From contig CBDCWI010000002.1 of the NCBI GenBank assembly GCA_965223325.1, positions 320,001 to 384,000 of the forward strand: a DNA stretch of 64,000 bases. The letters are read 5' to 3'. Position 1 is the first letter of the stretch; each line of letters begins with the position of its first letter. The notes under the pieces are model-generated. The model was not told where the DNA came from and did not search any database. It worked only from the letters and a program-made list of their open reading frames with translations. Origin of the DNA: Candidatus Multivoradales bacterium. GTDB taxonomy: Bacteria > Acidobacteriota > Thermoanaerobaculia > Multivoradales > Multivoraceae. The position numbers and the translations under genes are program-made. Shown here piece by piece: positions 1-64,000 of the stretch.

Positions 1-684
1 CCGTAAGAGGGGATAGGTGGTCACCGGCAGTTCGATGAGATCCAGACGACCCGCGCTGGCCTCTGCTGGCTCCTCGAGCTTCCAGCGGTAGGGGCGATTG
101 GGCCTTCTACCGTCGCTCCAACGCCCGAAGAGCCGCGCGCGTTGTTCGCGCTCCGGACCCTCGAGGTTGGAGCTCGCCAGGTAGTAGCGCCGTGCGAGCG
201 GGCCGATCCAGGTCGGCAGCGTCGAGGCGTCGTAGAGCACGCCAGTCGCGCTGAGGTGCTCGAGAGTCGCGATCGAGAGGGAGTAGCCGGGGCCCCGGAA
301 ACCCCTGGCCTCCTTGCCGGTCACTGCCTCGATGGCCTCCCGGCTGCGATCGATCTCCGAGGCTAACTCTTCGCGGTCCATCAGGTGCAACCATGGGAGG
401 TGCGACCATGAGTGGTTGCCGATCTCGTGCCCGGCTGCTGAAATGGCCGCCATGGCGACACGCTTGGCGGCATCCTCGGTGTCGCGGCCGACGAGAAACC
501 AGGTGATCTCGAGACCTCGATCAGCGAGTACCCCGAGCACCCGGTCGACCACCAGCGGCAGGTAGGTCGCCGCAGACTCCCAGTCAGGGTCGCCGTGGGT
601 CCGCAGGTAGGTCCAACGGTCGTCGAGATCAAGCGACATCGACGCAAAGGGGCGGCCTTCGGAGGCAAAACGAGCGACGCTCAA
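1..684 (-). CDS. Polysaccharide deacetylase (NodB/CE4-like), 3' end truncated by window edge
   Basis: Not in the ORF track. Manual translation from TTG at 684 (overlapping the upstream stop) gives ...SLDLDDRW...ITWFLVG...GHEIGNHSWSH...GFRGPGYS...YDAS...IELPVTT, the typical CE4 motifs; open to base 1. Confidence 0.85.
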   Translation of the reverse strand, partial: MSVARFASEGRPFASMSLDLDDRWTYLRTHGDPDWESAATYLPLVVDRVLGVLADRGLEITWFLVGRDTEDAAKRVAMAAISAAGHEIGNHSWSHLPWLHLMDREELASEIDRSREAIEAVTGKEARGFRGPGYSLSIATLEHLSATGVLYDASTLPTWIGPLARRYYLASSNLEGPEREQRARLFGRWSDGRRPNRPYRWKLEEPAEASAGRLDLIELPVTTYPLLR

Positions 685-2042
685 TCCCCAGCACTCTCGA
701 GGTCAGAGAGGCATTCGGAAAGCACCTCTTCGGCAAGACCGAGAGTGGCGTCAACGAACAGCGTACCGTCTTGGATCTGTGCACTGGTCCCGAGGTAGAG
801 CCCGGGGATTCCACTCTGAACCGGCGGTACCGCTTGCGCGGCACCGACGATCGGGATGGTCACGACGCGACGGACCCGGGAAACCCTGGCCGCTACCAGG
901 TCGCCGGCGGCGAAGCTCGGTGTGATCCGACGAAGAGCGTTCACACCTTCTTCTATCAGGGTGTCGTCTGAGAGTTCGAAGTCGGCAGCATCGGGCGCAA
1001 CATAGCGCGGCAGATAGACCAGATGGTGGCCCCCGAAGGGTTCGGTTCCGACCAGCGCAGACATTTCGATGATGCCAGTGAACGGTATCTCGGGATCCGC
1101 GACGTTTGTGATGTAGTGGCCCGCCAGCGGACGCTCGAGCAAGAGCGAGGTACACACGACTCCCAGGTAGCGCGGTGCCATGAGCGCTCTGGCGACCGCG
1201 GAGGAGAGATCCGGACAGATCTCGGCGGCAAGTGGGGAAGCGAGCGCCAGGACGACACCATCGTAGGCCTTGGCCGTCCCAGGGCCCGCACTCGCAGTCG
1301 TCGCGCGGGCCTCGATGGTGAGGGGAGGACCGGGGTCCGGGGCAGTCTCGGATCGCCGCTGGCAGGCGAGAACCCGTTGGCCGGTTCGGATTTCGACCCC
1401 GTCTTTTCTGAGGGAGCGCTCGAAGGCTTCGATGATGGTTCGATAGCCGCCTTCGACCCAGCCAAAACGTTCACTACCATCCGCCCGCTTACGGGCATCG
1501 AGCAACCTGACCATAGTGGCCCACAAGAAGCGCGCCGAAGCCTCCCGCCAGGCATCACCGAGCTTGGCGGCGAGGAGAGGGGCCCAGACGGTCTCGAGCG
1601 CCTCGCGGCCACTCCAACTGCCGATCCAGGCGCCGACGGTGAGCTCGTCGAGGCGCTCTTGCCGAGCCAGGTGGGGTGCCAGGGCTAAAGTCGCGCCAAG
1701 TCGTAGACGTGAGATCAAGGACAGGGGCTTGAAGCGCAACAGGTCGATTGCACCGTCGAGTGCGTGCATCGAACCCTGGTGCCAGAAGCCGGTCGTCGTC
1801 CGACCCCAGCGCAGGCGATCGCTCAGACCGAGCTCGCTGACCAGGCCCAACAGACGCCGGTCGCTCTCGAGAATCACGTGGTAGTGGCGGTCCCATGCAA
1901 CCAACCCCAGCGTCCACGGCGCCGCCAGGCCACCGAGCTGCTCTTCTGCTTCGTAGAGGTCCACCAGAGCGCCGGCACGTGCAAGACGGCTTGCGACGCG
2001 CATTCCCAGGAAGCCGCCCCCGACGACTGCCCAGCGCTTCAT
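681..2042 (-). CDS. FAD-dependent oxidoreductase (amine oxidase/protoporphyrinogen oxidase-like fold)
   Basis: N-terminal Rossmann motif VVGGGFLG, then YEAEEQLGGLA and DRHYHVI; 4-bp overlaps with both neighbours. Confidence 0.85.
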   Translation of the reverse strand: MKRWAVVGGGFLGMRVASRLARAGALVDLYEAEEQLGGLAAPWTLGLVAWDRHYHVILESDRRLLGLVSELGLSDRLRWGRTTTGFWHQGSMHALDGAIDLLRFKPLSLISRLRLGATLALAPHLARQERLDELTVGAWIGSWSGREALETVWAPLLAAKLGDAWREASARFLWATMVRLLDARKRADGSERFGWVEGGYRTIIEAFERSLRKDGVEIRTGQRVLACQRRSETAPDPGPPLTIEARATTASAGPGTAKAYDGVVLALASPLAAEICPDLSSAVARALMAPRYLGVVCTSLLLERPLAGHYITNVADPEIPFTGIIEMSALVGTEPFGGHHLVYLPRYVAPDAADFELSDDTLIEEGVNALRRITPSFAAGDLVAARVSRVRRVVTIPIVGAAQAVPPVQSGIPGLYLGTSAQIQDGTLFVDATLGLAEEVLSECLSDLESAGD

Positions 2043-2716
2043 CGCGGCGGCGCTCGGTCGGCGTCGCCTGGAACCTCACGTGGTCTCACCTCGAGCTGAT
2101 GGTGCTCGAGGCTGAGGGCCGTCACCTCGTAGCCCAGGCCGCAGCGCTCGCATTTGAGCGCACGAGCGGTTCGAGCGTCGGCGGCCCAGCGTGCGACCAC
2201 TGCACCGCAACGGCAAACGAGCCCTTCGAGGCGGGCAGGATTGCCATGGACGAGCGCAAAGGCCGGGACCGAGCGCGTGACCACCGATCCCATCCCGACC
2301 AGCGCAAAACGGCCGATCGTAAGACCAGAGCCCACGACCGAACGCGCACCGATCGACGCTCCTTCGTACACCAGGGTGGTGCCGGTCTCTTCGTTGGCCT
2401 CTGAGGGAAGAAGCGCCGACAGATCAGGCCCCGTGGCTCGTGGACGATCGTCATTGGTAAAGATCACCCCGGCACCAATGAACACCCCGCGGCGTAGTTC
2501 GACGCCGGTACAGAGATAGACGAAGGCGTTGATCTTCACCAGGTCACCGACCTGGACCCCAGGACCGAGGTAGGTCTTTTCGCCGACAATGCAGTCTTCG
2601 CCCACTCTCGAACCCTGCCTGATATGGACGTTGTCCCAGATCGCGGTGCGCTCGCCGACCCTGACCTCGGGCTCGATCAGAGCGGTGGGGTGAACGCGAG
2701 CCGAGGCCGCGATCAT
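2039..2716 (-). CDS. Hexapeptide-repeat N-acetyltransferase (WbpD/WlbB-like)
   Basis: Left-handed beta-helix repeats, FTNDDRPRA, GNPAR, C-terminal CRCG...CERCG cysteine cluster as in WbpD-type enzymes. Confidence 0.85.
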   Translation of the reverse strand: MIAASARVHPTALIEPEVRVGERTAIWDNVHIRQGSRVGEDCIVGEKTYLGPGVQVGDLVKINAFVYLCTGVELRRGVFIGAGVIFTNDDRPRATGPDLSALLPSEANEETGTTLVYEGASIGARSVVGSGLTIGRFALVGMGSVVTRSVPAFALVHGNPARLEGLVCRCGAVVARWAADARTARALKCERCGLGYEVTALSLEHHQLEVRPREVPGDADRAPPR

Positions 2717-3795
2717 GCCAGGGGTCTCAGACCTCGCCTGGGGTCGTCTGATACCGCCGCAGTTGCCGGAGCAGTCGCCACGCTGTCGAGCACTCCGACC
2801 GATTGCCAGCTACCGCCGCTCTCCAGGCTGCGGTAACCGGCCTCGACGGCGAGCACCGAGAGCATGCTTTCGGTGAGCGTGATGCGCGGGTCCGCATGGC
2901 GCTGGGCGGCGAGACAGAAGTCTTCGAGCTGCGCGACGAAGGCGCCCAGCTTGTCGTAGCCCGAGCCGAACGAACGCCACGGGCCTTCGATGCCATCTGC
3001 GGCGGCGGCTCCCCGGGCACGAACCCGCGAGCCCTGCCAGCCGAGCTCGATCTCGCCGTACTGACCGCGAATCGACGCGTAGTGCGCCTGTTCTGTCCCG
3101 CCGTTCCACGATAGATCGATGCGACCACGCGCACCAGAGAGAAACTCGACTTCGAGCGCGACCTCTTCTTCAACCGCCAGGTTCTGCGCTCGCGGACCCT
3201 CGAGGGCACGCAAACGGGCGAGAGGGCCACCGAGGTTGCGCAAGAGGTCGAGGCTATGGGTTCCGTTGTCGATCAAGACTCCACCGCCGCTCAACTCGGG
3301 ACGGGCATTCCACCGCTCGCGCATGTCGACCTCGCCACGAAAGGCGTTCTCGACCCACTCGATCTCGCCCAGCTCGCCTTCGCGCACCATCTGGCGCGCG
3401 AGCTCGACGTCCCCAACGAAACGAAACTTCGAAGCCATCGTGAGAACACGACCCGAGGCCTCGGCAGCGCGCGCCATCGCCACCGCATCGAGGAGCGAAA
3501 CGGCCAGCGGCTTCTCACACAGCACGTCGAGGCCGCCATGCAGGCATTCGATCGCCAGCTCACGGTGCGTCGCGGGTGGTGTGGCGAGGATGGCAGCGTC
3601 GAGTTCGCCCCAGGGCAGGGCAGCGGTCGAGGGATAGAGCGCGCATCCGTATTCGCGCCTGGAAGCCTCGCGGGCGGCGGCGCTCGAGTCGACGATCGCG
3701 GCCAGAGAGCCAGCCTCGGTCTCAGCCAGCGCCTCGATCCAGGTCGCACCGATGCGGCCGGCACCAACCAACACAAAACGGCGCGCAGGGCTCAT
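2713..3795 (-). CDS. Gfo/Idh/MocA family oxidoreductase (WbpB-like nucleotide-sugar dehydrogenase)
   Basis: LVGAGRIG, ATPPATH, LCEKPLA, GGGVLIDNGTHSLD; start moved to ATG 3795, which overlaps the upstream stop (ATGA). Confidence 0.88.
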   Translation of the reverse strand: MSPARRFVLVGAGRIGATWIEALAETEAGSLAAIVDSSAAAREASRREYGCALYPSTAALPWGELDAAILATPPATHRELAIECLHGGLDVLCEKPLAVSLLDAVAMARAAEASGRVLTMASKFRFVGDVELARQMVREGELGEIEWVENAFRGEVDMRERWNARPELSGGGVLIDNGTHSLDLLRNLGGPLARLRALEGPRAQNLAVEEEVALEVEFLSGARGRIDLSWNGGTEQAHYASIRGQYGEIELGWQGSRVRARGAAAADGIEGPWRSFGSGYDKLGAFVAQLEDFCLAAQRHADPRITLTESMLSVLAVEAGYRSLESGGSWQSVGVLDSVATAPATAAVSDDPRRGLRPLA

Positions 3796-5027
3796 CGCGC
3801 TCCGCCTCGCAGTTCCGCGCAGGCCTGGATGATCTGGTCGGCGACGTAGTCGATGTGGTAGGTCTCGTAGCGCTCGTTGAGGGGCAGGACCAGCATGCGC
3901 TCGAGTGCCTCGTAGGTTCCGGGATAGCGCTCGGGTGCCCAGTCGATCGCCTCGGGCCGGGCCTCGGTGAACGGGAACCCGCTGTCGCCGAAGGTGCGAT
4001 GGTCGCGAAAGACCCGACACTCGAAAGCCGGTTTGCCGATGTAGTGCGGCGCCGACGGGATCTCGAGCTCGGCGAGCGCTAGAGCCAGGGCCGAAGGACC
4101 TCCCGGGAGGACCTCTGGATCGACCTCGAGCAGATAACGCCAGTAGACGTGCCGACCGTTCGCGGGAGGTTTCGGCGACAAGAGGCCCGGCACGCCAGAC
4201 AGCGCTGCAGTCAGACGCTCGGCGATCTCGATGCGTTTCGAGACCATGCCTTCGAGGCGCTCGAACTGGGCGAGCGCAACGGCACCTTGAAGCTCGGAAA
4301 GCCGCCCGTTGAGGGCCAGGAACTCGTGATCTGGCCTCGGGTCGCCGTACCCCCAGGCTTTGTTGACAAACAAGAACATGCGCCGGGCGTAGCTCTCGTC
4401 GCTGGTGATGGTGATGCCACCCTCACCACTGGTCAGGTGCTTGCCCTGCTGCATCGAGAAACAACCGATCACTCCGAGAGTGCCTAGCAAGGCACCCTCG
4501 GACTCGCCCAGCCAGGCCTGCGCACAGTCTTCGATGACCGGTATCCCGTGCGCAGAGGCGAGGTCGAGAATCGCTCTCATCTCGCACGGCATTCCGAAGA
4601 GGTGGGTCAAGACGATGCCGCGGGTGCGCTCGCTCAGCCGAGCAGCGATGGTCGCCGCGGTGATGTTGCCGGTGCGCGGATCGACGTCGGCGAAGGTCGG
4701 AATCGCTCCCTGATAGAGCACCGGCGACAGGGCTCCCATGTCGGTGATGGGGGAGACGATGATTTCGTCGCCGGGCTCTGGATCGAGCGCCACGATCGCC
4801 GCATGAATCGCGCTGGTGCCACTCGACGTCGCACGCGCCGTCGCACCGTAGTGCTCGCCGATGGCCTGTTCGAGGTCTTTGACAAAGCTACCTTTGGTGC
4901 TCGTGAGCGTGCCGGACGAAAGCACCTGCTGCAGGTACTCGAGCTCCGTCGCTCCGAACGAGCGACCGCTATCGTTCTGGTCCGACGGGAGCTCGACGAC
5001 GGAGGCGGTCGCCGGGTCAGTGGTCAT
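3792..5027 (-). CDS. DegT/DnrJ/EryC1/StrS PLP-dependent sugar aminotransferase (WbpE-like)
   Basis: SSGTSAIH, IEDCAQA, FSMQQGKHLTSGEGG (PLP lysine motif). Confidence 0.92.
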   Translation of the reverse strand: MTTDPATASVVELPSDQNDSGRSFGATELEYLQQVLSSGTLTSTKGSFVKDLEQAIGEHYGATARATSSGTSAIHAAIVALDPEPGDEIIVSPITDMGALSPVLYQGAIPTFADVDPRTGNITAATIAARLSERTRGIVLTHLFGMPCEMRAILDLASAHGIPVIEDCAQAWLGESEGALLGTLGVIGCFSMQQGKHLTSGEGGITITSDESYARRMFLFVNKAWGYGDPRPDHEFLALNGRLSELQGAVALAQFERLEGMVSKRIEIAERLTAALSGVPGLLSPKPPANGRHVYWRYLLEVDPEVLPGGPSALALALAELEIPSAPHYIGKPAFECRVFRDHRTFGDSGFPFTEARPEAIDWAPERYPGTYEALERMLVLPLNERYETYHIDYVADQIIQACAELRGGAR

Positions 5028-5118
5028 TCACGAAAGTTCCTATCTTGCGAAGCGTCTCTTCCCGATTGTGTCGCAGTTCGGAGGGATCTGGCGAGCCGGT
5101 CTGTCTGACTGGCACCGG

Positions 5119-6579
5119 CTAACTGGCGCCGGTTCCGCGCAGGACGGCGGGTACCGTCTTGAGCATGATCTCGAGGTCGAGGCCGAAAGACCATTGGTCG
5201 ATGTATTGGAGGTCCATTTCCATCCACTCCTCGAAGCCAATGTCATGCCGACCGTTGGCCTGCCAGATGCAAGTCAGGCCGGGCTTGACGCTGAATCGTC
5301 GCTTCTGCCAGCGCTCGTTGAAGCGATCGACGTCGCGAGCCGGCAGGGGCCTTGGACCCACCAGGCTCATGTCGCCAATCAAGACGTTCCACAGTTGCGG
5401 GAGCTCATCGAGCGAGAACTTACGCAGGAAGCGACCGACGCGGGTGACTCGTGGGTCGACGGCCATCTTGAACGCCGCGCCTTCGACCTCGTTCTGTGCC
5501 TCGAGGGCGGCGAGCTGTTGCTCGGCATCGACGACCATGGTGCGGAACTTGTAGATCCAGAAGGCCCGGCGGGCGAGTCCAATACGCTCCTGACGAAACA
5601 AGACCGGGCCACGCGAGTCGAGCCGGATGGCCACCGCGAGCGCCAAGAGAAGCGGGGCCAGGACAACCAGCGCCACGGCGGCCACCATGATGTCGAAGGC
5701 GCGTTTGATCACCAACCCACCGAGACTGGGCCTGGGAGTCTGGAGAGTCATGATGGGCGTTGCGTCGAGGTAATCGACATCAGCCCGCGCAACCTCGAGC
5801 CGGAAGAAGTCGGCAGGCATGCGCACCGGAATCCCGAGCTCTTCGGCGAGCGCCAGAATCGAGGCGATGCTCTCGTATTGCGACTTGACCGGCAGGGCGA
5901 CCAGGATCTCGTCGATCTGGTTGGCCTCGACGATGCGATCGAGCTCGTTGAGCGAACCGAGCAGGCGCTCACGCTGTCCGCTCTGCGGGTTGATGGGGGC
6001 AGGAATGTCATCGGCATAGCCCAACAGGCGGTAGCCGAGTTCGGGCCGACTCCGGATGCGCGCCCCGAGAGCGGCACCCCGCGGACCGCACCCGACCATC
6101 AGCAGTCGCCGGAGCTGGTTCTCGTTGCGCCCGCCGACCTCGCCGAGTGCCAGGCCGATCACCAGGCGGACGAGCAGCGTGCCGAGCAGGCTCACGCCGA
6201 AGAAGGTCAGCAGAAAGATCCGCGTCACTGCCCCGAACTCGAGGATCAAAGCGCCGGTCGCGAGCAGGGCAGTGGCAAAGGCCGCTGCTTTGGTCGCCGC
6301 GATCAGAGTACGTACCGGGTGGCGACGGCCGGGACCACGCTTGTAGAGGCCGAAGGCTTCGAGCGTGGTCGTCCACAGAGCTGCAAAGACGACGACGGTG
6401 AAGAGGTTACCGATACTGATACGGAGGGAGAGAAACGTGCTCAGGTCAGCTGTTCCGTGTACCAACCCTGCGCTGGCGAGCGCAAAGAAGAACGCGGCCA
6501 TGATGACCAGAACGTCGCCGAGTCGCGTCGCGCTGCGAAGCGCGGCTCTCGGCACCGGGCGAAAGACACCATCAGTCAT
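5119..6579 (-). CDS. Polyprenyl-phosphate glycosylphosphotransferase (priming sugar transferase, WcaJ/WbaP-like)
   Basis: N-terminal TM helices; KRAFDI, KFRTM, DPRVTRVGRFLRKFSLDELPQLWNVLIGDMSLVGPRP, KPGLT; start ATG 6579 overlaps the upstream gene end. Confidence 0.93.
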   Translation of the reverse strand: MTDGVFRPVPRAALRSATRLGDVLVIMAAFFFALASAGLVHGTADLSTFLSLRISIGNLFTVVVFAALWTTTLEAFGLYKRGPGRRHPVRTLIAATKAAAFATALLATGALILEFGAVTRIFLLTFFGVSLLGTLLVRLVIGLALGEVGGRNENQLRRLLMVGCGPRGAALGARIRSRPELGYRLLGYADDIPAPINPQSGQRERLLGSLNELDRIVEANQIDEILVALPVKSQYESIASILALAEELGIPVRMPADFFRLEVARADVDYLDATPIMTLQTPRPSLGGLVIKRAFDIMVAAVALVVLAPLLLALAVAIRLDSRGPVLFRQERIGLARRAFWIYKFRTMVVDAEQQLAALEAQNEVEGAAFKMAVDPRVTRVGRFLRKFSLDELPQLWNVLIGDMSLVGPRPLPARDVDRFNERWQKRRFSVKPGLTCIWQANGRHDIGFEEWMEMDLQYIDQWSFGLDLEIMLKTVPAVLRGTGAS

Positions 6580-7876
6580 GAGATGTGGATTCCTCGAGGC
6601 GAGCCATGATGTGTGACTCCGGGCCGGTGGCTGGCACCAGTCCCAGAGTCTCGTAGTAGAAACCCTCGGTTTCGAGGGCGACCTCGTTCCAATCTGGCAG
6701 CTCGGCAGCTCGCTCACCGGCAAGGCGAGAGAGCCGCTCTTGAAGTTCGTCGTCCTGGAACACACGAGCCAGAGACTCGCGCAGGGGAACGACCTCGCCG
6801 GGCGGGACGGTAATGGCCGCCTCGCCGACTGCTTCAAGGTTCTCCGGAATAGCAGACGCGATGATGCAGCAACGGTTGGCCAGAGCTTCGAGAAGCGAAA
6901 CCGACAGGCCTTCGATTGCCGAAGGAAGAATGAAGGAGCGGCAGTTCGCCATCAGCGCCGCGACGGCGCGGTGAGGAATCTGGCCGAGGAAACGCACGTG
7001 CTCGGTGGCTGCGCGACGCACGGCCTCCGAGTACTGCGGGTCGTAGGACGGATCACCGGCAATGACCAACTCGCGGCCGGGGCCGAGAAGGGGAGCAGCC
7101 GCTTGCACCATCTCGAGTACGTGCTTCTCGGGCGAAATGCGACCGACAAACAGGGCATAGCCGCGCGGCTCGAGACCGTCGGTGTCAAACATGACGAGCG
7201 ACTCGTCGTCGAGCCGCAAGCCCTCGGGAGGGTGAGGAGGGGCGTTGCGGATGCAACGCGCGCCGATGCCGTGGAGGTCCCGGTAGTGCGCCGAGAGGGT
7301 CTCGGAAACAACCGCGGTGCGGTTGGGCAGCTTGGCCGAGCTCCACTCACCAAAGCGCAGGAACTGGCGCGCGAACGGGCCCCATTTCGCCCGTCGCCAG
7401 TCGAGGCCACGAACAGACACAACCGTTCTGGCCCCGAAAAGGCGAGGCACGACCGACAACGGGGCGCTGCCAAGGGCATGGAATTGCACGATATCGAAAC
7501 CTCTGAAGACACAATCGAGCGTCGCCAGAAGACTGTGACTCAGGGTTTCGAGATGCTTGCTGCGAACCGCAGGCAGGCGCTTCACCTTGATTCCGCGGTG
7601 GCTGTCCACTGGCGGCGTGAAATGGTTCCGGCAGTAGGCCGTGACCTCATGTCCCCGAGCCGCCAGGCGCGCCCCAACTTCCTCGTAGTAGGTCTCGATG
7701 CCGCTGTAGGTCCCGATCACACCGCGCGCGCCGATCAGGGCGATTCGCAGCGGACGTCCCGGCCGTTCGACGGCTTCGACACGTGTTGAGGCGGAAAGGG
7801 TGGGCTCAGCGTGCAACGGCTGACCTTCCTGAGTGGAAAGCCAGTTGTGATCGCTGCTTGCTGATGTTCCTTGCAC
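6572..7876 (-). CDS. Glycosyltransferase family 4 (GT-B)
   Basis: YSGIETY, FVGRISPEK, EGLSVSLLEALA (EX7E); exact start uncertain. Confidence 0.9.
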   Translation of the reverse strand: MQGTSASSDHNWLSTQEGQPLHAEPTLSASTRVEAVERPGRPLRIALIGARGVIGTYSGIETYYEEVGARLAARGHEVTAYCRNHFTPPVDSHRGIKVKRLPAVRSKHLETLSHSLLATLDCVFRGFDIVQFHALGSAPLSVVPRLFGARTVVSVRGLDWRRAKWGPFARQFLRFGEWSSAKLPNRTAVVSETLSAHYRDLHGIGARCIRNAPPHPPEGLRLDDESLVMFDTDGLEPRGYALFVGRISPEKHVLEMVQAAAPLLGPGRELVIAGDPSYDPQYSEAVRRAATEHVRFLGQIPHRAVAALMANCRSFILPSAIEGLSVSLLEALANRCCIIASAIPENLEAVGEAAITVPPGEVVPLRESLARVFQDDELQERLSRLAGERAAELPDWNEVALETEGFYYETLGLVPATGPESHIMARLEESTSHD

Positions 7877-8466
7877 CGACGCTCACCAAGAACAGTCTGC
7901 AAGGGCCACGCCAGCCCTGGCAGGTACCGCTTCCTTGCCCTCCGTTCCGACGATCAAACGAGATTCCCAGGCTTTCTGGCGCAGGCAGGTGAAGCAAAAC
8001 TCGGAATTCAAGTTTTCAATCTTTGGATCGGGCAAAGGCATCTCTGAAGATGAGGGTCCTGCTTCGGTGCGACTCACCCCCAGTGGCGGACGTTCGCGCA
8101 CTGCGAGTGTTCCCGCACGGAACGCTGGGATCCGGGAGGAATACATATTGAGGGTCCACTAGACCCCTTTGAAATCTACTCTTTGAGCTCGCCGATGATA
8201 CCGCGGCCCACCGGTGAATGACAAGGATAGGCTTGACATCGAGCACCTCGAGCCAAGTCGGAATCAGACCGCACATCGCGAACTGGGCAGCCGCTCTTCG
8301 CTATACTGCCCGCGGATTTCTCTCCTCCTTCCTTCCCGTCCGGGTTCCAGCACGCTCTCCCACAACAATCGACCGAGAAGACCTTTCGATGTCTGAATCA
8401 CGAGGCCACCTTCGCGACGCACCGGAGAGTGCTCGCTCGACTCTGCGGCTTGCCCAGGCGATCTGA

Positions 8467-9006
8467 GTGACGACGGGGTCTCAGGGCATTGAACTCGAGG
8501 GCGATCTCGACGCCTCGGGGCTTCGTTTCGGAGTCGTTGCCAGCCGCTGGAATGCGGCGGTCGTCGACGACATGCTGGCGGCCACCATCGCCTTCCTCGC
8601 GCGGCGAGGAGCCACAGCCGAGGACCTCCAGGTGGTGCGGGTCCCAGGTGCCTGGGAAATCCCCGCAGCTCTCGCCTGGCTGAGCGAGGCTGAGCCACGC
8701 CCGGACGGTCTGATCGCGCTCGGAGCCGTGATCCGAGGCGGTACGCCACACTTCGACTACGTTTGTGAGGCGTGCACCCGGGGCTGCGAACAGGTGCAAG
8801 CCCAGTCGGGTTTGCCGGTCGGCTTTGGCATCCTGACCTGCGACGACCTCGGCCAGGCGCGGGCTCGCGCCGGTGGGCGAGAAGGCAACAAGGGCGAGGA
8901 AGCAGCAGAAGCCAGCCTGCGCATGGTGCGACTCAAGCGCCTCCTCGACGCAAGCAACCAGAAGGCCGCCAGCCGAAACCCGTCGGCGGCCCCGTCGGAG
9001 AGCTAG
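8467..9006 (+). CDS. ribH: 6,7-dimethyl-8-ribityllumazine synthase
   Basis: VVASRWN, VPGAWEIP, LGAVIRGGTPHFDYVC, GNKGEEAA; precedes nusB. Confidence 0.97.
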   Translation: MTTGSQGIELEGDLDASGLRFGVVASRWNAAVVDDMLAATIAFLARRGATAEDLQVVRVPGAWEIPAALAWLSEAEPRPDGLIALGAVIRGGTPHFDYVCEACTRGCEQVQAQSGLPVGFGILTCDDLGQARARAGGREGNKGEEAAEASLRMVRLKRLLDASNQKAASRNPSAAPSES

Positions 9007-9524
9007 TGGGAAGCGATCGTCATGACGGCCCACGTCGGCAGGCTCGAGAGCTCGCCTTGCAGTGGCTCTACGAACAGGATCTGGCAGGAGCCGGTGTCGA
9101 TGAGATTCTGGCCCACTGGGATCAGAGCGCTTCGAGCGTCTATCGCCAGGAAGATGATGGCGCCGATGGCGACAGTCAACCCAGGGTGAGCGGGCCTCCG
9201 CCGACTGGCCGGGCCCTTGCCTACGCACGTGAGCTGTTCATGGGTGCCCATGCGCGACGGGCAGCGATCGACGAGCGCATCGCGGCGCAGGCTGAGAACT
9301 GGCGGCTCGAGAGAATGGCGATGGTCGACCGCAATATCCTGCGCCTGGCGGTGTACGAACTCGAGCACCAGCGTGACATTCCCGCCGCCGTCATCCTCGA
9401 TGAGGCGATCGAGCTCGCCAAACGCTTCGGTGCCGAAGACTCGAGCAAGTTCGTCAATGGGATTCTCGACGCCATGGTCAAGAACCGCCGGAGAAGCGGT
9501 CCTGTTCAGAACACCGGCGAGTAG
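9006..9524 (+). CDS. nusB: Transcription antitermination factor NusB
   Basis: RRQARELALQWLY, WRLERMAMVDRNILRLA, ILDEAIELAKRFG, FVNGILD; GTG start overlaps the ribH stop. Confidence 0.96.
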   Translation: MGSDRHDGPRRQARELALQWLYEQDLAGAGVDEILAHWDQSASSVYRQEDDGADGDSQPRVSGPPPTGRALAYARELFMGAHARRAAIDERIAAQAENWRLERMAMVDRNILRLAVYELEHQRDIPAAVILDEAIELAKRFGAEDSSKFVNGILDAMVKNRRRSGPVQNTGE

Positions 9525-9623
9525 GATACAATTAGCATGTTGTGGATATAACCAAGCGTCGATATCTATCGGGCCCACGCCACGACACAGCCCCTCTCCG
9601 ACCCCAAGAGTCTTTCTGAACCG

Positions 9624-10712
9624 ATGTCCCGCCGCTCTTCATCCACCGACCTCCTGCTGGCGACCGCTGTCGTGGCGGGTCTCCTGTTCGCGGGGTTCGA
9701 CCCAGCGCCCGTTCTGGCCTCTGCACGGGCGGTCGATGGCACCGATCGAGCCATCGTCGTTCCTCCGGCGGGCGCGACCATCGAGGCCTACCAGAACCCC
9801 GGCTACCGTCTCGAGCGCTTGCGCGACGGTACCGTCGAGGTCGAAGTGGTGGTCGACCCGATGCACAGCGAGTCAACGTTCGTGCTCCCGCCACAAAGCC
9901 CCGACGCCGACGGTGTCGAGCTCCTGGCGCGTTCCGTCGTCTCCGGCTCACCGACTCACTACGCAGCAGTCAGCCGACTCCTGGCCTGGGTGTCGACCAA
10001 CATTCGCTACGACCTCGACCGCAGCGCCTCGCAGGCCGCGTCCGACGTGCTGGCGCGCCGCTCGGCCTACTGCACCGGAGTCGCGCGCCTGACGGTGGCA
10101 ATGCTCCAACGAGTCGGCATCGAGGCGCGCGAAGTGTCCGGATTCGTCGTCGGCGAGCGGGCCGGCAGCGGCGGATACCACCGCTGGATCGAGGCCTACT
10201 ACCCAGACTCGGGGTGGCACTTCAGCGATCCTCTGAGCACCCATCACTGGGTCCCGGCCAGTTACCTGCGCCTGGCCGCCGAGGAACTCGACTTGACGCG
10301 CTCTCACCGTCCCCTGGTTCTCGAACGCGACGACCGCGTCGCTCCGGTCGACGTCTTTCCCCTCGCCGGCGAAGACGTTCTGGTGCGCAGAAACTCGGAC
10401 CGGCGGCGCGCCGCCGCGGTCACGATTCGTTCGGACAGCCGCGCGGGCACCGCCTGGCTGGTCGGCAACGGTGAGTTACACACCCTGCCGCTGGCGGGCG
10501 GCCGCGGTTCCTTTCTCGGTCTCCCGAGCGGCGAGTACGACCTCATGGTGCGCGCTCAGGACGGCCGTCGCTGGCGGCGACGCGTCGAGTTCAGCGGCCC
10601 CGGTCATGTCGCACTCGAGTTGAAAGGTCCTGGCAAAGGGGCGACGAGCCCCCTCAGGCCACAGCCGGATTCGGAACCGCACTTCACTGACGCCGCCTCC
10701 GGAGGTCGTTGA
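9624..10712 (+). CDS. Secreted transglutaminase-like domain protein
   Basis: Signal-peptide-like N-terminus; catalytic triad context AYCTG / YHRWIEAY / FSDP; C-terminal beta-rich domain (GLPSGEYDL). Confidence 0.8.
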   Translation: MSRRSSSTDLLLATAVVAGLLFAGFDPAPVLASARAVDGTDRAIVVPPAGATIEAYQNPGYRLERLRDGTVEVEVVVDPMHSESTFVLPPQSPDADGVELLARSVVSGSPTHYAAVSRLLAWVSTNIRYDLDRSASQAASDVLARRSAYCTGVARLTVAMLQRVGIEAREVSGFVVGERAGSGGYHRWIEAYYPDSGWHFSDPLSTHHWVPASYLRLAAEELDLTRSHRPLVLERDDRVAPVDVFPLAGEDVLVRRNSDRRRAAAVTIRSDSRAGTAWLVGNGELHTLPLAGGRGSFLGLPSGEYDLMVRAQDGRRWRRRVEFSGPGHVALELKGPGKGATSPLRPQPDSEPHFTDAASGGR

Positions 10713-10732
10713 CGAGGTAGGATGCCGGCACC

Positions 10733-11278
10733 ATGTACTGCCGCTCCTGGTTCCGCCGCTCGCTGCGGCTGCTCCCACTTCTGCTCGTCCTCGCAACAGC
10801 GACTGGTTGCGCCGGCTACGCTCTGGTGGGCACCGGTTCGAACCTGCCCGAGGACGTCCGGGCGGTCTACCTGGCTCCGTTCGAGAACCGAACCCAGCGG
10901 TCCGAACTCGAGCAGTTCCTGACTCAGGGAATTGCCGAGGAGCTGGTGACGAGGGCCCGCTTTTCCCTCACCCAGGGGCCCCAGGAGGCCGACGCGACCC
11001 TCTCCGGCGAAGTGGTGTCGTTTCGGGTGACCCCCATCACCTTCGACGCCGAAGGCCGCGGCGACGAGTACGAGATCTCGATCACCGCCAAGGTCGCCTT
11101 CGTGCGCACCGACGAAGACCAGACACCGCTCTGGGCCAACGATCGCTACCTGTTCAAAGAGGTGTACGACCTCGGAGGCAACGCCGAGAACTTCTTCGAC
11201 CGCGAAAACATAGCCATCGAGGAGTCTGCCGGTAGGTTTGCCGAGACCATGGTCATCGACCTCTTGCAAGGGTTCTAA
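10733..11278 (+). CDS. lptE: LPS assembly lipoprotein LptE family
   Basis: Lipobox ATGC-AGY, VYLAPFENRT, ADATLSGEV; length typical of LptE. Confidence 0.78.
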   Translation: MYCRSWFRRSLRLLPLLLVLATATGCAGYALVGTGSNLPEDVRAVYLAPFENRTQRSELEQFLTQGIAEELVTRARFSLTQGPQEADATLSGEVVSFRVTPITFDAEGRGDEYEISITAKVAFVRTDEDQTPLWANDRYLFKEVYDLGGNAENFFDRENIAIEESAGRFAETMVIDLLQGF

Positions 11279-11433
11279 GGCTTTGCCTGGACGAAGGCTC
11301 TTCGATGGCACCTGCCGGGTCGCTTATCCCGTAGACGCCGGAAGGTCCCAGGCTGACTCGGCAGAATACGCGATCGAAGAGTCAGCTGTAGGTTTGCCGA
11401 GACCATGGCCATCGACCTCCTGCACGGGGTTCT
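11213..11433 (+). repeat. Imperfect ~65-bp direct repeat of the lptE 3' end (copies 11213-11278 and 11370-11433)
   Basis: 21-bp identical core GTAGGTTTGCCGAGACCATGG at 11232-11252 and 11388-11408, with flanking similarity. Confidence 0.9.
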
Positions 11434-11475
11434 TGGCTCCGCTGAACCCGCCCCCCAGGTCCAGGGCACACAAGC

Positions 11476-11504
11476 AAGAGAGCCGGCGCGGAGCCGGCTC
11501 TTTC
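11476..11504. terminator. Probable (bidirectional) terminator hairpin between convergent lptE and rpsT
   Basis: AGAGCCGGC-GCGGA-GCCGGCTCT perfect 9-bp stem followed by TTCTC. Confidence 0.6.
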
Positions 11505-11540
11505 TCGCAGGGACCGCGGCGGGGACTGACGAGCCCCCGG

Positions 11541-11807
11541 CTATGCCTCGATCGAGTTCACCAGCTTGACCAGACGTGATTTCGATCGTGCTGCGGCGTT
11601 GGCGTGGATCACGCCACGACCGGCGGAGCGGTCGAGCAGGGCGAGTGCTCCCGGGAGCAGCTTTGCCGCTTCCTCCTGGTTACCCTCTGAGGCGGCAGTG
11701 CGCAGCTTCCTGATCTGGGTGCGCAGGGCAGAGCGCGCGGCGCGGTTGCGGGCATTGCGGCGCTCGGTTTGCCGAATGCGTTTGATGGCGGAGGCGTTGT
11801 TGGCCAT
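11541..11807 (-). CDS. rpsT: 30S ribosomal protein S20
   Basis: MANNASAIKRIRQTERRNARN...GVIHANAAARSKSRL. Confidence 0.97.
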   Translation of the reverse strand: MANNASAIKRIRQTERRNARNRAARSALRTQIRKLRTAASEGNQEEAAKLLPGALALLDRSAGRGVIHANAAARSKSRLVKLVNSIEA

Positions 11808-12030
11808 TGGTGATCGATCTCCGGGACTCTTGGTCTTGGTTGTGAACTGAGAGTGTTACGCAGCTCCGGCGGGCTCCGTCATGGACCTTGGCCGGAGCAC
11901 CGGCAGACCGAAGCTGCGATCAGGCTACTCCGCGGTCGAGAGAATCGCTGGGACAGAGGAGGAAGCCTGGAGGCGGAGACGATATCAGAACCCAAGCCGC
12001 ACGAGCGCACCGTCGGGCTCTGGGCGTACC

Positions 12031-12843
12031 TCAGCCGCTGCTGTCCGAGGCTCCGAGCGACTGCAGGGTCTGACGTGCCAGCTTTGCCTCGTCACTGCGG
12101 GGAAAGTCGTTGATCACGCTCTGCAGTTGGACGATTCCCTGTGACTGGTCGTCGAGCTCGAGGTGGGAGTAGCCGATCTTGAGGCGGGCAATGGGAATCT
12201 TCTCGCTGTTGGGGTAGCGCGCCTGGAGGTTGCTGAACTCCTGGATGGCCAGCCGGTACTCGTTCTGGCCGTAGTACGACTCGCCGATCCAATAGAGCGC
12301 GTTGTCGGCCAACTCGGTCGCCGGATAGGTCTCGAGGTACTGCCGAAAGCCCAGGATGGCGAGGTCGTAGTTGCCGCGCAAGAAGTCCGAGCGCGCACCC
12401 TGGTACATCTGCTCCGGCGCCTCAGGCGGCCCACCGCCCAGGTTGGACGATGAAACGGGCGAACCGGAAATGCCGAAACCGCACTGGTTGCGAAGCGCGC
12501 GGATTTCCTGGTCGGTGGCTGCTAGCGTCTGGGTGATCGACGACAGAGCCAGGGAGGTGTCGTCGAGCCGCGACTGCATGTGGCCCACTTCCTCCGACAG
12601 GCGCTGGAGCTCGGCGCGGATCTCGCTGTCGGTCTCACGACGAAGCAGCGCGTTCTCGCCGATCTGCTCACTGAGGCCGGAGATCTCCTCTTTGGTCGAC
12701 GCATCGCGCTGTAGCTGCAGGAGCTGCCGCTGAATTTCCGACATCTGCGTCTGCAGCGTTTCGAGCTGGGTGCTCGAGCCGCAGCCTACGAGAGGTGCGG
12801 TGACGAGGAGGAGGGCGAAGATCCGAAGCGGGGAGGGGGCCAT
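12031..12843 (-). CDS. cpoB: Tol-pal system protein YbgF/CpoB (lipoprotein, coiled coil + TPR)
   Basis: Lipobox LVGC, coiled-coil region, TPR motifs ADNALYWIGESYY and ARLKIGYS; directly downstream of pal. Confidence 0.9.
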   Translation of the reverse strand: MAPSPLRIFALLLVTAPLVGCGSSTQLETLQTQMSEIQRQLLQLQRDASTKEEISGLSEQIGENALLRRETDSEIRAELQRLSEEVGHMQSRLDDTSLALSSITQTLAATDQEIRALRNQCGFGISGSPVSSSNLGGGPPEAPEQMYQGARSDFLRGNYDLAILGFRQYLETYPATELADNALYWIGESYYGQNEYRLAIQEFSNLQARYPNSEKIPIARLKIGYSHLELDDQSQGIVQLQSVINDFPRSDEAKLARQTLQSLGASDSSG

Positions 12844-12940
12844 CGAGCTGATCTGGCCGACGAGCGACCGGTTGGGAAGGAGGAGAGCGCCCCCGGTAGG
12901 GCGCTGGCGAGAGCGCACTACCGGGTGTCTCACTCAGGTC

Positions 12941-13513
12941 TCAGGAGTTGCCGGTGATCCGGAAGTAGGCTCGGCGGTTCTGTCGCCAGCAGCTTTCGGC
13001 GGCGGTGTTGCACTTGCCCCGCTCCTCACCAAAGCTGATGGTGCGCAGGCGCTGCGAGCCCACGCCGAGCGAGATCAGGTAGTCGCGGGCGGCGTTGGCA
13101 CGACGCTCGCCGAGCGCGATGTTGTACTGGTTGGTGCCGCGATCGTCGGTGTGACCCTCGATCGTGATCGTGAGGGCCTTGCCGGCGTCGGTAAGGAAGC
13201 GCGCGTTGCGTGACAGGCGCTCGCGGGCGCCGGTGTCGAGGGCAGAGCTGTCGTAGGCGAACAGCACTTCGCCGAGAAGACCTTCACGCTCGGCCTGCAT
13301 CTGCATCGCTTCGAGGTCGGTGCCTTCCCACGGCGACGCCTGACGGTCGTTGTCCGTCGACGGTGCAGGTGGAGGAGACGGCCGATCAGGCTCAGTGTGG
13401 GTGGTGGTCTGCTCGGGCGCCGCCGGCGGTGCGGGCGGCTTTTTCTTGCAGCCGGCGGTGACCAGGGTGGCCGCTGCAAGCAGGGCGATGAAGAAGGGGA
13501 TCCTGCGGCTCAT
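12941..13513 (-). CDS. pal: Peptidoglycan-associated lipoprotein
   Basis: Lipobox TAGC; OmpA-like domain IEGHTDDRGTNQYNIALGERRA, NRRA. Confidence 0.95.
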   Translation of the reverse strand: MSRRIPFFIALLAAATLVTAGCKKKPPAPPAAPEQTTTHTEPDRPSPPPAPSTDNDRQASPWEGTDLEAMQMQAEREGLLGEVLFAYDSSALDTGARERLSRNARFLTDAGKALTITIEGHTDDRGTNQYNIALGERRANAARDYLISLGVGSQRLRTISFGEERGKCNTAAESCWRQNRRAYFRITGNS

Positions 13514-13844
13514 CTGCACTCTCCTCCGGTCGCCAGGGAGCAACGAAGACATCAGTCAGCGAGCTGGCACCCCGACGGGTAACGCGGAAGGCTCCGCGTG
13601 AATGAATTGGTGTCAGTGGACTCTCGAAGTTTTTCGCCTTTGTTCTGTCCCAGTCGTCCCCCCGCAAGGAGACTTTCAGGAACAGGTCAAATTTCCGCGG
13701 GGAGAACGAACCGCCGCAGCAGCGCCACTGTCGCGCGAAGAGTAGCAAAACAAGGGTCTCGCGGCAAGCCGGGAACTTCGAATAATGCCCCTATTTGTAG
13801 TCATTTAGCGGTCGTGTCCGGGAGCTCTCGGCCCGGCCACTCGA

Positions 13845-15260
13845 TCACTCGAAGTAGGGCGACCAGGACGGGCCGAAATTGCCGTGACTCCCCGAGGTCA
13901 GCTGGCGCAGACGGCGGCCGTTGGCGTCCATTACGAAGATCTGCCGGCTACCGCCAGCCTTGCTGGTTTCAAAGACGATCTTGCGCCCGTCGGGCGAGAA
14001 GCTCGGCGCCTCGTGCAGGCCGGGCATATCCGCGGTCAGGAGCCGCTGCTCGAGCGTCACCAGGTTCAAGAGGGCGATATCGAAGCGCACTCCGTCGTCT
14101 GAACGGTGCGAGTAGACCAGGTGGGTGCCATCAGGGTGCCAGGAGGCGCCCTCGTTGTATTTACCGCGAGTGGTCAGGCGCCTGAGGTTGGTGCCGTCAC
14201 GGTCCATCAAATAGATCTGCGGGCGCCCGGTGCGGTCGGAGGTAAAGGCGATCTCACGCCCGTTGGGGCTCCAGGCGGGGTTGAAGTCAGTAGCGTTCGA
14301 GTTGGTCAGCCGCCGTGGTCTGCCTCCCGCGGTGGGCACCGCGAAGATCTCCCAGTTACCCCGAATGGCGCCCGAGTACGCGATCTCGCGACCGTCGCCC
14401 GAGAACGAGGGGGTCATCACGCTGGTGTCATCGGCAACCACAGCGCGCTTCTGGCCGGTTGCGATATCGACCCAGTAGAGCGACGGCGGTCCTTCGAACC
14501 AGGATGCGTAAGCCAGCCCGTCCGCCTTGGGTGACCAGGCCGGCGACAGGGTCAAGGAGTTGTGCGCCGTGATGCGCCGCTGGCCGGCGCCGTCGTAGTC
14601 CATCAGGTAGAGCTCCTTGACCTGGTTGCCGTCTCGATCCGAAGTGAAGACGATTTGCGTGCGGGCGATTCCCGCGCGGCCCGTGAAGGTCTTGATGATC
14701 TCGTCGTTCCAGGTATGCGCCAGTCGGCGGGCAAGGTCGAACGTGCCGGCGTAGCGCTTCCCGGCAATGAAACGACCGCTGTCGAGGTCATAGAGCCGCC
14801 CTTCGATCACGATCTGGTCGCCGTCGAGAGTGAACTCGTTGAGCACCACCGCCTCGTTGCCGAGGGAGCGGTACTGAATGAAGTCCTGAGCACGGTCACC
14901 GGTAACCGCCAGGACCTTGAGCACGTCGGGGCCCTGGACCTCGACAACGCCACTCCAGTCGAGGTCGTTGAGCAGGACTTCTTCGATCTCCTCCATCGCC
15001 TTGCGCGCCTGGGGCGGCGCCGACGTCGGCCGAACTGCCAGCGGCACCGCAACCTTGATCTTCGGTGCGATCGGGTTGTCGTAGATGTCGACTTCCAGCT
15101 CGCGTCGCTCGGACTGCGACGCCGCAGTCGGCGGCTGCGCCTCTAGCGGAAGCATCAAGAGGGTGCTCGCAAGAAGGGCTACCGCGGCGACGCCCCCCGA
15201 AAACGCGGAGCGCGTTGGGCAGAGGGCGAGACGAAAGCGTAGAAAGGAGCGGTAGTTCAT
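13845..15260 (-). CDS. tolB: Tol-Pal beta-propeller protein TolB
   Basis: PD40 repeats (SPAWSP, PSFSGDG, PAWSPNG, PSFSPDG), MDYDG; operon context. Confidence 0.93.
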   Translation of the reverse strand: MNYRSFLRFRLALCPTRSAFSGGVAAVALLASTLLMLPLEAQPPTAASQSERRELEVDIYDNPIAPKIKVAVPLAVRPTSAPPQARKAMEEIEEVLLNDLDWSGVVEVQGPDVLKVLAVTGDRAQDFIQYRSLGNEAVVLNEFTLDGDQIVIEGRLYDLDSGRFIAGKRYAGTFDLARRLAHTWNDEIIKTFTGRAGIARTQIVFTSDRDGNQVKELYLMDYDGAGQRRITAHNSLTLSPAWSPKADGLAYASWFEGPPSLYWVDIATGQKRAVVADDTSVMTPSFSGDGREIAYSGAIRGNWEIFAVPTAGGRPRRLTNSNATDFNPAWSPNGREIAFTSDRTGRPQIYLMDRDGTNLRRLTTRGKYNEGASWHPDGTHLVYSHRSDDGVRFDIALLNLVTLEQRLLTADMPGLHEAPSFSPDGRKIVFETSKAGGSRQIFVMDANGRRLRQLTSGSHGNFGPSWSPYFE

Positions 15261-15335
15261 GATGAGGGGGCCTCAGGTCAAAAAGGAAGAAGGGTGTTCA
15301 AAAGCTGCTGGAGAAGCGGGGTCTGGGTAGGAGCA

Positions 15336-16157
15336 TCAGTGGAAACGAAGTGTCACGCCCAGAGATTCCTCGCGATAGCCACGCGGCAGGGGAGGAAGCG
15401 GGGACGCGTCCTGGAGCGCTCGCATGGCGGAGCGATCGAAGGTGGCGTTACCGGAAGAAGACACCAGTTGCAGGTCCTGGACCGTGCCGTCCTTCAGGAT
15501 CACGAAATGGAGTACCGCCAGCACATCGTCGCGCACCCGGGGGCGCTGCCAGACGCGCCGAATGGCGCCGCTCATCTGGTTGACGTAGTAGCCGAAGGTA
15601 AAGTCAGGGTTGTCGAACATCACCGCCTGGTTGGGCCCGGCATCGATGAACGGGTCGACCGGCTCGGCGGTTTCAGCTTCGCCCGGATCGGGCTCGGGTT
15701 GCGCCGGTTCGGGAGCGGGCGGCTGAGGTACGGGCTCAGGCTCCGGCTTCTTCTCCGGTTCCTCATCAGGGAGCACCGGAACCTCAGGGTCAGGCTCGCG
15801 AAGCGGTTCCGGTTTGACCTCGGGCTCGGGCGGCGAAGGTTCTTCTCTTGGTGGCGCGGGCTTGGGCTTCGGACGTGGTTTCTGCGGCACCTCGGGTACA
15901 GCCACCACTTCGACGTAGTCGAGCGGACGATGACGGTCGGCGAAGAGGAGCGGACCCGCCAAAGCCACCACGAGGAGAAGCGCGTGCGCGATCACCGAAC
16001 CGAGGACCGAGCGACGTCCGAACCACCGCATGCCGGTCTCGCGACGCCGTGCCAGGATCTGCTGGAGGCGTGCCGGAACCGCGGCCGAGCGCCCCTCGGA
16101 GAAGGAGATCCCGGTCGAGTTCTCGGGCCGACGGGGCGGCTGGCGCTCGAGACTCAT
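15336..16157 (-). CDS. tolA: TolA/TonB family energy transducer
   Basis: TM with S...H motif (SVIAHALL), Pro/Glu-rich linker, C-terminal SSGNATFDRSAMRA; lies between tolR and tolB; start uncertain. Confidence 0.8.
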   Translation of the reverse strand: MSLERQPPRRPENSTGISFSEGRSAAVPARLQQILARRRETGMRWFGRRSVLGSVIAHALLLVVALAGPLLFADRHRPLDYVEVVAVPEVPQKPRPKPKPAPPREEPSPPEPEVKPEPLREPDPEVPVLPDEEPEKKPEPEPVPQPPAPEPAQPEPDPGEAETAEPVDPFIDAGPNQAVMFDNPDFTFGYYVNQMSGAIRRVWQRPRVRDDVLAVLHFVILKDGTVQDLQLVSSSGNATFDRSAMRALQDASPLPPLPRGYREESLGVTLRFH

Positions 16158-16170
16158 CACCGGTGAATCG

Positions 16171-16602
16171 TCAGCTCGCCCGTGGCGGTGGATCCATGAC
16201 CAGCGCCACCCGGTTGATGCCCGCCTCGTTGAGAAGGCCGATGATCTCGGCGACATCCCCGTAGGGCACCGTGTAGTCACCGAGGAGGAAGACCGTCTTG
16301 TCGTCGCGCATTTCGACCATCGGCACCAGCTTCTCGGCGAGCTGGCTGCGGTGGACCGGGGTGTCGAGAACGAAGATCACGTCGTCGGGCCGCACCGTGA
16401 TCACCAGCGGATCGCTCTCGCTGAGCTCGAGCGTGTCGGATGCCACCCGTGGCAGGTTGACCTCGACCCCCTGATGCAGCATCGGGGTGGCGATCATGAA
16501 GATGATGAGCAGCACCAGCATGACGTCGACCAGCGGCGTCACGTTGATGTCGGCCATCACCGCGTCTTCGTCGCCACCGCTGCCTGCGCCGAGTAGTGCC
16601 AT
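16171..16602 (-). CDS. tolR: TolR/ExbD biopolymer transport protein
   Basis: INVTPLVDVMLVLLIIFMI signature. Confidence 0.93.
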   Translation of the reverse strand: MALLGAGSGGDEDAVMADINVTPLVDVMLVLLIIFMIATPMLHQGVEVNLPRVASDTLELSESDPLVITVRPDDVIFVLDTPVHRSQLAEKLVPMVEMRDDKTVFLLGDYTVPYGDVAEIIGLLNEAGINRVALVMDPPPRAS

Positions 16603-16609
16603 CGCTGCC

Positions 16610-17365
16610 TCAGGTGAAGTTGCGTTCGGTGAGGTTGAGGAACTCGAGGACGAAGTCGTCCATCTCAGCCCGGATCTGGCGTACCCGACTACCGATCTGG
16701 TTGTAGCCCACCAGCGCCGGAATCGCCGCGACCAGCCCGGCAGCCGTGTTGACCAGCGCCTCGGCGATGCCCGGTGCCACGGTCACGATCGACGCCGAGC
16801 CCGTGGCGCCGATTTCGTTGAAGGCAATCATGATTCCCCAGACGGTGCCGAAGAGGCCGATGAACGGCGCGGCGGCAGCGGTGGTGGCGAGAATCGATGT
16901 GTGGCGCGCCAACGAATGTAGCTCGACCGTCTTGGCGCGCTCGAGCGAGCGCTCGACGGCACGCATCGAAAGGATGCGGTAACGACCGTCGGACGAGTGG
17001 CCGCCCGCGCGGTCACGGCCGGCCTTCACCTGGGCGTCGATTTCGACGTAGCCCGACTGAAACAGACCGACCAGCGGCGAGGCATCGTAATGCTCGCTTG
17101 CCGAGTTGATCTCGCTGAAGCGTGCACTGCGTCGGAAGACCTGCAGGAAACTACGGCTGTGATTGCGTAGACGGCGAAAGTGGTTGTACTTGGCGACCAT
17201 CACCGACCACGAGGCGATCGACATCACAGCCAGAATCGCGAAAACCAGCATGGCGACGGGACCGGCATCCAAGAAGATGCGAACGATGCTGAACTCGCCC
17301 TCGGCAGCCTGCAGGAACACCAGAGACGAGGAAACGGGCGAGCTGGAGACGAGAGTAGAGCTCAT
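16610..17365 (-). CDS. tolQ: TolQ/ExbB proton channel protein
   Basis: APFIGLFGTVWGIM, VAPGIAEALVNTAAGLVAAIPA; start set at ATG 17365. Confidence 0.93.
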   Translation of the reverse strand: MSSTLVSSSPVSSSLVFLQAAEGEFSIVRIFLDAGPVAMLVFAILAVMSIASWSVMVAKYNHFRRLRNHSRSFLQVFRRSARFSEINSASEHYDASPLVGLFQSGYVEIDAQVKAGRDRAGGHSSDGRYRILSMRAVERSLERAKTVELHSLARHTSILATTAAAAPFIGLFGTVWGIMIAFNEIGATGSASIVTVAPGIAEALVNTAAGLVAAIPALVGYNQIGSRVRQIRAEMDDFVLEFLNLTERNFT

Positions 17366-17559
17366 GAAGACTTTTTGTGCAGGTTGCGGGGGGTGATGAG
17401 GCCGATGCGGCAACCGGGCGGCGACCGGAGAAGGAAGCGCTCGACGGGCTGGACAGTGGAGCGTGAAACCCTCCAAGTCCTTATTGCAAAGTAGCATGCG
17501 GCAATCGGGCATGTCGACGGGCGTGCCGAAAGAATGGGTTCGAGGGCCCATCCCGAAGG

Positions 17560-17794
17560 TCTCCTGGTCGCCGCCGGGCGACGGGAAAGGGAGTCGGTCT
17601 TCGTAGTGGCCGAGGTCCTCGAGCAAGCGCGGGGGCTGGTTGTCGTCGTAGTCGACGCGCAACCACCCCAGGAGGCCGAAAGGTGTCTTGACGAGAAACC
17701 ACTCGTCGGCCCAGAGCTCGCCTGGGCCCCACGACTCGCGGTATCGCGGCCTACGAGAGAAACCGCGAACCTGGGCGACCGACTGCCGGCTGCT
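17560..17794 (-). pseudogene. Possible 5'-truncated gene remnant with an SH3-like motif
   Basis: Minus frame reads ...YRESWGPGELWADEWFLVKTPFGLLGWLRVDYDDNQPPRLLEDLGHYEDRLPFP, with no start codon between the TAA at 17795-17797 and the TTG at 17662, which lies after the motif. Confidence 0.4.
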
Positions 17795-17829
17795 TTACAA
17801 GCCAACCTCGAGCGGGCGACACTGCGGGC

Positions 17830-18624
17830 ATGCGTATCGTCGTACTCGTTCTGGCCGAACCGGACCTCGAAGGCCGGCTCGAACTCGATCCCGAGAGGCG
17901 CTCGCTCGAACCCTCGCGAACCAACTGGGAGCTTGGCGACGTCGATCGCACCTCACTCGAGCTGGCGGTCCTCGCGAAGGAAAGTGAGGGGGCGACCGTC
18001 GACGTGCTGACGGCGGTCTGGCCGGGCGGACCAGAGGGCGCGAAGATCCTGCGCTCGGCGGTCGCCCTCGGAGCAGACCATGCCCACCGCGTCACCCTGG
18101 GCGAATCGACCGGTGGGGAGCCCTCGGTCGAACAGATCGCAGACGCGCTTGCCGAGGCAGTCAGTCAACTCGCTGAGTCGACTCCAGTAGATCTCGTCCT
18201 CTGTGGGGCGCAGTCGGGCGCCGCGGGAACCGGCCTCACCGGCGGCTATCTGGCTGGCACCCTGGATTGGCAGTGGGCATGGCTGGTGACCGGCGTCCGA
18301 CCGCTCGCCGATGGTCGAACGGTCGAGGTCGAGCGTGAGCTCGAAGCGGGGGCGATCGAGCGCTCCCAGGTGGACCTACCGGCCGTTCTTGCAATCCAGG
18401 TCGGTGCTGCCGAGCCACGCATGGCGACCGTCCGCGCAACCTTGATGGCTCGCAAAGCCGCCATCAACGAACTGCTGGCGAGCGCCTCGAGTGAAGCGCC
18501 GAGAGGCCTGGCACGCCAGCGCCTGGCGGTGCCGATTCGCCACAGCAATACCGAACGCTTCGAAGGCGAGAACGCCGTCGCCGACCTCGATCGCGCCCTA
18601 CGCCGGGACGGAGTTCTGCCATGA
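17830..18624 (+). CDS. etfB: Electron transfer flavoprotein beta subunit (divergent)
   Basis: LRSAVALGADHA, DLVLCGAQS, VERELEAG, LPAVLAI, EPR; coupled to etfA. Confidence 0.85.
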   Translation: MRIVVLVLAEPDLEGRLELDPERRSLEPSRTNWELGDVDRTSLELAVLAKESEGATVDVLTAVWPGGPEGAKILRSAVALGADHAHRVTLGESTGGEPSVEQIADALAEAVSQLAESTPVDLVLCGAQSGAAGTGLTGGYLAGTLDWQWAWLVTGVRPLADGRTVEVERELEAGAIERSQVDLPAVLAIQVGAAEPRMATVRATLMARKAAINELLASASSEAPRGLARQRLAVPIRHSNTERFEGENAVADLDRALRRDGVLP

Positions 18625-19775
18625 AGAGCGCTGGGCGCGTCAGGCTCTTGCTCCCTTGGTCAGCCGCCGTGGGGAGCAGGGCCCAAGGGAGTCGTGCCAA
18701 AGGCGCTTGGGCCGATGCACTCGACCGCCTGCTGATCGCAGCCCGGCTCAGAACGCTCCTGGCAACGGGCAGCGGCAACCCCGAGACAGCCATTGCGCTC
18801 GAGATCGTCATGGTGGTCGACGATCCCGAAGGCGAGGGCTCAAGGGCCAGCGAGCAAACGGCGCTCGACCTTGCGACCCAGGTCCGCCAGGAGACGCACG
18901 TCGACGTCGACCGCATCGAGTGCCTCCTGTTCGAAGAACCCTCACGGGAACACGCAACCGGCTACTCACCCCGGCGCTGGGCGGCGGCGCTCGATCTTCG
19001 TCAGTCGTCGCCAGGCGAGCGCGTCACCGACTGGCTCCTGGCTGGCGACGACTACCAGAGCGCCGAGCTTGTCGGGCTGCTTGCGGCGCAGCTCGGTGGC
19101 GCCGCGTTGACCAACGTCGAAGGTTTCCAACCGGGCCACGGGGGCGAGGTTCTCCTCCAGCGGCGTGAGTACCAGGGGAAGCTCCTCGGCACCTACGCGG
19201 TGCCGGCGATGAGCCAACTGGTGTTGACCGTACGCTCTGGAGCGACCGTTGAGACCAGCGATGACGACGCTCTCGGTTCCCATGACGACCTTCCAGCAGC
19301 TGAAGTCGTCGTCACCTCCGTCGAGGCCTCTGTCGCAGATCGCCAGGTGCTGGCGACCGAGAAGCCTGACAGCGAGTCCATTGACCTCGGACATGCGCAG
19401 CGGCTGGTGTCTGCGGGCCGCGGCGTCGGCAGCGCCGAAGGCATCGCACCCCTGAGAGAACTCGCCGCGCGCCTCGATGCCACGCTCTCGGCCAGCCGGC
19501 CGGTTGTCGACGCCGGCTGGCTCGAGCGCCAGCGCCAGGTCGGCTCGAGCGGCCAAACCGTTTCACCAGAGCTCTACATCGCGGTTGGAATCTCCGGCTC
19601 GATCCAGCACCTGCAGGGCATGCAGGCTTCGAAGTGCATTGTGGCCATCAACGACGATCCCGAAGCGCCGATCTGGTCGGTGGCGCGTTACGGCATCTGC
19701 CGTGACCTGCACTCGGTTGTCCCGCAATGGGTGCGGTACCTCGACGAGGACGAGGACGAGGGCGAGGAGAACTGA
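18621..19775 (+). CDS. etfA: Electron transfer flavoprotein alpha subunit
   Basis: [58 protein letters not shown]. Confidence 0.93.
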
Positions 19776-19784
19776 CGGGCCGGC

Positions 19785-20552
19785 CTACCGGTGTGCCCAA
19801 TGAAAGAGCGCGATCGAAGCGGCGACCACCGCATTGAGCGATTCGACCCCATCGGCGACCGGAATCGTGAGCCGCCTGGCGCAACGGTCCGCGAAGGCCG
19901 CCGACAGACCCGGACCCTCAGCCCCCACCACCAGCACCCCGCTGGCTGGCAGCTCGGCTTCGAAGAGGTTCTCGCCGGCAGCCGGGACGAGGGCCAACCA
20001 CTCATCCGGCAGCCCGTCGAGTTCCGGCTGTTCCAAACCCTGATGGGGCGAAAGCTGGCGCAGCGGAACGTCGAGCAGCGCACCCGCCGAGGCGCGCAAC
20101 GCCCGTGCATGACCGGGACTCGCACAGGTGCCGGAGAGAATCATCCCGGCTCCACAGCCGCGCACCGACCGTGCCAGCGCTCCCAGGTTGCCCGGGTCCT
20201 GGATGCCGTCGAGACACAGCCAGCGCGTCGGACCGGCCGCTCCCGCTCTGGAGTCACAGCGAGCGGTGACGACACCCAGGAGACCTCGGGGACTGTCGGC
20301 ATCGGCCAGTTCATCGAGGAGAGCCGGCTCGACGGTTGTGGCTTCGAGCGGGCAGCGCCCGAGCAACTCTCTATGCAGTTCCTGCGCTTCGGGGGTCGCG
20401 AGCAGGGTCTCGAAAGTGAGCCCCAGCTCGACGGCGCGCGCGATCAGGTGCGGCCCTTCGAGGAGCAGGCGCCCCGAGCGTCTTCCTTTACTCGTTCGGA
20501 GGCGACGAATATCCTTCAGCCGCGGGTTCATTCTGCTCGAGATCTGATGCAT
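19785..20552 (-). CDS. TrmH/SpoU family RNA methyltransferase
   Basis: ISSRMNPRLK, LLEGPHL, LDGIQDPGNLGALARS, VGAEGPGLS, VESLNAVVAASI. Confidence 0.92.
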   Translation of the reverse strand: MHQISSRMNPRLKDIRRLRTSKGRRSGRLLLEGPHLIARAVELGLTFETLLATPEAQELHRELLGRCPLEATTVEPALLDELADADSPRGLLGVVTARCDSRAGAAGPTRWLCLDGIQDPGNLGALARSVRGCGAGMILSGTCASPGHARALRASAGALLDVPLRQLSPHQGLEQPELDGLPDEWLALVPAAGENLFEAELPASGVLVVGAEGPGLSAAFADRCARRLTIPVADGVESLNAVVAASIALFHWAHR

Positions 20553-20555
20553 ACG

Positions 20556-21161
20556 ATGGGCTTTGGCCAGTTCTGGGAGACGTTTCAGTCGGGAGTCGAG
20601 ATCGCCGTTGGGGGAACCGATCCCGACAAGCTGCTCGGCGTGCGGGACGGTTTCCAACGCTACTTCCACGACGGTCTGAGACGACCGGTAGCGATTACGG
20701 TTCACCCGGAAGAAGAACCCGATGCGGGTACCGTCCTGCCGTTCAGTGACGAGGAGACCCTCGAGCTGGCGCGTGACCGAGCCCTCGAGCTCCGCGCCCG
20801 CACCGAAGGAGAGTACGCCTTCTACGCCTGCTCCGAAACGGGCCTGCACAGCCTACGCCTCGAGCAGGGCCTGCTGCACTTCGTGCGCACCTGGACGCAC
20901 GTCGTCGGACGGGCGGGGGAGGCCTCGGGCGCCAGTGGCTCCGTGCAGCTGCCCCACGCTGTGGTCGACGGCCTCGAAGAGACCGGCGATGTCTGGATGT
21001 CGGTGCCGGGAAAACGTCGCCGGGGAGGCATGACCGCGTCGCTGACCGGTGGCCTCGAGAGTCGCCGCCACGCGGTTGCACACTCGACCCTGTTGGCGAT
21101 CTCGACCCTGTTCTATGGGGTGGTCGAGAACCGTCCTCCGTCCCGTCGACCGGGCCTCTGA
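20556..21161 (+). CDS. DUF84/YjjX-like non-canonical purine NTP phosphatase (divergent)
   Basis: IAVGGTDPDKLLGV, PFSDEETLELARDRA, SETGL, GASGSVQLP, LTGGLESRR follow the YjjX pattern. Confidence 0.7.
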   Translation: MGFGQFWETFQSGVEIAVGGTDPDKLLGVRDGFQRYFHDGLRRPVAITVHPEEEPDAGTVLPFSDEETLELARDRALELRARTEGEYAFYACSETGLHSLRLEQGLLHFVRTWTHVVGRAGEASGASGSVQLPHAVVDGLEETGDVWMSVPGKRRRGGMTASLTGGLESRRHAVAHSTLLAISTLFYGVVENRPPSRRPGL

Positions 21162-21221
21162 AAAGGGCGGGTCGCAAGGCCTCGATGCAGCGACCCGAGG
21201 CGCGGGAACGGCCTGACGGTC

Positions 21222-21230
21222 TGCTACGAT
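21222..21230 (+). promoter_or_regulatory. Candidate extended -10 promoter element for metK
   Basis: TGCTACGAT (TGn + TAnnAT) ~60 bp upstream of the metK start. Confidence 0.35.
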
Positions 21231-21289
21231 CCGCGCGAATCAACCCCCGGCGGAACTCACCGGAGTCCTGAGGTCAAGGAAAGGTCTTC

Positions 21290-22429
21290 ATGGCAAAGAA
21301 CAGTTATCTCTTCACTTCCGAATCGGTCACCGAAGGCCACCCCGACAAGGTCGCCGACCAGATCTCGGATGCGGTTCTCGACGCTGTTCTCGAGCAGGAC
21401 CCGATGGGACGAGTCGCCTGCGAAACGCTGGTCAACACCGGTCTCGCCCTGATGGCGGGGGAGATCACCACCACCGCGCAGCTCGACTTCCCCGGCATCG
21501 CCCGTCGCATGATCCGCGAGATTGGCTACACCGACCCGATGTATCGCTTCGATGCCGACGGCTGCTCGGTGCAGTCAGCGATCGATCCGCAGTCGCCCGA
21601 CATTGCGATGGGCGTCGACACCGGCGGCGCAGGCGACCAGGGCTTGATGTTCGGCTATGCCTGCCGCGAGACCGACGAGCTCATGCCCATGCCGATCATG
21701 CAGGCCCACGCACTGAGCCACGGCCTGGCCCGTCTCCGCAAAGACGGCTCGATCGCCTGGCTGCGGCCGGACGGCAAGAGCCAGGTCACCGTCGAGTACG
21801 ACCTCGATGGCACGCCACGCCGCGTTCACACCGTCGTCGTCTCGACCCAGCACGACGAGGGTGTAACCCAGACGGAAATCAAGCAAACACTCGTTGACGA
21901 GCTCATCAAACCCACCCTTGGCAGCCACATCGACGACGACACGATCTTCCACGTCAATCCAACCGGCAACTTCGTCGTCGGTGGTCCGCATGGAGACAGC
22001 GGCCTCACCGGTCGCAAGATCATCGTCGATACCTACGGCGGAGTAGGCCACCACGGCGGCGGCGCCTTCTCGGGCAAGGACCCAACCAAGGTCGACCGCT
22101 CCGCCAGCTACATGGCGCGCTACGTCGCCAAGAACCTGATCGCTGGCCGCCTGGCCGAGAGGGTCGAGGTCCAACTCGCCTACGCGATTGGGGTGGTCGA
22201 GCCGGTTTCAGTGCACGTCGAAAGCGGCGGCACCGGCAAGATCTCCGATCGCGAGATCGAAGAGATCGTCAGCGACATCTTCCCGCTGAGCCCGGCGGGG
22301 ATCATCGAGCACCTCGATCTAAGAAAGCCGATCTACCGGCCGACCGCAGCCTACGGCCACTTCGGGCGCCCCGAGTTCTCGTGGGAGAACATCGACAAGG
22401 CCGAGAAACTCAGCACCTTCGCCGGCTAG
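21290..22429 (+). CDS. metK: S-adenosylmethionine synthetase
   Basis: [55 protein letters not shown]. Confidence 0.99.
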
Positions 22430-22462
22430 ACTTCGCCGGCTAGGCTTTGTTGACTCCGTGCC

Positions 22463-24877
22463 TCAGGTTCGGACCCCGAGGAACAGGTAGAGGGAGAACG
22501 TGCTGAAGAGCACGTTCGGGCTCCACACCGCCACTGCCGGCGGCAACGCACCGGCTTCGCCAAGCGTGGTGAAGAAGGCGATGATGCCGTAGAAGGCAAT
22601 GCCAACGGCGAGGCTTATGCCAATGCCATAGAGGGCACCGCGCTTGCCGAGCCGGAAGGCAAAGGGCAGGGCAACCAGGGCCATGACGATGCAGACGATC
22701 GGCATGGCGATCTTGTTGTGCAACTCGACCTCGAGGTTGGGCACGTTCTCGCCAGCGGATCGAAGTTCCGCGACGTATTCGCGGAACTCACCGAGTGACA
22801 TGCGATCGGGGCTTTTGACCTGACTGTCGAAGAAGTCCGGCAGCTCGGGAATGTCGATCGGAGTCGCCTTGGTGATCTCAGTGAAAGCGCTCAACCGATC
22901 TTCTTTGTAGGTCCTCGCCCAGCCATCTTTCACGAACCACTTGCCGTCACGGTAGAGCGCCTGGCTAGCCCATAGGCGGCCGGTGGGCCGGTGGTTCTGA
23001 TCGAAGCGAAAGACCTGCAGGCGCTGTACGTAGAGCCGACGTGGGTCGTAGTGGCCGTAGTTGAAGATGAAGTTCTGCTCACCGTGCTCGGCGTGCAACC
23101 AGTTGCGGTCTGGCCGCCTGAACGAGCGCGTTGCGGTACGCCCCTTGATGACGTCCTCGTACTCGGCGACCTTGGTGTTGGTTACCGGAAGGACATAGGT
23201 CTGCAGAACAACCGAAAAGAGCGCCACCAGGAAGGAGAGAAAGAGAGCCGGCATGGCCAGGCGGTAGAGACTCATGCCGACTGCCTTGGCGGCGGTGATC
23301 TCGTTGCTGTAGGAGAGCACCGCGAACGTCGTGAGGGTGGTCAGCAACACGATGATCGGTGCCATCTGGTAGAAGATCTGGAGCGAAAAGTAGCGGTAGT
23401 AGGCAAAGACCACCCCGCCGGAGACGCCGTTTTCCATGACCTCGTCGACGAGCTCTGTGAAGTCGGCGATCACGTAGACCGCGAGCACTGCGGCGACAAC
23501 GGTAGCGAGGGTACGGCCGTAGAGCTTCATGATGTAGCGATCGAAGACGTTGGGGAAGCGCACCGTGAAGCGCGGGAACCGCACCAGGAAGTGGGTCGCG
23601 TCGCGTAGGCGGGGTCGCTGGCCGGCAATGCGCTCCGGCTTCTCGAGCGCGCCACGAGCCGCCCCGCCGTTCTCGCTCTTCTGTTTGGCCCTGCGAAACT
23701 GGCGCAGGCGCTGGCGCGCGAGGACGCGGGCCCAGAAGTGCTCTCGAATCCACCGATCGATGCCCGAGAGCATCAGACTCTGGTCGCGGTTCTTGCGCCA
23801 CAGCAGAAACGCTCCGGCGACCGCAAACAAGATGTTCGGCCCCCACATCGCGAGCCAGGGGCTGATGTTGCCCTGGGCGGCGTTCTCTTCGCCGTTCGAA
23901 AGCAGGACGTAGAACGCCAGGATGACGGCCACCGAGAGCACGAAGCCCGAGGACCGGCCGCCGCGCCGGTTGGAGAAGCCGAGCGGCAAACCGAACAAGC
24001 CGAAAACCAGACAGGCCGCTGGAATGGCGAAGCGCTTGTGAATCTCGACCCGGGCGAGCCGCTGGCGGTAGGCGCCGCCGTCTTGATCGACGACCACAGC
24101 GCGCAGTTCGTCGAGATTCATCGCTCGCAGGCTCTTCGACACACTGATGACGGAACGCCGATCCTCACGCAGCGGGAAGCGGCGCACGCGTTCGACAACC
24201 TGCTCGAGTTTCTCGGGCCGGTTCAAGTCGACCTTTTCGTGCCGCGAGTTGCGCAGCACCAGCTCGATCTCGCCGCTGTCACCGGTGCGCAGCTCACCCT
24301 GGTCTGCAGTGAGAACTTCGTTCTCGACCAGGGGCAGAGCGTCGGAGAGAAACATGCCCGACCACTTGCCGTCGGGAGTTTCACCGGTGAAGTAGAGGAT
24401 CTTGTCGTTGAGCTCGTGAAACACCCGCGGGTTGAGGTCTTGCACCAGGCCGGCAGAGCGGATCTCTTCCTGCATTTCGAGGAAGCGCACACTGGCGCGC
24501 GGCATCACATCGATGATCAGCCAACCGGTGAGCAGGGTGAGGATCGCCGAGAACAAAAGGAGCGGCCGATAGAGCCAGAACAGGCTCACCCCCGAAGCTC
24601 GCATCGCGATCAGTTCGCTATCCGCTGAAAGGCGACCGACGGCGATCAGCAGGCCGAACAGAAAGGCCATCGGAATCGTCAACACCAGAATGTTGGGAAG
24701 ATTCAGAGCGAGAAGCTCGAGCACCGTCCCCAGCGAGACCCCGGCATTCACGATCACCTTGGCGATGTCGTAGAGCGCATCCATCAGGAGGATGAAGGTG
24801 AAAACCACCAGCCCGAGCAGGAAGGGGCCGAGCGCCTCCCTGAAGACGTAGGCGTCGAGTTTGCGAATGAGGGGCAT
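22463..24877 (-). CDS. Fused LptF-LptG LPS export ABC transporter permease
   Basis: Two tandem YjgP/YjgQ halves (LDAYVFRE...SELIAMRASGVS; FDRYIMK...NEITAAKAVGMS) in one ~804-aa ORF; start ATG 24877. Confidence 0.9.
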   Translation of the reverse strand: MPLIRKLDAYVFREALGPFLLGLVVFTFILLMDALYDIAKVIVNAGVSLGTVLELLALNLPNILVLTIPMAFLFGLLIAVGRLSADSELIAMRASGVSLFWLYRPLLLFSAILTLLTGWLIIDVMPRASVRFLEMQEEIRSAGLVQDLNPRVFHELNDKILYFTGETPDGKWSGMFLSDALPLVENEVLTADQGELRTGDSGEIELVLRNSRHEKVDLNRPEKLEQVVERVRRFPLREDRRSVISVSKSLRAMNLDELRAVVVDQDGGAYRQRLARVEIHKRFAIPAACLVFGLFGLPLGFSNRRGGRSSGFVLSVAVILAFYVLLSNGEENAAQGNISPWLAMWGPNILFAVAGAFLLWRKNRDQSLMLSGIDRWIREHFWARVLARQRLRQFRRAKQKSENGGAARGALEKPERIAGQRPRLRDATHFLVRFPRFTVRFPNVFDRYIMKLYGRTLATVVAAVLAVYVIADFTELVDEVMENGVSGGVVFAYYRYFSLQIFYQMAPIIVLLTTLTTFAVLSYSNEITAAKAVGMSLYRLAMPALFLSFLVALFSVVLQTYVLPVTNTKVAEYEDVIKGRTATRSFRRPDRNWLHAEHGEQNFIFNYGHYDPRRLYVQRLQVFRFDQNHRPTGRLWASQALYRDGKWFVKDGWARTYKEDRLSAFTEITKATPIDIPELPDFFDSQVKSPDRMSLGEFREYVAELRSAGENVPNLEVELHNKIAMPIVCIVMALVALPFAFRLGKRGALYGIGISLAVGIAFYGIIAFFTTLGEAGALPPAVAVWSPNVLFSTFSLYLFLGVRT

Positions 24878-24966
24878 GGTCGGCTTGATTCTTACCCAAC
24901 GGGCTCGAGAGCATGAAACACCCTCTGGGGACCACGGCGCCATGACCTGCCGCGAAAGACCACACA

Positions 24967-24996
24967 GCCCGGCCGTGCTCGTTGAGCAGGCCGGGC
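24967..24996. terminator. GC-rich hairpin downstream of the TonB-dependent receptor (possible terminator)
   Basis: GCCCGGCC-G-TGCTC-GTT-GAGCA-GGCCGGGC; no strong U-tract. Confidence 0.35.
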
Positions 24997-25093
24997 CTCA
25001 GGGGGTGGGGGAGTGTCCCCGAAAGCGGACCGCCACGCTTCGCTAGCTCGGTGCGCTAGCTCTGTTCCGGCTCGGTGCAGCCCGATGCTTCAC

Positions 25094-27646
25094 TCAGTAA
25101 CGCAAGCGCAAGGTCGCACCGTAGGTGCGCGGCGCCTCGAGGAAGGCTGCGCGACTGCCAACCCGCAGAGGCGTGTTGAAGGTCACGTTCCTGGTCTGCT
25201 CATCGGTGATGTTGTCGCCCCAGAGCTCAACGTTCCAGGTGCCCGAGTAGCTACCCAGACCGAGGCGCAGATGTACCTTGGTGTTGGACTCCTGGATGTC
25301 GAACAAGAGGCCCGGCTGGGTGCTGGTGCGACGGTCGTCCTCGTAGCGGGCGTTGGCCGAAACGAAGTACGTGAACTTGTCGCTCACGAAATCGTTCCAG
25401 CCAGCACCGAAGGTCACGACGTTCTCGGGTGCGTTGGTAAACGGCGCACCGCAGAGCGAAGCAACCGAGGCAGGTGCCCCCAGGCCGCCGTCACAGTCAG
25501 CGGGATACTGCGACTCTGCGTAGATGTAGCCCAGCGACAACTCGAGCTCGTTGGTTGGTAGTGCGTTGAGCTCGAGCTCGAAGCCCTGACTCTCCGCGTT
25601 CGGAACGTTGAAGGTTATGAACTGGACGCCGGTGAACTCGAGCACCTGGAAGTCTTCGATGTCGTAGTCGAAGAGCGCCGCGTTCAAACGCACCCGCCGG
25701 TTGGCGAACTCAGACTTGAGACCCAGCTCGACAGCGTCGACTTTCTCGGAGCGGAAGCGCGGATCAGCGCCGCCAGCGGCGGCTGTCGAGTCGAGGTTGA
25801 ACCCGCCCGACTTGAATCCGTGGGTGTAGCTCCCGTAGAGGCTGGTTCCATCCGTCAGCGAGAAGACGGCCTTGCCGGTGTAGACCAGCTCGTCGTCTTC
25901 GAAGGTGTTGTCGAACGTCGCCGGTAGGATCAGGATGCCGGTGTCGGCCGGAGTCGCGAACGGGAAGCAGGCAAAGCCGGCGGAGAAGTTGCCAATCGTC
26001 GCGGCCACGACTTCGAGACCGGTGCCCGCCGCACCCGCCGCCAATCGACTGGCGTTCAACACGGTGTTGATGCACGCCGGGTTGGTGGCCTGGCCCTGGC
26101 TGAACCGACCGTCCTTGGTCTCGTCGACGTAGCGGAGGCCAACGACGAAGTCGAAGTTGTCGGTCACCCTCCAGGTGTTGTGGGTGAAGATCGACCACGA
26201 TTCACCTTCCTGCTCGAAGAGGTTCTGCGCAAAAGCGCCCGCCGAGTCGACGCCACCAGCAAAGGCCAGGGCCTGGTTATCGGCCCCGAGGATGTCCCCG
26301 AAGGTGCCACCGGTGGCCATCGGAACACCGGCCAGGAGGGGAGCGGCGCCGAGAACCGGAGCGAAGGCGAAGTTCCACAGCATGGCGTCCATGTTCTGCG
26401 TGTAGGCCGTGCCGAGACCAAGGCCGCCCTGTTCGACGATGGTCTCGTCTGAGTAGTAGCCTCCGAGCATCCAGCCGAACGAGTCGGTATCGCCGGCGAT
26501 GCGCAGCTCGTGAGTGCTGGTCTCGATCTCATCGAAGGAGACGAAACCACCGGCCACGGAGGGCTGCACTGAGAACACGTCCATATTGACGAAGTCAGTC
26601 TGCTGCACGCTGGTGGCCTTGAAGTCGCGGTAGGAACCGATGTAGGTCAGCGTGGCGTTGTCGGAAAGACCGACGTTGAGTTCGGCGGAGAGCCCGGTCT
26701 GGTCGAAGGGATTCTCGAACTGCTCGGCGTTCGAAACGCGATCTTCGAAGGCACCGAAGCCACTGCGCGAAACGCCTCCGTTAGCCGGCAGGCCGGCGGC
26801 AGCAAAGGAACCCAACGCCGCGCCGGCGGTCTCGTTGAGAATGACCGCGTCACAGCACTGCTCATCGGCGTCCGAGTAGTCGCCGATGATGCGCAGATCG
26901 GAGTTGTCGCTGAGCTGGAAAAGCAGCTGGCCACGCACGAGCACACGATCGCGGTTGCGACTCTCGGCGCCGGTTGTGCTTTCGAGGAAACCGTCGCGCT
27001 TGCGGTAGGCACCGGAGAGGCGATAGGCCGAGCTATCGGACATGCCACCGGAGACACCCGCCTGGACGTTGTAGGCATTGAAGTTACCCGCGGTGAGGTT
27101 GACGAAGGTCTTGGTGTCGCCAAAGGCAGGCTTCTTGGTGCGCAGGTTGAGCGCACCGGCCGAGACGTTGCGACCAAAGAGGGTGCCCTGGGGACCGCGC
27201 AGGACCTCGATCGCCTCGACGTCGAGCTGGTCGCCGAGGGCCACGCCGGGACGGCTCAGGTAGACACCGTCGAGAAAAACGCCAACCGAGCTCTCGAGAC
27301 CGATGTTGTTGCCCGTTGTGCCAACGCCGCGGATGCGCAGGGTGGAGCCTTGCGACTCGGTCTGCGAGGAGTTCATGTTGAAGCTCGGGGCGAGCAGCGG
27401 CAGATCACGGATGTCTTCGACGCCCGCGCGTTCGAGTTGCAGCTCGGTCACCGCGGTGACCGCGATGGGAACGTCTTGAATCGACTCCTCGCGCTTGGTG
27501 GCGGTGACCGTGACTTCCTCGAGGAAGATCGGCTCCTCCGTAGCGGTCTCCTGATCGGAGTCGTCTTGTTGCGCCGTAAGTGGGGCAGTGAGCAGCAGAA
27601 GCGGACAGGCAAGTGCAGCTAGCAGTGCTCGGTGAGATTTCGACAT
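25094..27646 (-). CDS. TonB-dependent outer-membrane receptor
   Basis: Signal peptide, TonB box EEVTVTA, plug motif IEVLRGPQGTLFGRN, GFKSGGFN, C-terminal PRTYGATLRLRY beta strand. Confidence 0.95.
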   Translation of the reverse strand: MSKSHRALLAALACPLLLLTAPLTAQQDDSDQETATEEPIFLEEVTVTATKREESIQDVPIAVTAVTELQLERAGVEDIRDLPLLAPSFNMNSSQTESQGSTLRIRGVGTTGNNIGLESSVGVFLDGVYLSRPGVALGDQLDVEAIEVLRGPQGTLFGRNVSAGALNLRTKKPAFGDTKTFVNLTAGNFNAYNVQAGVSGGMSDSSAYRLSGAYRKRDGFLESTTGAESRNRDRVLVRGQLLFQLSDNSDLRIIGDYSDADEQCCDAVILNETAGAALGSFAAAGLPANGGVSRSGFGAFEDRVSNAEQFENPFDQTGLSAELNVGLSDNATLTYIGSYRDFKATSVQQTDFVNMDVFSVQPSVAGGFVSFDEIETSTHELRIAGDTDSFGWMLGGYYSDETIVEQGGLGLGTAYTQNMDAMLWNFAFAPVLGAAPLLAGVPMATGGTFGDILGADNQALAFAGGVDSAGAFAQNLFEQEGESWSIFTHNTWRVTDNFDFVVGLRYVDETKDGRFSQGQATNPACINTVLNASRLAAGAAGTGLEVVAATIGNFSAGFACFPFATPADTGILILPATFDNTFEDDELVYTGKAVFSLTDGTSLYGSYTHGFKSGGFNLDSTAAAGGADPRFRSEKVDAVELGLKSEFANRRVRLNAALFDYDIEDFQVLEFTGVQFITFNVPNAESQGFELELNALPTNELELSLGYIYAESQYPADCDGGLGAPASVASLCGAPFTNAPENVVTFGAGWNDFVSDKFTYFVSANARYEDDRRTSTQPGLLFDIQESNTKVHLRLGLGSYSGTWNVELWGDNITDEQTRNVTFNTPLRVGSRAAFLEAPRTYGATLRLRY

Positions 27647-27865
27647 TCCGTTCTCTCCTTGGGTAACAAGGTTGATGCAGCTACAGGGCTAAGTCCCTGG
27701 GCGTACGCAAGGATAACGACTACCTGGCGCCCTCTGTATAGGTAGTTTGCGATCTTCCCACGCATCGAGGCACCGGTTGCGAGAATAGGCCGATCCGTCC
27801 CGCCGTAGTTTCCAGGAGCTCTAGAGGAAGAACCTTCGGAGTCGCAACAACCATGCGAGGAGACG

Positions 27866-28048
27866 ATGTCGATGGAAGTCCTGGAAAGGAGCGATGAACA
27901 CCCCAACTGCCCTCACTGCAAAACCAGTCTGACGCAGATCTGGTTTCGAGAACTCAAAACACTTCTAGGCAGGCGCTACATCTATTTCTGCCCCTCGTGT
28001 CGTGGAGTTCTGGGAATCACGCATCGCAAGGGCTTCTGGATGGGCTGA
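27866..28048 (+). CDS. Small zinc-ribbon protein
   Basis: GAGGAG RBS; CPHC...CPSC in 60 aa. Confidence 0.7.
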   Translation: MSMEVLERSDEHPNCPHCKTSLTQIWFRELKTLLGRRYIYFCPSCRGVLGITHRKGFWMG

Positions 28049-28138
28049 AGCACCCAGGTGAGCCCGCAAGAGCTCCGCTCGGTTCGCGATCAGATCTGGT
28101 TGATGAGACCTGTTGCCCCGCGGCTTGGCTCCGGCGCG

Positions 28139-31100
28139 CTACCGGCTCGTGTTGTCCCAGGCACCGACACCGCCACCCTCGAAATCGTCGGCAAACAGGA
28201 TCTCTGGACTGGTCGAGTTCCCGAGGCTGGGTAGCTCGAGCGCCGGGTCTCCGATCAGGTGGTAGATCTTCGCCAGGTCGTCGAACCGCGTCTGAGGGGC
28301 GATGGTGCCGAGAGAGTGAAGCCAGACGTCACCGAGCCGCTGTGGCTTGCCGGCGAGCACCTGTGCCAGGAGTTGGCGGCCGAGCTCCACTGCCTCGTCG
28401 TGCACCGAGAGGCCGGACGGGGCAAGGACCGCGACCGCGCCACGTCGTGGCTCGAGCGTCAGCTTCTCGGCCAGCGAAACATACTGTGGCACTTCGAAAC
28501 GGCCGGCCGAGCACGTCAAGGCGCTCACGACCGGGAACAGTGGGCCTGTTTGTAGGTCAGATACGTCGGCGACCGTCAAAAGGCCCTCGGCTGCCAAGCG
28601 ATCAAGACCGCCATGCCCCAGGAAGTTCATCAGCACCGAACCCGATGCAAAGGACTGTCTGGTTTGTGCCCTGGCCTCTGTAAGGGAGAGCGAGCTCAAG
28701 CTGATCTCGTTGACCGAAAGATCAGCGGGGACGATGGATGACATGAGGGAGCTGTCGCGAGGGAAGTCTCCGGCGTAGTCGGGATTGTCGCTCAGGAACG
28801 AGATCGTACCGGCTGGATCGCCCGCAGACCGCTCGAACCATTCGACCTTCTCGAGATAGGCGCTGAGCTCGGCGGCGTTGCTGATCGGAATGCGTCCGAT
28901 CGCAACTTCGAGACCCGGGGATGTCGTCAGGTCGGCCAGCGCGGAATCGGATGCATAGAGTCCATGGGGGGTCGCAACCAGGGCCGGGGGCAGCAGATTG
29001 TCTCCGTTCTGCAGCGCATCGCGGTAGTCCATCGAACCTCGACCCAGGAGAACCACGTAGCGAGGCACAGTCGACCAGCGGTCGAAGGCTCGGCGTAGAA
29101 ACTCTCGGACAGCCCAGGGATTCGCCTCGCCGTAGCTGAAGGCGTCGTAGATCGCCTCGACCGGGACCACCGAGGTCGAAAGCCCCGACCAGGTGGCACG
29201 GTAGTCCGCCAGGGCGTCGCCGGCATCCATGAGCGCTAACGGAGCGATGATCAGATACTCGGCTGCGTAGGCGTCGAGTCTGGTGGCCGTTGCAGCCGGC
29301 CTGACGAGGGACGGTCGCAGTAGCGAATCGCGTGCTGTGACCTCGTAGGTACGAGTGCTGTCTGACCAGAACACGATCGAGGAACCTGCGGCTCCGTCAT
29401 CACCTGCGGTCGGAAGAATCACCATCGGTTGAGAGGGATCCGTCACGTCGAGCATCACGCCGCCCCCGTTACCGAGGCCGGTGACCTCGACCAGGGAATC
29501 CCCTCCGAAGAATCGCAGCCTTCCGCTTCCATCCAGGATTGGGCGACGGGGGTAGGACACCGTAAGGCCGTCGACGTAGAAGATGCTGCGACTCACTCCA
29601 GGCATGGCAACTGCGACCAGATCGAGACGGATTGTGGAAGCGCTGATGACGCCTGGGGGAACTTCGAAGCGAAGAGTGCGGTGCTCACGACCGGGAAAGC
29701 TCACTGTCCCGACTGGAACGCCATCGACCTGCAACGACAAACCGTGATCCATGACCTCCAGGCCGTCGGTGGCACCGAAGACGTCGACTTCGATCACCGT
29801 CGAGAGGGCCTCCGGGACGTAGTGTGGCAGCTCGAGAATCAACGTCTTCTCGAGCAGACTCGAGTGGCTGGTGCCGTGAACCGACCAGAACCAGAACTCG
29901 CGCTCTGGATCTCGGGCTGCGGCGGTCGCCGGGAAAACATCGTTCTCGAAACGCAGAGGTGAGAGAACCGCTGGGGCAGCGACTTCCCTGGCCCCAGCCT
30001 CAGCCACCCGCTCGGTGACCTCGATCCCCAGCCGGCGCTCGAGCTGATAGACGCTTCCAGAGTGAAACAGGGATGGCGCGCCGAAAGCATAGAAGGAGAG
30101 CCCTGAACCATCGAGGCTCCACCACGGAATCTCCTCGCCAGCTCGAGACAGTCGCAGACCTTGGCTCGCGATCAGCGAGGCGGCAGCATCTCTGCTGATG
30201 GTCATGGCGGATGCGACCTCTTGGGTACTCAAGAAGTGAATCCCATCCCGAGACACGCCGATGTGAGCCCTTGGACCCGAGATCGCGGCCGGCAAGAGGG
30301 CGCGCGCAGCCGGCGGACTCAATGGACTCTTCGTGGGAGCATTCGGGATCGACTCGAATGCCGCCCCGATCGCCGCCGCGCGGGTGTCGGCGCGAACCTC
30401 GAACACTCCGAGGTGGCGGGTCGCTCCTGACAGTTCGACTTCCTCTAGAAGATAGAGTTGGGGTTCCGAGGCCGTCGCATCGTGATCGAGGAGGCGATAC
30501 GTCGCTCCGGCAGGCGCAAAGACCTCGGCTGGCAAGACACCCTCGTGGACTGGAACCCATCCGAGTGCAGTCGAGAAGCGCGACACAATGAAACCCAATG
30601 TGCCCTCCTCGCTGGCGGTACTCCACTCGAGCACCGTCGAATCGCCGAGGCTGGATGCCGAAACGCTCGCCAGCAGGGCGCGGGTCACGGGCCGGGCGTA
30701 GCCGAAGTCTTGAGGAGGCGGATCGACCGCGGCGATCGAAACTGGCTGAACACCGGCAGTTGCGAGCTGTGTCGTTTGTTCGGCGCCGGAGATGCTGGTG
30801 CCAGACAGGTCCGAAACGATCAACCAGTCCGAGGATCCAGGCAGTCCGATGAACGCGTAGGTTCCGTTCGCCAGACTCGTCACCGCACCGAAGAAGGGAT
30901 CCGTGAGATCAAGGACCCCATCACCGTCCAGGTCGCGGTAGAGGGAGAGTACGGCCCCACCAACACCGGCCTCGCCACCGTTCAGGACGCCATTGGCGTT
31001 ACCGTCTTCGAAGACTGTCCCAACGATCTTGTACGACGTGCTGCTGACAGTGAACCCGAAATCGGCGGTGAAGTCGGACGGCGCTCGAACGCCGGGTGAC

Positions 31101-34100
31101 AGCGTCACGGCGTAGGGATCCGCCTGCGATTCGCCATCGGTCTGAGTGACGCCCTGGGTCCTGGATAGGCCCTCGAGAACCAGGCGCTCGTCGCTGACGC
31201 TCGCCAGGTAGTCTTCCGGGGGAAGAGCGAGGAAATAGTATTCGCCATTGCGGTCGGTGATTGCCTCTCGAACCAGGTTGTCGACCCCGGGCTCGACGGT
31301 GGAGTTGTTGTTGGAATCGAGCCACAACGCCACCGTGACGCCCTCGATCCCGGGCTCACCCGGATCATGACTGCCGTCACCGTTCTTGTCGTGCCAGACG
31401 AGGTTGCCGATCGTGCCGAGACCAGCCCCCGGCGCGTAGCCAAAGTCGGCGCTGTCATGATTGTCACCTGCAACCACCGTGATGGTCGCAGTCGGGTTGC
31501 TGCCGGCACTGAGGTTGAAACCAACGAGTAGTCCCACAGTGTCGGTCACCTCGACGGTGTAGTCGCCAGCTGCCAGGCCGGAGAAGGAGTAACGACCATC
31601 GGCGGCGGTCATGGTGGTTGCGAGCAACGAACCGCCAGAGTCGAAGAGACTGAGGCTGACGCCGCCGATTCCAGACTCGCCCGCGTCTCTGGATCCATTG
31701 CCATTGGCGTCGAGAAAGACGAGGTCGCCGATGGTGGCAAAGCCGGTGCCAGGGACTGTTTCCTGGAACCCGAAATCGGCGAACAGCCAGTCCGTTCCAG
31801 CGTCGACGGCGAAGTTCATCGCTGCCAGCGGGAAGCTGGTCGGATTCGGATCGAGCCCGGCAGGTAGCTTCGACGTATCGACTGACACGTTGTAGACCCC
31901 GGTCGTGCTGATGCCGGTTGCCAGGTAGTTGCCGTAGGCGTCGGTGGTTACGGTGACGTTGTAGCCACCCGGACCGGTGACCGTGACGTCTACTCCGGCG
32001 ATTCCGAGTTCGCCGGGGTCCTGGATCCCATCACCGTCGGCGTCGAAGAAGACAGTGTCGCCCAGCGCGCTACCAACAGTTGGGGCATATCCGAAGTCGG
32101 CCGTGTCGTCGTCGGTCCCGGCGGCGAGGGCAACCATGGGCGACGCCGGTCCGGTGCCGGGAGTGGCGCCGAACCCGGCCGGCAAGGTGCTCTCGTCCGG
32201 GTCGACGAAGTAGTTTCCGGGCGCGAGTCCACTGAACAGGTAGGAGCCCGCGAGGTCTGTCGTCGTCGTCTCGAGCAGCGTATCGCCTGCACCCCGCAGG
32301 CCGTCACCGTTGCTGTCCTCCCAGAGTTCGACGACCACGCCGGACAGGCCATTCTCAGCACCGCTCATCACGCCGTCTCGGTTGGCGTCGAACCACACCG
32401 TGTCACCAATCGTGCCGCGCTCCTGGGTGCGGTTGTAGCCGAAGTCGACATCACCGACGTTCGTTGCACCGAGGGCGACGGGAAGCGCGTCGAGGCCGCT
32501 GGTGAGTTGAGCGTCAGCCAGTACATCGTCGTCGTCGGTGACCACGACACGGTAGTTGCCGGCGGCCAGATCCCGAAACGCGTACGCACCGCTCGCATCC
32601 GAGATGGTGGTCGCCAGCACGTTGCCGCTCATGTCTTCGAGAGCGAGGGTGACTCCCGCGATTCCTGGCTCACCGGCACCGTCGTTGACACCGTCGCGAT
32701 CACGATCGTCGAAGATCGTGCCCGAAACATCGGCCAGAACAGCATTCTGAAAGCCGAAGTCCGCGTCGAGGTAGCCGGCAAGCACCGAGATCAGAGTGGC
32801 CTCGATCTGGATACCCGGCGCGTTGGCGCCCAGCTCCTGATCGGCGGTCGTCGCGGTGTAACCGGTGAGTGCCGCCTGGGACCCATCGATGCTCGCAAAG
32901 TAGGTACCGGCGGCCAGCGACTCGAAGCGGTAGTACCCGGCACCATCGGTCACGGTCGACAGGAGCGGCGTGTCGAGGAGCATGTCGAACACTCCGTTGG
33001 CATCGGCGTCGCGCCACAAGTTGACCGTGACGTTGGCAATGCCGACCTCATCGGGATCAAGGACACCGTCAGCATCGACGTCGCTCCACACCATGTCACC
33101 GATGGCACCCGGCACGTTGTAGCCGAAGCTCGCGCCACTCAGGTTTCCGGTTGTCACCGAAAGCGGAAGTCTCGAGTTGAGCGCCGCGGTTGTCGTGCCG
33201 GTGAGGCCAAGAAGCTGTGCATGAACGTCGGTGACCTGAAGCACATAGCTTCCCGGAGCCAGGCCGGTGAAGGTGAAGAAGCCCGAACCATCGGAGACCG
33301 TCGATGCGACAACGTCACCGTGACTGTCGAGCAAGCTGAATGTCACACCTTCGAGACCGCGCTCGCCGATGTCGACGAAAGTATCGGCGTTGGCATCGAA
33401 CCACACCCGGTCGGTGATCGACCGCGTCGCCGCGCTGTCGTAGCCGAAGTCGGCATCCAGATGAGCGTCACCTGCCTCGACGACGATCGGAGCGCTCTGG
33501 TCGGTTCCAGGTGATTGCGGCCCCGAGGTGACTGAGTAGCCCGAGAGAACCTGCCCAGCCGAGAAGTTCGAAGCGGCCACCTCGACGGAATAGCTGCCGG
33601 GAACCACATCGTCGAACAGATAGAAGCCGTCGGCAGCGGTGGTGGTGGTTAAGACGACCGTACCGGCCTCGTTGAGGAGTTGGACGGTCACACCGCCGAG
33701 GCCAGCTTCGCTCGGGTCCTGGAGCCCGTCGGCATCGGCGTCGCTCCAGATCCGGTCGCCAATGACCGCGCGGGTGGTACTGGTGTTCGTGTAGCCGAAG
33801 TCGAGATCGAGGAAGGTCTCATTCGCCGTCACCGTGCGCACAGAGCTCGGATCGGAACCGCCAGCGGTGAGCGAAAGGGCGCCGGGTACGGTTGCGTCCG
33901 TCACGTCAACGAAGTAGACGCCGGGCGAGAGAGCGGAGAACCGGTAGCTGCCGTTGATGTCGGTCGTCGCCAGTCCGACGACAGTGTCGTCGCCGCCTCC
34001 GGGTTGTCCATCTCCTCCGGGGTCGGTCAATAGAACCGTAACGTTTGCGAGACCAGGCTCGCCGACATCCTGGGAACCGTCTCCGTCGACGTCGTGCCAC

Positions 34101-37100
34101 ACTCGATCGCCGATGATTCCACCGCGGCTGACGCGGTCGATCGTCATCGCAAAGATCGGCTCGATGGTTTCGCGACTCGACGCACCGGCGCGGTTGGTGA
34201 TCTGACTAACAGCGCTCGACAGTGGATCGTCAACGACCACCTGAAACGTGAGACTGAGGGACTCTCCCGAGAGCAGATAGACGTCGGGTCCCGGTGGAAC
34301 CATCAGCGCCGGCGCCTGTGCACCGACCGTTCGAAGGGCTCGCGAGGTGACATCGATCGTGATCGAGTCGGCGTAGAAGTCATCACTGCCGTTGTTGGCG
34401 AGGCCAGACGACAAGAGGCGCAAGAGGTTGTCCGCTGGGTTGGAGTCGAGATAGGTGGCCGGATCGAGCGCGATGCTGAAGTTTTGATAGGCGGAATCGG
34501 TCGCCGGTCCGGCGAATCGCGTCAACTCGGTCCAGCTCGAACCACCGTTGTACGAGATGTCGAGCGTGACGTAGTCGGAAGCACCATCAAAGCCGGCCCG
34601 ACGGTAATCGAGACTGATGGTTGCGGCCGTGCTGCCGGTGAGGTCGAAACCGCGCTGGGCACCCCTCCCGCTCTTCTGGATACCAAGGCTCAGGTCGCCC
34701 GAATCGGTGAGTACCTGAACGTCCCCTCCAGACGGCGATCCATCGTCGTTGATTTCTGACCAGGCGTTCGGACTCCAGTCGAGCGTCCCGTCCGACCCGT
34801 TGTATCCCGGATCCGGATAGGTCGCCGTGAACTCGTCGCGATAGTCGCCGGTGCCGACGATCATTCCGCTCAGCTGGGCGCTTCCTGGCACGTAGGTCGT
34901 ACCGTTGGGCAGCGGATCGGAGATCGAAACCTCGGTGACCGGAAGGGCACCGGAATTGAGCACGGTCACGTTGTAGTTGATCACGCTACCGGGATTGACC
35001 GGCCCGCCGCCGGCGCTCGATGATTTGGTGATCGAAAGCTGAGAACTGGCGCCGACCTGATAGCCAAAGTCGATGGTGTAGTCGACGCTACCGCTAGCGA
35101 TGCTCACCGACCCCACGTGGTCGCAGACGGTGCAGCCGGCGCCCTCGTCCGGGTCGTAGAAGAGCACCACGCTCGCCGGCAGCGAAGCAGTGACCACCGC
35201 AACGGTGTAGTTGCCGTCGGCGATATCTCCGAAGGCATAAAACCCCTCGCTGTCGGTGGTCGTCGATGCAACAACGGAGAGCGAGGCATCGACCAGGTTG
35301 AGCTGTACGTTGGCCAGACCGAGCTCCGACGAAACGCTGTAGAGGCCATCACCGTTGCTGTCGAGCCAGACGGCATTGCCGATCGACCCTGGCGCCTGGA
35401 AACCGAAATCGGCAAAGTTGACGAGCTGTCCGGCCCGCAACTCGACCGCCAGGACGCCGTCGCACACCGTACAAGGGCCGGTTTCGGTCGGGTCGCCAAC
35501 CAGCGTCGAACTCGGGAGGTCCGGGTCGGAACTGTCGACCCGAACGATGTAGTCGTCGGGAACCAAACCACGGAACCAGTACTCGCCCTGGGCATCGGTC
35601 GTCGTCGTGCCCCGCAGCACGTCGGTGCCGGGGGTGTACAGGCTGTCGCCGTTTGTGTCCTGGTAGAGCCAGACGGTGACGTTGGCGATTCCAATCTCGT
35701 AGAGATCGTACAGCGCGTCGCGATCGTCGTCGCGCCAAACGCTGTTGCCGATCGTGCCGGGCGGTGCGAAACCAAACTCGAGATCCGCGCGTGTTTCGCC
35801 GGCAGTGAGGGCCACCTGTTCTGGATCGTTCTGGGTGCTCAGAATGTAACGATTGCCATTGGAATCGTTGGGGAGGTCGGTATCTGAAGTGTCGATGTCG
35901 ACGACGTAGTTACCGCCCGGCAGGCTGTCGAAGCGGAAGCCGCCGGCGCCGTCACTCGAGAGGCTGCCGATCAAAGCGTCCTCGGCATCGACTGCTCCGT
36001 TGCCGTTGTCGTCTTCATAGAGTGAGACCTTGATGCCGCCGAGTGAAGCTTCTTCGGCATCGTAGATCGCGTCGCGGTCGGCGTCGGTCCACACGACACC
36101 CGCGATGGTTCCGCTGCCTGTAGGCAGGTAGCCGAAGTCCATCGTTAGCACCGAGTCGCTTCCATCGACGCTGGCACTGCCCTGGGCATCGCAGGTATTG
36201 CAAGCAATCGGTTCATCGGGGTCAGAACTCTGGAGATAGCCATCGGGCAGGTCCGGGTCGCCCTCATCAACGACCACGACGTAGCTACCAGCCACAAGGC
36301 CGGTAAACAGATAGGCGCCGCTCGAGTTGGTGCTCGTCGAGGCGACGAGACCATCCGCGCTCTCGATGACACCGTCGCCGTCTTCGTCCTCGTAGAGAAG
36401 CATCGATACATTGGCGATCCCCTCCTCGCCAGAATCGACCTGGCCGTCCCCGTCCCAGTCTGTCCAGAGCAGATCGCCGATCGTCGACGAGCCGCTCTCC
36501 TGGTACCCGAAGTCGTAGCTTCCCTTGACCTGGCCGCCGGCGACCGCCACGGAGATGGTGGTCATATGGTCGAGAGTTGCATCCGGATCGCCGGTCTGGT
36601 TCCAGGTACCGCCGGCAGGCAGTGTCGCGCTGATGATCGAGACCACGTAGCTTCCATTTGCCAGATCGCTGAACAGGTATTGACCTGCCGAATCGGTGTT
36701 GAGGCTGACTGTTGGGCCGTCGTCTCCATCGCCACAGATCGTGTTTGCGCCGCAGTCCTTCAGATCGACCTGGACGGAGTCCAGGCCCGGCTCGCCGGTC
36801 TCCTGGACGCCGTCGCCGTCCAGGTCACGCCAGACCGTTCCGAAGATCGTGTTGGGAAGCGTGTAGCCGAAGTCGAGAACAGCGTCATCGTTGCTTGCTA
36901 GACCGTCCGCATTGGCGAGTGGCGCACCGCCTCTGTCGTCGCAGACGCCGCAGACTCCCACGAAATCTGGATCGCCGGTCTGGGTAAAGGTGCTCCCGGG
37001 CAACGTCGCAGGAAGAACCAACGCCACGTAGCTCCCGTCTGCGAGACCATCGAACCGGTAGGTGCCGTCGGCCTCGGTCTGCTGAGACACGAGCCGCACA

Positions 37101-40100
37101 CCGTCGCTCGGGTTGCCATCGTTGTTGGGGTCGCTCCACAGTTCGACCGTGACTCCCGGAACACCCGGCTCGGCACCGTCTCTGATCCCGTTGCCCGGCG
37201 TGCCTCCTCCCGAGCCGTCGTCAGAGAAGACGGTTCCCGAGATCGTGCCTCGTGGTGCGACATCGACTGTGTCACTGGCAGTGACATCGGCGATAGCGAA
37301 CCCGTCCAGGTACTGCGCACCGTTCGTAGCGGCGGTGTTGGTCGTGGTCGCGACATCGTTCTCGCCGTCGCCGTCGTTGTCAGGAGGTTCGAGGGCCAGA
37401 AAGGTTGCCGTGACCGAGGCGGTTTCCCGAGAATCGAGCGGACCGAGATCATTCCAGGCAAGAACGCCGGTATTGGCGTACGGTGTCGTCGTAAAGCTCA
37501 GGGAGTTGGCCGGTGGATCCGACCACTGGAATTGCAGTTGATCGGCATCGAACGTGTCGACCAGAGGAAGCGGCGAGAGCGTTCCGCCAGAAAGGGCCTT
37601 CGAGCACTCCTCGAGAGTGATGCGGATTCCGATGGCGTCGATATACAGCGTGACGCCGTCGTTCCCGCCCACTGAGGCCGGGTAGTAGCGGATCTTGCTG
37701 TACCTTCCGTTGTTGGAACTGATCCTGTGAAAGGAGAGTGACGTGACATCGGTCACGATCGTGCCGGCATTGCCCACGCCGATGTGGTTGTTGAGGGTCG
37801 CAGAGTCGATGGTGATGAGGTTGGAACCATCGGTCAGCCCTATGTTCAACACATCGTTGCTGACCGCTGAGTCGATATAGAAGTGGATGAACGTCTCGAT
37901 CTTGAGGAAGTTGTGGGGCAGATATCCCACCGCCCATTGAGGGTTCGCGTAGGTCGCCGAGCCGAAGGGGGCTGGTTCGTAGCTTCCGTCGAGTGCCGCC
38001 AGGGTGGCCGGGGGGGAGCCTGAGACGACGCCCGGGTAGGGGGGCCAGTTGTCCCTGATGAGGTGTTCCATGGACCATGTTTCGACCTGGCAGGGACCAC
38101 CGAGAGCGCGACGCTCGACGAAGTCTCTAGCGTTCTGTCGAGCGTTACTCCATGAACCGGCGAGGTTCGTCTCCGATCGTTTGACGCTTGGGAGTTCGTT
38201 GCCTGGCAACGCCGGAGAGATGGTGGTCGCTATGCCTCCTACCGGGGAGGATGTAGTCTTTTCGGCGATCTCGGCCGAGGGCGAAACAGCGTGCACCAAA
38301 GGCTCGAGAGTGGTTCCAGCGGCAGCGTCGAAGGTCGTCGCGCGCCTCGCGCCGCCGCTCAGGCAGCCCTGCTTCGTTACCCGCACTCCGATCGCGTCGA
38401 GCTGTGGATTGGCATCGTCGGAGCTCCCAGCGGTCACCATGACTGCCGAAACATAGAAGTTCGGATCGGAGAGAGCCGCCCAGTCCCATGTCTGAAGCGC
38501 GGTCACGTCACAGATCATCAATGTGTCTTGGTGATGCGACGAACTTGGCATGGAGGTCCAGGAGTTCGGAGTTGGACATGCCGACGTCGCAACGCCGTCC
38601 TCTGAGTAGACGAAATGAAAGGTATCGTTGCTCAGAGTGCTGACCTTGGTGACCCTCATGACGAGCTGCACGTTCTCGATTGTTCCCGTGCCACCAGTCC
38701 AGTCGAACCCGGTTCCCCGATACTCGCCGGCCCACAATGAGCTGACGCCAGCGGAGAAGCCGTCAGGCGGCCCCAGGCCGTCGGCAGGCGAGAGATCAAA
38801 GGTGGTGTTCGCCGCGTCATAGCTCTCGGCCCACCGCGTCATCACGCAGGAATCTGCGGGAGCCACGTAGGACGTGCCGCTCCTGTTGTTGGTGACATCG
38901 ATTTCAAAGGTGACCAGCTCGCCTTCTGCAGCCGGGTCGCTACTGGTCAGACTCTTGGTGATCACCAGACCAGCCTGGAAGCCAAAATCGGCGGCAGCGT
39001 AGGGGCTGGTGGTCACGCCTCCGAGATCGGTCACAGCAAGCGCGGTTCTGGTGGTCGGAGCGTAGCCATCTGGGAGGTCGGGATCGGCGCGATCGACGAC
39101 CGCGATGTAGTCCCCATCGGGGAGGTTGGCGAAGCTGTAGGCGCCGGAACCGTTCGTGACCGCACTGGTGATCAAGAGATCGCTGGAGTCTAAGGACCCG
39201 TCGCCATTGGCGTCCCAGTAGAGCTCGACCAGAATCGACGCGATGCCAGTCTCAGCGGCGTCGACGCTCTTGTCGCCATCGGCATCGTGCCAGACCACAT
39301 CGCCGATCGAGTTGCTGCCGGTCACCAGGCTCACGGTGCTGTCGCGAGCGAAGGGTGGAGCTTCTCCGAAGCCGAGCTCGGCCTCGTTATCGATGAACGG
39401 CAGGCCACTGAATGGCGAGTCGACCTGAACCTCGAACGACGGCGTGACACTGCCTGACGCCGGTAGCGGATCCCTGAGCCACCACCGCAGATCGGTCACC
39501 GTCGCCGGATCACCCGGCTCGGTCGCAGTCCATGTGAGACGCCCATCGGTCGAGTAGAGAATCAGAGCGGGCGTGTTGGGCGTGTACCCGAGTGTGATCT
39601 GAGCGCTGGCCGCAACGTACGTCGTGTTGGCTGGAATGCTGTCGGTGACGACCAGGGGCACTCCGAGGGCCGGATCACCCGCCGGAGTGACGGCATCGTT
39701 GTCGACCTGAATCGAGTACAGAAGAGTGCCACCAGGAGCGACCGACACCAGGTTGACGGACTTCTCGAGCGTGATCTCGGGAGCGTAGGTCCCGATCTTC
39801 GGCAGACTGATGCCGTAGTCGCCGGTGAACTTCTCGTTGTCAGCCCCAGACGCGACTTCCTGGTAGGGCGACATTCCGATGCTGCAGCCGCCGCGTAGCG
39901 CCAGAAACTCATAGTGCACCTCGCCTCGGCCGCCGGTGTTGTCGGGCGGAAGGTCAGTGAAATAGAGCTGGTCCTCGAAGTTGATCACCAGGTCTGGATC
40001 GCCGCCGCTGCGTTTGATGGTCAAGGTGCCATAGGTGCGCACGAGGCGAAAGCAGGTTGGGTCATGCGCAGGATCTCCCACCGGCTGCAGCCAAGCGTTG

Positions 40101-40879
40101 TAGTCGTACTCGAGGTCGCCGTCGTTATCGAAGCCCTTGTTGATGTTGCCGAGGTCGTAGTTGATGCCGTTGGTGGTGACCAGGGTTCCCACGGCGACGG
40201 TGTCGGTGGCAACGTTGAACCACTGGCCGTCCTGAGGGTAGATCTTGTTGGCATTGGCGGAGATCTCATTGCGCATCGTGGCGCGTTGGCTGGCCACGAG
40301 GGGAGCCGGGCTCTCGGCCGAGGTTCCCCAGACGTCGTATTCCAGCCACAGATCGTCATCAGGGTCGCTGGCGACACCCCACACGGCCGGCCCGGTGTTG
40401 TTGGGGTTGCCGCGCCGGGGGTAGGTCACCTGCCAGTACTGGGAGACACACTCGGCGGGGGAGAGGATGTCGAGGTAGCGGCCTGCATCGGACACCGCGC
40501 CGAGGTGGGTGAGCGCGTAAAGGCCACTGTTGGCCAGGTGAGGATGCTCCGCTTGAAAGGCGGCGGCGCTACTGTCGCGGGCGGGATAGACGCCAGGCGA
40601 GAGGGCCGTTGAATCACCGATAAAGCCCTGCACGTCACTTAGCGGCGCGTCGCCATCGTTACAGAACCTGGCCATGACCGTGGCCACCGCAGGCGCGTAG
40701 GTCGAGGGCGAGGTGACGTTCGAGTCGACGACGAAGTTGTAGCCAGCGACGATCTCGATCGAGAGGTCACCGGCCGCGACGAGGGCGCTCGGGGCGAGGT
40801 GAAAGACACCGAGGAGCAGCAGACCGATCCACACTGTACGACAAGGAGCGGTCTCAAGAGGCGGTCTGGGCGGAGGCAT
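28139..40879 (-). CDS. Giant secreted protein (~4,246 aa): DUF11-like and ~17 SdrD B-like repeats plus a C-terminal C25 (gingipain/PorU-like) cysteine peptidase
   Basis: Signal peptide after ATG 40879; repeated IGD.VW.D.DGDG...DFGY units; three ITKS/LEKS DUF11-like domains; C25 motifs EYLIIAP, IYDAFSYG, YVVLLGRGS, IGRIP, NFLGHGG (His 28613-28615), ALTCSAG (Cys 28511-28513), YHLIGDP. Confidence 0.9.
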   Translation of the reverse strand: MPPPRPPLETAPCRTVWIGLLLLGVFHLAPSALVAAGDLSIEIVAGYNFVVDSNVTSPSTYAPAVATVMARFCNDGDAPLSDVQGFIGDSTALSPGVYPARDSSAAAFQAEHPHLANSGLYALTHLGAVSDAGRYLDILSPAECVSQYWQVTYPRRGNPNNTGPAVWGVASDPDDDLWLEYDVWGTSAESPAPLVASQRATMRNEISANANKIYPQDGQWFNVATDTVAVGTLVTTNGINYDLGNINKGFDNDGDLEYDYNAWLQPVGDPAHDPTCFRLVRTYGTLTIKRSGGDPDLVINFEDQLYFTDLPPDNTGGRGEVHYEFLALRGGCSIGMSPYQEVASGADNEKFTGDYGISLPKIGTYAPEITLEKSVNLVSVAPGGTLLYSIQVDNDAVTPAGDPALGVPLVVTDSIPANTTYVAASAQITLGYTPNTPALILYSTDGRLTWTATEPGDPATVTDLRWWLRDPLPASGSVTPSFEVQVDSPFSGLPFIDNEAELGFGEAPPFARDSTVSLVTGSNSIGDVVWHDADGDKSVDAAETGIASILVELYWDANGDGSLDSSDLLITSAVTNGSGAYSFANLPDGDYIAVVDRADPDLPDGYAPTTRTALAVTDLGGVTTSPYAAADFGFQAGLVITKSLTSSDPAAEGELVTFEIDVTNNRSGTSYVAPADSCVMTRWAESYDAANTTFDLSPADGLGPPDGFSAGVSSLWAGEYRGTGFDWTGGTGTIENVQLVMRVTKVSTLSNDTFHFVYSEDGVATSACPTPNSWTSMPSSSHHQDTLMICDVTALQTWDWAALSDPNFYVSAVMVTAGSSDDANPQLDAIGVRVTKQGCLSGGARRATTFDAAAGTTLEPLVHAVSPSAEIAEKTTSSPVGGIATTISPALPGNELPSVKRSETNLAGSWSNARQNARDFVERRALGGPCQVETWSMEHLIRDNWPPYPGVVSGSPPATLAALDGSYEPAPFGSATYANPQWAVGYLPHNFLKIETFIHFYIDSAVSNDVLNIGLTDGSNLITIDSATLNNHIGVGNAGTIVTDVTSLSFHRISSNNGRYSKIRYYPASVGGNDGVTLYIDAIGIRITLEECSKALSGGTLSPLPLVDTFDADQLQFQWSDPPANSLSFTTTPYANTGVLAWNDLGPLDSRETASVTATFLALEPPDNDGDGENDVATTTNTAATNGAQYLDGFAIADVTASDTVDVAPRGTISGTVFSDDGSGGGTPGNGIRDGAEPGVPGVTVELWSDPNNDGNPSDGVRLVSQQTEADGTYRFDGLADGSYVALVLPATLPGSTFTQTGDPDFVGVCGVCDDRGGAPLANADGLASNDDAVLDFGYTLPNTIFGTVWRDLDGDGVQETGEPGLDSVQVDLKDCGANTICGDGDDGPTVSLNTDSAGQYLFSDLANGSYVVSIISATLPAGGTWNQTGDPDATLDHMTTISVAVAGGQVKGSYDFGYQESGSSTIGDLLWTDWDGDGQVDSGEEGIANVSMLLYEDEDGDGVIESADGLVASTSTNSSGAYLFTGLVAGSYVVVVDEGDPDLPDGYLQSSDPDEPIACNTCDAQGSASVDGSDSVLTMDFGYLPTGSGTIAGVVWTDADRDAIYDAEEASLGGIKVSLYEDDNGNGAVDAEDALIGSLSSDGAGGFRFDSLPGGNYVVDIDTSDTDLPNDSNGNRYILSTQNDPEQVALTAGETRADLEFGFAPPGTIGNSVWRDDDRDALYDLYEIGIANVTVWLYQDTNGDSLYTPGTDVLRGTTTTDAQGEYWFRGLVPDDYIVRVDSSDPDLPSSTLVGDPTETGPCTVCDGVLAVELRAGQLVNFADFGFQAPGSIGNAVWLDSNGDGLYSVSSELGLANVQLNLVDASLSVVASTTTDSEGFYAFGDIADGNYTVAVVTASLPASVVLFYDPDEGAGCTVCDHVGSVSIASGSVDYTIDFGYQVGASSQLSITKSSSAGGGPVNPGSVINYNVTVLNSGALPVTEVSISDPLPNGTTYVPGSAQLSGMIVGTGDYRDEFTATYPDPGYNGSDGTLDWSPNAWSEINDDGSPSGGDVQVLTDSGDLSLGIQKSGRGAQRGFDLTGSTAATISLDYRRAGFDGASDYVTLDISYNGGSSWTELTRFAGPATDSAYQNFSIALDPATYLDSNPADNLLRLLSSGLANNGSDDFYADSITIDVTSRALRTVGAQAPALMVPPGPDVYLLSGESLSLTFQVVVDDPLSSAVSQITNRAGASSRETIEPIFAMTIDRVSRGGIIGDRVWHDVDGDGSQDVGEPGLANVTVLLTDPGGDGQPGGGDDTVVGLATTDINGSYRFSALSPGVYFVDVTDATVPGALSLTAGGSDPSSVRTVTANETFLDLDFGYTNTSTTRAVIGDRIWSDADADGLQDPSEAGLGGVTVQLLNEAGTVVLTTTTAADGFYLFDDVVPGSYSVEVAASNFSAGQVLSGYSVTSGPQSPGTDQSAPIVVEAGDAHLDADFGYDSAATRSITDRVWFDANADTFVDIGERGLEGVTFSLLDSHGDVVASTVSDGSGFFTFTGLAPGSYVLQVTDVHAQLLGLTGTTTAALNSRLPLSVTTGNLSGASFGYNVPGAIGDMVWSDVDADGVLDPDEVGIANVTVNLWRDADANGVFDMLLDTPLLSTVTDGAGYYRFESLAAGTYFASIDGSQAALTGYTATTADQELGANAPGIQIEATLISVLAGYLDADFGFQNAVLADVSGTIFDDRDRDGVNDGAGEPGIAGVTLALEDMSGNVLATTISDASGAYAFRDLAAGNYRVVVTDDDDVLADAQLTSGLDALPVALGATNVGDVDFGYNRTQERGTIGDTVWFDANRDGVMSGAENGLSGVVVELWEDSNGDGLRGAGDTLLETTTTDLAGSYLFSGLAPGNYFVDPDESTLPAGFGATPGTGPASPMVALAAGTDDDTADFGYAPTVGSALGDTVFFDADGDGIQDPGELGIAGVDVTVTGPGGYNVTVTTDAYGNYLATGISTTGVYNVSVDTSKLPAGLDPNPTSFPLAAMNFAVDAGTDWLFADFGFQETVPGTGFATIGDLVFLDANGNGSRDAGESGIGGVSLSLFDSGGSLLATTMTAADGRYSFSGLAAGDYTVEVTDTVGLLVGFNLSAGSNPTATITVVAGDNHDSADFGYAPGAGLGTIGNLVWHDKNGDGSHDPGEPGIEGVTVALWLDSNNNSTVEPGVDNLVREAITDRNGEYYFLALPPEDYLASVSDERLVLEGLSRTQGVTQTDGESQADPYAVTLSPGVRAPSDFTADFGFTVSSTSYKIVGTVFEDGNANGVLNGGEAGVGGAVLSLYRDLDGDGVLDLTDPFFGAVTSLANGTYAFIGLPGSSDWLIVSDLSGTSISGAEQTTQLATAGVQPVSIAAVDPPPQDFGYARPVTRALLASVSASSLGDSTVLEWSTASEEGTLGFIVSRFSTALGWVPVHEGVLPAEVFAPAGATYRLLDHDATASEPQLYLLEEVELSGATRHLGVFEVRADTRAAAIGAAFESIPNAPTKSPLSPPAARALLPAAISGPRAHIGVSRDGIHFLSTQEVASAMTISRDAAASLIASQGLRLSRAGEEIPWWSLDGSGLSFYAFGAPSLFHSGSVYQLERRLGIEVTERVAEAGAREVAAPAVLSPLRFENDVFPATAAARDPEREFWFWSVHGTSHSSLLEKTLILELPHYVPEALSTVIEVDVFGATDGLEVMDHGLSLQVDGVPVGTVSFPGREHRTLRFEVPPGVISASTIRLDLVAVAMPGVSRSIFYVDGLTVSYPRRPILDGSGRLRFFGGDSLVEVTGLGNGGGVMLDVTDPSQPMVILPTAGDDGAAGSSIVFWSDSTRTYEVTARDSLLRPSLVRPAATATRLDAYAAEYLIIAPLALMDAGDALADYRATWSGLSTSVVPVEAIYDAFSYGEANPWAVREFLRRAFDRWSTVPRYVVLLGRGSMDYRDALQNGDNLLPPALVATPHGLYASDSALADLTTSPGLEVAIGRIPISNAAELSAYLEKVEWFERSAGDPAGTISFLSDNPDYAGDFPRDSSLMSSIVPADLSVNEISLSSLSLTEARAQTRQSFASGSVLMNFLGHGGLDRLAAEGLLTVADVSDLQTGPLFPVVSALTCSAGRFEVPQYVSLAEKLTLEPRRGAVAVLAPSGLSVHDEAVELGRQLLAQVLAGKPQRLGDVWLHSLGTIAPQTRFDDLAKIYHLIGDPALELPSLGNSTSPEILFADDFEGGGVGAWDNTSR

Positions 40880-40899
40880 GATCGTTGGACGGCAGAAGA

Positions 40900-41110
40900 A
40901 CGAATCAGAACGGATAGTCAAACAGCAAGTATAAATATTATAACGCAAATAACGGAGAAAACCACTTTCAATAAGCAAGAAAGTCGCCCTGGGGGCCCCT
41001 TCAAAAACAGACCCCGAGCCGGTCTGTCTCCCATCCTGCATCGCGTCCGATAAGATAGATTATGTCAACCTATCAATGAGAGCCGGTCTCAAGTAACGAA
41101 TCGTCTCCAG
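40900..41110. promoter_or_regulatory. AT-rich divergent promoter region between the giant gene and the lipoprotein
   Basis: Sharp local AT enrichment; TATAAT on minus strand at 40937-40942 and TTGACA on minus at 41063-41068 (not paired at canonical spacing). Confidence 0.45.
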
Positions 41111-41190
41111 TTCGGAAAGGTCCACCTGAAGCCGCCGAAAGCAAAACCTGCTCGACCGCGGAACCCAAACCTGACCTCTTGGAGATGACC

Positions 41191-41709
41191 ATGAACCGCA
41201 AGACCCTCACCCTCGCCCTGACGCTTCTTCTCGCAGCTTCCCTGACCGCCTGTTCAGGCGGTGGCGGCGGCGCCGACTCGCCAACCGCTCCGACCGCGGC
41301 ACCAGTACTCAACGTGCACGGCACCTGGCAGGGCTACTACGGTGGCCGAATCGTGACCCTGACCATGAGCCAGGCCGCCAACAGCCGCAACATCAGCGGC
41401 AGCGTTGACTCCCGCTACTACCTCACCGGTTCGACGGGACTCACCGGGACCACCAACTACCGTGGTCGTGACAACGGTACGGTCGACTGGGAAGCGACCC
41501 TTTCCTGCGGCTCCTGGAGTGGCCACCTCGAAATGAACGGAAGCCGCACCCGCATCTACGGAAACGCCTTGTACCGCGAGTGCGGGAGCACCGTCGTCAA
41601 GACTGGCATGATGGACCTGGTGAAGGTTTCTGAAAGCGCGTCGACCACGAGCGGTGGCAGCGCCGACACGGTCGGCAAGTTCGAGGACGCCGACAGCTTC
41701 TTCGAGTGA
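41191..41709 (+). CDS. Hypothetical lipoprotein (beta-rich)
   Basis: GGAG RBS; lipobox LTAC; Gly/Pro linker, then NVHGTWQG beta-barrel-like start. Confidence 0.8.
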   Translation: MNRKTLTLALTLLLAASLTACSGGGGGADSPTAPTAAPVLNVHGTWQGYYGGRIVTLTMSQAANSRNISGSVDSRYYLTGSTGLTGTTNYRGRDNGTVDWEATLSCGSWSGHLEMNGSRTRIYGNALYRECGSTVVKTGMMDLVKVSESASTTSGGSADTVGKFEDADSFFE

Positions 41710-41734
41710 AGCGCAACCAGGAAGGGGCCCTTAC

Positions 41735-42604
41735 CTAGGCCTCTTCCAGCTCTCGGAGCTCACTCAGGATCTGCTCCAGCGCCCCGATGAGATCCTGACG
41801 ATCGACCTCTTCTTGACGAAACGTCAGGGAGAGGTCGAAGCGCTTGTCGGGGGCCTTGAACTTGAAGACGTAGGGCTTCGGCCGCGCTGGCTTACCCTTG
41901 TCGCTGTCCTTCTTGACCGCCCGGCGCACGTCCTTACGGCTCAGGCCGAGGCTCGAGATGCGCTCGAGCAGTAGGATCATCTCGTCCTCGTCATCGAGTT
42001 TCATGACCTCGAGGAGAACCGTCTTGGAGTCGATGCCCAGCGCGTCGACCGCCGAGCGGACCCGCTTGGGCATCTTGAGAAGGCTCAAGCTCTCGGTCAC
42101 CGAAACCCGTGACTTCCCCACCGACCTCGACACTTCTTCATGAGTGTAGTCGTGCTGGGTGGCCAGCGCTCGATAACCCTCGGCCTCTTCGAACGGGGTC
42201 AGGTCTTTGCGCTGCAGGTTCTCGATGAGCGCGATCTCGAGCGCCTCGCTCTCCGAGATGTCCATCTCGATCGCCGGGATTTCGTAGAGGCCCGCTTCCA
42301 TCGCGGCACGGTAGCGGCGCTCGCCAGAGATGATGCGGTAGCCGGTACCGTCTTCGCGGGAACGCACCAGAATCGGCTCGAGAACCCCCTTCTCGCGCAC
42401 CGACGACACCAGGTCCTGAAGGTCGCCCAGCTGAACTCGCGGCTGGTTCGGATCAGGTTCGATGGCCGAAAGCGCAATCATGCGACCGACGGGAGCTTCG
42501 CTGCGACCAACGAGTTCGTCGACGAAGTGTGCCTCATGGCGCATGCGCACTTTCGACGGTAGGCCTCTCTTCTTCGAACTGCGGCTGGTAGCGGGTTCAG
42601 ACAC
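41735..42604 (-). CDS. parB: ParB/Spo0J family partition protein (divergent DNA-binding domain)
   Basis: PDPNQPR, GVLEPILVR, IISGERRYRAA, ALIENLQRKDL; GTG start overlaps the parA end. Confidence 0.88.
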   Translation of the reverse strand: MSEPATSRSSKKRGLPSKVRMRHEAHFVDELVGRSEAPVGRMIALSAIEPDPNQPRVQLGDLQDLVSSVREKGVLEPILVRSREDGTGYRIISGERRYRAAMEAGLYEIPAIEMDISESEALEIALIENLQRKDLTPFEEAEGYRALATQHDYTHEEVSRSVGKSRVSVTESLSLLKMPKRVRSAVDALGIDSKTVLLEVMKLDDEDEMILLLERISSLGLSRKDVRRAVKKDSDKGKPARPKPYVFKFKAPDKRFDLSLTFRQEEVDRQDLIGALEQILSELRELEEA

Positions 42605-43358
42605 GGGCCAGAACCTCCTCGGACAACTTGTAGTACTCGAAAGCACCGGATGAACGCGGGGCAAAGGTAAACACAGACTCGCGATGGGCGGGACTCTCCT
42701 CGAGCCGCACGCTCTTCGAAATCACCGTCTCAAAGAGCTTGTCGCCAAAGACACCGGCAATCTCTTGATGAACGTCGCGCGCTAGCAGGGTGCGCTTGTC
42801 ATGCAGCGTGATCACCACTCCGAGCAGTTGCAACCCCGGGTTGGCGCGCCGCTTGAGCTTGTCGATCGTGTCGAGCAGATCGTCGGTTCCCTCGAGGGCG
42901 AAGTAGCTCGACTGAATCGGAATCAGAACGTGCTGCGCAGCGACCAGTGAGTTGACCGTGATCACACCCAGGGTCGGCGGCGTGTCGATCAGAATGTAGT
43001 CGTATTCGTTGCGTAACGCCTCGAGCTCGTCTTTGAGCCGGTAGTCGCGGTCGATCTCACCCAGCAACTTGGCTTCGAGCTTCGCCAGCGCGATCGAAGA
43101 CGGTGCGACGAAGAGATTCGGAACCGTAGGCACCGGCATGATGACGTCGGCGATCCCCACGTCGGGCTCGGTCATCGCCTGGAACATCGTCTGGCCGACG
43201 ACCGTTTCGGGCTCGAGAAACGACATGGTGCTGTTGGCCTGGGGATCGAGATCCAACAGCAGGGTCTTGCGCCCCTTCGAGGCAATCGCCGCCGAGAGGT
43301 TGATGGCGGTGGTGGTCTTCCCCACTCCGCCCTTCTGATTCGTAATCGCAATGACCAT
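42597..43358 (-). CDS. parA: ParA/Soj family ATPase
   Basis: NQKGGVGKTTT deviant Walker A, DLDPQAN, IDTPP, VRLEESP. Confidence 0.93.
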   Translation of the reverse strand: MVIAITNQKGGVGKTTTAINLSAAIASKGRKTLLLDLDPQANSTMSFLEPETVVGQTMFQAMTEPDVGIADVIMPVPTVPNLFVAPSSIALAKLEAKLLGEIDRDYRLKDELEALRNEYDYILIDTPPTLGVITVNSLVAAQHVLIPIQSSYFALEGTDDLLDTIDKLKRRANPGLQLLGVVITLHDKRTLLARDVHQEIAGVFGDKLFETVISKSVRLEESPAHRESVFTFAPRSSGAFEYYKLSEEVLARV

Positions 43359-43371
43359 GGGGAGCGGGCGC

Positions 43372-43401
43372 AGTGTAGAGCACCGCTTCATGCAGGGTCA
43401 A
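43372..43401 (-). promoter_or_regulatory. Sigma70-type promoter for parAB
   Basis: Minus strand TTGACC-18 nt-TACACT, ending 13 bp before the parA ATG. Confidence 0.55.
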
Positions 43402-43435
43402 CGATAAAACCACTCAAAAGGCGAATTCGTGAATC

Positions 43436-43453
43436 ATGTCGGCCGGCCGACAT
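43436..43453. repeat. Perfect 18-bp palindrome ATGTCGGCCGGCCGACAT
   Basis: Read directly; lies between the nuclease gene stop and the parA promoter. Confidence 0.85.
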
Positions 43454-43462
43454 CGTACGCGC

Positions 43463-43963
43463 TTACATCGTGTACTTGCCGAGATCGTCGGGACCGAGCT
43501 CTTCGAGCATCTTGCGGACCTCGTCTGGATCTTCGGTATCGACCCCTTCGGTCCTGGTCACCGCCTTGGCGCGGTCCAGCACATCCTTCTCGACGTAGAG
43601 CGACGCGCCGCTGCGGACGGCGAAGGCGATGGCGTCACTCGGCCGCGAGTCGACCCGGATCGTCTCGCCACCTCGGTTCAAGTAGAGCTCGGCGTAGAAG
43701 GTCTGGCCTTGCAGGTCGTTGATGACGACCTTCTCGAGCACCGCGCCGAGGTCGGTGACCACCGCACTCAACAAGTCATGGGTCATGGGCCGCGCGCGAT
43801 CGATCTTCTCGAGCTCGATCTGAATCGCGCTGGCTTCGAAGACACCGATCCAGATCGGCAGGAAGATCTGCTCCGCCTCATCGCGCAGGATCACGATCGG
43901 ATGGTTCGATGACGGATCGATCATCAACCCACGCACCGACATCTTGACCAGGGTGTCAGGCAC
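43463..43963 (-). CDS. Bifunctional nuclease family protein (DUF151)
   Basis: LPIWIGVFEASAI, RPMTHDLL, DSRPSDAIAFAVR. Confidence 0.92.
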   Translation of the reverse strand: MPDTLVKMSVRGLMIDPSSNHPIVILRDEAEQIFLPIWIGVFEASAIQIELEKIDRARPMTHDLLSAVVTDLGAVLEKVVINDLQGQTFYAELYLNRGGETIRVDSRPSDAIAFAVRSGASLYVEKDVLDRAKAVTRTEGVDTEDPDEVRKMLEELGPDDLGKYTM

Positions 43964-45338
43964 TGCGATCCTCCCGAACGTCGCGTGCGGTCCTTACCCG
44001 CCGCGGCGCGACCACCAGTTCCCCCAGCAAGCTGTGGTCGTTGGCATGCTGGATCTGAACTGGAACGATCGTCCCGGCGGTCACCGAATCGCCAGCCGCA
44101 AAGTGCACGATGCGGTGGCACGGCGTCCGTCCACTCCTGTACCCGTCCTGGCGACTGCGACCGGTGACCAGAACCTCGTGCGTCTCGCCGATGAGCGCCT
44201 CGTTGAGGGCGCGCTGGATCGGAGTCTGCAAGGCAAACAGATCCTGCAGGCGACGGTCGGCCACTGCGAGGGGAACCTCTTGATCGGGAAGTCGCAGAGC
44301 CGGAGTGCCCGGACGTGGCGAGTACTTGAAGGCGAACACCTGGCTGTAGCGCACCCTCTCGACCAGGTTCATGGTCTGCCTAAAGTCCTCCTCGGTTTCA
44401 CCCGGGAAGCCGACGATGATGTCGGTCGACAGTGCCAGGCCACAGCGCGCGTCGCGCAAGGCATCGACCAGCGCAAAGTAGCTCGCCACGTCGTATCCCC
44501 GACCCATGCGCTTGAGGATCTTGTCGGAACCCGACTGGACCGGCAGATGAACGAAGGGACAGATATTCGCATGACGCGCCACCGACGCCACCATGCGGGA
44601 GCTGAAGTCCCGCGGGTACGAGGTGATGAACCGCAGCCGGGCGAGCCCAGGAATGACCGCGATGCGGTCCAGCAGGTCAGCGAAGTCGAGCGCCCGGCCA
44701 CTCCCCCGCCCGTCTTCGGGCTCGCGCCAATGGTTGACCGTCTGCCCGAGTAGCTCGATCTCCTGGAAGCCTTCGGCGACCAGCCGCTCGGCCTCGGTCA
44801 CGATCTCGGCCAACGGCCGGCTGCGCTCTGGACCCCGGGTGGTCGGGACGATGCAGAAGGTGCAGCGCTTATCGCAGCCTTCGATGATCGTGATCATGCC
44901 CTTGTGCGAATCAGCACGGGCAATGGTGTCCATGTCGTAGTGGCGGTCCTGCGGAAAGCCAGTCGCCAGAACGCGCTCGCCGCGTTGCGCCCGCTCGACG
45001 ATGCGCCCAAGTTCCCCGACGCGACCCGTACCGACGACGAAGTCCAGGTCTTTGACCCGTTGGAGAGCCGCCTCGCCCTCCTGTTGAGCGACACAGCCGC
45101 AGAAACCAATGACAAGGTCAGAATTGTTTTCTTTCAACGACCGATAACGGCCGAGCTGCGAGTACGACTTTTGCGCCGCCTTCTCCCGCACGCTGCACGA
45201 GTTCAGGAGAATCACATCCGCTTCTTCAGCCGATTCGGTGCGCTCCATGCCCTGTACCGCGAGCTGCCCCGCCATGCGCTGCGAGTCGAGCTCGTTCATC
45301 TGGCAGCCCCAGGTCTCTACGAAAAAGCGCTTTCCCAT
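43956..45338 (-). CDS. miaB: tRNA-2-methylthio-N6-dimethylallyladenosine synthase
   Basis: TWGCQMNELDS, NSCSVREKA, radical SAM GCDKRCTFCIVP, STDIIVGFPGET, YSPRPGT, TRAM domain. Confidence 0.96.
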   Translation of the reverse strand: MGKRFFVETWGCQMNELDSQRMAGQLAVQGMERTESAEEADVILLNSCSVREKAAQKSYSQLGRYRSLKENNSDLVIGFCGCVAQQEGEAALQRVKDLDFVVGTGRVGELGRIVERAQRGERVLATGFPQDRHYDMDTIARADSHKGMITIIEGCDKRCTFCIVPTTRGPERSRPLAEIVTEAERLVAEGFQEIELLGQTVNHWREPEDGRGSGRALDFADLLDRIAVIPGLARLRFITSYPRDFSSRMVASVARHANICPFVHLPVQSGSDKILKRMGRGYDVASYFALVDALRDARCGLALSTDIIVGFPGETEEDFRQTMNLVERVRYSQVFAFKYSPRPGTPALRLPDQEVPLAVADRRLQDLFALQTPIQRALNEALIGETHEVLVTGRSRQDGYRSGRTPCHRIVHFAAGDSVTAGTIVPVQIQHANDHSLLGELVVAPRRVRTARDVREDRSA

Positions 45339-45493
45339 CCTTGCGATCACCTCACACGGATCCATGAGCCCTGGCGGCCGTCCAGAGGGGAGCGACTGTC
45401 GGGCGAGCTGCGAAGGTTACTACGGGACGGGGCCGCCGCACTGCCCGCCGCACTGCCGGCGCCACCCCGCGCGGCGTGGGGGCCAACCTCGTT

Positions 45494-46099
45494 TCAGTCC
45501 TGGCTACGGTTACGGTAGAGCTCGGGGTCGACGACCTCGGCCATCTTGCGGTAGGCCTCCGCGCGACCGACGAATTCCGCGATCCGCCGTGCCTCGTCCT
45601 CGGGGGAACCGAGGACCTCACGGTAGTGCACGTCGATCCACTCGAAGGCTGGATCGTTCTTGAGCAGATACCCCACCCGCCAGAGATGGTTCTCGTAGGC
45701 GTCGGTCATCTGCGCATCGGCGGCGTCGTCCTGCTCCTCGCGGTGATCGAGCATCTTCTGCTGTGAAGCCAGCACTTCGCGCAGGTCACGGCGCATGAAG
45801 ATGACCTTGTAGTTGTTGTCGCGCGGCAGGTCCTTGAGCAGAAACGAAATGACTTTGATCGCCTTGCCGCGCGAAGCCCGCAACCAGGACTTGTCTGCCA
45901 TGCCTTCGAGGTCCTTGACCCGCTCGTCCTCGAAGTAGCCCTTGGGGTTGTCGATATCGGCTTCACGCTCGTTATCGGTCACCACGCTGAGTCCGGCTGC
46001 ATCGAGCATCTTCATCGCCATGGATGTGCCCGAGCGCGGCAGCCCGGAGACCACAACCACCGGTGGCCCTTTGGTCAATCGTCGAATCAACTTACGCAT
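45494..46099 (-). CDS. Sulfotransferase family protein
   Basis: 5'-PSB loop VSGLPRSGTS, NPKGYFE, 3'-PB-like FMRRDLREVLASQ, HYREVLGSP. Confidence 0.85.
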   Translation of the reverse strand: MRKLIRRLTKGPPVVVVSGLPRSGTSMAMKMLDAAGLSVVTDNEREADIDNPKGYFEDERVKDLEGMADKSWLRASRGKAIKVISFLLKDLPRDNNYKVIFMRRDLREVLASQQKMLDHREEQDDAADAQMTDAYENHLWRVGYLLKNDPAFEWIDVHYREVLGSPEDEARRIAEFVGRAEAYRKMAEVVDPELYRNRSQD

Positions 46100-46431
46100 C
46101 AATCAGCTCACTGGAATCGGAGGTTAGCGGGAGCGTGCGCACCCTAGCAGGAGTCGCCGGCTTCCTGGGGCCTCCCGGGCACTCTCCGCGGTCGAGCGGC
46201 CCATCGGTTGCGACACCATCGGAGGGCACCGTATGCTCTTTCGCGAACCCGAGCCGGTTGTCTTCCGGCCGCCTGTTCACCGACTTCTGGCGGTCGCTGG
46301 CCCAGCTCCCGATGATCCAGCTTCGGCTGTGCACCGCCCGGGCGCTTTGCACCAACTCGCCGCGCGGTGAGGCCTGCCCGAAGCCCGCCCGAGCTTCCGA
46401 TTCACCTTCACCCCCTCCAGTAAACAGCGAT

Positions 46432-48666
46432 ATGAAAGCCAAGCCCCAGAGGTCCATCACCCGCCAGAGAGCCGCCGCCGGCGACGCCAGCACGATCAAC
46501 AAACGCGGTGTCACCACCGTGGTGTTCTTCGCCGCCCTGGGACTGGTTGCGTTGCCGGGCTTCGCCCACGCCTACATCGGTCCCGGCGCAGGCGTCGCGC
46601 TTCTGTCGTCGTTCGCGGTGCTCTTTGTCACCATCATCATCGCCCTGGCCGCTGTCCTGGTGTGGCCCTTCCGCACCCTCTACCGGATTCTGCGACGCAA
46701 GAAGCCGCCCAAACCACTGGTCAAGCGGCTGGTCATCGTTGGCTTCGACGGCCAGGACCCGCGCCTCACCGACCAGTACCTCGCCGAAGGCAAGCTGCCG
46801 AACTTCGAGCGCCTCGCCAGGCGGGGCGGCTACCGCAAGCTGCGCACGACCTTCCCGTCGTTGTCGCCCGTCGCCTGGTCGAGCTTCAGCACCGGAACCA
46901 ACCCCGGCAAGCACAACATCTTCGACTTTCTCGACCGCGACCTGCGCAGCTACCTGCCGACCCTCTCCTCCACTGCCATCGGCCGGGTCGAACGCTTCCT
47001 GAAGCTGGGCAAGTGGCGCATCCCGCTTCATAAGCCGGAGCTGCGCCTCCTACGCAAGTCGAAACCGTTCTGGTCGATCCTCGGCGAGCACAACATCTGG
47101 AGCACGGTGCTGCGCGTCCCGATTACCTTTCCGCCCGACAAGTTCTACGGTGCGCAGCTCGCCGCAATGTGCGTTCCAGATCTCCTCGGTACCCAGGGCA
47201 CCTTTCTCCTGTTCACGACCCGACCGGCAGAGGGAGAGTTCAAGGAGGGCGGCCTGCGGTTCGAGCTCCCAGACTCAGGTGGCAACCACTTCGAGACCCA
47301 GGTCGAGGGTCCAGAGAACACCTTCTTGCCACCCGACGAGGATGGCGACGAACCCAAACTCACCACGCCAATGACCATTCGCCTCGACCGCTCAGAAGGT
47401 CTCGCGCACATCGAAACCGGTGATGAGAGCCTGGTCCTGCGGCCGGGTGAGTTCTCGCCCTGGGTGACCTTGACGTTCAAAGCGGCGCCCGGAGTCAAGG
47501 TCCACGGCATCTGCCGCATGAAGGTCACCGAAATGCCCGGCCATGACGAGAGCGAGCACTTCTCGCTCTACCTGACACCGCTCAACATCTCGCCTGACAA
47601 GCCGGCCATGCCGATTTCCCATCCGTCGTACTACGCCACCTACCTGCAGAAGGTCGTCGGCGACTACTGCACTTTGGGGCTCGCCGAAGACACCTGGGCA
47701 CTCAACGAAGGGATCACCGACGACGGCACCTTCCTCGAGCAGACCTATGACATCGATCGCGAGCGTGAAGAGATGTTCATGGCCTCACTCGAGAAGCTCA
47801 AGAAGGGCGCCCTGGTGTGCGTCTTCGACGCCACCGACCGCATCCAGCACATGTTCTGGCGCTATCACGAGAAGGGTCACCCCGCTGCCGCCGGCATCGT
47901 CGACCCTGAGCACGGCGACGCGATCGAGAAGCTCTATCGCCACAACGACGAGCTCCTCGGCCGGGTGATGGAAAAGCTCGATGACGACGACCTGTTGATC
48001 GTGCTCTCAGACCACGGCTTCGACTCCTTCCGGCGGGGTGTCAATCTCAACCGCTGGCTGGTCGACCAAGGGCTCCTGGTGCTCAAAGAGGGCACCGACG
48101 GTTCGAGCGAGTGGCTGCGCGATATCGACTGGTCGAAGTCGAAGGCCTATGCCCTGGGCCTGTCAGGAATCTTCCTCAACCTCGCCGGCCGCGAAGAACA
48201 GGGCATCGTGCAGCCAGGCGAGGAGGCGCGCGCCGTCAAGCAAGAGATCATCGAGGGTCTCGCCGGCATGATGGACGAAGAACGTGGCGAGGTCGGCATC
48301 ATCGAAGCATTCGACACCGAGGTCATCTATTCGGGACCCTACCGCCGCAACGCTCCCGACCTGATCATCGGTTTCAACTCCGGCTACCGCACCTCATGGG
48401 ACTGCGCGACCGGCCAGTCTCATGGCCCGGTCTTCGAAGACAACACCAAGGCCTGGAGCGGCGACCACTGCATCGATCCGCGTTTGGTACCCGGAGTCCT
48501 GTTCTCGGACCGGCCCATCGAGAACGAAGATCCGTCGCTTCTCGACCTGGCCCCAACCGCGCTCCAACTGTTTGGTATCGACGCCCCGGCACACATGGAG
48601 GGCGAGGCGCTGTTCTCCGAAGCTGCAGTGAATCGAAAGACGACCCAAGAGCGCGACGCCGCCTGA
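46432..48666 (+). CDS. Membrane-anchored alkaline-phosphatase superfamily protein (type I phosphodiesterase/nucleotide pyrophosphatase-like)
   Basis: GFDG, TFPSLSPVAWSSFSTGTNPGKHNIFDF, DRIQH, LSDHGF, WSGDH, DLAPT; N-terminal signal plus TM; start uncertain. Confidence 0.88.
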   Translation: MKAKPQRSITRQRAAAGDASTINKRGVTTVVFFAALGLVALPGFAHAYIGPGAGVALLSSFAVLFVTIIIALAAVLVWPFRTLYRILRRKKPPKPLVKRLVIVGFDGQDPRLTDQYLAEGKLPNFERLARRGGYRKLRTTFPSLSPVAWSSFSTGTNPGKHNIFDFLDRDLRSYLPTLSSTAIGRVERFLKLGKWRIPLHKPELRLLRKSKPFWSILGEHNIWSTVLRVPITFPPDKFYGAQLAAMCVPDLLGTQGTFLLFTTRPAEGEFKEGGLRFELPDSGGNHFETQVEGPENTFLPPDEDGDEPKLTTPMTIRLDRSEGLAHIETGDESLVLRPGEFSPWVTLTFKAAPGVKVHGICRMKVTEMPGHDESEHFSLYLTPLNISPDKPAMPISHPSYYATYLQKVVGDYCTLGLAEDTWALNEGITDDGTFLEQTYDIDREREEMFMASLEKLKKGALVCVFDATDRIQHMFWRYHEKGHPAAAGIVDPEHGDAIEKLYRHNDELLGRVMEKLDDDDLLIVLSDHGFDSFRRGVNLNRWLVDQGLLVLKEGTDGSSEWLRDIDWSKSKAYALGLSGIFLNLAGREEQGIVQPGEEARAVKQEIIEGLAGMMDEERGEVGIIEAFDTEVIYSGPYRRNAPDLIIGFNSGYRTSWDCATGQSHGPVFEDNTKAWSGDHCIDPRLVPGVLFSDRPIENEDPSLLDLAPTALQLFGIDAPAHMEGEALFSEAAVNRKTTQERDAA

Positions 48667-48760
48667 TCGAGTGATCAGCGTACGGCCTGAGTCCAGCGCA
48701 CAACAGAACCCTCAAGCACACACACATACGCCGCCCATCGCGGCGAAGGAGCCTCGCAAC

Positions 48761-48955
48761 ATGTTCGGTGGAAGCAAGATCAAACTCGACAAGGACCTCC
48801 TCGACAAGGTCAAGAAGTACGCAGACATCGCAGGCTACTCCTCGCCCGAGGAGTTCATCACCCATGCTCTCGAAAAAGAGCTCGCCAAGCTCGAAGACGC
48901 CGACTCCGAAGAAGAGATCCGCAAACGCCTGAAGGGCCTTGGCTACATTTCCTGA
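48761..48955 (+). CDS. 64-aa ribbon-helix-helix-like microprotein with C-terminal RLKGLGYI tail
   Basis: AAGGAG RBS; KIKLDKDLLDKVKKYA..AGYSSPEEFITHALE follows the RHH beta-alpha-alpha pattern; clean codon usage. Confidence 0.8.
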   Translation: MFGGSKIKLDKDLLDKVKKYADIAGYSSPEEFITHALEKELAKLEDADSEEEIRKRLKGLGYIS

Positions 48956-48993
48956 TCCCACGGCCCGAGCCTCAAACTCCCAGCAGTCCCACT

Positions 48994-49821
48994 ATGAACG
49001 CCTTCTTCTCCCTGCTCGCAGGTCTGACCGACCTCCTGATGCGTCCCTTCGTCAACCTGCCGTTGATCGTGCCGGTGACGGTGATGGCAGCCATCGCCAC
49101 CGTCTTGTTCCTCCTGGTCTACCGGTGGACCTCGAACCAGGAGGGCCTGGTGCGGGTCAAGAACAAGCTGGCGGCATCGTTCTTCGAGATCAGGCTCTGG
49201 AACGACGACATCGGAGCCATCTTCCGCGCCCAACGCGACCTTTTGTGGAACAACCTCAAGTACATCGGCCTCAACCTGGTGCCGATTCTCTGGTTGACCA
49301 TTCCGTTCGCGCTCGCGATGGGGCAACTGCAGGGCTACTGGGGCTACGAGCCCTTCCTCCCAGGTGAAAGCCGCGTCGTCCGCGCCGAAGTGCTCGGCGA
49401 GATCGCCTCCGCCGGGCGACCCGATCTCGAGCTCGAACTGCCCGAGGGCATCACCTTGACCGCCCCACCGGTGTGGAGCAGAAAAGCTCACGAAATGGCG
49501 TGGCAGGTGCGCGCCGAGGCCCCCGGCGCCTACGAAATCGCCCTCCGCCTCGGCGATCAGACGACAAACAAAGCCGTCACCGTCGGCAAGGGAGCACTGC
49601 GCCGTTCACCGATTCGCGCCAACGGCAATTGGATCGATCGCATCCTCTACCCATCAGAACCGGCTCTCGATGAGGCCACCGGCCTCAAGCGCATCACCAT
49701 CGACTACAACGACGCCGAAGTCGACATGGGGTTCTGGTCGATCCACTGGCTGGTGCCGTTCCTGCTCCTCACCATCGTCTTCGCCTTTGCCATTCGCGAG
49801 CGCATGGGCGTGACGTTCTAA
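48994..49821 (+). CDS. Membrane protein, Oxa1-superfamily-like (DUF106/EMC3/TMCO1 pattern) with an inserted soluble domain
   Basis: Amphipathic N-terminus, TM1, helical hairpin (SNQEGLVRVKNKL...QRDLLWNNLKY), TM2 LVPILWLTIPF, beta-rich insert, terminal TM WLVPFLLLTIVFAF. Confidence 0.6.
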   Translation: MNAFFSLLAGLTDLLMRPFVNLPLIVPVTVMAAIATVLFLLVYRWTSNQEGLVRVKNKLAASFFEIRLWNDDIGAIFRAQRDLLWNNLKYIGLNLVPILWLTIPFALAMGQLQGYWGYEPFLPGESRVVRAEVLGEIASAGRPDLELELPEGITLTAPPVWSRKAHEMAWQVRAEAPGAYEIALRLGDQTTNKAVTVGKGALRRSPIRANGNWIDRILYPSEPALDEATGLKRITIDYNDAEVDMGFWSIHWLVPFLLLTIVFAFAIRERMGVTF

Positions 49822-49916
49822 CTGGAGACCCGGGGCAGCCTTGAAGGCTCCAAGCACCTGCTAGCGTGGCCAGCAACCAAGGAGGCTCTGCAACCGGTGT
49901 CGCAATCTCAAGGCTC

Positions 49917-50050
49917 GGCAAGTTTCGCGACGAGTGCCTCAACCAACACTGGTTCGTCGACCTGGCCGAAGTGCGAAGAGCAATCGAGACTTGGAGAGTC
50001 AGTCGACTACAACTGCGAGCGACCCCATGGCTCGCTGGGCGGCTTCGCCA
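49917..50050 (+). mobile_element. IS3-family transposase integrase-core remnant (frameshifted)
   Basis: GKFRDECLNQHWFVDLAEVRRAIETWRV, then after a 4-bp AGTC duplication (49997-50004) DYNCERPHGSLGG, the IS3 C-terminal signature. Confidence 0.85.
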
Positions 50051-50206
50051 GTGCGACGGTTCCAGGCTAATGCAAAAGAGCGCTTCGGTGTACCTTCTCG
50101 CCGTCCGGGCAAGTTTCCCGCTCCCGATCGTGGAGTCATTCTTTGAAACAGCGGAGCGCCGCCAACGAGGCATGACGAGTCGGTAGTTCACAGCGCCAAA
50201 CGCCCG

Positions 50207-50254
50207 TGCCACCGGAGACGATGCCACCGGAGGCGATGCCGCCGGAGACGATGC
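50207..50254. repeat. 3 x 15-bp tandem repeat (TGCCACCGGAGACGA variants)
   Basis: Read directly: tgccaccggagacga / tgccaccggaggcga / tgccgccggagacga. Confidence 0.8.
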
Positions 50255-50299
50255 GGTCGAACAAGCTTGCTGCGAAGGAACGCAGCATACAGATGTCAG

Positions 50300-50767
50300 C
50301 TAGCGCACGCAGGCACCGCCCTTGTAATGACCCAAGGGACAGGTCCACAGCTCGGGATTGACGGGCCGCCACTCCAGGTCGACAAAGGTGACGGTCGGCT
50401 CGGTTACCGCCGGCGACATGCCAGAAACCACCGCCAGGATCGCTGTCGAGGGCGCGTCAGACACCAGGCGCGTCACCGTGAGGGAGACCAGCGAAGTCCA
50501 TGCACAACCCGCGACCCCACAGCCACCGCCGCCGAGCGACAGGGACTCGTAGCGCACCTGGTAACGCTCGCCGGTCTTGTCGCGCAGGAACCGGACAACC
50601 TGCGGATGAGCCCGCACCGCCTCAACGGCCGGGTCTTCATCCTGCGCCGCTGCGGGTAGAACCAAGACCATCGCCAGAGCGGCCAGGAATACGCCAGCCA
50701 GGAAAAGTAGAACGAAGGACGTCGGCTGTTGGCCGTTGGTTGTCTCTTCTGTCGTCGAGAATGGCAT
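50300..50767 (-). CDS. Hypothetical secreted protein with four cysteines
   Basis: GGAGG RBS; signal peptide ending AAA-Q; CGVAGC and C-terminal C...C. Confidence 0.7.
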   Translation of the reverse strand: MPFSTTEETTNGQQPTSFVLLFLAGVFLAALAMVLVLPAAAQDEDPAVEAVRAHPQVVRFLRDKTGERYQVRYESLSLGGGGCGVAGCAWTSLVSLTVTRLVSDAPSTAILAVVSGMSPAVTEPTVTFVDLEWRPVNPELWTCPLGHYKGGACVR

Positions 50768-50781
50768 AGGACATCACCTCC

Positions 50782-52902
50782 CTATTCTTCGATGTAGCCA
50801 AGTCGTTTGAGTTCCTCGGTGGTCTGCGGATCGAGACTCCAAGCGTCGACAGGTTCTCGGCCATCGCCAGAGCTTTCGCCCAGTCCCAGCTGGCGGCGGG
50901 CCCTTTCGATCCCTTCCAGCACCGCCTGTCGCCTCTCCTGCAATTGCGCGACTGAACGGTCTCCATCGAGGCCGTCGAGAGCCAACGGTCGTTGATCGCC
51001 AGGGTCGGTGCTCCGATCGAAGACCGCCGACCGCGCGGTGTCGTTCGCTTGAATGAGTTTCTGACCTCGCCACACCATCGCACTGTGCCAATCGCCGCGC
51101 CGCGTGTGACTCATATAGATCGCCCGCTCGGGCCCTCCGGTGAAAAGAGAAGGCTCGACAAACCCTCGGACACCCGCCGGGACCTTGACGTGCGCCTCGG
51201 CGAGAAGACTGCGAAAGAGGCCCGCCGTCGAGCGCGGCGCGTCTTCGCTTGCGGCGCGGCGGCCGGGAGCCTTGAGGAGGAGCGGCACGCGAACTACCTC
51301 GTCGTAGAAGGTGTGCCCATGTTCGAAGCCGTCGTGCTCCCAGAACTCCTCACCGTGATCACCCACGACCGCAATGACGGTCTGCTCCCACCGCCTCGAG
51401 CGCCGAATCTGAGCGAACACCTCGCCAAGGGCCTGGTCGACGGCCCGCACCTCGGCGTCGTAGAGCGCTTCGATCGCCCGCTTCTCAAGGGCCGTGGGCG
51501 TGAACTGCCCGCTCAGAACTTCCTGCAGTTGCGAGAAGCGACCGCTCGCTAGACGCTCTGGGAGATCCTTCGGCAACCCGGCGGCGGGCGGTGCGTAGGG
51601 CAGATGCGGATCGAGCAGATGGAGCCACAAGAAGTACGGCCGACGCTCGGCACCGCTGGTCAACTGGTGCAGGAGATCTTCGGTTTCCGCTCCCAGCTCG
51701 GCGGTATTGCGATGGGTGGCAGCCGCCAGAACCGGCCAGGAGCGCGCCACTCCGTCGCGTGGTACCGCAACCGGGCGCAGCAGGCGCGCTCCGAGGGCGG
51801 AGCGCGGGCCGATGCGCGGAAACACCCGCCAGTGGTCGAAACCACGCCGCAACGTACCGAACTGGAGGTGGACTGAGGCTGCTACCGCTCCTGTTCGGTA
51901 GCCCGCGCCAGCCAACGTCTCGGCCAGGGTTGGAAGAGCGAGCGGAACCGGCTGGCGCATGTCGACGACCTCGTGGACGGCCGGCAGGAGCCCAGTGTGC
52001 AGACTGGCCAGAGTCGGGAGGGTCCAGGGAGCGACGGTCAGCGCTCGCTCGAAGCGCACCGCCTCAGAGCCCAGGGCCACCAGGTTCGGCATCAGCTCCT
52101 CAGTGAGTCGATCCGCCCGCAGGGTGTCGACAGTGATGAGAACCACATCGGGTCGTCCGTCGGCTTCTTCTGCGGCCGAAACAGAGGTCCCCGGCTTCTG
52201 TGCCCCGGCCCACGATCGTGCAACAACCACCACCAGAAACAAGAAGGCCACGACAACCACCGCGCGGGCAAGGCGCCGAGGCCAAGGGCTGCGGCGGATG
52301 AACCAGAACAGCAAGGCGCCGAGGGCAACGATCACCAGCCCATCGAGCCAGCGGCCCGGACCCGACATGTCGCGCCGCTCAACCAATGCGCCCATCCAGG
52401 GCCCGCCGAGGCGTAGGGCGACCCAGGTCAGGCCAAGAACGGCGACCGCCGAGACTCCCTCGAGCATGCGCCGGAAAAACTCGACGCGCTCGAGACCTGC
52501 CCGCCACAGGAGGGCCGCGACTGCCAGCGAAGTGACAACTGGCACAGCCACCTGCCAGGCTGCCGGGCCGCCGCCCGAACTGGTGGGAACCAGGGTGCTA
52601 CAAAGAGCCGCGACCGCCAGACCGATCAAGCCGCCCGCGGTCGCCAGCGCGACGGAGCGAGAAGCCGTGAGTGGCGAGCGCCCGGACAGTCTCACGAAAA
52701 GGGCGACGACCGCCAGTGAGGCGAGGGCCAGCACAACGCTGGTCGCGAGCGGCAGAATGAGGAGGTCGAAGGTCGTCGTTCGCACTCGCTCACGAACGAG
52801 TGCAATGACGAGGTCGAATGAACCGAACAACATGGCACCCGCCAGAACGGTTCGCAGCAACGGCCAGTTCATCCCGCCCGCGATGGTCTCGCGCACCTTC
52901 AT
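50782..52902 (-). CDS. Multi-TM sulfatase-like hydrolase/transferase with C-terminal LKRLGYI tail
   Basis: ~7 TM N-terminal domain; VVLITVDTLRADRL, APWTLPTLASLHTG, LDPHLPY, GDHGEEFWEH, HGH, VRVPLL; ATG 52902 overlaps the addA stop. Confidence 0.88.
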   Translation of the reverse strand: MKVRETIAGGMNWPLLRTVLAGAMLFGSFDLVIALVRERVRTTTFDLLILPLATSVVLALASLAVVALFVRLSGRSPLTASRSVALATAGGLIGLAVAALCSTLVPTSSGGGPAAWQVAVPVVTSLAVAALLWRAGLERVEFFRRMLEGVSAVAVLGLTWVALRLGGPWMGALVERRDMSGPGRWLDGLVIVALGALLFWFIRRSPWPRRLARAVVVVAFLFLVVVVARSWAGAQKPGTSVSAAEEADGRPDVVLITVDTLRADRLTEELMPNLVALGSEAVRFERALTVAPWTLPTLASLHTGLLPAVHEVVDMRQPVPLALPTLAETLAGAGYRTGAVAASVHLQFGTLRRGFDHWRVFPRIGPRSALGARLLRPVAVPRDGVARSWPVLAAATHRNTAELGAETEDLLHQLTSGAERRPYFLWLHLLDPHLPYAPPAAGLPKDLPERLASGRFSQLQEVLSGQFTPTALEKRAIEALYDAEVRAVDQALGEVFAQIRRSRRWEQTVIAVVGDHGEEFWEHDGFEHGHTFYDEVVRVPLLLKAPGRRAASEDAPRSTAGLFRSLLAEAHVKVPAGVRGFVEPSLFTGGPERAIYMSHTRRGDWHSAMVWRGQKLIQANDTARSAVFDRSTDPGDQRPLALDGLDGDRSVAQLQERRQAVLEGIERARRQLGLGESSGDGREPVDAWSLDPQTTEELKRLGYIEE

Positions 52903-55900
52903 TCGACGCGCACCTCGCTGCCAATCTCGAGGAAGAGCAGCCGGGCATCGACCGCTGCTGGTAGCAGGCCGAGAATCTGCGCCAGGGCATCGCGGTAGGT
53001 GGCAATCTGGTAGCGGTAGCGTTCGACGAGCTCCGGCACCCGGTTTGCGGGTACCCGGTCGCCCTTCCAGTCCCAGAGCACCGCCCCCGCCGGCTGCCCA
53101 CGCACGTGCTCGATGAAAACCCGATCGAAGCGACCGCTGAGGAGCTTCCCGTCCTGGACCAGGGCAAAGGCGCGCTCGCGCCACAGCTCCCCGCCTCTCG
53201 CTCCGCCCTTGCGTGGTGGCGCCAGGACCCGGAGAACCGTCGGATGAGAGAGCATCTGGCGGAACTCTCTGAGCCATCCTTCGAGGGACAGTCCTTCGAT
53301 CTCGGGGGCCTCGCGCCGGGCAATCGACATCAGCTGGCGATCGGAGGGTGCACTGTGGCGACCACGGCTCTTCTCTGGGTCGAGCCACTCGACCTCTGCC
53401 AACCAGGCGTGGAGGATCGACCCCCGCATCCGTTCGAGTTCGGAACCGCGCTCGAGCAGCACGGTCGCCGGCACGGTGCCGTCCTGGTGGGAACCCGCGG
53501 ACGGAGCAACCGTGACCAGACTCCTGGGGGGAGACTTCCGACGGGTTCGTTCACTGGCTGACGCTGTCTTCGAAGACGCTGGCTTAGACCGGCCGACCTG
53601 TTCGTCGTCCGGTCGCAGTCTCGAGTCTTCTGCCAACTCGTCTTGCGCCCGACTGAGGGAGCTACCCGCTAGCTTCTCCATCCACCGCGGGTCGCCGGCT
53701 CTAAACGGCACGCCGACGTTCTGGCGCGAGAGCGGCGTTCCTCTACCCAGAGCCTCGGCGATCCAGGCCGCTGCACCGCGGTCTCCGCCGCCTTCTTTTG
53801 CCAGCAGGTAGAGGCCATACCGGGCCCGGGTCATTCCGACGTAGAGCGCACTCAGCTCGTCCTGCCAGCCACGCCGCTGTTCCTGGAGCCGGGCAGCCTC
53901 GAGCCGGGGATCGAGACTGGCGATGCTCTTGTTTCGCGCTGGAAAGATCGCCGTCGGCGCGGCCGTCTCTTCTTTGCGCTCCACCCAGACGGTCGAGCTC
54001 ACACGTCGGGTCCAGTCGAGTTCGCACAACATCACCGCGTCGAACTCGAGGCCTTTCGATCGGTGGACGGTCATCACCCGTACACCAGACCGGGTCGGCT
54101 CTTCGACCAGGTGACGCTCGGCAGCAGCGACGAAGTCGATCGTTCGGCCCCGGTCATCCCGCTCAAAGGTCTCGGCCAGGTCGAGCAGCTGCGCGAGCCG
54201 ACGGCGCGAGCGCTCGCTGCTCACTCGCGCCAGCCAGGTTGCCAGACGCGAGACCATTCGCGGCAGGCCCTCCTCACCGATCCTTCGACGAAGCGCGGCC
54301 GACAACCGGTGGGGATCCCAGCTGGTGATCTCGAGTGGTTGTGCCAGGGGCGAATGGGCGAGATGAAAGAACGATGCGGTATCACCAGGATGATCGGCGA
54401 GTACCAGGGCCGACAAAACCAGAGCGACCGCGGGATCGTCGTCGATCGGGCTCCCGCCTTCGCCACTGGCGTCGATCCCGCCGCGGCGCAGGGCGTCGAG
54501 GACATGACCTGCGAGTCGATTGGTGCGGGTGAGAACGGCGATCGCCGGCTGGTAGCCAGGCGGCGCCGCGCCGAGCAGTTCCTCGATCCAGGCGCGCACT
54601 GCGGCGATATGGATGTTTGGCTCGTCGCTCGCCAGGTCGCCCGCCGACCCCTCGAACGAGTCTTCGTCAATCTCGGGCTCCGCGCTCGGCGACACTCGAA
54701 ACTCAACGTACCCGGGTTTCTCTCTATCGACGGCCCGGTGGGCTTCGAGACCATGCAACCAATCCGCAACCAGGTCGGCGTGTGGAGCTAGCGGCTTCCA
54801 CTGCGGGGCGGCGGCCAGTACCCGGTCGACGACCTCGAGAATCACTGGCGAGGAGCGATAGCTCACATCGAGGGTCTCGGGGGCGATCTCGCGTTTCGCC
54901 AGCTCGGCTTCGATGTCTCGAAAGAGGGCCGCGCAGCCACCACGCCAGCCATAGATCGCCTGCTTGGCGTCGCCGACGCAGAAGAAGCTGTGCGAGCCGT
55001 CACCGTGCGCCCAGATCTCCTCGGCGATCGGCTTGAGCACCCGCCACTGCTCGAGGCTGGTGTCTTGGAATTCATCGAGCAGGAGATGCTGGATGCGACC
55101 GTCGAGTCGATAGGCGATCTGCATGCGCACCGCTTCGTCGACCTCGCCAAGGCTTTCGAGCAGCCAACGGGAGAGGTCGCCGAACAGCGCCAGGCGCCGC
55201 CTGCGCCTGAGACTGTCGTACTGCTCGTCGAAGGCCCGGAGGAGCCCATAAAGCGCCATCCCGCGCCCGGCGAGCACTTCGAGCAGAGTGAAGCGCGCAT
55301 GTTCGAGCAGCGGTCGATAGGCCGCCACAACCACCGCGGGAAGCGGTTTGCGGTAGTACTGAAGATCGCCCTCGTAGACCTTCTTGGCCAGGCCATCCTT
55401 CAGGAACGACTCCCAGTCGCGCGCCTCGGCGGCTGCATAGTCTCTAGCGAGCGCCGTCTTGACGCGCTTCTCGAGCGGCTCCTCGATGAGGCAACGCTTC
55501 AGCTCGCGCAGGGCGTCCTCGAGGTTGACATCGGTCTGGGGCGGCGCCACTTCGAGACGGGTCCACGCTTCGGCGCTCCGGGCCTCGCGGTACAACTCGT
55601 AGAGGGCGTCGAGAACCCGGTCGAGAGCGCCAGCGACCGAGCGCTTCGCCTGCTCGCCGTGCAGGCGCTCGATGAGTCGCACCAACTCGTCGAGGTCGGA
55701 GCGCGCGCCGCGCTCGAGAACCCTCGAGAGGGCCTCGAAACGCAGCCGCTCGCTCTTCGGATCATCGGGGGTTCCGAGCTCGGGTCGCTCGGGCAAGCCC
55801 AACTCGTAGCGAAAACAGGTGACGAGCCGGTAGAAAAAGGCGTCGAGGGTCGAGATCTGAAGCCGGGGCAGATCGGCGACCAGGCGCCGCAGGAGCTCAC

Positions 55901-56219
55901 CACACGCTGCGCGGTCGACGCCGGCGACCCCGAGCTCATGCAACTCTTGCGACAGCTTCTCGGTTGCCGCCTCGTCGAGACAGGCGATCGCGAGGCGAGT
56001 GAGGACCCGCTCGAGGATCTCGCCGGCTGCCTGGCGAGTAAAGGTCACCGCCAGAATGGTCCGCGGGCTCGAGCCTAGAAACAGAAGGCGCAGGATCTCG
56101 AGCGTCAGGCGATAAGTCTTGCCGGTTCCGGCTGACGCTCGCACCAGGCGATGCGGCGGCACGGTAGGCAACCCGCCGCCGGGCCCAGTGCTGCCGTCGT
56201 CTAGCGGGACCAGGGTCAC
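52899..56219 (-). CDS. addA: AddA-like UvrD superfamily helicase-nuclease
   Basis: ASAGTGKT, TFTRQAAGE, DEFQDTS, VGDAKQAIYGWRGG, MTVHRSKGLEFD, LYVGMTRAR, C-terminal RecB nuclease GRFDRV...WDWK. Confidence 0.88.
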   Translation of the reverse strand: MTLVPLDDGSTGPGGGLPTVPPHRLVRASAGTGKTYRLTLEILRLLFLGSSPRTILAVTFTRQAAGEILERVLTRLAIACLDEAATEKLSQELHELGVAGVDRAACGELLRRLVADLPRLQISTLDAFFYRLVTCFRYELGLPERPELGTPDDPKSERLRFEALSRVLERGARSDLDELVRLIERLHGEQAKRSVAGALDRVLDALYELYREARSAEAWTRLEVAPPQTDVNLEDALRELKRCLIEEPLEKRVKTALARDYAAAEARDWESFLKDGLAKKVYEGDLQYYRKPLPAVVVAAYRPLLEHARFTLLEVLAGRGMALYGLLRAFDEQYDSLRRRRRLALFGDLSRWLLESLGEVDEAVRMQIAYRLDGRIQHLLLDEFQDTSLEQWRVLKPIAEEIWAHGDGSHSFFCVGDAKQAIYGWRGGCAALFRDIEAELAKREIAPETLDVSYRSSPVILEVVDRVLAAAPQWKPLAPHADLVADWLHGLEAHRAVDREKPGYVEFRVSPSAEPEIDEDSFEGSAGDLASDEPNIHIAAVRAWIEELLGAAPPGYQPAIAVLTRTNRLAGHVLDALRRGGIDASGEGGSPIDDDPAVALVLSALVLADHPGDTASFFHLAHSPLAQPLEITSWDPHRLSAALRRRIGEEGLPRMVSRLATWLARVSSERSRRRLAQLLDLAETFERDDRGRTIDFVAAAERHLVEEPTRSGVRVMTVHRSKGLEFDAVMLCELDWTRRVSSTVWVERKEETAAPTAIFPARNKSIASLDPRLEAARLQEQRRGWQDELSALYVGMTRARYGLYLLAKEGGGDRGAAAWIAEALGRGTPLSRQNVGVPFRAGDPRWMEKLAGSSLSRAQDELAEDSRLRPDDEQVGRSKPASSKTASASERTRRKSPPRSLVTVAPSAGSHQDGTVPATVLLERGSELERMRGSILHAWLAEVEWLDPEKSRGRHSAPSDRQLMSIARREAPEIEGLSLEGWLREFRQMLSHPTVLRVLAPPRKGGARGGELWRERAFALVQDGKLLSGRFDRVFIEHVRGQPAGAVLWDWKGDRVPANRVPELVERYRYQIATYRDALAQILGLLPAAVDARLLFLEIGSEVRVE

Positions 56220-59200
56220 CCTTCGGCTCCGTCACCCTGCCGGGGTGGGAGCAGTTCTCCTGGCTCGCGCCCTCGGTAGGCCTGTTCCGCATGCGCAATA
56301 GCTAGCGGCCGGTTGGGAACCCGGTCGAGCGCCAGGCGGGTGAAACCATCGTCGAAGAGTGGTGGCTCACCCGGCGGCCAGAAAACCTCGGAGCGGATGC
56401 GCGACAGCACCTCGGCCGCAGCGCGCTCTGCGTCCTGGTGTTGTCTCCTGGACCAACGAGCCGGCAGCCATCGGGGATCGCTCTTTACCGCACTCAACTG
56501 AACGTAGCCAGCCACGACGCCTCCTGGCCCGGCTTCGCTGTCCTCCGGAGCTCGATCCGCTCGGTTTCGAGCGGCAACCAAAGCATCGGTGATGGCCGGC
56601 TGGTGTGCCACTCCCCCAGGGGCAACCGCACTCTTCACCATCTCGAGATAGATCGGCAGCTGAAAGTCATGAAATCCCAGGTAGGGGTCGTCGGGATCCG
56701 GGTTGCGGTCGGGCCCGTGGGTGTCAGAAGGTGAGCGGCCGCGCTCCGAGGTCTTGTAGTCGATCACTCGCAGCCCCAACTCGGGGTGGAGATCGACCCG
56801 GTCGATGCGACCCCGGACGGTTAGCGCTTCACCCGCGATGGTGTAGGTGTGAGTCAGGGAGCGTTCGCAGAGCTCTGGAACCGCACGCCAGCCTCGTGAA
56901 GCCTGCTCCGCCTGCCAGAGGGCGAACCACTCGAGGCGGCGCTTCATCTGGGTCGCCTGTACCTCAACGATCGGTGACGGGCGCGCGCCGAAGCGGACAC
57001 GGAGCCCGCGCTCGAGGAGTTCGAAGAGGCTCTCCTTGATCGTTTCGCTATCTTCAACCGCGGTGGCGTCGGGACGCTGGACCCAGGCGTCGAGCACCTG
57101 GTGCAGCAGAATGCCGAAGGCTCGCGCGTCGATCTCGCGCGGCAGGTCACGAGCCACTTCGAGCCCTCTGACATAGCGCAGCCAGAATCGGTAGGGGCAG
57201 CGAACGTACTGCGCGAGGGCCGTACAACCGAGGCCTCGCCCACCCTGAAACGGGTCCCGTGCCGGGGGCGAGAGGTGCGCGGCATCCGGGGGCACGAGAC
57301 CCATGCCCGCAATCTGCGTGGGCCCGAGGGTAAGTGCCGCGTCTCGATCAAGACGGCATCCCGGCGCAGCGGTGGGCATCCTGGTCAGCTCGAGAACTCG
57401 CCGCGCACGGGCTTCGGTCGACGCGCCAGCCGCAGTTTCGAGAAGCAACCGACTGGGCAGGAGAGGATCGTTCAGGGCGCTCCGCCGGCCAGCGAGAAGG
57501 GTAATGCGCTCGCGACTGTTGATCGTCGCCTCGAGAATGAAGCGATCGCGCGCCAGGCGGCGAGAGTCGTCGAGTAGGCCGAGAGTACGCCGCGTGCCAT
57601 CGGGCAGCAGAGCGTCAAAGACCCCTCCCTGGGGCACCAGGCCTTCGTTCATTCCCATCACGACCAGGAAAGGCACATCGTCGTGCGCCAGCTCGAGCCA
57701 TCCGAGGACCTCGACGTGGCCTTCGGTCGTACCGGCGGCCTCGGTCGCCAGGCGACGAGACGAAAGGGCCAACTCCAAGATCGACGCCGCTTCGCTTGCC
57801 GAAACCGCTTGCACGCGCGGCCAGTCGGCGGTCACGTTTCCAAGGGCTTCGAGTCCCTCGGCGACGGCGGTAAGGGCTTGCGCCGTTTCACGGTCCCCGG
57901 CTTCGAGCTCCGAGAGATCGCGCCCGCGATACGCACGATGGAGCAGCTCGAGGAAGGTTGACCGCCAGGTCTCGGGAGCGCGACGCGAGGCGGTATGACT
58001 CCGCCCGCGGGTTGCATCCTCGCCTTCCGCAGTGCCTATGACGATGCTTCGAACGAGACGTGTGAGACGCTTCTGATCGCGCGCGTGACCGGGAACAGGT
58101 GGTTCCGTGCTCTCGAGCAGGCTGTGCTCCGAATAGCGATCGAACCAGGCAATCCACTCTGACGACAGGCGTTCTCTCAGGAGTTCAGGTTGAGCGACCA
58201 GAAGAGGTGCGTGAGTGTCGTCTTCACCCGCCCACATGTCGACATCAGTGTCCTCGAGCTCAATGTCCTCAGGCTCAGCGCCCTCAGGCTCCGTGTCGTC
58301 GGCGAACTCTGGCAGCAGGTTGGTCGCGTCGGGATGACGAAGGAGAGCGGCCAGATCCGAGGCCTGCTGGCTCTCGAAGAAGCGCGACCAGGCGACGATC
58401 AAGCGCACCGGCGGCGAGGCAGTCACGGTCCGACCGAGCGGCGAGTGGCTTCCCACACCGGCAAGCTGGAGACCCTCTTCGACTGCACGGACTTGATCGT
58501 CGGCCGTCAGGCCAACAGTACACTCGTCGGCTGAGCGGCCGTCCCTGAGGGCGCACTTGACGGTCTCGACAACCCTCTCCACCTGGTGCTGTGGCTTGTC
58601 GCAGATCACCACCTCGGGACGGGCGAGATCGAGACCACGTTCGGTCCAGAACCTCTGCACTAGACCGCCCCAGCGATCGAAACCAGCCGCGAGATCGGCG
58701 GGAGCCTGGATCAAGACGCTGACCGCGGAACCAGACTGCGCCAGCAGACGACGCCACAACTGGCCGAGGTCTGGAACGCCGACCAGAACCACCCGTTCCG
58801 CGACCTCAGGACCCCGGCGAGGTGCAGCGAGCGCTCCTACCCGAGCCCTCGACCGGCTCACGAGACCACGCGCAGAAAGCCGCTTCTCGAGCTCATTCTC
58901 GACTCGCTCGAGGACCGACCAGCGTCGATCGTCGAACCCTTGCCCACTCTTCTCCAGTTGCTTGCGCGCCGAGCGAACATCGAGCCCTGCGAGTGCCAAC
59001 TCGTCGGTGAGCTCACCGAGCGCCCGCGCCAGAACCAGCAGCCCACCGAGGTCGGTGGCCTCGGGTGGGTGTGGCAAGAGCGCTTGGAGGGCGCTGGCTT
59101 CGATCGCCGCCAGGGCCGCCGCGCGCTCGACCACCTCCACCAGCGCTTTTGCGGCTGGCAACTCGTGGTGCACCAGAAGATCGCCCAGCGCTCCCGGCGT

Positions 59201-59455
59201 CACCACCTGCGGTGGCAGCATGCCGCCGTAGCGTCTTGTTGCGACCACGGCCAGACGTTCCCGCAGCCGGCGTGCTGCACGTCGTCCTGGAACGACAACG
59301 AGGAGATGATCGAGCTCGACGAGCGCCGTGTGAGGACTGCGACCACGCTCGAGCAACCACTCTGCCGCACGGGCGAGGATCGGTTCCTGCCACCCCAGAA
59401 AAACGCGCTCGGGAGCTCTGTCCTCGGCATGCGCCGGAGTGGTGGTGTCGCTCAT
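56216..59455 (-). CDS. addB: AddB-like protein with PD-(D/E)XK nuclease domain
   Basis: VVVPGRRAARRL, GMNEGLVP, RCPYRFWLRY, GRIDRVD, IDYKT, DFQLPIY; coupled to addA. Confidence 0.85.
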   Translation of the reverse strand: MSDTTTPAHAEDRAPERVFLGWQEPILARAAEWLLERGRSPHTALVELDHLLVVVPGRRAARRLRERLAVVATRRYGGMLPPQVVTPGALGDLLVHHELPAAKALVEVVERAAALAAIEASALQALLPHPPEATDLGGLLVLARALGELTDELALAGLDVRSARKQLEKSGQGFDDRRWSVLERVENELEKRLSARGLVSRSRARVGALAAPRRGPEVAERVVLVGVPDLGQLWRRLLAQSGSAVSVLIQAPADLAAGFDRWGGLVQRFWTERGLDLARPEVVICDKPQHQVERVVETVKCALRDGRSADECTVGLTADDQVRAVEEGLQLAGVGSHSPLGRTVTASPPVRLIVAWSRFFESQQASDLAALLRHPDATNLLPEFADDTEPEGAEPEDIELEDTDVDMWAGEDDTHAPLLVAQPELLRERLSSEWIAWFDRYSEHSLLESTEPPVPGHARDQKRLTRLVRSIVIGTAEGEDATRGRSHTASRRAPETWRSTFLELLHRAYRGRDLSELEAGDRETAQALTAVAEGLEALGNVTADWPRVQAVSASEAASILELALSSRRLATEAAGTTEGHVEVLGWLELAHDDVPFLVVMGMNEGLVPQGGVFDALLPDGTRRTLGLLDDSRRLARDRFILEATINSRERITLLAGRRSALNDPLLPSRLLLETAAGASTEARARRVLELTRMPTAAPGCRLDRDAALTLGPTQIAGMGLVPPDAAHLSPPARDPFQGGRGLGCTALAQYVRCPYRFWLRYVRGLEVARDLPREIDARAFGILLHQVLDAWVQRPDATAVEDSETIKESLFELLERGLRVRFGARPSPIVEVQATQMKRRLEWFALWQAEQASRGWRAVPELCERSLTHTYTIAGEALTVRGRIDRVDLHPELGLRVIDYKTSERGRSPSDTHGPDRNPDPDDPYLGFHDFQLPIYLEMVKSAVAPGGVAHQPAITDALVAARNRADRAPEDSEAGPGGVVAGYVQLSAVKSDPRWLPARWSRRQHQDAERAAAEVLSRIRSEVFWPPGEPPLFDDGFTRLALDRVPNRPLAIAHAEQAYRGREPGELLPPRQGDGAEG

Positions 59456-59479
59456 CGATTTCGGTGTGGGTCAGGCCGT

Positions 59480-62263
59480 TCAGTTCGAAGATCCCACGGT
59501 CGGGCCTCGTGCCTCGCTGCCCACTTGCTGGGACTGTCCTTCACCGGATTGTCCTTCACCGGACTGTGCCTCTGCCGAGAAGGAGTCGACGGCGTCGATT
59601 CCGATGCGATGGCACGATGTCAGATCTTCGTAGGCCTCGGGGCGGCAGGTTGCCAACACGACCTGGCAGCTCTCCGCCGCCTGTTCGATGACGCCGCACA
59701 GCCGCCTCATGCGCTCGTGATCCGCGTTCACCAGCCGATCGTCGAGTACCACCAGCTGGCGTTCTTCACTCGAGAGGAGGACGGCGATCGCCAGCCGCAG
59801 CAACACCGCGACCTGCTCGTGGGTGCCGTAGCTGAGACTGCTGAGCGGTAGCGCATCGTCATCGCCGTCGCCGGTCACTCCGACCGGCAGCAGCTTGTCG
59901 TCGAGGACCAGCGCCTTGTAGCGCTCTCCGGTCAGTTGGCGCAACCAGGCGTCGACGCGCTCACTGACCGGAGCAGTCACCGCCCGACTGCGCTCACGGC
60001 GCCGGCGTTCGAGCTGGTCGTACAACAGGCGGGCGGCATCGGCACGACGGCTGACGGTGGCGTGGCGATCCCGGTGCGCGGCGAGGCGATGTTCGAGCTC
60101 ATCCAGCCGTCCGAAGACCCCCATCTCGGCCGCCGACTGGATTCGCGCCCGCCGGTCGGTGGCGTCGGTCTCGAGCCGACGCACGAGAGCCTCGGTCGCC
60201 TCGAGCTCCCGCTGGAGCGAAGCCACCCGTCGCCTGGGCCCGGCAATCTCGCGCTCCCAGCGCTCCACGAGTGCCTGGTGGTCGGTCCGAACTCTCGTCA
60301 CCTCAGCCGTCGCCCGCGAAGCCGCCCCGGCGAGGGCTTCGAGCGTTCCCCAGCTCTCCAGGTCCCGACCGTTCTGTTCTTCGAGGGCTTCGAGTTCGCT
60401 TCTCGCGGCTACCATGGTCCCGGTCGCATCGCGCAACGCTTCGCTGCGAGTCAGGCATTCCTGCTGCGCCTGATGCTCGGCATCGCGAGCGCGTTGCAGG
60501 CGAGTGCGCAGGTCTTCGTGCTCGCGTTCGCCGGCGGCGATTTCCTCTGCGGTGTGTTCGCGCGCCCAACCCTCGATCCCCGGTAGGACCGCCTGCGACG
60601 CACTGGCCTGGATCTCCTGCTGCTCGCGCTCTACCGCTTCCAACCGGGCCACCGGATCTTCGTCTCCGAGCCCAGCCAGACGACCGTCGACCCCGCTGAG
60701 GGCCGCCTTCCAGCCGGTCACCTCGGTATGACGCGCAGCCAGTTCGTCGAAGTCACTAGCCTCGAATACGTCGAGAACCTCCTGGCAGTGGTCCCGTTCG
60801 CGTGCGAGCATCGTCCGCCAACGTTCGAGGTCTCCGTGCGAGGGCGTAACCTCGACCCGGCGTCCGCCGCCGAGAACAAACCGCGTTGCCTCGGTCACGA
60901 GGTAGCTACCATCCGCCGAGCGCCTGGTCTCGGGCTCGACGGCGAGCGACTCGCCCGGCAATTGCTCGAACCGGACCCGCACTGCCCCACCCTCGAGTCG
61001 CGCCTCGAGGTTCTCGCGCTCACGGTTCGAAACCACGAAGCGATTCCAAACCCGTTCATCGGGCAGCGGCCGGCTCTCGATCTTGGCCCGCAGCGCGGCC
61101 CGTTGGGCCTCGAGCTCCGTGAGCTTTCGGACAACTCCCTCGAGCCGCTCGCGCTCCCTCTCGAGGCGCTCGAGGCGCAGTCGCGAGCGCAACTCGGCGA
61201 GCTTCGCTTCGAGTCGCTCGAGCTTGGGTTGCAGATCCTTCTCCTGTCGGCGAGCGTGCCCTTCGGCCTCGCGCCGAAACTGCCTGACCTCACCGGAGAG
61301 CTCAGCTTCGCGCAGTCGACTCTCGGCGAGGCGGGCCTCGAGTTGGGCTGCGCGCTCCCGGCGTTGGCGTACCGCGGCCAGGACCGAGTTCGCACGATCG
61401 GCTCGTTCAACCGCCACCTCGAGCGCCCGCTCCTGCTCGACCCGCGTCTGTTCGAGGGTCTTGACCGCCGTCATGCGCTCCTCGAGAGCGGCGATTTTCT
61501 GCTCGAAGCCCACCTGCCGTGTGCCGAGCTTCTCGAGGTGTTCCTCGGTCTCGATCAGCTGGGCGCGCAGCGTCGCTACCCGCTCGGCTTCGCTCGTCAC
61601 ACGCGCGAGCTCCGCTTCGAGCGCTGGAATCTCCTCCGCCACCCGGAAGGCCTCCGAACGACGCGACAGGCGACCGGTCGCCGTCCAGTACTCACGATAG
61701 GCCGCCTGGGCGCCCGTGAGGACACGATCCTCTGCCGCAGTGGTTAGGGCCAGCTCGACGAGACCGGAAAGCCCCTTCTCGAGCGCCTCGCTCCATGCCT
61801 GCTCGGGGATTCCGGCCTCGCGCTGCAGATACCACAGCGCCTGGGACCATCCGCGGTGTTCTGGGCGCGTGGCACCTCGGTGCTCGGTTCCTCCGAGAAG
61901 TGCACGCAGGTGTTCGTCGGCGCCGTCGCCCTCGTGGTCGACGACGAACTCTCCCTTGCGCTCACGCGCCAGCTCCGCCATCGGGTCGTGCAAAAAGCGC
62001 TTGCGCACGCGGTAGCGCCGCCCGTCGTGAGAGAAGGTCACGACGACCTCCGGCCCGAGCGAGCTTCCCAGGGAGCGAATGCTTCGCAGCTGCTTGGCCT
62101 TCGAGGTGTGGCGGTCGAAGAGTGCACGCGCCACCGCTTCGAAGAGGGTGCTCTTGCCCGCCTCGTTGGGACCGACGACCAGATTCAACTGCGGCCCGAA
62201 CTCGAAGGTCCGCGGCGCCCGGTAGCCTCGCCAGTTGCGAACGGTGACCGTCTCGAGAATCAA
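59480..62263 (-). CDS. Rad50/SbcC-like (YhaN-type) coiled-coil ABC ATPase
   Basis: Walker A GPNEAGKSTL, long coiled coil, signature LSYGTHEQ, Walker B VVLDDRLVNAD. Confidence 0.88.
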   Translation of the reverse strand: MILETVTVRNWRGYRAPRTFEFGPQLNLVVGPNEAGKSTLFEAVARALFDRHTSKAKQLRSIRSLGSSLGPEVVVTFSHDGRRYRVRKRFLHDPMAELARERKGEFVVDHEGDGADEHLRALLGGTEHRGATRPEHRGWSQALWYLQREAGIPEQAWSEALEKGLSGLVELALTTAAEDRVLTGAQAAYREYWTATGRLSRRSEAFRVAEEIPALEAELARVTSEAERVATLRAQLIETEEHLEKLGTRQVGFEQKIAALEERMTAVKTLEQTRVEQERALEVAVERADRANSVLAAVRQRRERAAQLEARLAESRLREAELSGEVRQFRREAEGHARRQEKDLQPKLERLEAKLAELRSRLRLERLERERERLEGVVRKLTELEAQRAALRAKIESRPLPDERVWNRFVVSNRERENLEARLEGGAVRVRFEQLPGESLAVEPETRRSADGSYLVTEATRFVLGGGRRVEVTPSHGDLERWRTMLARERDHCQEVLDVFEASDFDELAARHTEVTGWKAALSGVDGRLAGLGDEDPVARLEAVEREQQEIQASASQAVLPGIEGWAREHTAEEIAAGEREHEDLRTRLQRARDAEHQAQQECLTRSEALRDATGTMVAARSELEALEEQNGRDLESWGTLEALAGAASRATAEVTRVRTDHQALVERWEREIAGPRRRVASLQRELEATEALVRRLETDATDRRARIQSAAEMGVFGRLDELEHRLAAHRDRHATVSRRADAARLLYDQLERRRRERSRAVTAPVSERVDAWLRQLTGERYKALVLDDKLLPVGVTGDGDDDALPLSSLSYGTHEQVAVLLRLAIAVLLSSEERQLVVLDDRLVNADHERMRRLCGVIEQAAESCQVVLATCRPEAYEDLTSCHRIGIDAVDSFSAEAQSGEGQSGEGQSQQVGSEARGPTVGSSN

Positions 62264-63393
62264 GCTGGTGCCTCCGCCAAGCGACGCAGCAGGCGCCGCG
62301 CCTCTTCGACCGTCGCGCGGTCCCCCTCCTCATCCCCTTCGAGGAGGCTCGCGAGCTCACGGTCGACGTCGTCCAGGAGGCCAGCGGGCAGAGGCGTCTC
62401 TGGCAGCGGTTCGCGGAGGCGCCAGTCCAGGTAGAGCGCCACTGCCTCGAGGCGTAGACGCGTCTGCTCGGCTTCTGCCTGCACCTCCCGGTCCTGGCCG
62501 AGACTGCCCGAGACCCGTAGCACGAGCCGATGACCGGCCGTCGCGCGAGCCGAGCCAGCCCGCTCATCATCAGGACCACCAACCGAGCTGAAGCGCCGTA
62601 CCAGTGCGTGAAGCGGAGCGAGATCGGTCGGATCATCGATCCTGGAATCAAAGGCGTGCCATGCGGTACTCGCCACATCGATCGCGTCGACGCGCGGTGC
62701 CGTCGCAGACCCTGGTTCGATGTCAACGACCAGAACGTGGCCAGGGTTCTGTTCCCCGAAGCCCGTCGGTTCAATGGTGCCTGGATAGCCGACGCGGTCG
62801 AGCAGAGTCAGCCCGTGCCAATCTCCCAGCGCGACCCAGTCGAAGCCGCCAGCGAGAAGGCGTTCGAGGTCGATGGGAAACTGACTGCGCACCTGGAGCG
62901 TCGACAGTGCACCGTGCGCTATCGCGACGCGGGCGCGGGTATCACCCGCTGCGCGGGGTGGTAGCCACGCGGTCGGGTCGCGACGACTACGACGCTCGGT
63001 CAGTGGGCAGGCATAGATTGCCAGGTCGCCCTCGAGCTCGATCTCTTCCTGACGATCGAGGATGCGAACCTGATCGGCAACGCGCTTCCAGGCCGAGCGG
63101 TACCAGAGTCCGCCTGGGAGCAGCGGATCGTGGTTGCCGGGCAGGACCAGCACCGGGATCGGTGCCAGGGACTCGAGGAGGTCGATCGCCCGCACCAGGA
63201 TGGATTCGTCGACATCAGGGTGATCGAAGGTGTCACCGGCCAGGACCACGGCGTCGACTTTCCGTTCACGGGCGAGCGCCACGACCCGCTCGGCGCTTCG
63301 AAAGCGCAGCTGCGCGAGATCGTCGGCGACCGCTCCCGCCTGACGCGGCCGGAGGCCGAGTTGCCAGTCCGCTGTATGGAGGATGCGCAGCAT
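62260..63393 (-). CDS. Mre11/SbcD-like (YhaO-type) metallophosphoesterase nuclease
   Basis: LHTADWQLG, LAGDTFD, LPGNHDP, IAHG, ALGDWHG, YPGTIEPTGFGE. Confidence 0.92.
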   Translation of the reverse strand: MLRILHTADWQLGLRPRQAGAVADDLAQLRFRSAERVVALARERKVDAVVLAGDTFDHPDVDESILVRAIDLLESLAPIPVLVLPGNHDPLLPGGLWYRSAWKRVADQVRILDRQEEIELEGDLAIYACPLTERRSRRDPTAWLPPRAAGDTRARVAIAHGALSTLQVRSQFPIDLERLLAGGFDWVALGDWHGLTLLDRVGYPGTIEPTGFGEQNPGHVLVVDIEPGSATAPRVDAIDVASTAWHAFDSRIDDPTDLAPLHALVRRFSSVGGPDDERAGSARATAGHRLVLRVSGSLGQDREVQAEAEQTRLRLEAVALYLDWRLREPLPETPLPAGLLDDVDRELASLLEGDEEGDRATVEEARRLLRRLAEAPA

Positions 63394-63428
63394 GGGGTCG
63401 AGCCTGCTGGCGCGGCTTCCGGGAGGGC

Positions 63429-63458
63429 AAGTCCCTGAGAATCAGTGACTTAGGGACT
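63429..63458. promoter_or_regulatory. Imperfect palindrome / IHF-like site upstream of the DNA-repair operon
   Basis: AAGTCCCTGA-GAA-TCAGTGACTT (9 of 10 pairs); AATCAGTGACTTA fits WATCARNNNNTTR. Confidence 0.45.
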
Positions 63459-63716
63459 CCTACGCCAGTCAACCGCGGCCGATCGTGAGCCTTCCCCGGG
63501 ATGGTAACGCCTTCGGCGGTTGGCCGTTGGCGGATCCGTCAAGGGGTTGGCGGTGCGAAATGGGGCTCGCGGTCTCTCGACGCGCCTCGAAGCGTCGTTA
63601 ATATCTAGTATTTCGAGTTTAAATAGTGTTTTTGATAGACTTCAACACTGGGTTTCTCGCCCCCGACTCCCCGATCTCCTGGGTTCTTGCACCTTCGGCT
63701 CTGAAGCCACCTCTCC

Positions 63717-64000
63717 ATGGCAGCCCCGCAACTCAAATACGAATCGCAACTCGAGAGCGACGCCCTGCCAGGACTCCTCTCGAAGATCCACGACCACCGG
63801 GTTCCCGGAGTGGTCGAGGTCCGCGCCGGCGACACCGAGAAGCAGCTCTACGTTCGCGATGGCAACGTCATCTTCGCCACCTCGAACAACCCCGAAGATC
63901 GGCTCGGCGTCTATCTGCTGCGCGAGGGCTTGATGGATCGTGAGGGCTTCGAGCTCATCGCCAGGCAGCGCTCGGAGTCCACCGAGCGCGCTGGAGTCCT
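63717..64000 (+). CDS. DUF4388 (PatA-N-like) domain protein, truncated by window edge
   Basis: Not in the ORF track. Manual translation MAAPQLKYESQLESDALPGLLSKIHDHRVPGVVEVRAGDTEKQLYVRDGNVIFATSNNPEDRLGVYLLREG... Confidence 0.8.
   Translation, partial: MAAPQLKYESQLESDALPGLLSKIHDHRVPGVVEVRAGDTEKQLYVRDGNVIFATSNNPEDRLGVYLLREGLMDREGFELIARQRSESTERAGV

Follow-up and report, generated by a model that had tools for sequence, protein, structure and literature searches.

The window, a 64,000-nucleotide stretch of DNA from a Candidatus Multivoradales genome, carries a gene cluster that joins a sulfotransferase (ST), an alkaline-phosphatase (AP)-superfamily enzyme, a microprotein and an insertase-like membrane protein, and that is conserved in hundreds of bacteria from soils and the sea. 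Its fixed core consists of the AP enzyme, here called AP1, the microprotein and the insertase-like, DUF106-like protein, with a second AP enzyme, AP2, as the usual neighbor. The unit is likely a new envelope-spanning ester-transfer system. Our literature search returned no account of such a system or of DUF106 combined with a sulfotransferase, and we found no described counterpart of the unit, in line with an earlier sequence-only reading of this DNA that knew of no characterized pathway of such composition. No bacterial DUF106 cluster is apparent in the Oxa1-superfamily literature as represented mainly by titles and abstracts, and the work listed for Acidobacteria sulfotransferase/PAPS gene clusters appears unrelated. 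The five genes assembled by the sequence-only reading were confirmed in position and strand (Table 1).

Table 1. Features of the unit and of the converging AP-superfamily gene, numbered from the first nucleotide of the window.
Feature	Coordinates	Strand	Properties and basis
Sulfotransferase (ST)	45494..46099	-	201 aa; Sulfotransfer_3 8e-12; adjoins unit in 52/61 loci
ST-AP1 divergent intergenic region	46100..46431		Gene positions; k-mer comparison of 53 such regions
AP1, membrane-anchored AP-superfamily enzyme (NPP/PafA-like)	46432..48666	+	744 aa; Phosphodiest 5.6e-31; 61/61 loci
AP1 signal peptide, residues 1-47, ending AHA	46432..46572	+	Residue counts in 63 AP1 frames
AP1 YIGPGAG, predicted periplasmic mature N terminus	46573..46593	+	Y48 and G50-G54 invariant
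Microprotein: RHH-like N-terminal part, acidic linker, tail	48761..48955	+	64 aa; 78/78 loci
Microprotein tail LKGLGYIS, residues 57-64	48929..48952	+	L57, G59, L60, G61 and Y62 invariant
DUF106/Oxa1-like three-helix membrane protein	48994..49821	+	275 aa; AF2 model; structure matches; PF01956 in relatives
Multi-TM Thr-type AP-superfamily enzyme, tail LKRLGYIEE	50782..52902	-	706 aa; Pfam Sulfatase 2.3e-28

We compared 80 related loci, mostly from Acidobacteriota MAGs with some from Gemmatimonadota and other groups. The recurrent order is ST on the minus strand, followed on the plus strand by AP1, in many cases AP2, the microprotein and the DUF106-like gene. AP2 was present in 54 of the 61 loci with enough flank, the set to which the AP1 and ST counts of Table 1 also refer, and any AP gene in 70/70. 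In five genomes ST lies directly 3′ of the DUF106-like gene, an altered order in which the linkage is retained. Among 151 genomes of the phylum, 43 encode the DUF106-like protein, 41 the microprotein and 37 ST, counts in which related genomes are not independent and which all include one unpublished genome. The DUF106-like gene and ST occur together in 30 genomes, the former alone in 13, the latter alone in 7, and neither in 101; the microprotein was found in none of the 151 without the DUF106-like gene. The seven genomes with ST but without the core were counted against our main reading. Gene-neighborhood and phylogenetic profiling, the check proposed with the sequence-only reading, thus supports its grouping of ST, AP enzyme, microprotein and Oxa1-like protein as one unit. 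No ST orthologue was detected at E≤1e-30 in 13 of the 43 core-bearing genomes, so sulfation cannot be the sole job of the core, which counts against a strict sulfate relay. Loci without ST retain AP1, AP2, the microprotein and the DUF106-like gene.

As judged by its family profile and two motifs, ST is a PAPS-dependent sulfotransferase. It matched Pfam Sulfotransfer_3 at 46.3 bits (cut-off 27) and Sulfotransfer_1 at 29.2 bits (cut-off 22; E 7.8e-07). Such enzymes carry a 5′-phosphosulfate loop of the PRSGTS type and a 3′-phosphate motif, R...S. The loop GLPRSGTS, the whole segment S18-S26 (SGLPRSGTS) and both R104 and S112 of the 3′-phosphate motif were invariant in 32/32 aligned sequences, and the C-terminal end reads LYRNR. 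In a profile search of the PDB, the best solved relatives were TPST2 and TPST1 (E about 1e-3), the TPST2 match (E 0.00096) being marginal and local, covering query positions 8-33 and only the PAPS loop; phmmer found no match in the PDB. PAPS-synthesis genes and a CysQ-like phosphatase gene lie beside the unit in 18 of 54 loci, which strengthens the PAPS link drawn by the sequence-only reading. The adjoining synthesis genes are of non-orthologous types, namely fused or split Sat+CysC and CysD+CysNC. PAPS genes adjoin AP genes without an adjacent ST in four loci, and an APS-kinase domain does so in a fifth.

AP1 belongs to the NPP/PafA clade of the AP superfamily. Its open reading frame opens at 46024, with the probable start at 46432, and it scored 108.8 bits with Pfam Phosphodiest (PF01663; cut-off 23). 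The metal ligands and nucleophile of the catalytic domain (approximately residues 96-744), D106, S145, D469, H473, D527, H528, D678 and H679, are kept in both AP1 and AP2. The best Foldseek matches were SPAP, PafA and NPP (E 4e-06 to 1e-04); phmmer against the solved chains of the PDB gave nothing at E≤0.01. The stand-alone AP1 model was mediocre (pLDDT 68.5).

AP1 always begins with a signal peptide that ends in an AxA site; Y[IV]GPGAG comes next, then one helix, then a segment rich in K and R. In the window protein YIGPGAG occupies residues 48-54, immediately after ...GFAHA, and occurs once in the whole genome. Over 63 AP1 frames, position -3 of the cleavage site is A in 59, V in 3 and L in 1, and position -1 is A in 59 and G in 4. 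The exposed YIGPGAG peptide proposed by the sequence-only reading is consistent with this placement behind a predicted signal-peptidase site, and this peptide and the LGY tail are the most conserved features. A helix of 26 residues follows it, and the next 22 residues hold a median of 8 K+R and 0 D+E. Because the signal peptide, seven residues and a helix precede this basic stretch, the catalytic domain is predicted, by the positive-inside rule, to lie in the cytoplasm. Characterized NPP and PafA are extracytoplasmic, a location from which AP1 departs by its predicted topology. AP2, a paralogue of AP1, bears lipoboxes or signal peptides and is predicted to be an exported lipoprotein; export of the paralogue was counted against a cytoplasmic AP1. 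In the source genome AP2 is unlinked to the unit, on another contig, with an FG-GAP protein, MscS, Lgt, a TonB receptor and one LGY-tailed enzyme as uninformative neighbors.

These enzymes could support a phosphoester chemistry for the core, in which AP1, AP2 and AP3 would act on a lipid head group or a polymer attached by a phosphodiester bond and remodel it, after the models of NPP, LtaS, EptA and OpgB; the microprotein tail would then be a non-covalent docking peptide, and ST would decorate the same target in some lineages. The full NPP-type set of metal and nucleophile residues in both enzymes, the phosphatases and phosphodiesterases nearest to AP1 in fold, and the ST-less genomes and loci that keep the rest of the unit all agree with this. 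Against it stand the PAPS genes found beside AP genes even where ST is not adjacent, and the linkage of ST in two different gene orders. We regard this explanation as possible but rather unlikely.

The microprotein is 70-91% identical across phyla, versus about 40% for its neighbor. It has no hydrophobic segment and always ends in GLGYIS, and the tail is retained in relatives at 36-43% identity. Over 16 columns, the tail aligns with its counterparts in AP enzymes (hhalign E 2.4e-05). A genome-wide scan of 78,905 stop-to-stop frames of at least 50 aa found 18 that terminate in L..[LVI]GY[IVLM] followed by no more than three residues; 15 of these 18 are exported, Thr-type AP-superfamily enzymes, so the tail shared between microprotein and enzymes is not due to chance. 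The sequence-only reading had noted it in two members of its proposed system; the microprotein and the multi-TM enzyme of the window do carry it. The LGY motif is common in the source genome (26 of 46 AP-superfamily frames) and may therefore characterize the family at large and have nothing to do with the unit; the genome's six CxPxR sulfatases lack it. No matched solved structure covered the tail. The best PDB match of the microprotein profile, the C terminus of eukaryotic uL13 (...LAALGYMS, E 0.013), was taken as chance. A search for microprotein fusions returned 24 longer proteins, 5 with PF01663; in the four examined, some stretches are out of frame and the start of the microprotein itself is present, so these are frameshifted gene calls and not fusions.

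It may be that the microprotein is simply an RHH repressor of a scavenging phosphatase/sulfatase operon, the nearby PAPS genes serving sulfur assimilation and the DUF106-like protein being unrelated. RHH profiles gave weak, sub-threshold matches (PSK_trans_fac 0.0084, NikR 0.031; 17.4 bits against 28.3), one source annotates the microprotein as a CopG/Arc/MetJ regulator, and both AP2 and the enzymes encoded downstream resemble hydrolases and are exported as lipoproteins. However, neither its identity across phyla nor an invariant tail common to enzymes fits a repressor, no 8-mer was common to more than 10 of the 53 ST-AP1 intergenic regions that would hold a shared operator, the microprotein never occurs without the DUF106-like gene, and its co-fold with AP1 passed the controls (see below). 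To our knowledge, moreover, a sulfotransferase has no role in sulfur assimilation. We consider this reading highly unlikely.

Co-folding, also proposed with the sequence-only reading, placed the microprotein on AP1. A prediction for AP1(96-744), ST and two microprotein copies scored 0.78, versus 0.48 for the best of three controls; it used our own alignments and differed in kind from the calibration set, in which 58 of 80 solved complexes and 2 of 110 mismatched pairs attained this mark. The runs shared at least 76% of their contacts, with a partner pLDDT of at least 70. Of the AP1 residues at the interface, 26/51 are invariant, versus 174/598 elsewhere. ST contacts the microprotein through residues 21, 84-87 and 113-117. 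Because the control in which AP1 was replaced still scored 0.48, some of the score stems from ST or the second microprotein copy. Binding of the microprotein to AP1 is predicted by this model.

The ST contact would also suit tyrosine sulfation of the RaxST/RaxX kind, in which ST would sulfate Tyr62 of the microprotein, and perhaps LGY tails before export, the product being a sulfated protein or clipped peptide edited or used by the AP enzymes. This agrees with the TPST relatives and Sulfotransfer_3 membership of ST, with an invariant Tyr behind an acidic stretch, with a score that stays at 0.48 without AP1 and with the M16 peptidases encoded downstream of the unit in six loci. The TPST match is, however, marginal and local, the tail is equally invariant in ST-less genomes, the unit has no conserved exporter, and conservation covers the whole microprotein and not just a core peptide. 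We hold this to be unlikely.

The DUF106-like protein gave an AF2 model with a pLDDT of 90.5, showing three helices, a cytoplasmic coiled coil and, between helices 2 and 3, an Ig-like domain at approximately residues 120-250. In a wide structure search (VIA) of 48,161 chains, the top match was TMCO1 (7tut_8; Z 11.2, rmsd 3.6, 135 aligned residues), followed by matches with Z of at most 8.4; YidC (3wo7_A) gave Z 7.7 and rmsd 6.1 over 148 residues. Foldseek against the PDB returned Ig-like matches to the middle domain only, none at E≤0.001. The window protein did not match Pfam EMC3_TMCO1 (PF01956) at E≤1, so the Oxa1-like assignment rests on the fold and on relatives, of which 9/28 matched PF01956 (best 6.8e-07) and which one source names DUF106. 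The label of the sequence-only reading thus holds for fold and relatives and fails for the protein's own Pfam match; a TMCO1- or YidC-like fold of the Oxa1 superfamily is predicted. The source genome also encodes a normal YidC.

The multi-TM enzyme, with seven hydrophobic segments in a simple hydrophobicity scan, converges on the unit from 960 nt away. Its ATG overlaps the addA stop, so that the coupling to addA seen in the sequence-only reading is real, and in L001 and L075, the other two loci with addA converging on the unit, the equivalent place lacks it. Its designation as sulfatase-like needs correction: Thr, instead of Cys or Ser, occupies the formylglycine position, T-L-P-T-L aligning to S(C)-A-P-A-R of choline sulfatase. 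The downstream lipoproteins show WTKVS at the nucleophile position, and a formylglycine (S1) sulfatase assignment was rejected for both for want of the C/S-x-P-x-R motif. Membership among the LtaS/EptA/YejM membrane transferases was likewise rejected, the family scores falling far short of their cut-offs (NCBIfam YejM 28.9 bits against 825; EptA domain 12 against 500). LGY-tailed Thr-type AP enzymes adjoin the unit in 15 of 64 loci. The recurrent downstream genes encode lipoproteins of another architecture, without the multi-TM pattern in the hydrophobicity scan, so we discarded orthology between them and the multi-TM enzyme. The latter is a paralogue of the unit-linked family tied to addA, and its membership in the unit is doubtful; of the earlier proposal to include it, the recurrence of the family stands and this particular gene does not.

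Gene linkage, motifs, folds and predicted topology are established here; the chemical steps, direction of flow and target we infer as follows. Tentatively, and at somewhat less than even chances, we read the whole as a conserved enzyme system spanning the inner membrane, with a core of AP1, microprotein and DUF106-like protein, usually joined by ST and AP2, that transfers an ester group to the envelope. The catalytic domain of AP1 would be cytoplasmic, and cleavage of its signal peptide would leave the seven-residue YIGPGAG on the outer face. The microprotein would dock on AP1 and supply in trans an E-rich linker and the L..LGY[IV]x tail, which many exported Thr-type AP enzymes carry in cis at the C terminus. 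The DUF106/TMCO1-like protein, with its periplasmic Ig-like domain, may insert the AP1 hairpin or form a membrane groove beside AP1. In most lineages the core would work with the small PAPS-dependent ST, fed by PAPS synthase, with the CysQ-like phosphatase clearing. On the cytoplasmic side, ST and AP1 with the microprotein would make or load a sulfated or phosphoester-linked group; AP2, as an exported lipoprotein acting on the outer face, and LGY-tailed lipoprotein AP enzymes would then handle this group, which would end on an envelope component.

A bolder version of this transfer system, which we find improbable, would give the Tyr in the tail motif L..LGY[IV] the role of a covalent, DltX-like shuttle for a sulfuryl or phosphoryl group. 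ST or AP1 would load it in the cytoplasm, AP-superfamily enzymes would take the aryl ester as donor, and the N-terminal Tyr of AP1, exposed by signal peptidase beside the Oxa1-like hydrophilic groove, would pass the group to periplasmic AP2 and the LGY-tailed enzymes. If true, sulfate would cross the membrane on a protein, to the side where no PAPS exists.

PAPS is confined to the cytoplasm, and because the donor stays inside, bacterial sulfation outside this compartment is an open problem. One conserved unit here joins a sulfotransferase, PAPS supply, paired AP enzymes that are predicted to lie on opposite sides of the membrane, and a bacterial protein of the DUF106 branch. Of the 151 genomes sampled in the phylum, 43 carry this unit; in the public protein collection the microprotein accounts for 3035 clusters. 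The tail motif is revealed in a large set of uncharacterized Thr-type enzymes that annotation routinely labels sulfatases. Should the transferred group turn out to be a phosphoester and not sulfate, the unit would still offer a direct experimental way into these dark families of bacteria abundant in soil and sea.

In the Dlt pathway, a group from a donor in the cytoplasm reaches a polymer of the envelope through DltB (MBOAT), DltX and DltD (SGNH); DltX is a membrane protein with the extracellular motif FXYXXF, and its near-C-terminal invariant Tyr motif is fused to enzyme C termini in other pathways (PMC12148441). Our unit likewise carries a C-terminal Tyr motif in cis on enzymes and in trans on a microprotein, but it lacks an MBOAT, an SGNH and a carrier protein, and its microprotein has no hydrophobic segment and bears L..LGY[IV]x in place of FXYXXF. 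As the MBOAT, SGNH, membrane microprotein and FXYXXF are all absent, we do not class the unit as a Dlt-type microprotein shuttle. In RaxST/RaxX, a Sulfotransfer_3 enzyme is encoded next to a protein of ~60 aa with a conserved Tyr, with a peptidase-ABC exporter. The unit resembles RaxST/RaxX and eukaryotic TPST in its small PAPS-dependent Sulfotransfer_3 enzyme adjoining the gene of an about 60-aa Tyr protein and differs from them in having no such exporter and in its AP enzymes and Oxa1-like protein, which have no counterpart there.

The DUF106 family has been described from archaea and eukaryotes (PMC5868721). Like TMCO1, EMC3, archaeal Ylp1 (DUF106) and YidC, our protein has three membrane helices and a cytoplasmic coiled coil; it differs in being bacterial, in its 130-residue Ig-like insert and in its pairing with the microprotein. 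LtaS, EptA/MCR, OpgB and YejM are membrane-anchored AP-superfamily enzymes with a Thr or Ser nucleophile that act on envelope molecules. The multi-TM enzyme of the window shares their layout, whereas the predicted topology of AP1 is opposite, with the catalytic domain inside. With NPP and PafA, finally, AP1 shares the fold and the catalytic residues, but it is about 12% identical to them, contains an insert, rich in beta structure and some 200 residues long, and is predicted to be cytoplasmic and tethered to the membrane.

The sulfotransferase (ST), the alkaline-phosphatase-superfamily (AP) enzyme AP1, the microprotein, the DUF106/Oxa1-like membrane protein and the multi-TM AP enzyme, which the sequence-only reading had joined in a five-gene sulfate or ester relay, were all recovered at their places among the window ORFs and in Pfam searches (window G+C, ~0.62-0.67). 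The motifs it had singled out were present as well, namely an LGY tail (C-terminal L..LGY[IV]) on both the microprotein (LKGLGYIS) and the multi-TM enzyme (LKRLGYIEE), and YIGPGAG at AP1 residues 48-54.

Genes of the unit and its downstream surroundings, in window coordinates
Feature	Position	Strand	Properties
ST	45494-46099	-	201 aa; Sulfotransfer_3 (8e-12) and Sulfotransfer_1
AP1	46432-48666	+	744 aa; divergent from ST; Pfam Phosphodiest 5.6e-31
Microprotein ORF	48761-48955	+	64 aa
Membrane protein	48994-49821	+	275 aa; own sequence without Pfam or NCBIfam match
155-aa ORF	50300-50767	-	Signal-anchor; no Pfam match; 3' of multi-TM AP enzyme
Multi-TM AP enzyme	50782-52902	-	706 aa; seven hydrophobic segments; Pfam Sulfatase 2.3e-28; converges on unit, gap of 960 nt

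Just upstream of ST (41735-45365) lie ParB-like, ParA-like and MiaB-like genes, recognized by sequence only, and a gene for a bifunctional-nuclease-domain protein (Pfam BFN_dom). All are housekeeping genes of an ordinary kind, and they were not kept beside the unit in other loci. A 4300-aa ORF (28139-41041, minus strand) with 16 SdrD_B repeats, CarboxypepD_reg and SpaA-like domains and a C-terminal Peptidase_C25 domain (gingipain-type) looks like a giant surface protein ending in a protease.

Conservation of the unit was traced from the membrane protein. Its 35 relatives in the protein collection (34-46% identical), several of them named 'DUF106 family' by one source, were aligned, and a scan of this alignment against one genome per prokaryotic species yielded 219 stretches with a relative. 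The best 80 of these 219 were fetched; all are MAGs, labelled by their depositors as Acidobacteriota of several classes (62), Gemmatimonadota (6), Eiseniibacteriota (2), Myxococcota (1), 'Gammaproteobacteria' (3) or unclassified (6). Neighbours were counted in these best 80 loci by tblastn with the window's proteins. The microprotein was found at most 400 nt upstream of the membrane-protein gene in 78/78 loci with at least 300 nt of flank, and an AP gene in 70/70 with at least 2.5 kb. Where the flank reached at least 5.6 kb (61 loci), AP1 was present in all 61, its paralogue AP2 in 54 and an opposite-strand ST in 52. Identity to the window's proteins was 70-91% for the microprotein, ~60-70% for AP1 and ~40% for the membrane protein.

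Of 151 genomes sampled evenly from the phylum, 43 had the membrane protein, 41 the microprotein and 37 an ST orthologue (E<=1e-30). The microprotein never occurred without the membrane protein, and two membrane-protein genomes scored under the microprotein threshold. Membrane protein and ST were found together in 30 genomes, the membrane protein alone in 13, ST alone in 7 and neither in 101. These counts ignore kinship, and since related genomes are not independent we give no weight to the Fisher value for co-occurrence. One unpublished genome (G049) belongs to all three sets; without it the numbers are 42, 40, 36 and, for membrane protein with ST, 29 of 150. In five genomes (G136, G112, G076, G033 and G015; confirmed for two), ST lies immediately 3' of the membrane-protein gene on the same strand, so that the link survives rearrangement; in several others it is distant from the unit. 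Synteny and genome profile thus bear out the proposal that ST, AP enzyme, microprotein and membrane protein belong together. A 980-aa M16 (insulinase-type) peptidase gene directly follows the membrane-protein gene in six fetched loci (L004, L007, L029, L035, L046 and L066); its orthologue in the window's genome (46% identical) is ~97 kb from the unit.

We clustered the conserved ORFs of all loci and scanned them against Pfam. Adjoining the unit were PUA_2, ATP-sulfurylase and APS-kinase domains, either fused or as two genes, or alternatively CysD-like plus CysN/C-like genes, and, in nine loci, an inositol-monophosphatase-family (CysQ-like) gene. Of the 54 loci with 8 kb of upstream flank, 18 had one or more PAPS-synthesis genes, and in the window's genome the PAPS synthase is encoded away from the unit. 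The recurrence of different, non-orthologous PAPS routes next to one unit is an argument that the two are functionally tied. Five loci (L015, L016, L023, L067 and L077, of which four carry a Marinacidobacterales or plain Acidobacteriota label) have a further gene upstream of the unit, ahead of the PAPS synthase; it encodes a DUF4388 + PilZ protein of a c-di-GMP-binding type.

Where the ST orthologue is missing (13 genomes), AP1, AP2, microprotein and membrane protein are retained, which argues against a purely sulfate-based function. In some of them AP3 is added, a short (~430 aa) soluble Phosphodiest paralogue with an internal LK[NQ]LGY. AP3 lies upstream of AP1 in L018, L021, L028 and L041; these loci and three more, L099, L100 and L102, have no adjacent ST. 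PAPS-synthesis genes directly precede AP3 in L018, L021, L028, L041 and L099, the APS-kinase domain adjoining AP3 in the ST-less L099, and AP3 and ST may be alternatives to each other. A phosphoester system in which sulfation is optional is a reading that we hold to be somewhat unlikely. Tyrosine sulfation of the microprotein or of the tails as an end in itself appears improbable. The best matches of the ST profile among solved structures are TPST2 and TPST1, but with E ~1e-3 only and confined to the PAPS loop.

AP1 has the same layout in 63/63 frames. Positive charge comes first, then a hydrophobic stretch and a cleavage-type site (position -3: A 59, V 3, L 1; position -1: A 59, G 4), followed by an invariant Y-[IV]-G-P-G-A-G. 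Beyond it are 26 uncharged residues, then 22 residues in which the median count is 8 for Lys+Arg and 0 for acidic residues, and only after this stretch the first metal-binding motif, VVG[FL]DG. Under the signal-peptidase and positive-inside rules, mature AP1 is predicted to expose Tyr48 as its N-terminus on the outer face, to cross the membrane once and to keep its catalytic domain on the cytoplasmic side. The catalytic residues (D106, S145, D469, H473, D527, H528, D678 and H679) are invariant or nearly so. A phmmer search found no solved relative; the AF2 model, which is fair only (pLDDT 68.5), had as best Foldseek matches the phosphatases SPAP and PafA, bacterial and human NPPs and phosphonoacetate hydrolase (E 4e-06 to 1e-03, ~12% identity). 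AP2 is ~37% identical to AP1 and has the same catalytic residues. Its start carries a strict lipobox pattern in 39/52 frames and a looser Cys box or an AxA site in 9 of the other 13; with such lipoprotein-type or ordinary signal peptides, AP2 is probably exported. In the window's genome AP2 lies outside the unit, its orthologue being on the other contig (41% identical to the query, AP2 of locus L016).

The AF2 model of the membrane protein, built with the alignment of its relatives, is confident (pLDDT 90.5) and runs from an N-terminal helix through a membrane helix, a long helical hairpin, a second membrane helix and a ~130-residue beta domain to a last membrane helix. Foldseek returned Ig-like matches to the beta domain only. 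Among 48,161 chains the top match was TMCO1 of the multipass translocon (7tut_8, Z 11.2, rmsd 3.6, 135 aligned, residues 20-275), all rows below it having Z <=8.4; YidC of Bacillus halodurans gave Z 7.7, rmsd 6.1 and 148 aligned. Pfam EMC3_TMCO1 matched 9/28 relatives (best 6.8e-07) and did not match the window's own protein. We accept an Oxa1-superfamily fold; charges predict a cytoplasmic hairpin and a periplasmic Ig-like domain. The window's genome also encodes a normal YidC.

No hydrophobic segment is present in the microprotein, which sources call a CopG/Arc/MetJ regulator or RHH protein (3035 clusters) and which matched RHH profiles below threshold only. A repressor microprotein accompanying scavenging enzymes would fit those names, but a conserved operator, expected at such conservation, was sought in 53 ST-AP1 intergenic regions and none was found, and we consider this explanation highly doubtful. 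Invariant in 32 microprotein sequences are M1, A24-Y26, E31, F32, A36, L37, E40, L44, L57 and G59-Y62, and relatives at 36-43% identity still keep 'GYSS' and the exact end L.GLGYIS.

Co-folding, suggested in the sequence-only reading, places the microprotein on AP1. One co-fold of AP1(96-744), ST and two microprotein copies, with an alignment for each chain, scored 0.78 (runs 0.81, 0.78 and 0.70); the controls gave 0.00 and 0.01 with the partner replaced and, at best, 0.48 with AP1 replaced. The mark in the tool's calibration, reached by 58/80 solved complexes and 2/110 mismatched pairs, holds only roughly here. The runs had at least 76% of contacts in common and partner pLDDT of at least 70. 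Contacts were tightest between microprotein residues 24-35 and AP1 residues 154-160, 209-211, 635-637 and 721, and both microprotein tails (55-64) lay within the interface; ST was touched at residues 21, 62-65, 84-87, 113-117 and 130-144. Invariant AP1 residues made up 26/51 at the interface versus 174/598 elsewhere (odds ratio 2.5), and G635-P636-Y637 is specific to AP1. Several AP1 stretches that are poor in the lone model fall in the interface, the two models coming from different programs. The co-fold supports binding of the microprotein to AP1.

LGY-tailed enzymes were found within 3 kb downstream of the unit in 15/64 loci, co-oriented with it in 12, and two copies were often present. Among the enzymes recurring there, 21/27 frames close with L..LGY[IV] and one or two further residues; the tailed ones are lipoproteins with an N-terminal domain of ~330 residues and a 'WTKVS' motif with Thr at the sulfatase Cys/Ser position. 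In the window's genome we compiled 46 AP-superfamily frames on both contigs by hand from match rows, merging same-frame rows and dropping one sub-threshold row. L..LGY[IVLM] occurs in 26 of them, ~100 residues past the Pfam domain, at the very end in 15 and with 4-333 residues after it in 11. The nucleophile is Thr wherever the pattern located its motif, lipoprotein signal peptides are frequent among the tailed enzymes, and none of the genome's six CxPxR sulfatases carries the motif, which seems to mark a large uncharacterised subfamily annotated as sulfatases. Twenty-five aligned tails show a variable linker and then ~14 conserved residues, and the microprotein profile aligns to them over the last 16 columns (hhalign probability 75.7%, E 2.4e-05). 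Because of this match, the short tethered tail that a large family of exported Thr-type AP enzymes has in cis appears to be supplied in trans by the microprotein, beside the tail-less AP1. The profile's best solved match, the C-terminus '...KQLAALGYMS' of the eukaryotic ribosomal protein uL13 (PDB 4v91 chain O, E 0.013), is probably due to chance. Apparent microprotein-AP enzyme fusions in public gene calls (P0156, P0161, P0165 and P0172) include stretches out of frame as well as the start of the microprotein itself and look like frameshifted assemblies.

The fifth proposed member held up only in part. With T-L-P-T-L aligned to C-x-P-x-R of choline sulfatase, the multi-TM enzyme can be assigned to the LGY-tailed Thr-type family. 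It is not the conserved neighbour, since its N-terminus has seven hydrophobic segments rather than the lipoprotein domain of the recurrent downstream enzymes, identity to these is 26-30% over the catalytic domain, and in both other converging loci, L001 (the closest relative) and L075, addA directly follows the membrane-protein gene. Its ATG overlaps the addA stop (ATGA, 52899-52902), and AddA (UvrD-type helicase domains) and AddB (PD-(D/E)XK nuclease) are encoded beyond. Co-translation of the enzyme with the addB-addA operon is therefore probable, and this coupling argues for another context. With 15 tailed paralogues in 6.69 Mb, we estimate the chance of one lying within a few kb at ~0.01, unlikely but possible. 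Its membership is doubtful.

Beside the established linkage, motifs and folds of the unit stand predicted placements: AP1 inside, the microprotein docked on it, and AP2, the tailed enzymes and the Ig-like domain all on the outer side. Our general reading, which we put forward tentatively, has an inner-face and an outer-face step. The inner face would be the site of action of ST with PAPS and of AP1 with the microprotein; from there the product or group would pass to the outer face, where AP2 and the LGY-tailed lipoproteins would act on it. The Oxa1-like protein could insert the odd AP1 hairpin or form a groove beside it.

A search of the literature, restricted to the articles themselves, found no description of such a unit. 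Each family is already known. New would be the way they are combined, an AP enzyme whose predicted orientation is inside-out and whose N-terminal Tyr is exposed, a protein of DUF106 type in bacteria, and a tail that occurs both in cis and in trans. DUF106 is described as archaeal and eukaryotic in PMC5868721, whereas the present membrane protein is bacterial. The cis/trans logic resembles that described for a motif of DltX and MBOAT proteins in PMC12148441, but the proteins themselves are unrelated to the microprotein and the AP enzymes.

Follow-up and report, generated by a model that had tools for sequence, protein, structure and literature searches.

A probable bacterial member of the DUF106 branch of the Oxa1 superfamily, encoded in a conserved module with an alkaline-phosphatase-superfamily enzyme and a small tailed protein

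Within the Oxa1 superfamily, the three-TM DUF106 group is described, in the accessible parts of three papers, as archaeal and eukaryotic (PMC5868721, PMC8662606, PMC7618853), and the available portion of a further study states that non-archaeal PF01956 sequences were removed before analysis (10.1101/2020.12.20.422553). As far as the accessible text of one of these sources goes, MJ0480/Ylp1 binds ribosome-nascent chains in vitro, and the substrates of Oxa1-family proteins have few TMs and small translocated regions (PMC5868721). Three-TM members, according to the available part of another, hold their partner via the distal, outer face of H5, their last helix (10.1101/2020.12.20.422553). In the literature that we searched, no paper described a bacterial DUF106 clade; automatic annotation (JGI) already labels some of its members DUF106. 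What is new here is a bacterial variant of this known superfamily that lies in a conserved, uncharacterised module.

The window, that is, the whole stretch of DNA that was analysed, comprises 64,000 nucleotides of contig CBDCWI010000002.1 from the Acidobacteriota genome Candidatus Multivoradales bacterium (GCA_965223325.1). The frame at 48994-49821 (+) runs exactly from ATG to stop and encodes 275 aa; we use DUF106L as a working name for this product. DUF106L is a genuine conserved gene, present as a single copy in the source genome. A phmmer search against 1.84 billion representatives returned 2033 matches at E<=1e-3, 1280 at E<=1e-10 and 207 at E<=1e-30, and the 1280 representative clusters, bearing depositors' labels from several phyla, make up a large bacterial clade. 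A word-indexed search yielded 35 relatives with 34-46% identity. NCBIfam held nothing for DUF106L, and Pfam gave no PF01956 match for the protein itself, its only entry being a sub-threshold HisKA_7TM.

The superfamily was recognized through the relatives. Searched against all PDB sequences, a profile of the 35 relatives had a single significant match, MJ0480 (5c8j; E 7.3e-9), which aligned profile positions 5-121 with chain residues 6-126 (117 positions) and so covered the N-terminal helix, TM1, the hairpin and TM2; a second, non-significant stretch paired the last TM of the profile with the last TM of MJ0480. One relative, P0010, when searched by itself likewise matched no PDB sequence but MJ0480 (5c8j; E 1.8e-6), and it exceeded the Pfam cut-off for PF01956 (EMC3_TMCO1) with 29.7 bits against the required 27.1. 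PF01956 was touched at E<=1 by 11 of the 35 relatives, one of them above the cut-off, and PF02096, the bacterial YidC family, had no match in DUF106L or any of the 35 at the same threshold. The JGI label "uncharacterized membrane protein (DUF106 family)" is attached to 8 of the 35, and a precomputed PF01956 assignment to 1. A language-model atlas contains further clusters labelled Aminicenantota, Acidobacteriota and Planctomycetota, in one of which 17% of the members carry PF01956, while a second profile search, in a set of 5.8 billion proteins, retrieved close family members only and no archaeal link.

An AF2 model of DUF106L, built on the 35-sequence alignment (A1), reached a mean pLDDT of 92.7 and a pTM of 0.82, with helices at residues 2-19, 25-46, 49-68 and 73-116, a beta-rich region at ~117-250 and a last helix at 253-267. 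In a wide structural search independent of Foldseek, the best of 48161 representative chains was 7tut_8, which we take to be TMCO1 from its length and topology (Z 11.4, below the tool's caution line of Z ~13 for helical folds; rmsd 3.3 Å over 135 of 177 residues, model positions 20..275). It led the next row by 2.9 Z units, and the superposition on the Oxa1 core covers all three TMs. The accessible text on entry 7TUT describes a multipass translocon that contains the YidC homologue TMCO1 (PMC13434473). B. halodurans YidC (3wo7_A) was one of very few other rows to reach from TM1 into TM3 (Z 7.6, rmsd 6.9 Å, 148 residues), and many coiled coils appeared at Z 7-8 in the same search. Foldseek, run with the whole model against the PDB, returned Ig-like domains only, with 0 matches at E<=0.001, and on closer inspection its matches were confined to residues 118-201. 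The membrane core was picked up by the wide search alone, whereas Foldseek itself detected only the Ig-like insert.

Together, the MJ0480 profile match, the PF01956 score of P0010 and the 7tut_8 fold match place DUF106L in the DUF106 branch and not with bacterial YidC: it is very probably a bacterial three-TM member of the DUF106/Ylp1-EMC3-TMCO1 branch of the Oxa1 superfamily. The initial annotation, made from the letters alone, had proposed just such a DUF106/EMC3-type, non-YidC protein, and both halves of that proposal are borne out, the latter by the three TMs, the missing PF02096 and the canonical YidC encoded elsewhere in the genome (C2:3469576-3470148; PF02096, 195 bits; 3.1 Mb from DUF106L). 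It had also outlined an amphipathic helix, TM1, a helical hairpin, TM2, a soluble insert and a terminal TM, every one of which is present in the AF2 model, and a P.L...IP pattern in TM2, which we find as P97-I-L-W-L-T-I-P104. The coordinates of these parts and of the neighbouring genes are collected in Table 1.

Table 1. Features of the DUF106L locus, in window coordinates.
Feature	Position	Strand	Basis and remarks
Sulfotransferase (PF13469/PF00685), divergent; frequent, not universal neighbour	45494..46102	-	Pfam
AlkP-A, alkaline-phosphatase-superfamily (PF01663) enzyme	46432..48666	+	Pfam; start codon uncertain, open frame back to 46024
64-aa predicted ribbon-helix-helix (RHH) protein with third helix and C-terminal tail ...RLxGLGYIS	48761..48955	+	AF2, fold matches
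DUF106L, probable DUF106/Ylp1-like Oxa1-superfamily membrane protein, 275 aa	48994..49821	+	ORF, homologues, profile, AF2
N-terminal amphipathic helix, residues 2-19, predicted periplasmic side	48997..49050	+	model; mean K+R 1.5
TM1, residues 25-46, ending in conserved polar run K/R-x-T-S-N-Q	49066..49131	+	model
Helical hairpin, residues 47-92, predicted cytoplasmic, tip ...FEIRLWNDD...	49132..49269	+	model; mean K+R 7.5
TM2, residues 93-116, with P97...P104 and Q111	49270..49341	+	model, alignment
Ig-like beta-sandwich insert and linker, residues 117-250, predicted periplasmic	49342..49743	+	strands 126-251
TM3, residues 251-268, then 7-residue tail, predicted cytoplasmic	49744..49797	+	model, alignment

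By the positive-inside rule, the contrast in mean K+R between the hairpin (7.5) and the N-terminus (1.5), together with the net acidic insert (D+E 19.7 versus K+R 13.1), points to an N-out/C-in topology, with the insert in the periplasm and a cytoplasmic coiled-coil hairpin predicted between TM1 and TM2. The hairpin is the best conserved part of DUF106L: column identity is 0.81 and 0.72 in its two helices and 0.89 at its tip, compared with 0.76 in TM3, 0.67 in TM2, 0.59 in TM1 and 0.54 in the Ig-like region. Across the 35 relatives, T46 and P97 are invariant, as are W252, A264 and F265 in TM3, and S47, N48, Q49 and P104 are kept in at least 90%; T46, S47, N48 and Q49, with N87 and Y90, form a set of conserved polar residues at the cytoplasmic ends of the TMs. 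The short C-terminal tail implies that DUF106L has no basic ribosome-binding tail of the YidC/TMCO1 style. The insert resembles the Ig-like domains of invasin-type adhesins and filamin (Z ~6, rmsd ~2 Å over ~75 residues; Foldseek E ~1e-3), and an Ig-like domain of ~130 residues between TM2 and TM3 is new relative to the known family.

To place the gene in its genomic context, 80 related loci were collected from public genomes, mostly labelled Acidobacteriota, Thermoanaerobaculia or Vicinamibacteria, with some carrying the depositors' labels Gemmatimonadota, Gammaproteobacteria, Myxococcota or Ca. Eiseniibacteriota. A gene of 64-65 aa lies immediately 5' of DUF106L in 80/80 loci, and an AlkP-A orthologue (56-71% identity) is found upstream in 70/80, the remaining 10 being loci in which the sequence on that side extends no further than 2.9 kb. 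In 8 of the 70 the small gene follows immediately on AlkP-A, the same arrangement as in the window; elsewhere among the 70, a gap of ~2 kb between the two holds a paralogue, AlkP-B, with gap-filling frames in 11 of the 13 loci examined. In locus L013 the gap paralogue has PF01663 and a lipoprotein-type signal; the same locus also carries a CysQ-like gene. In the source genome, the closest AlkP-B-like gene is unlinked and on another contig (C1:852451-854532; 38-43% identity to AlkP-B elsewhere), and its product bears an RRNFLRL twin-arginine motif and an LASC lipobox. A divergent sulfotransferase lies upstream in 55/80 loci. No further membrane-protein gene conserved in the module, such as an EMC6/GET2/C20orf24/Elp1-like three-TM partner, was found among the loci examined. 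An IS fragment lies downstream in the window. A loss of AlkP-B through this IS was considered, but AlkP-A and the small gene are likewise adjacent in 8 other loci, and the idea was rejected for that reason.

The idea that DUF106L is dedicated to one operon is upheld by these co-occurring neighbours and by the canonical YidC encoded elsewhere in the genome. The accompanying proposal, that an N-out single-TM enzyme is encoded upstream, needs correction on two points: the gene is not directly upstream, since the 64-aa RHH gene lies between, and the protein would be N-out only after removal of a predicted signal peptide. The functional suggestions of the initial annotation, by which DUF106L inserts or partners this enzyme or offers a groove, may hold. 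The N-terminus of AlkP-A comprises a predicted signal peptide ending in AHA, cut before YIGPGAG; an anchor, YIGPGAG...WPFR (Y at 46573); a basic cluster; and then the catalytic domain. This design is common to 65 of 66 readable AlkP-A N-termini, which show a basic n-region, an h-region, AxA, Y[IV]GPGAG, a TM, an Arg/Lys cluster and, a few residues on, the catalytic GFDGQD; the sole exception, that of locus L020, is without the anchor motif. As predicted from these sequences, AlkP-A would be anchored N-out by a helix that adjoins a signal peptide open to cleavage, and its catalytic domain would lie in the cytoplasm. Over 64 loci, conservation is 0.78 in the mature anchor, 0.78 at the start of the catalytic domain and 0.38 in the signal peptide, and a merely passive anchor would not usually be conserved as strongly as the catalytic core. 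No other protein of the source genome has such an anchor, and AlkP-A has no relatives in the PDB at E<=1e-3.

The small gene between AlkP-A and DUF106L is preceded by an AAGGAG Shine-Dalgarno sequence, and its product is highly conserved: an alignment of 72 sequences has 79% mean column identity, and the C-terminal end ...L-x-G-L-G-Y-I-S is invariant or nearly so. In the AF2 model (pLDDT 89.7), an extended N-terminus is followed by helices at 11-24, 29-45 and 50-60. NikR (2hza_A) superposes on this model with an rmsd of 0.9 Å over 39 residues (probability 0.99, E 0.24), followed by PutA, Arc, CopG and MazE; the best matches are all RHH proteins, their E-values being weak because the domain is small, and NikR and PSK_trans_fac also appear as weak sequence matches. 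On this model, the protein is predicted to have the fold of the ribbon-helix-helix (Arc/MetJ/CopG) superfamily. The LGY tail recurs on 17 alkaline-phosphatase-superfamily proteins of the source genome, which suggests that it is a tag for protein-protein contacts and does not serve the control of DNA. A yeast-type uL13 C-terminus, ...LAALGY, scored E 0.017 against the RHH-tail profile, which is marginal and was treated as chance. A complex prediction for DUF106L and the RHH-tail protein, both supplied as alignments, scored 0.00, a "no answer" that counts neither for nor against an interaction.

We also followed the inheritance of these genes through 301 genomes of the same phylum; each tally includes one unpublished genome (G049), without which every count drops by one, and because related genomes are not independent, the counts serve as description and not as statistics. 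DUF106L is present, in one copy, in 88 of the 301 and its small neighbour in 85. The two occur together in 84 genomes; of the pair, 4 genomes have just DUF106L and 1 has just the small gene. The 4 all come from a single family, whose small-gene matches score close to the threshold, and the 1 is 75% complete. An AlkP-A-type match (E<=1e-180) occurs in 84 of the 88 DUF106L-positive genomes versus 3 of the 213 DUF106L-negative ones, the 3 being 75-83% complete. We hold with good confidence that these genes form a co-inherited module with DUF106L as its membrane subunit, AlkP-A and the 64-aa RHH-tail protein as further members and, in many cases, a periplasmic AlkP-B as well.

From the homology, the predicted architecture and the co-inheritance we infer a function, each mechanistic step of which is worded here conditionally: DUF106L may serve as a dedicated insertase and docking partner for the AlkP-A anchor, the reading that we prefer and regard as an even call. 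DUF106L would work beside the ordinary YidC and not as its replacement. In the AlkP-A precursor, the signal peptide abuts a second hydrophobic helix, so that the two could form a hairpin with a periplasmic turn of ~7 residues; this hairpin would be taken into a putative TM1/TM2/TM3 groove of DUF106L, as by Oxa1-type insertases that handle short translocated parts. Signal peptidase would then cut after AxA, leaving Tyr-1 at the outer face beside the Ig-like ectodomain, and the mature anchor would remain docked on the conserved face of TM3, which, by analogy, may correspond to the partner-binding face of EMC3, GET1 and archaeal YidC. The conserved cytoplasmic hairpin, in turn, might engage a partner in the cytoplasm, for which the RHH-tail protein and the catalytic domain of AlkP-A are the candidates. 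Several considerations weigh against this preferred reading. The resident YidC would be expected to handle such a hairpin, making a private insertase not obviously needed; the strictest partner of DUF106L is the RHH-tail protein and not AlkP-A, which an insertase-only model leaves unexplained; and a pure insertase model does not account for the Ig-like ectodomain. The missing PF01956 match of DUF106L itself, a Z of 11.4 that falls short of the caution line and the lack of a basic ribosome-binding tail count on the same side.

DUF106L could instead be a permanent scaffold or conduit that bridges cytoplasmic AlkP-A and, via the Ig-like domain, periplasmic AlkP-B, its putative lipid-exposed groove being scramblase-like, so that an amphipathic or lipid-linked intermediate, which may carry sulfate or phosphate groups, would cross the membrane along it. 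We consider this possible though doubtful. Lipid scrambling by insertases through the insertion groove is described in the accessible part of one source (10.1101/2023.09.01.555937), and the locus offers, in most cases, another paralogue that fills the gap before the small gene, lipoprotein-type signals or sorting motifs on AlkP-B of L013 and on the unlinked copy of the source genome, a frequent sulfotransferase neighbour, the CysQ-like gene of L013, and highly conserved soluble faces on DUF106L. Yet AlkP-B is unlinked here and missing from the gap in 8/80 loci, whereas AlkP-A, the small gene and DUF106L stay together. That strict pairing with the RHH gene, the RHH fold itself (rmsd ~1 Å over ~39 residues to NikR, PutA, Arc, CopG and MazE) and the presence of a DUF106L domain on each side of the membrane would also suit a membrane sensor or anchor, which sequesters an RHH transcription factor on the hairpin and releases it upon a signal from the Ig-like domain. 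This we find quite unlikely, given that among the 55 sulfotransferase/AlkP-A intergenic regions, which hold the divergent promoters, no shared operator-like word was enriched (the commonest 8-mer was seen in 8 regions, against as many as 10 after shuffling), a null result that weakens the idea of a conserved autoregulator; moreover, the degree of column identity that the small protein retains across phyla is unusual for a local repressor, and its LGY tail is shared with 17 enzymes of another superfamily.

Two further readings were weighed. A general second insertase, that is, an archaeal-type YidC paralogue with many clients and incidental neighbours, would agree with the known activity of the family, as given in the accessible text of PMC5868721, but it is highly improbable in view of the patchy distribution (88/301 genomes), the fixed gene order and an inheritance that tracks AlkP-A and the small gene almost perfectly. 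The chance that the Oxa1 likeness is convergent or accidental, DUF106L being an unrelated three-TM protein with a coiled coil, is smaller still and barely worth entertaining: DUF106L has no direct PF01956 match, Foldseek sees its Ig-like domain only and coiled coils abound at Z 7-8, but the MJ0480 profile match extends over 117 positions in the same order of elements, one relative exceeds the Pfam cut-off, and the top structural match spans all three TMs, so that this reading is already largely refuted. The module could also be a bacterial counterpart of the GET/EMC type, a possibility that we deem unlikely. DUF106L would be the receptor-insertase in the membrane and the RHH-tail protein its cytosolic adaptor; the C-terminal acidic-LxxLGY[ILV] tail, present on the RHH protein and the 17 enzymes, would be a recruiting tag of a kind not yet described, which brings those enzymes to the DUF106L hub; control of the tag might fall to the neighbouring sulfotransferase, by way of the tail tyrosine; and the DUF106L family might have its origin in archaeal DUF106 proteins in which an Ig-like ectodomain was already present.

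These findings draw attention, by way of DUF106L, to an envelope module that is widespread, as yet uncharacterised and associated with enzymes of sulfation, and a conserved gene set that combines phosphatase-like enzymes with a tiny tailed protein points to a dedicated membrane machine. If AlkP-A is indeed the client of DUF106L, the pair would offer an uncomplicated bacterial model in which to examine how a helix is recognised, and then kept in place, by minimal Oxa1 proteins. The clade also bears on the history of the Oxa1 superfamily, whether through ancient inheritance or through transfer between domains.

Among described proteins, MJ0480/Ylp1 (5c8j, PF01956) is alike in sequence over the N-terminal helix, TM1, the hairpin and TM2, and in element order, three-TM core and N-out/C-in topology, the last being predicted for DUF106L. 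DUF106L differs in its bacterial host, in the Ig-like domain of ~130 residues between TM2 and TM3, in a far more conserved hairpin, and in belonging to a fixed operon with AlkP enzymes and the RHH-tail protein rather than to a housekeeping context. Bacterial YidC (PF02096; B. halodurans YidC2, 3wo7) belongs to the same superfamily and aligns from TM1 to TM3, and Gram-negative YidC has a periplasmic beta domain too. DUF106L, however, has three TMs and not five, and PF02096 is absent. Its ectodomain occupies the site between TM2 and TM3 at which YidC has an extra TM hairpin, in the nomenclature given in the available portion of 10.1101/2020.12.20.422553.

TMCO1, EMC3 and GET1 share with DUF106L the three-TM core with a cytosolic coiled coil and, by analogy with them, DUF106L is probably active as part of a hetero-oligomer; docking of a cytosolic factor on its conserved coiled coil would, if it occurs, be a GET1-like feature. 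The module differs in having no EMC6/GET2/C20orf24-like partner gene, and DUF106L itself in having an inserted ectodomain and no long C-terminal tail. As to the putative client, YidC substrates of the M13 procoat type resemble the AlkP-A precursor in presenting a hairpin of signal peptide and TM with a very short translocated loop, and Cox18, an Oxa1 paralogue with a single client, is a precedent for a dedicated family member. Unlike in these two cases, the putative client AlkP-A has a predicted cytoplasmic catalytic domain some 650 residues long, and the DUF106L gene is tied in evolution to the operon of this client.

A short C-terminal tail on the 64-aa ribbon-helix-helix (RHH) protein adjoining DUF106L, the DUF106/Ylp1-like Oxa1-superfamily membrane protein, recurs across the genome. 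Among the 65,447 open frames of the same genome, 20 carry the motif L-x(1,2)-L-G-Y-[ILVM], following an acidic run, at most 12 residues from the C-terminal end, compared with 1–4 frames in each of the other 10-residue bins. Besides the RHH protein, the carriers comprise a sulfatase-like gene in the window, ending in ...EELKRLGYIEE, and 18 further frames; the window's sulfatase-like gene and 16 of the 18 encode Sulfatase/Phosphodiest proteins of the alkaline phosphatase superfamily. The tail is absent from both alkaline-phosphatase-superfamily enzymes associated with the RHH protein in the module, AlkP-A and its paralogue AlkP-B, the latter being unlinked in this genome. The LGY tail looks like a putative interaction tag common to its carriers. 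The profile of the RHH-tail protein also gave a marginal match (E 0.017) to PDB 4v91_O, at the C-terminus of yeast-type ribosomal protein uL13, which ends in ...QLAALGY; this likeness is probably due to chance.

Downstream, 45 nt separate the DUF106L stop codon from an IS-type integrase fragment, a transposase remnant that closes the module. The 155-aa ORF that follows encodes a single, N-terminal hydrophobic segment and yielded no Pfam match. The open frame of the window sulfatase overlaps that of a UvrD-like helicase gene, which places the true sulfatase start well within the listed ORF.

Coordinates of LGY-tail carriers, module neighbors and related genes
Feature	Position	Strand	Remarks
RHH protein	48761-48955	+	LGY tail
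IS-type integrase core fragment	49866-50186	+	rve_3, E 5.4e-7
155-aa ORF	50300-50767	-	between IS fragment and sulfatase gene
Sulfatase-family protein	50782-53388	-	LGY tail; long N-terminal region, polytopic-looking
UvrD-like helicase	52899-56219		
Further LGY-tail frames (18)	L083-L100		own genome; motif count
AlkP-B-like paralogue	C1:852451-854532 (L101:6443-8485)	-	own genome, other contig (C1); unlinked to module
Inositol-monophosphatase/CysQ-type gene	L013:188-979		module flank, one complete relative
PPK2 polyphosphate kinase gene	L013:6824-8413		module flank, one complete relative

Whereas AlkP-B lies within the module in most relatives, the AlkP-B-like gene of this genome is found on another contig, where it adjoins a gene for an FG-GAP repeat protein; its product carries a twin-arginine motif and a lipobox. 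A tail-bearing sulfatase is encoded 3 kb away from it. A PPK2 gene and a CysQ-type gene flank the module of one complete relative, and the CysQ-type gene fits a context of PAPS-dependent sulfation.
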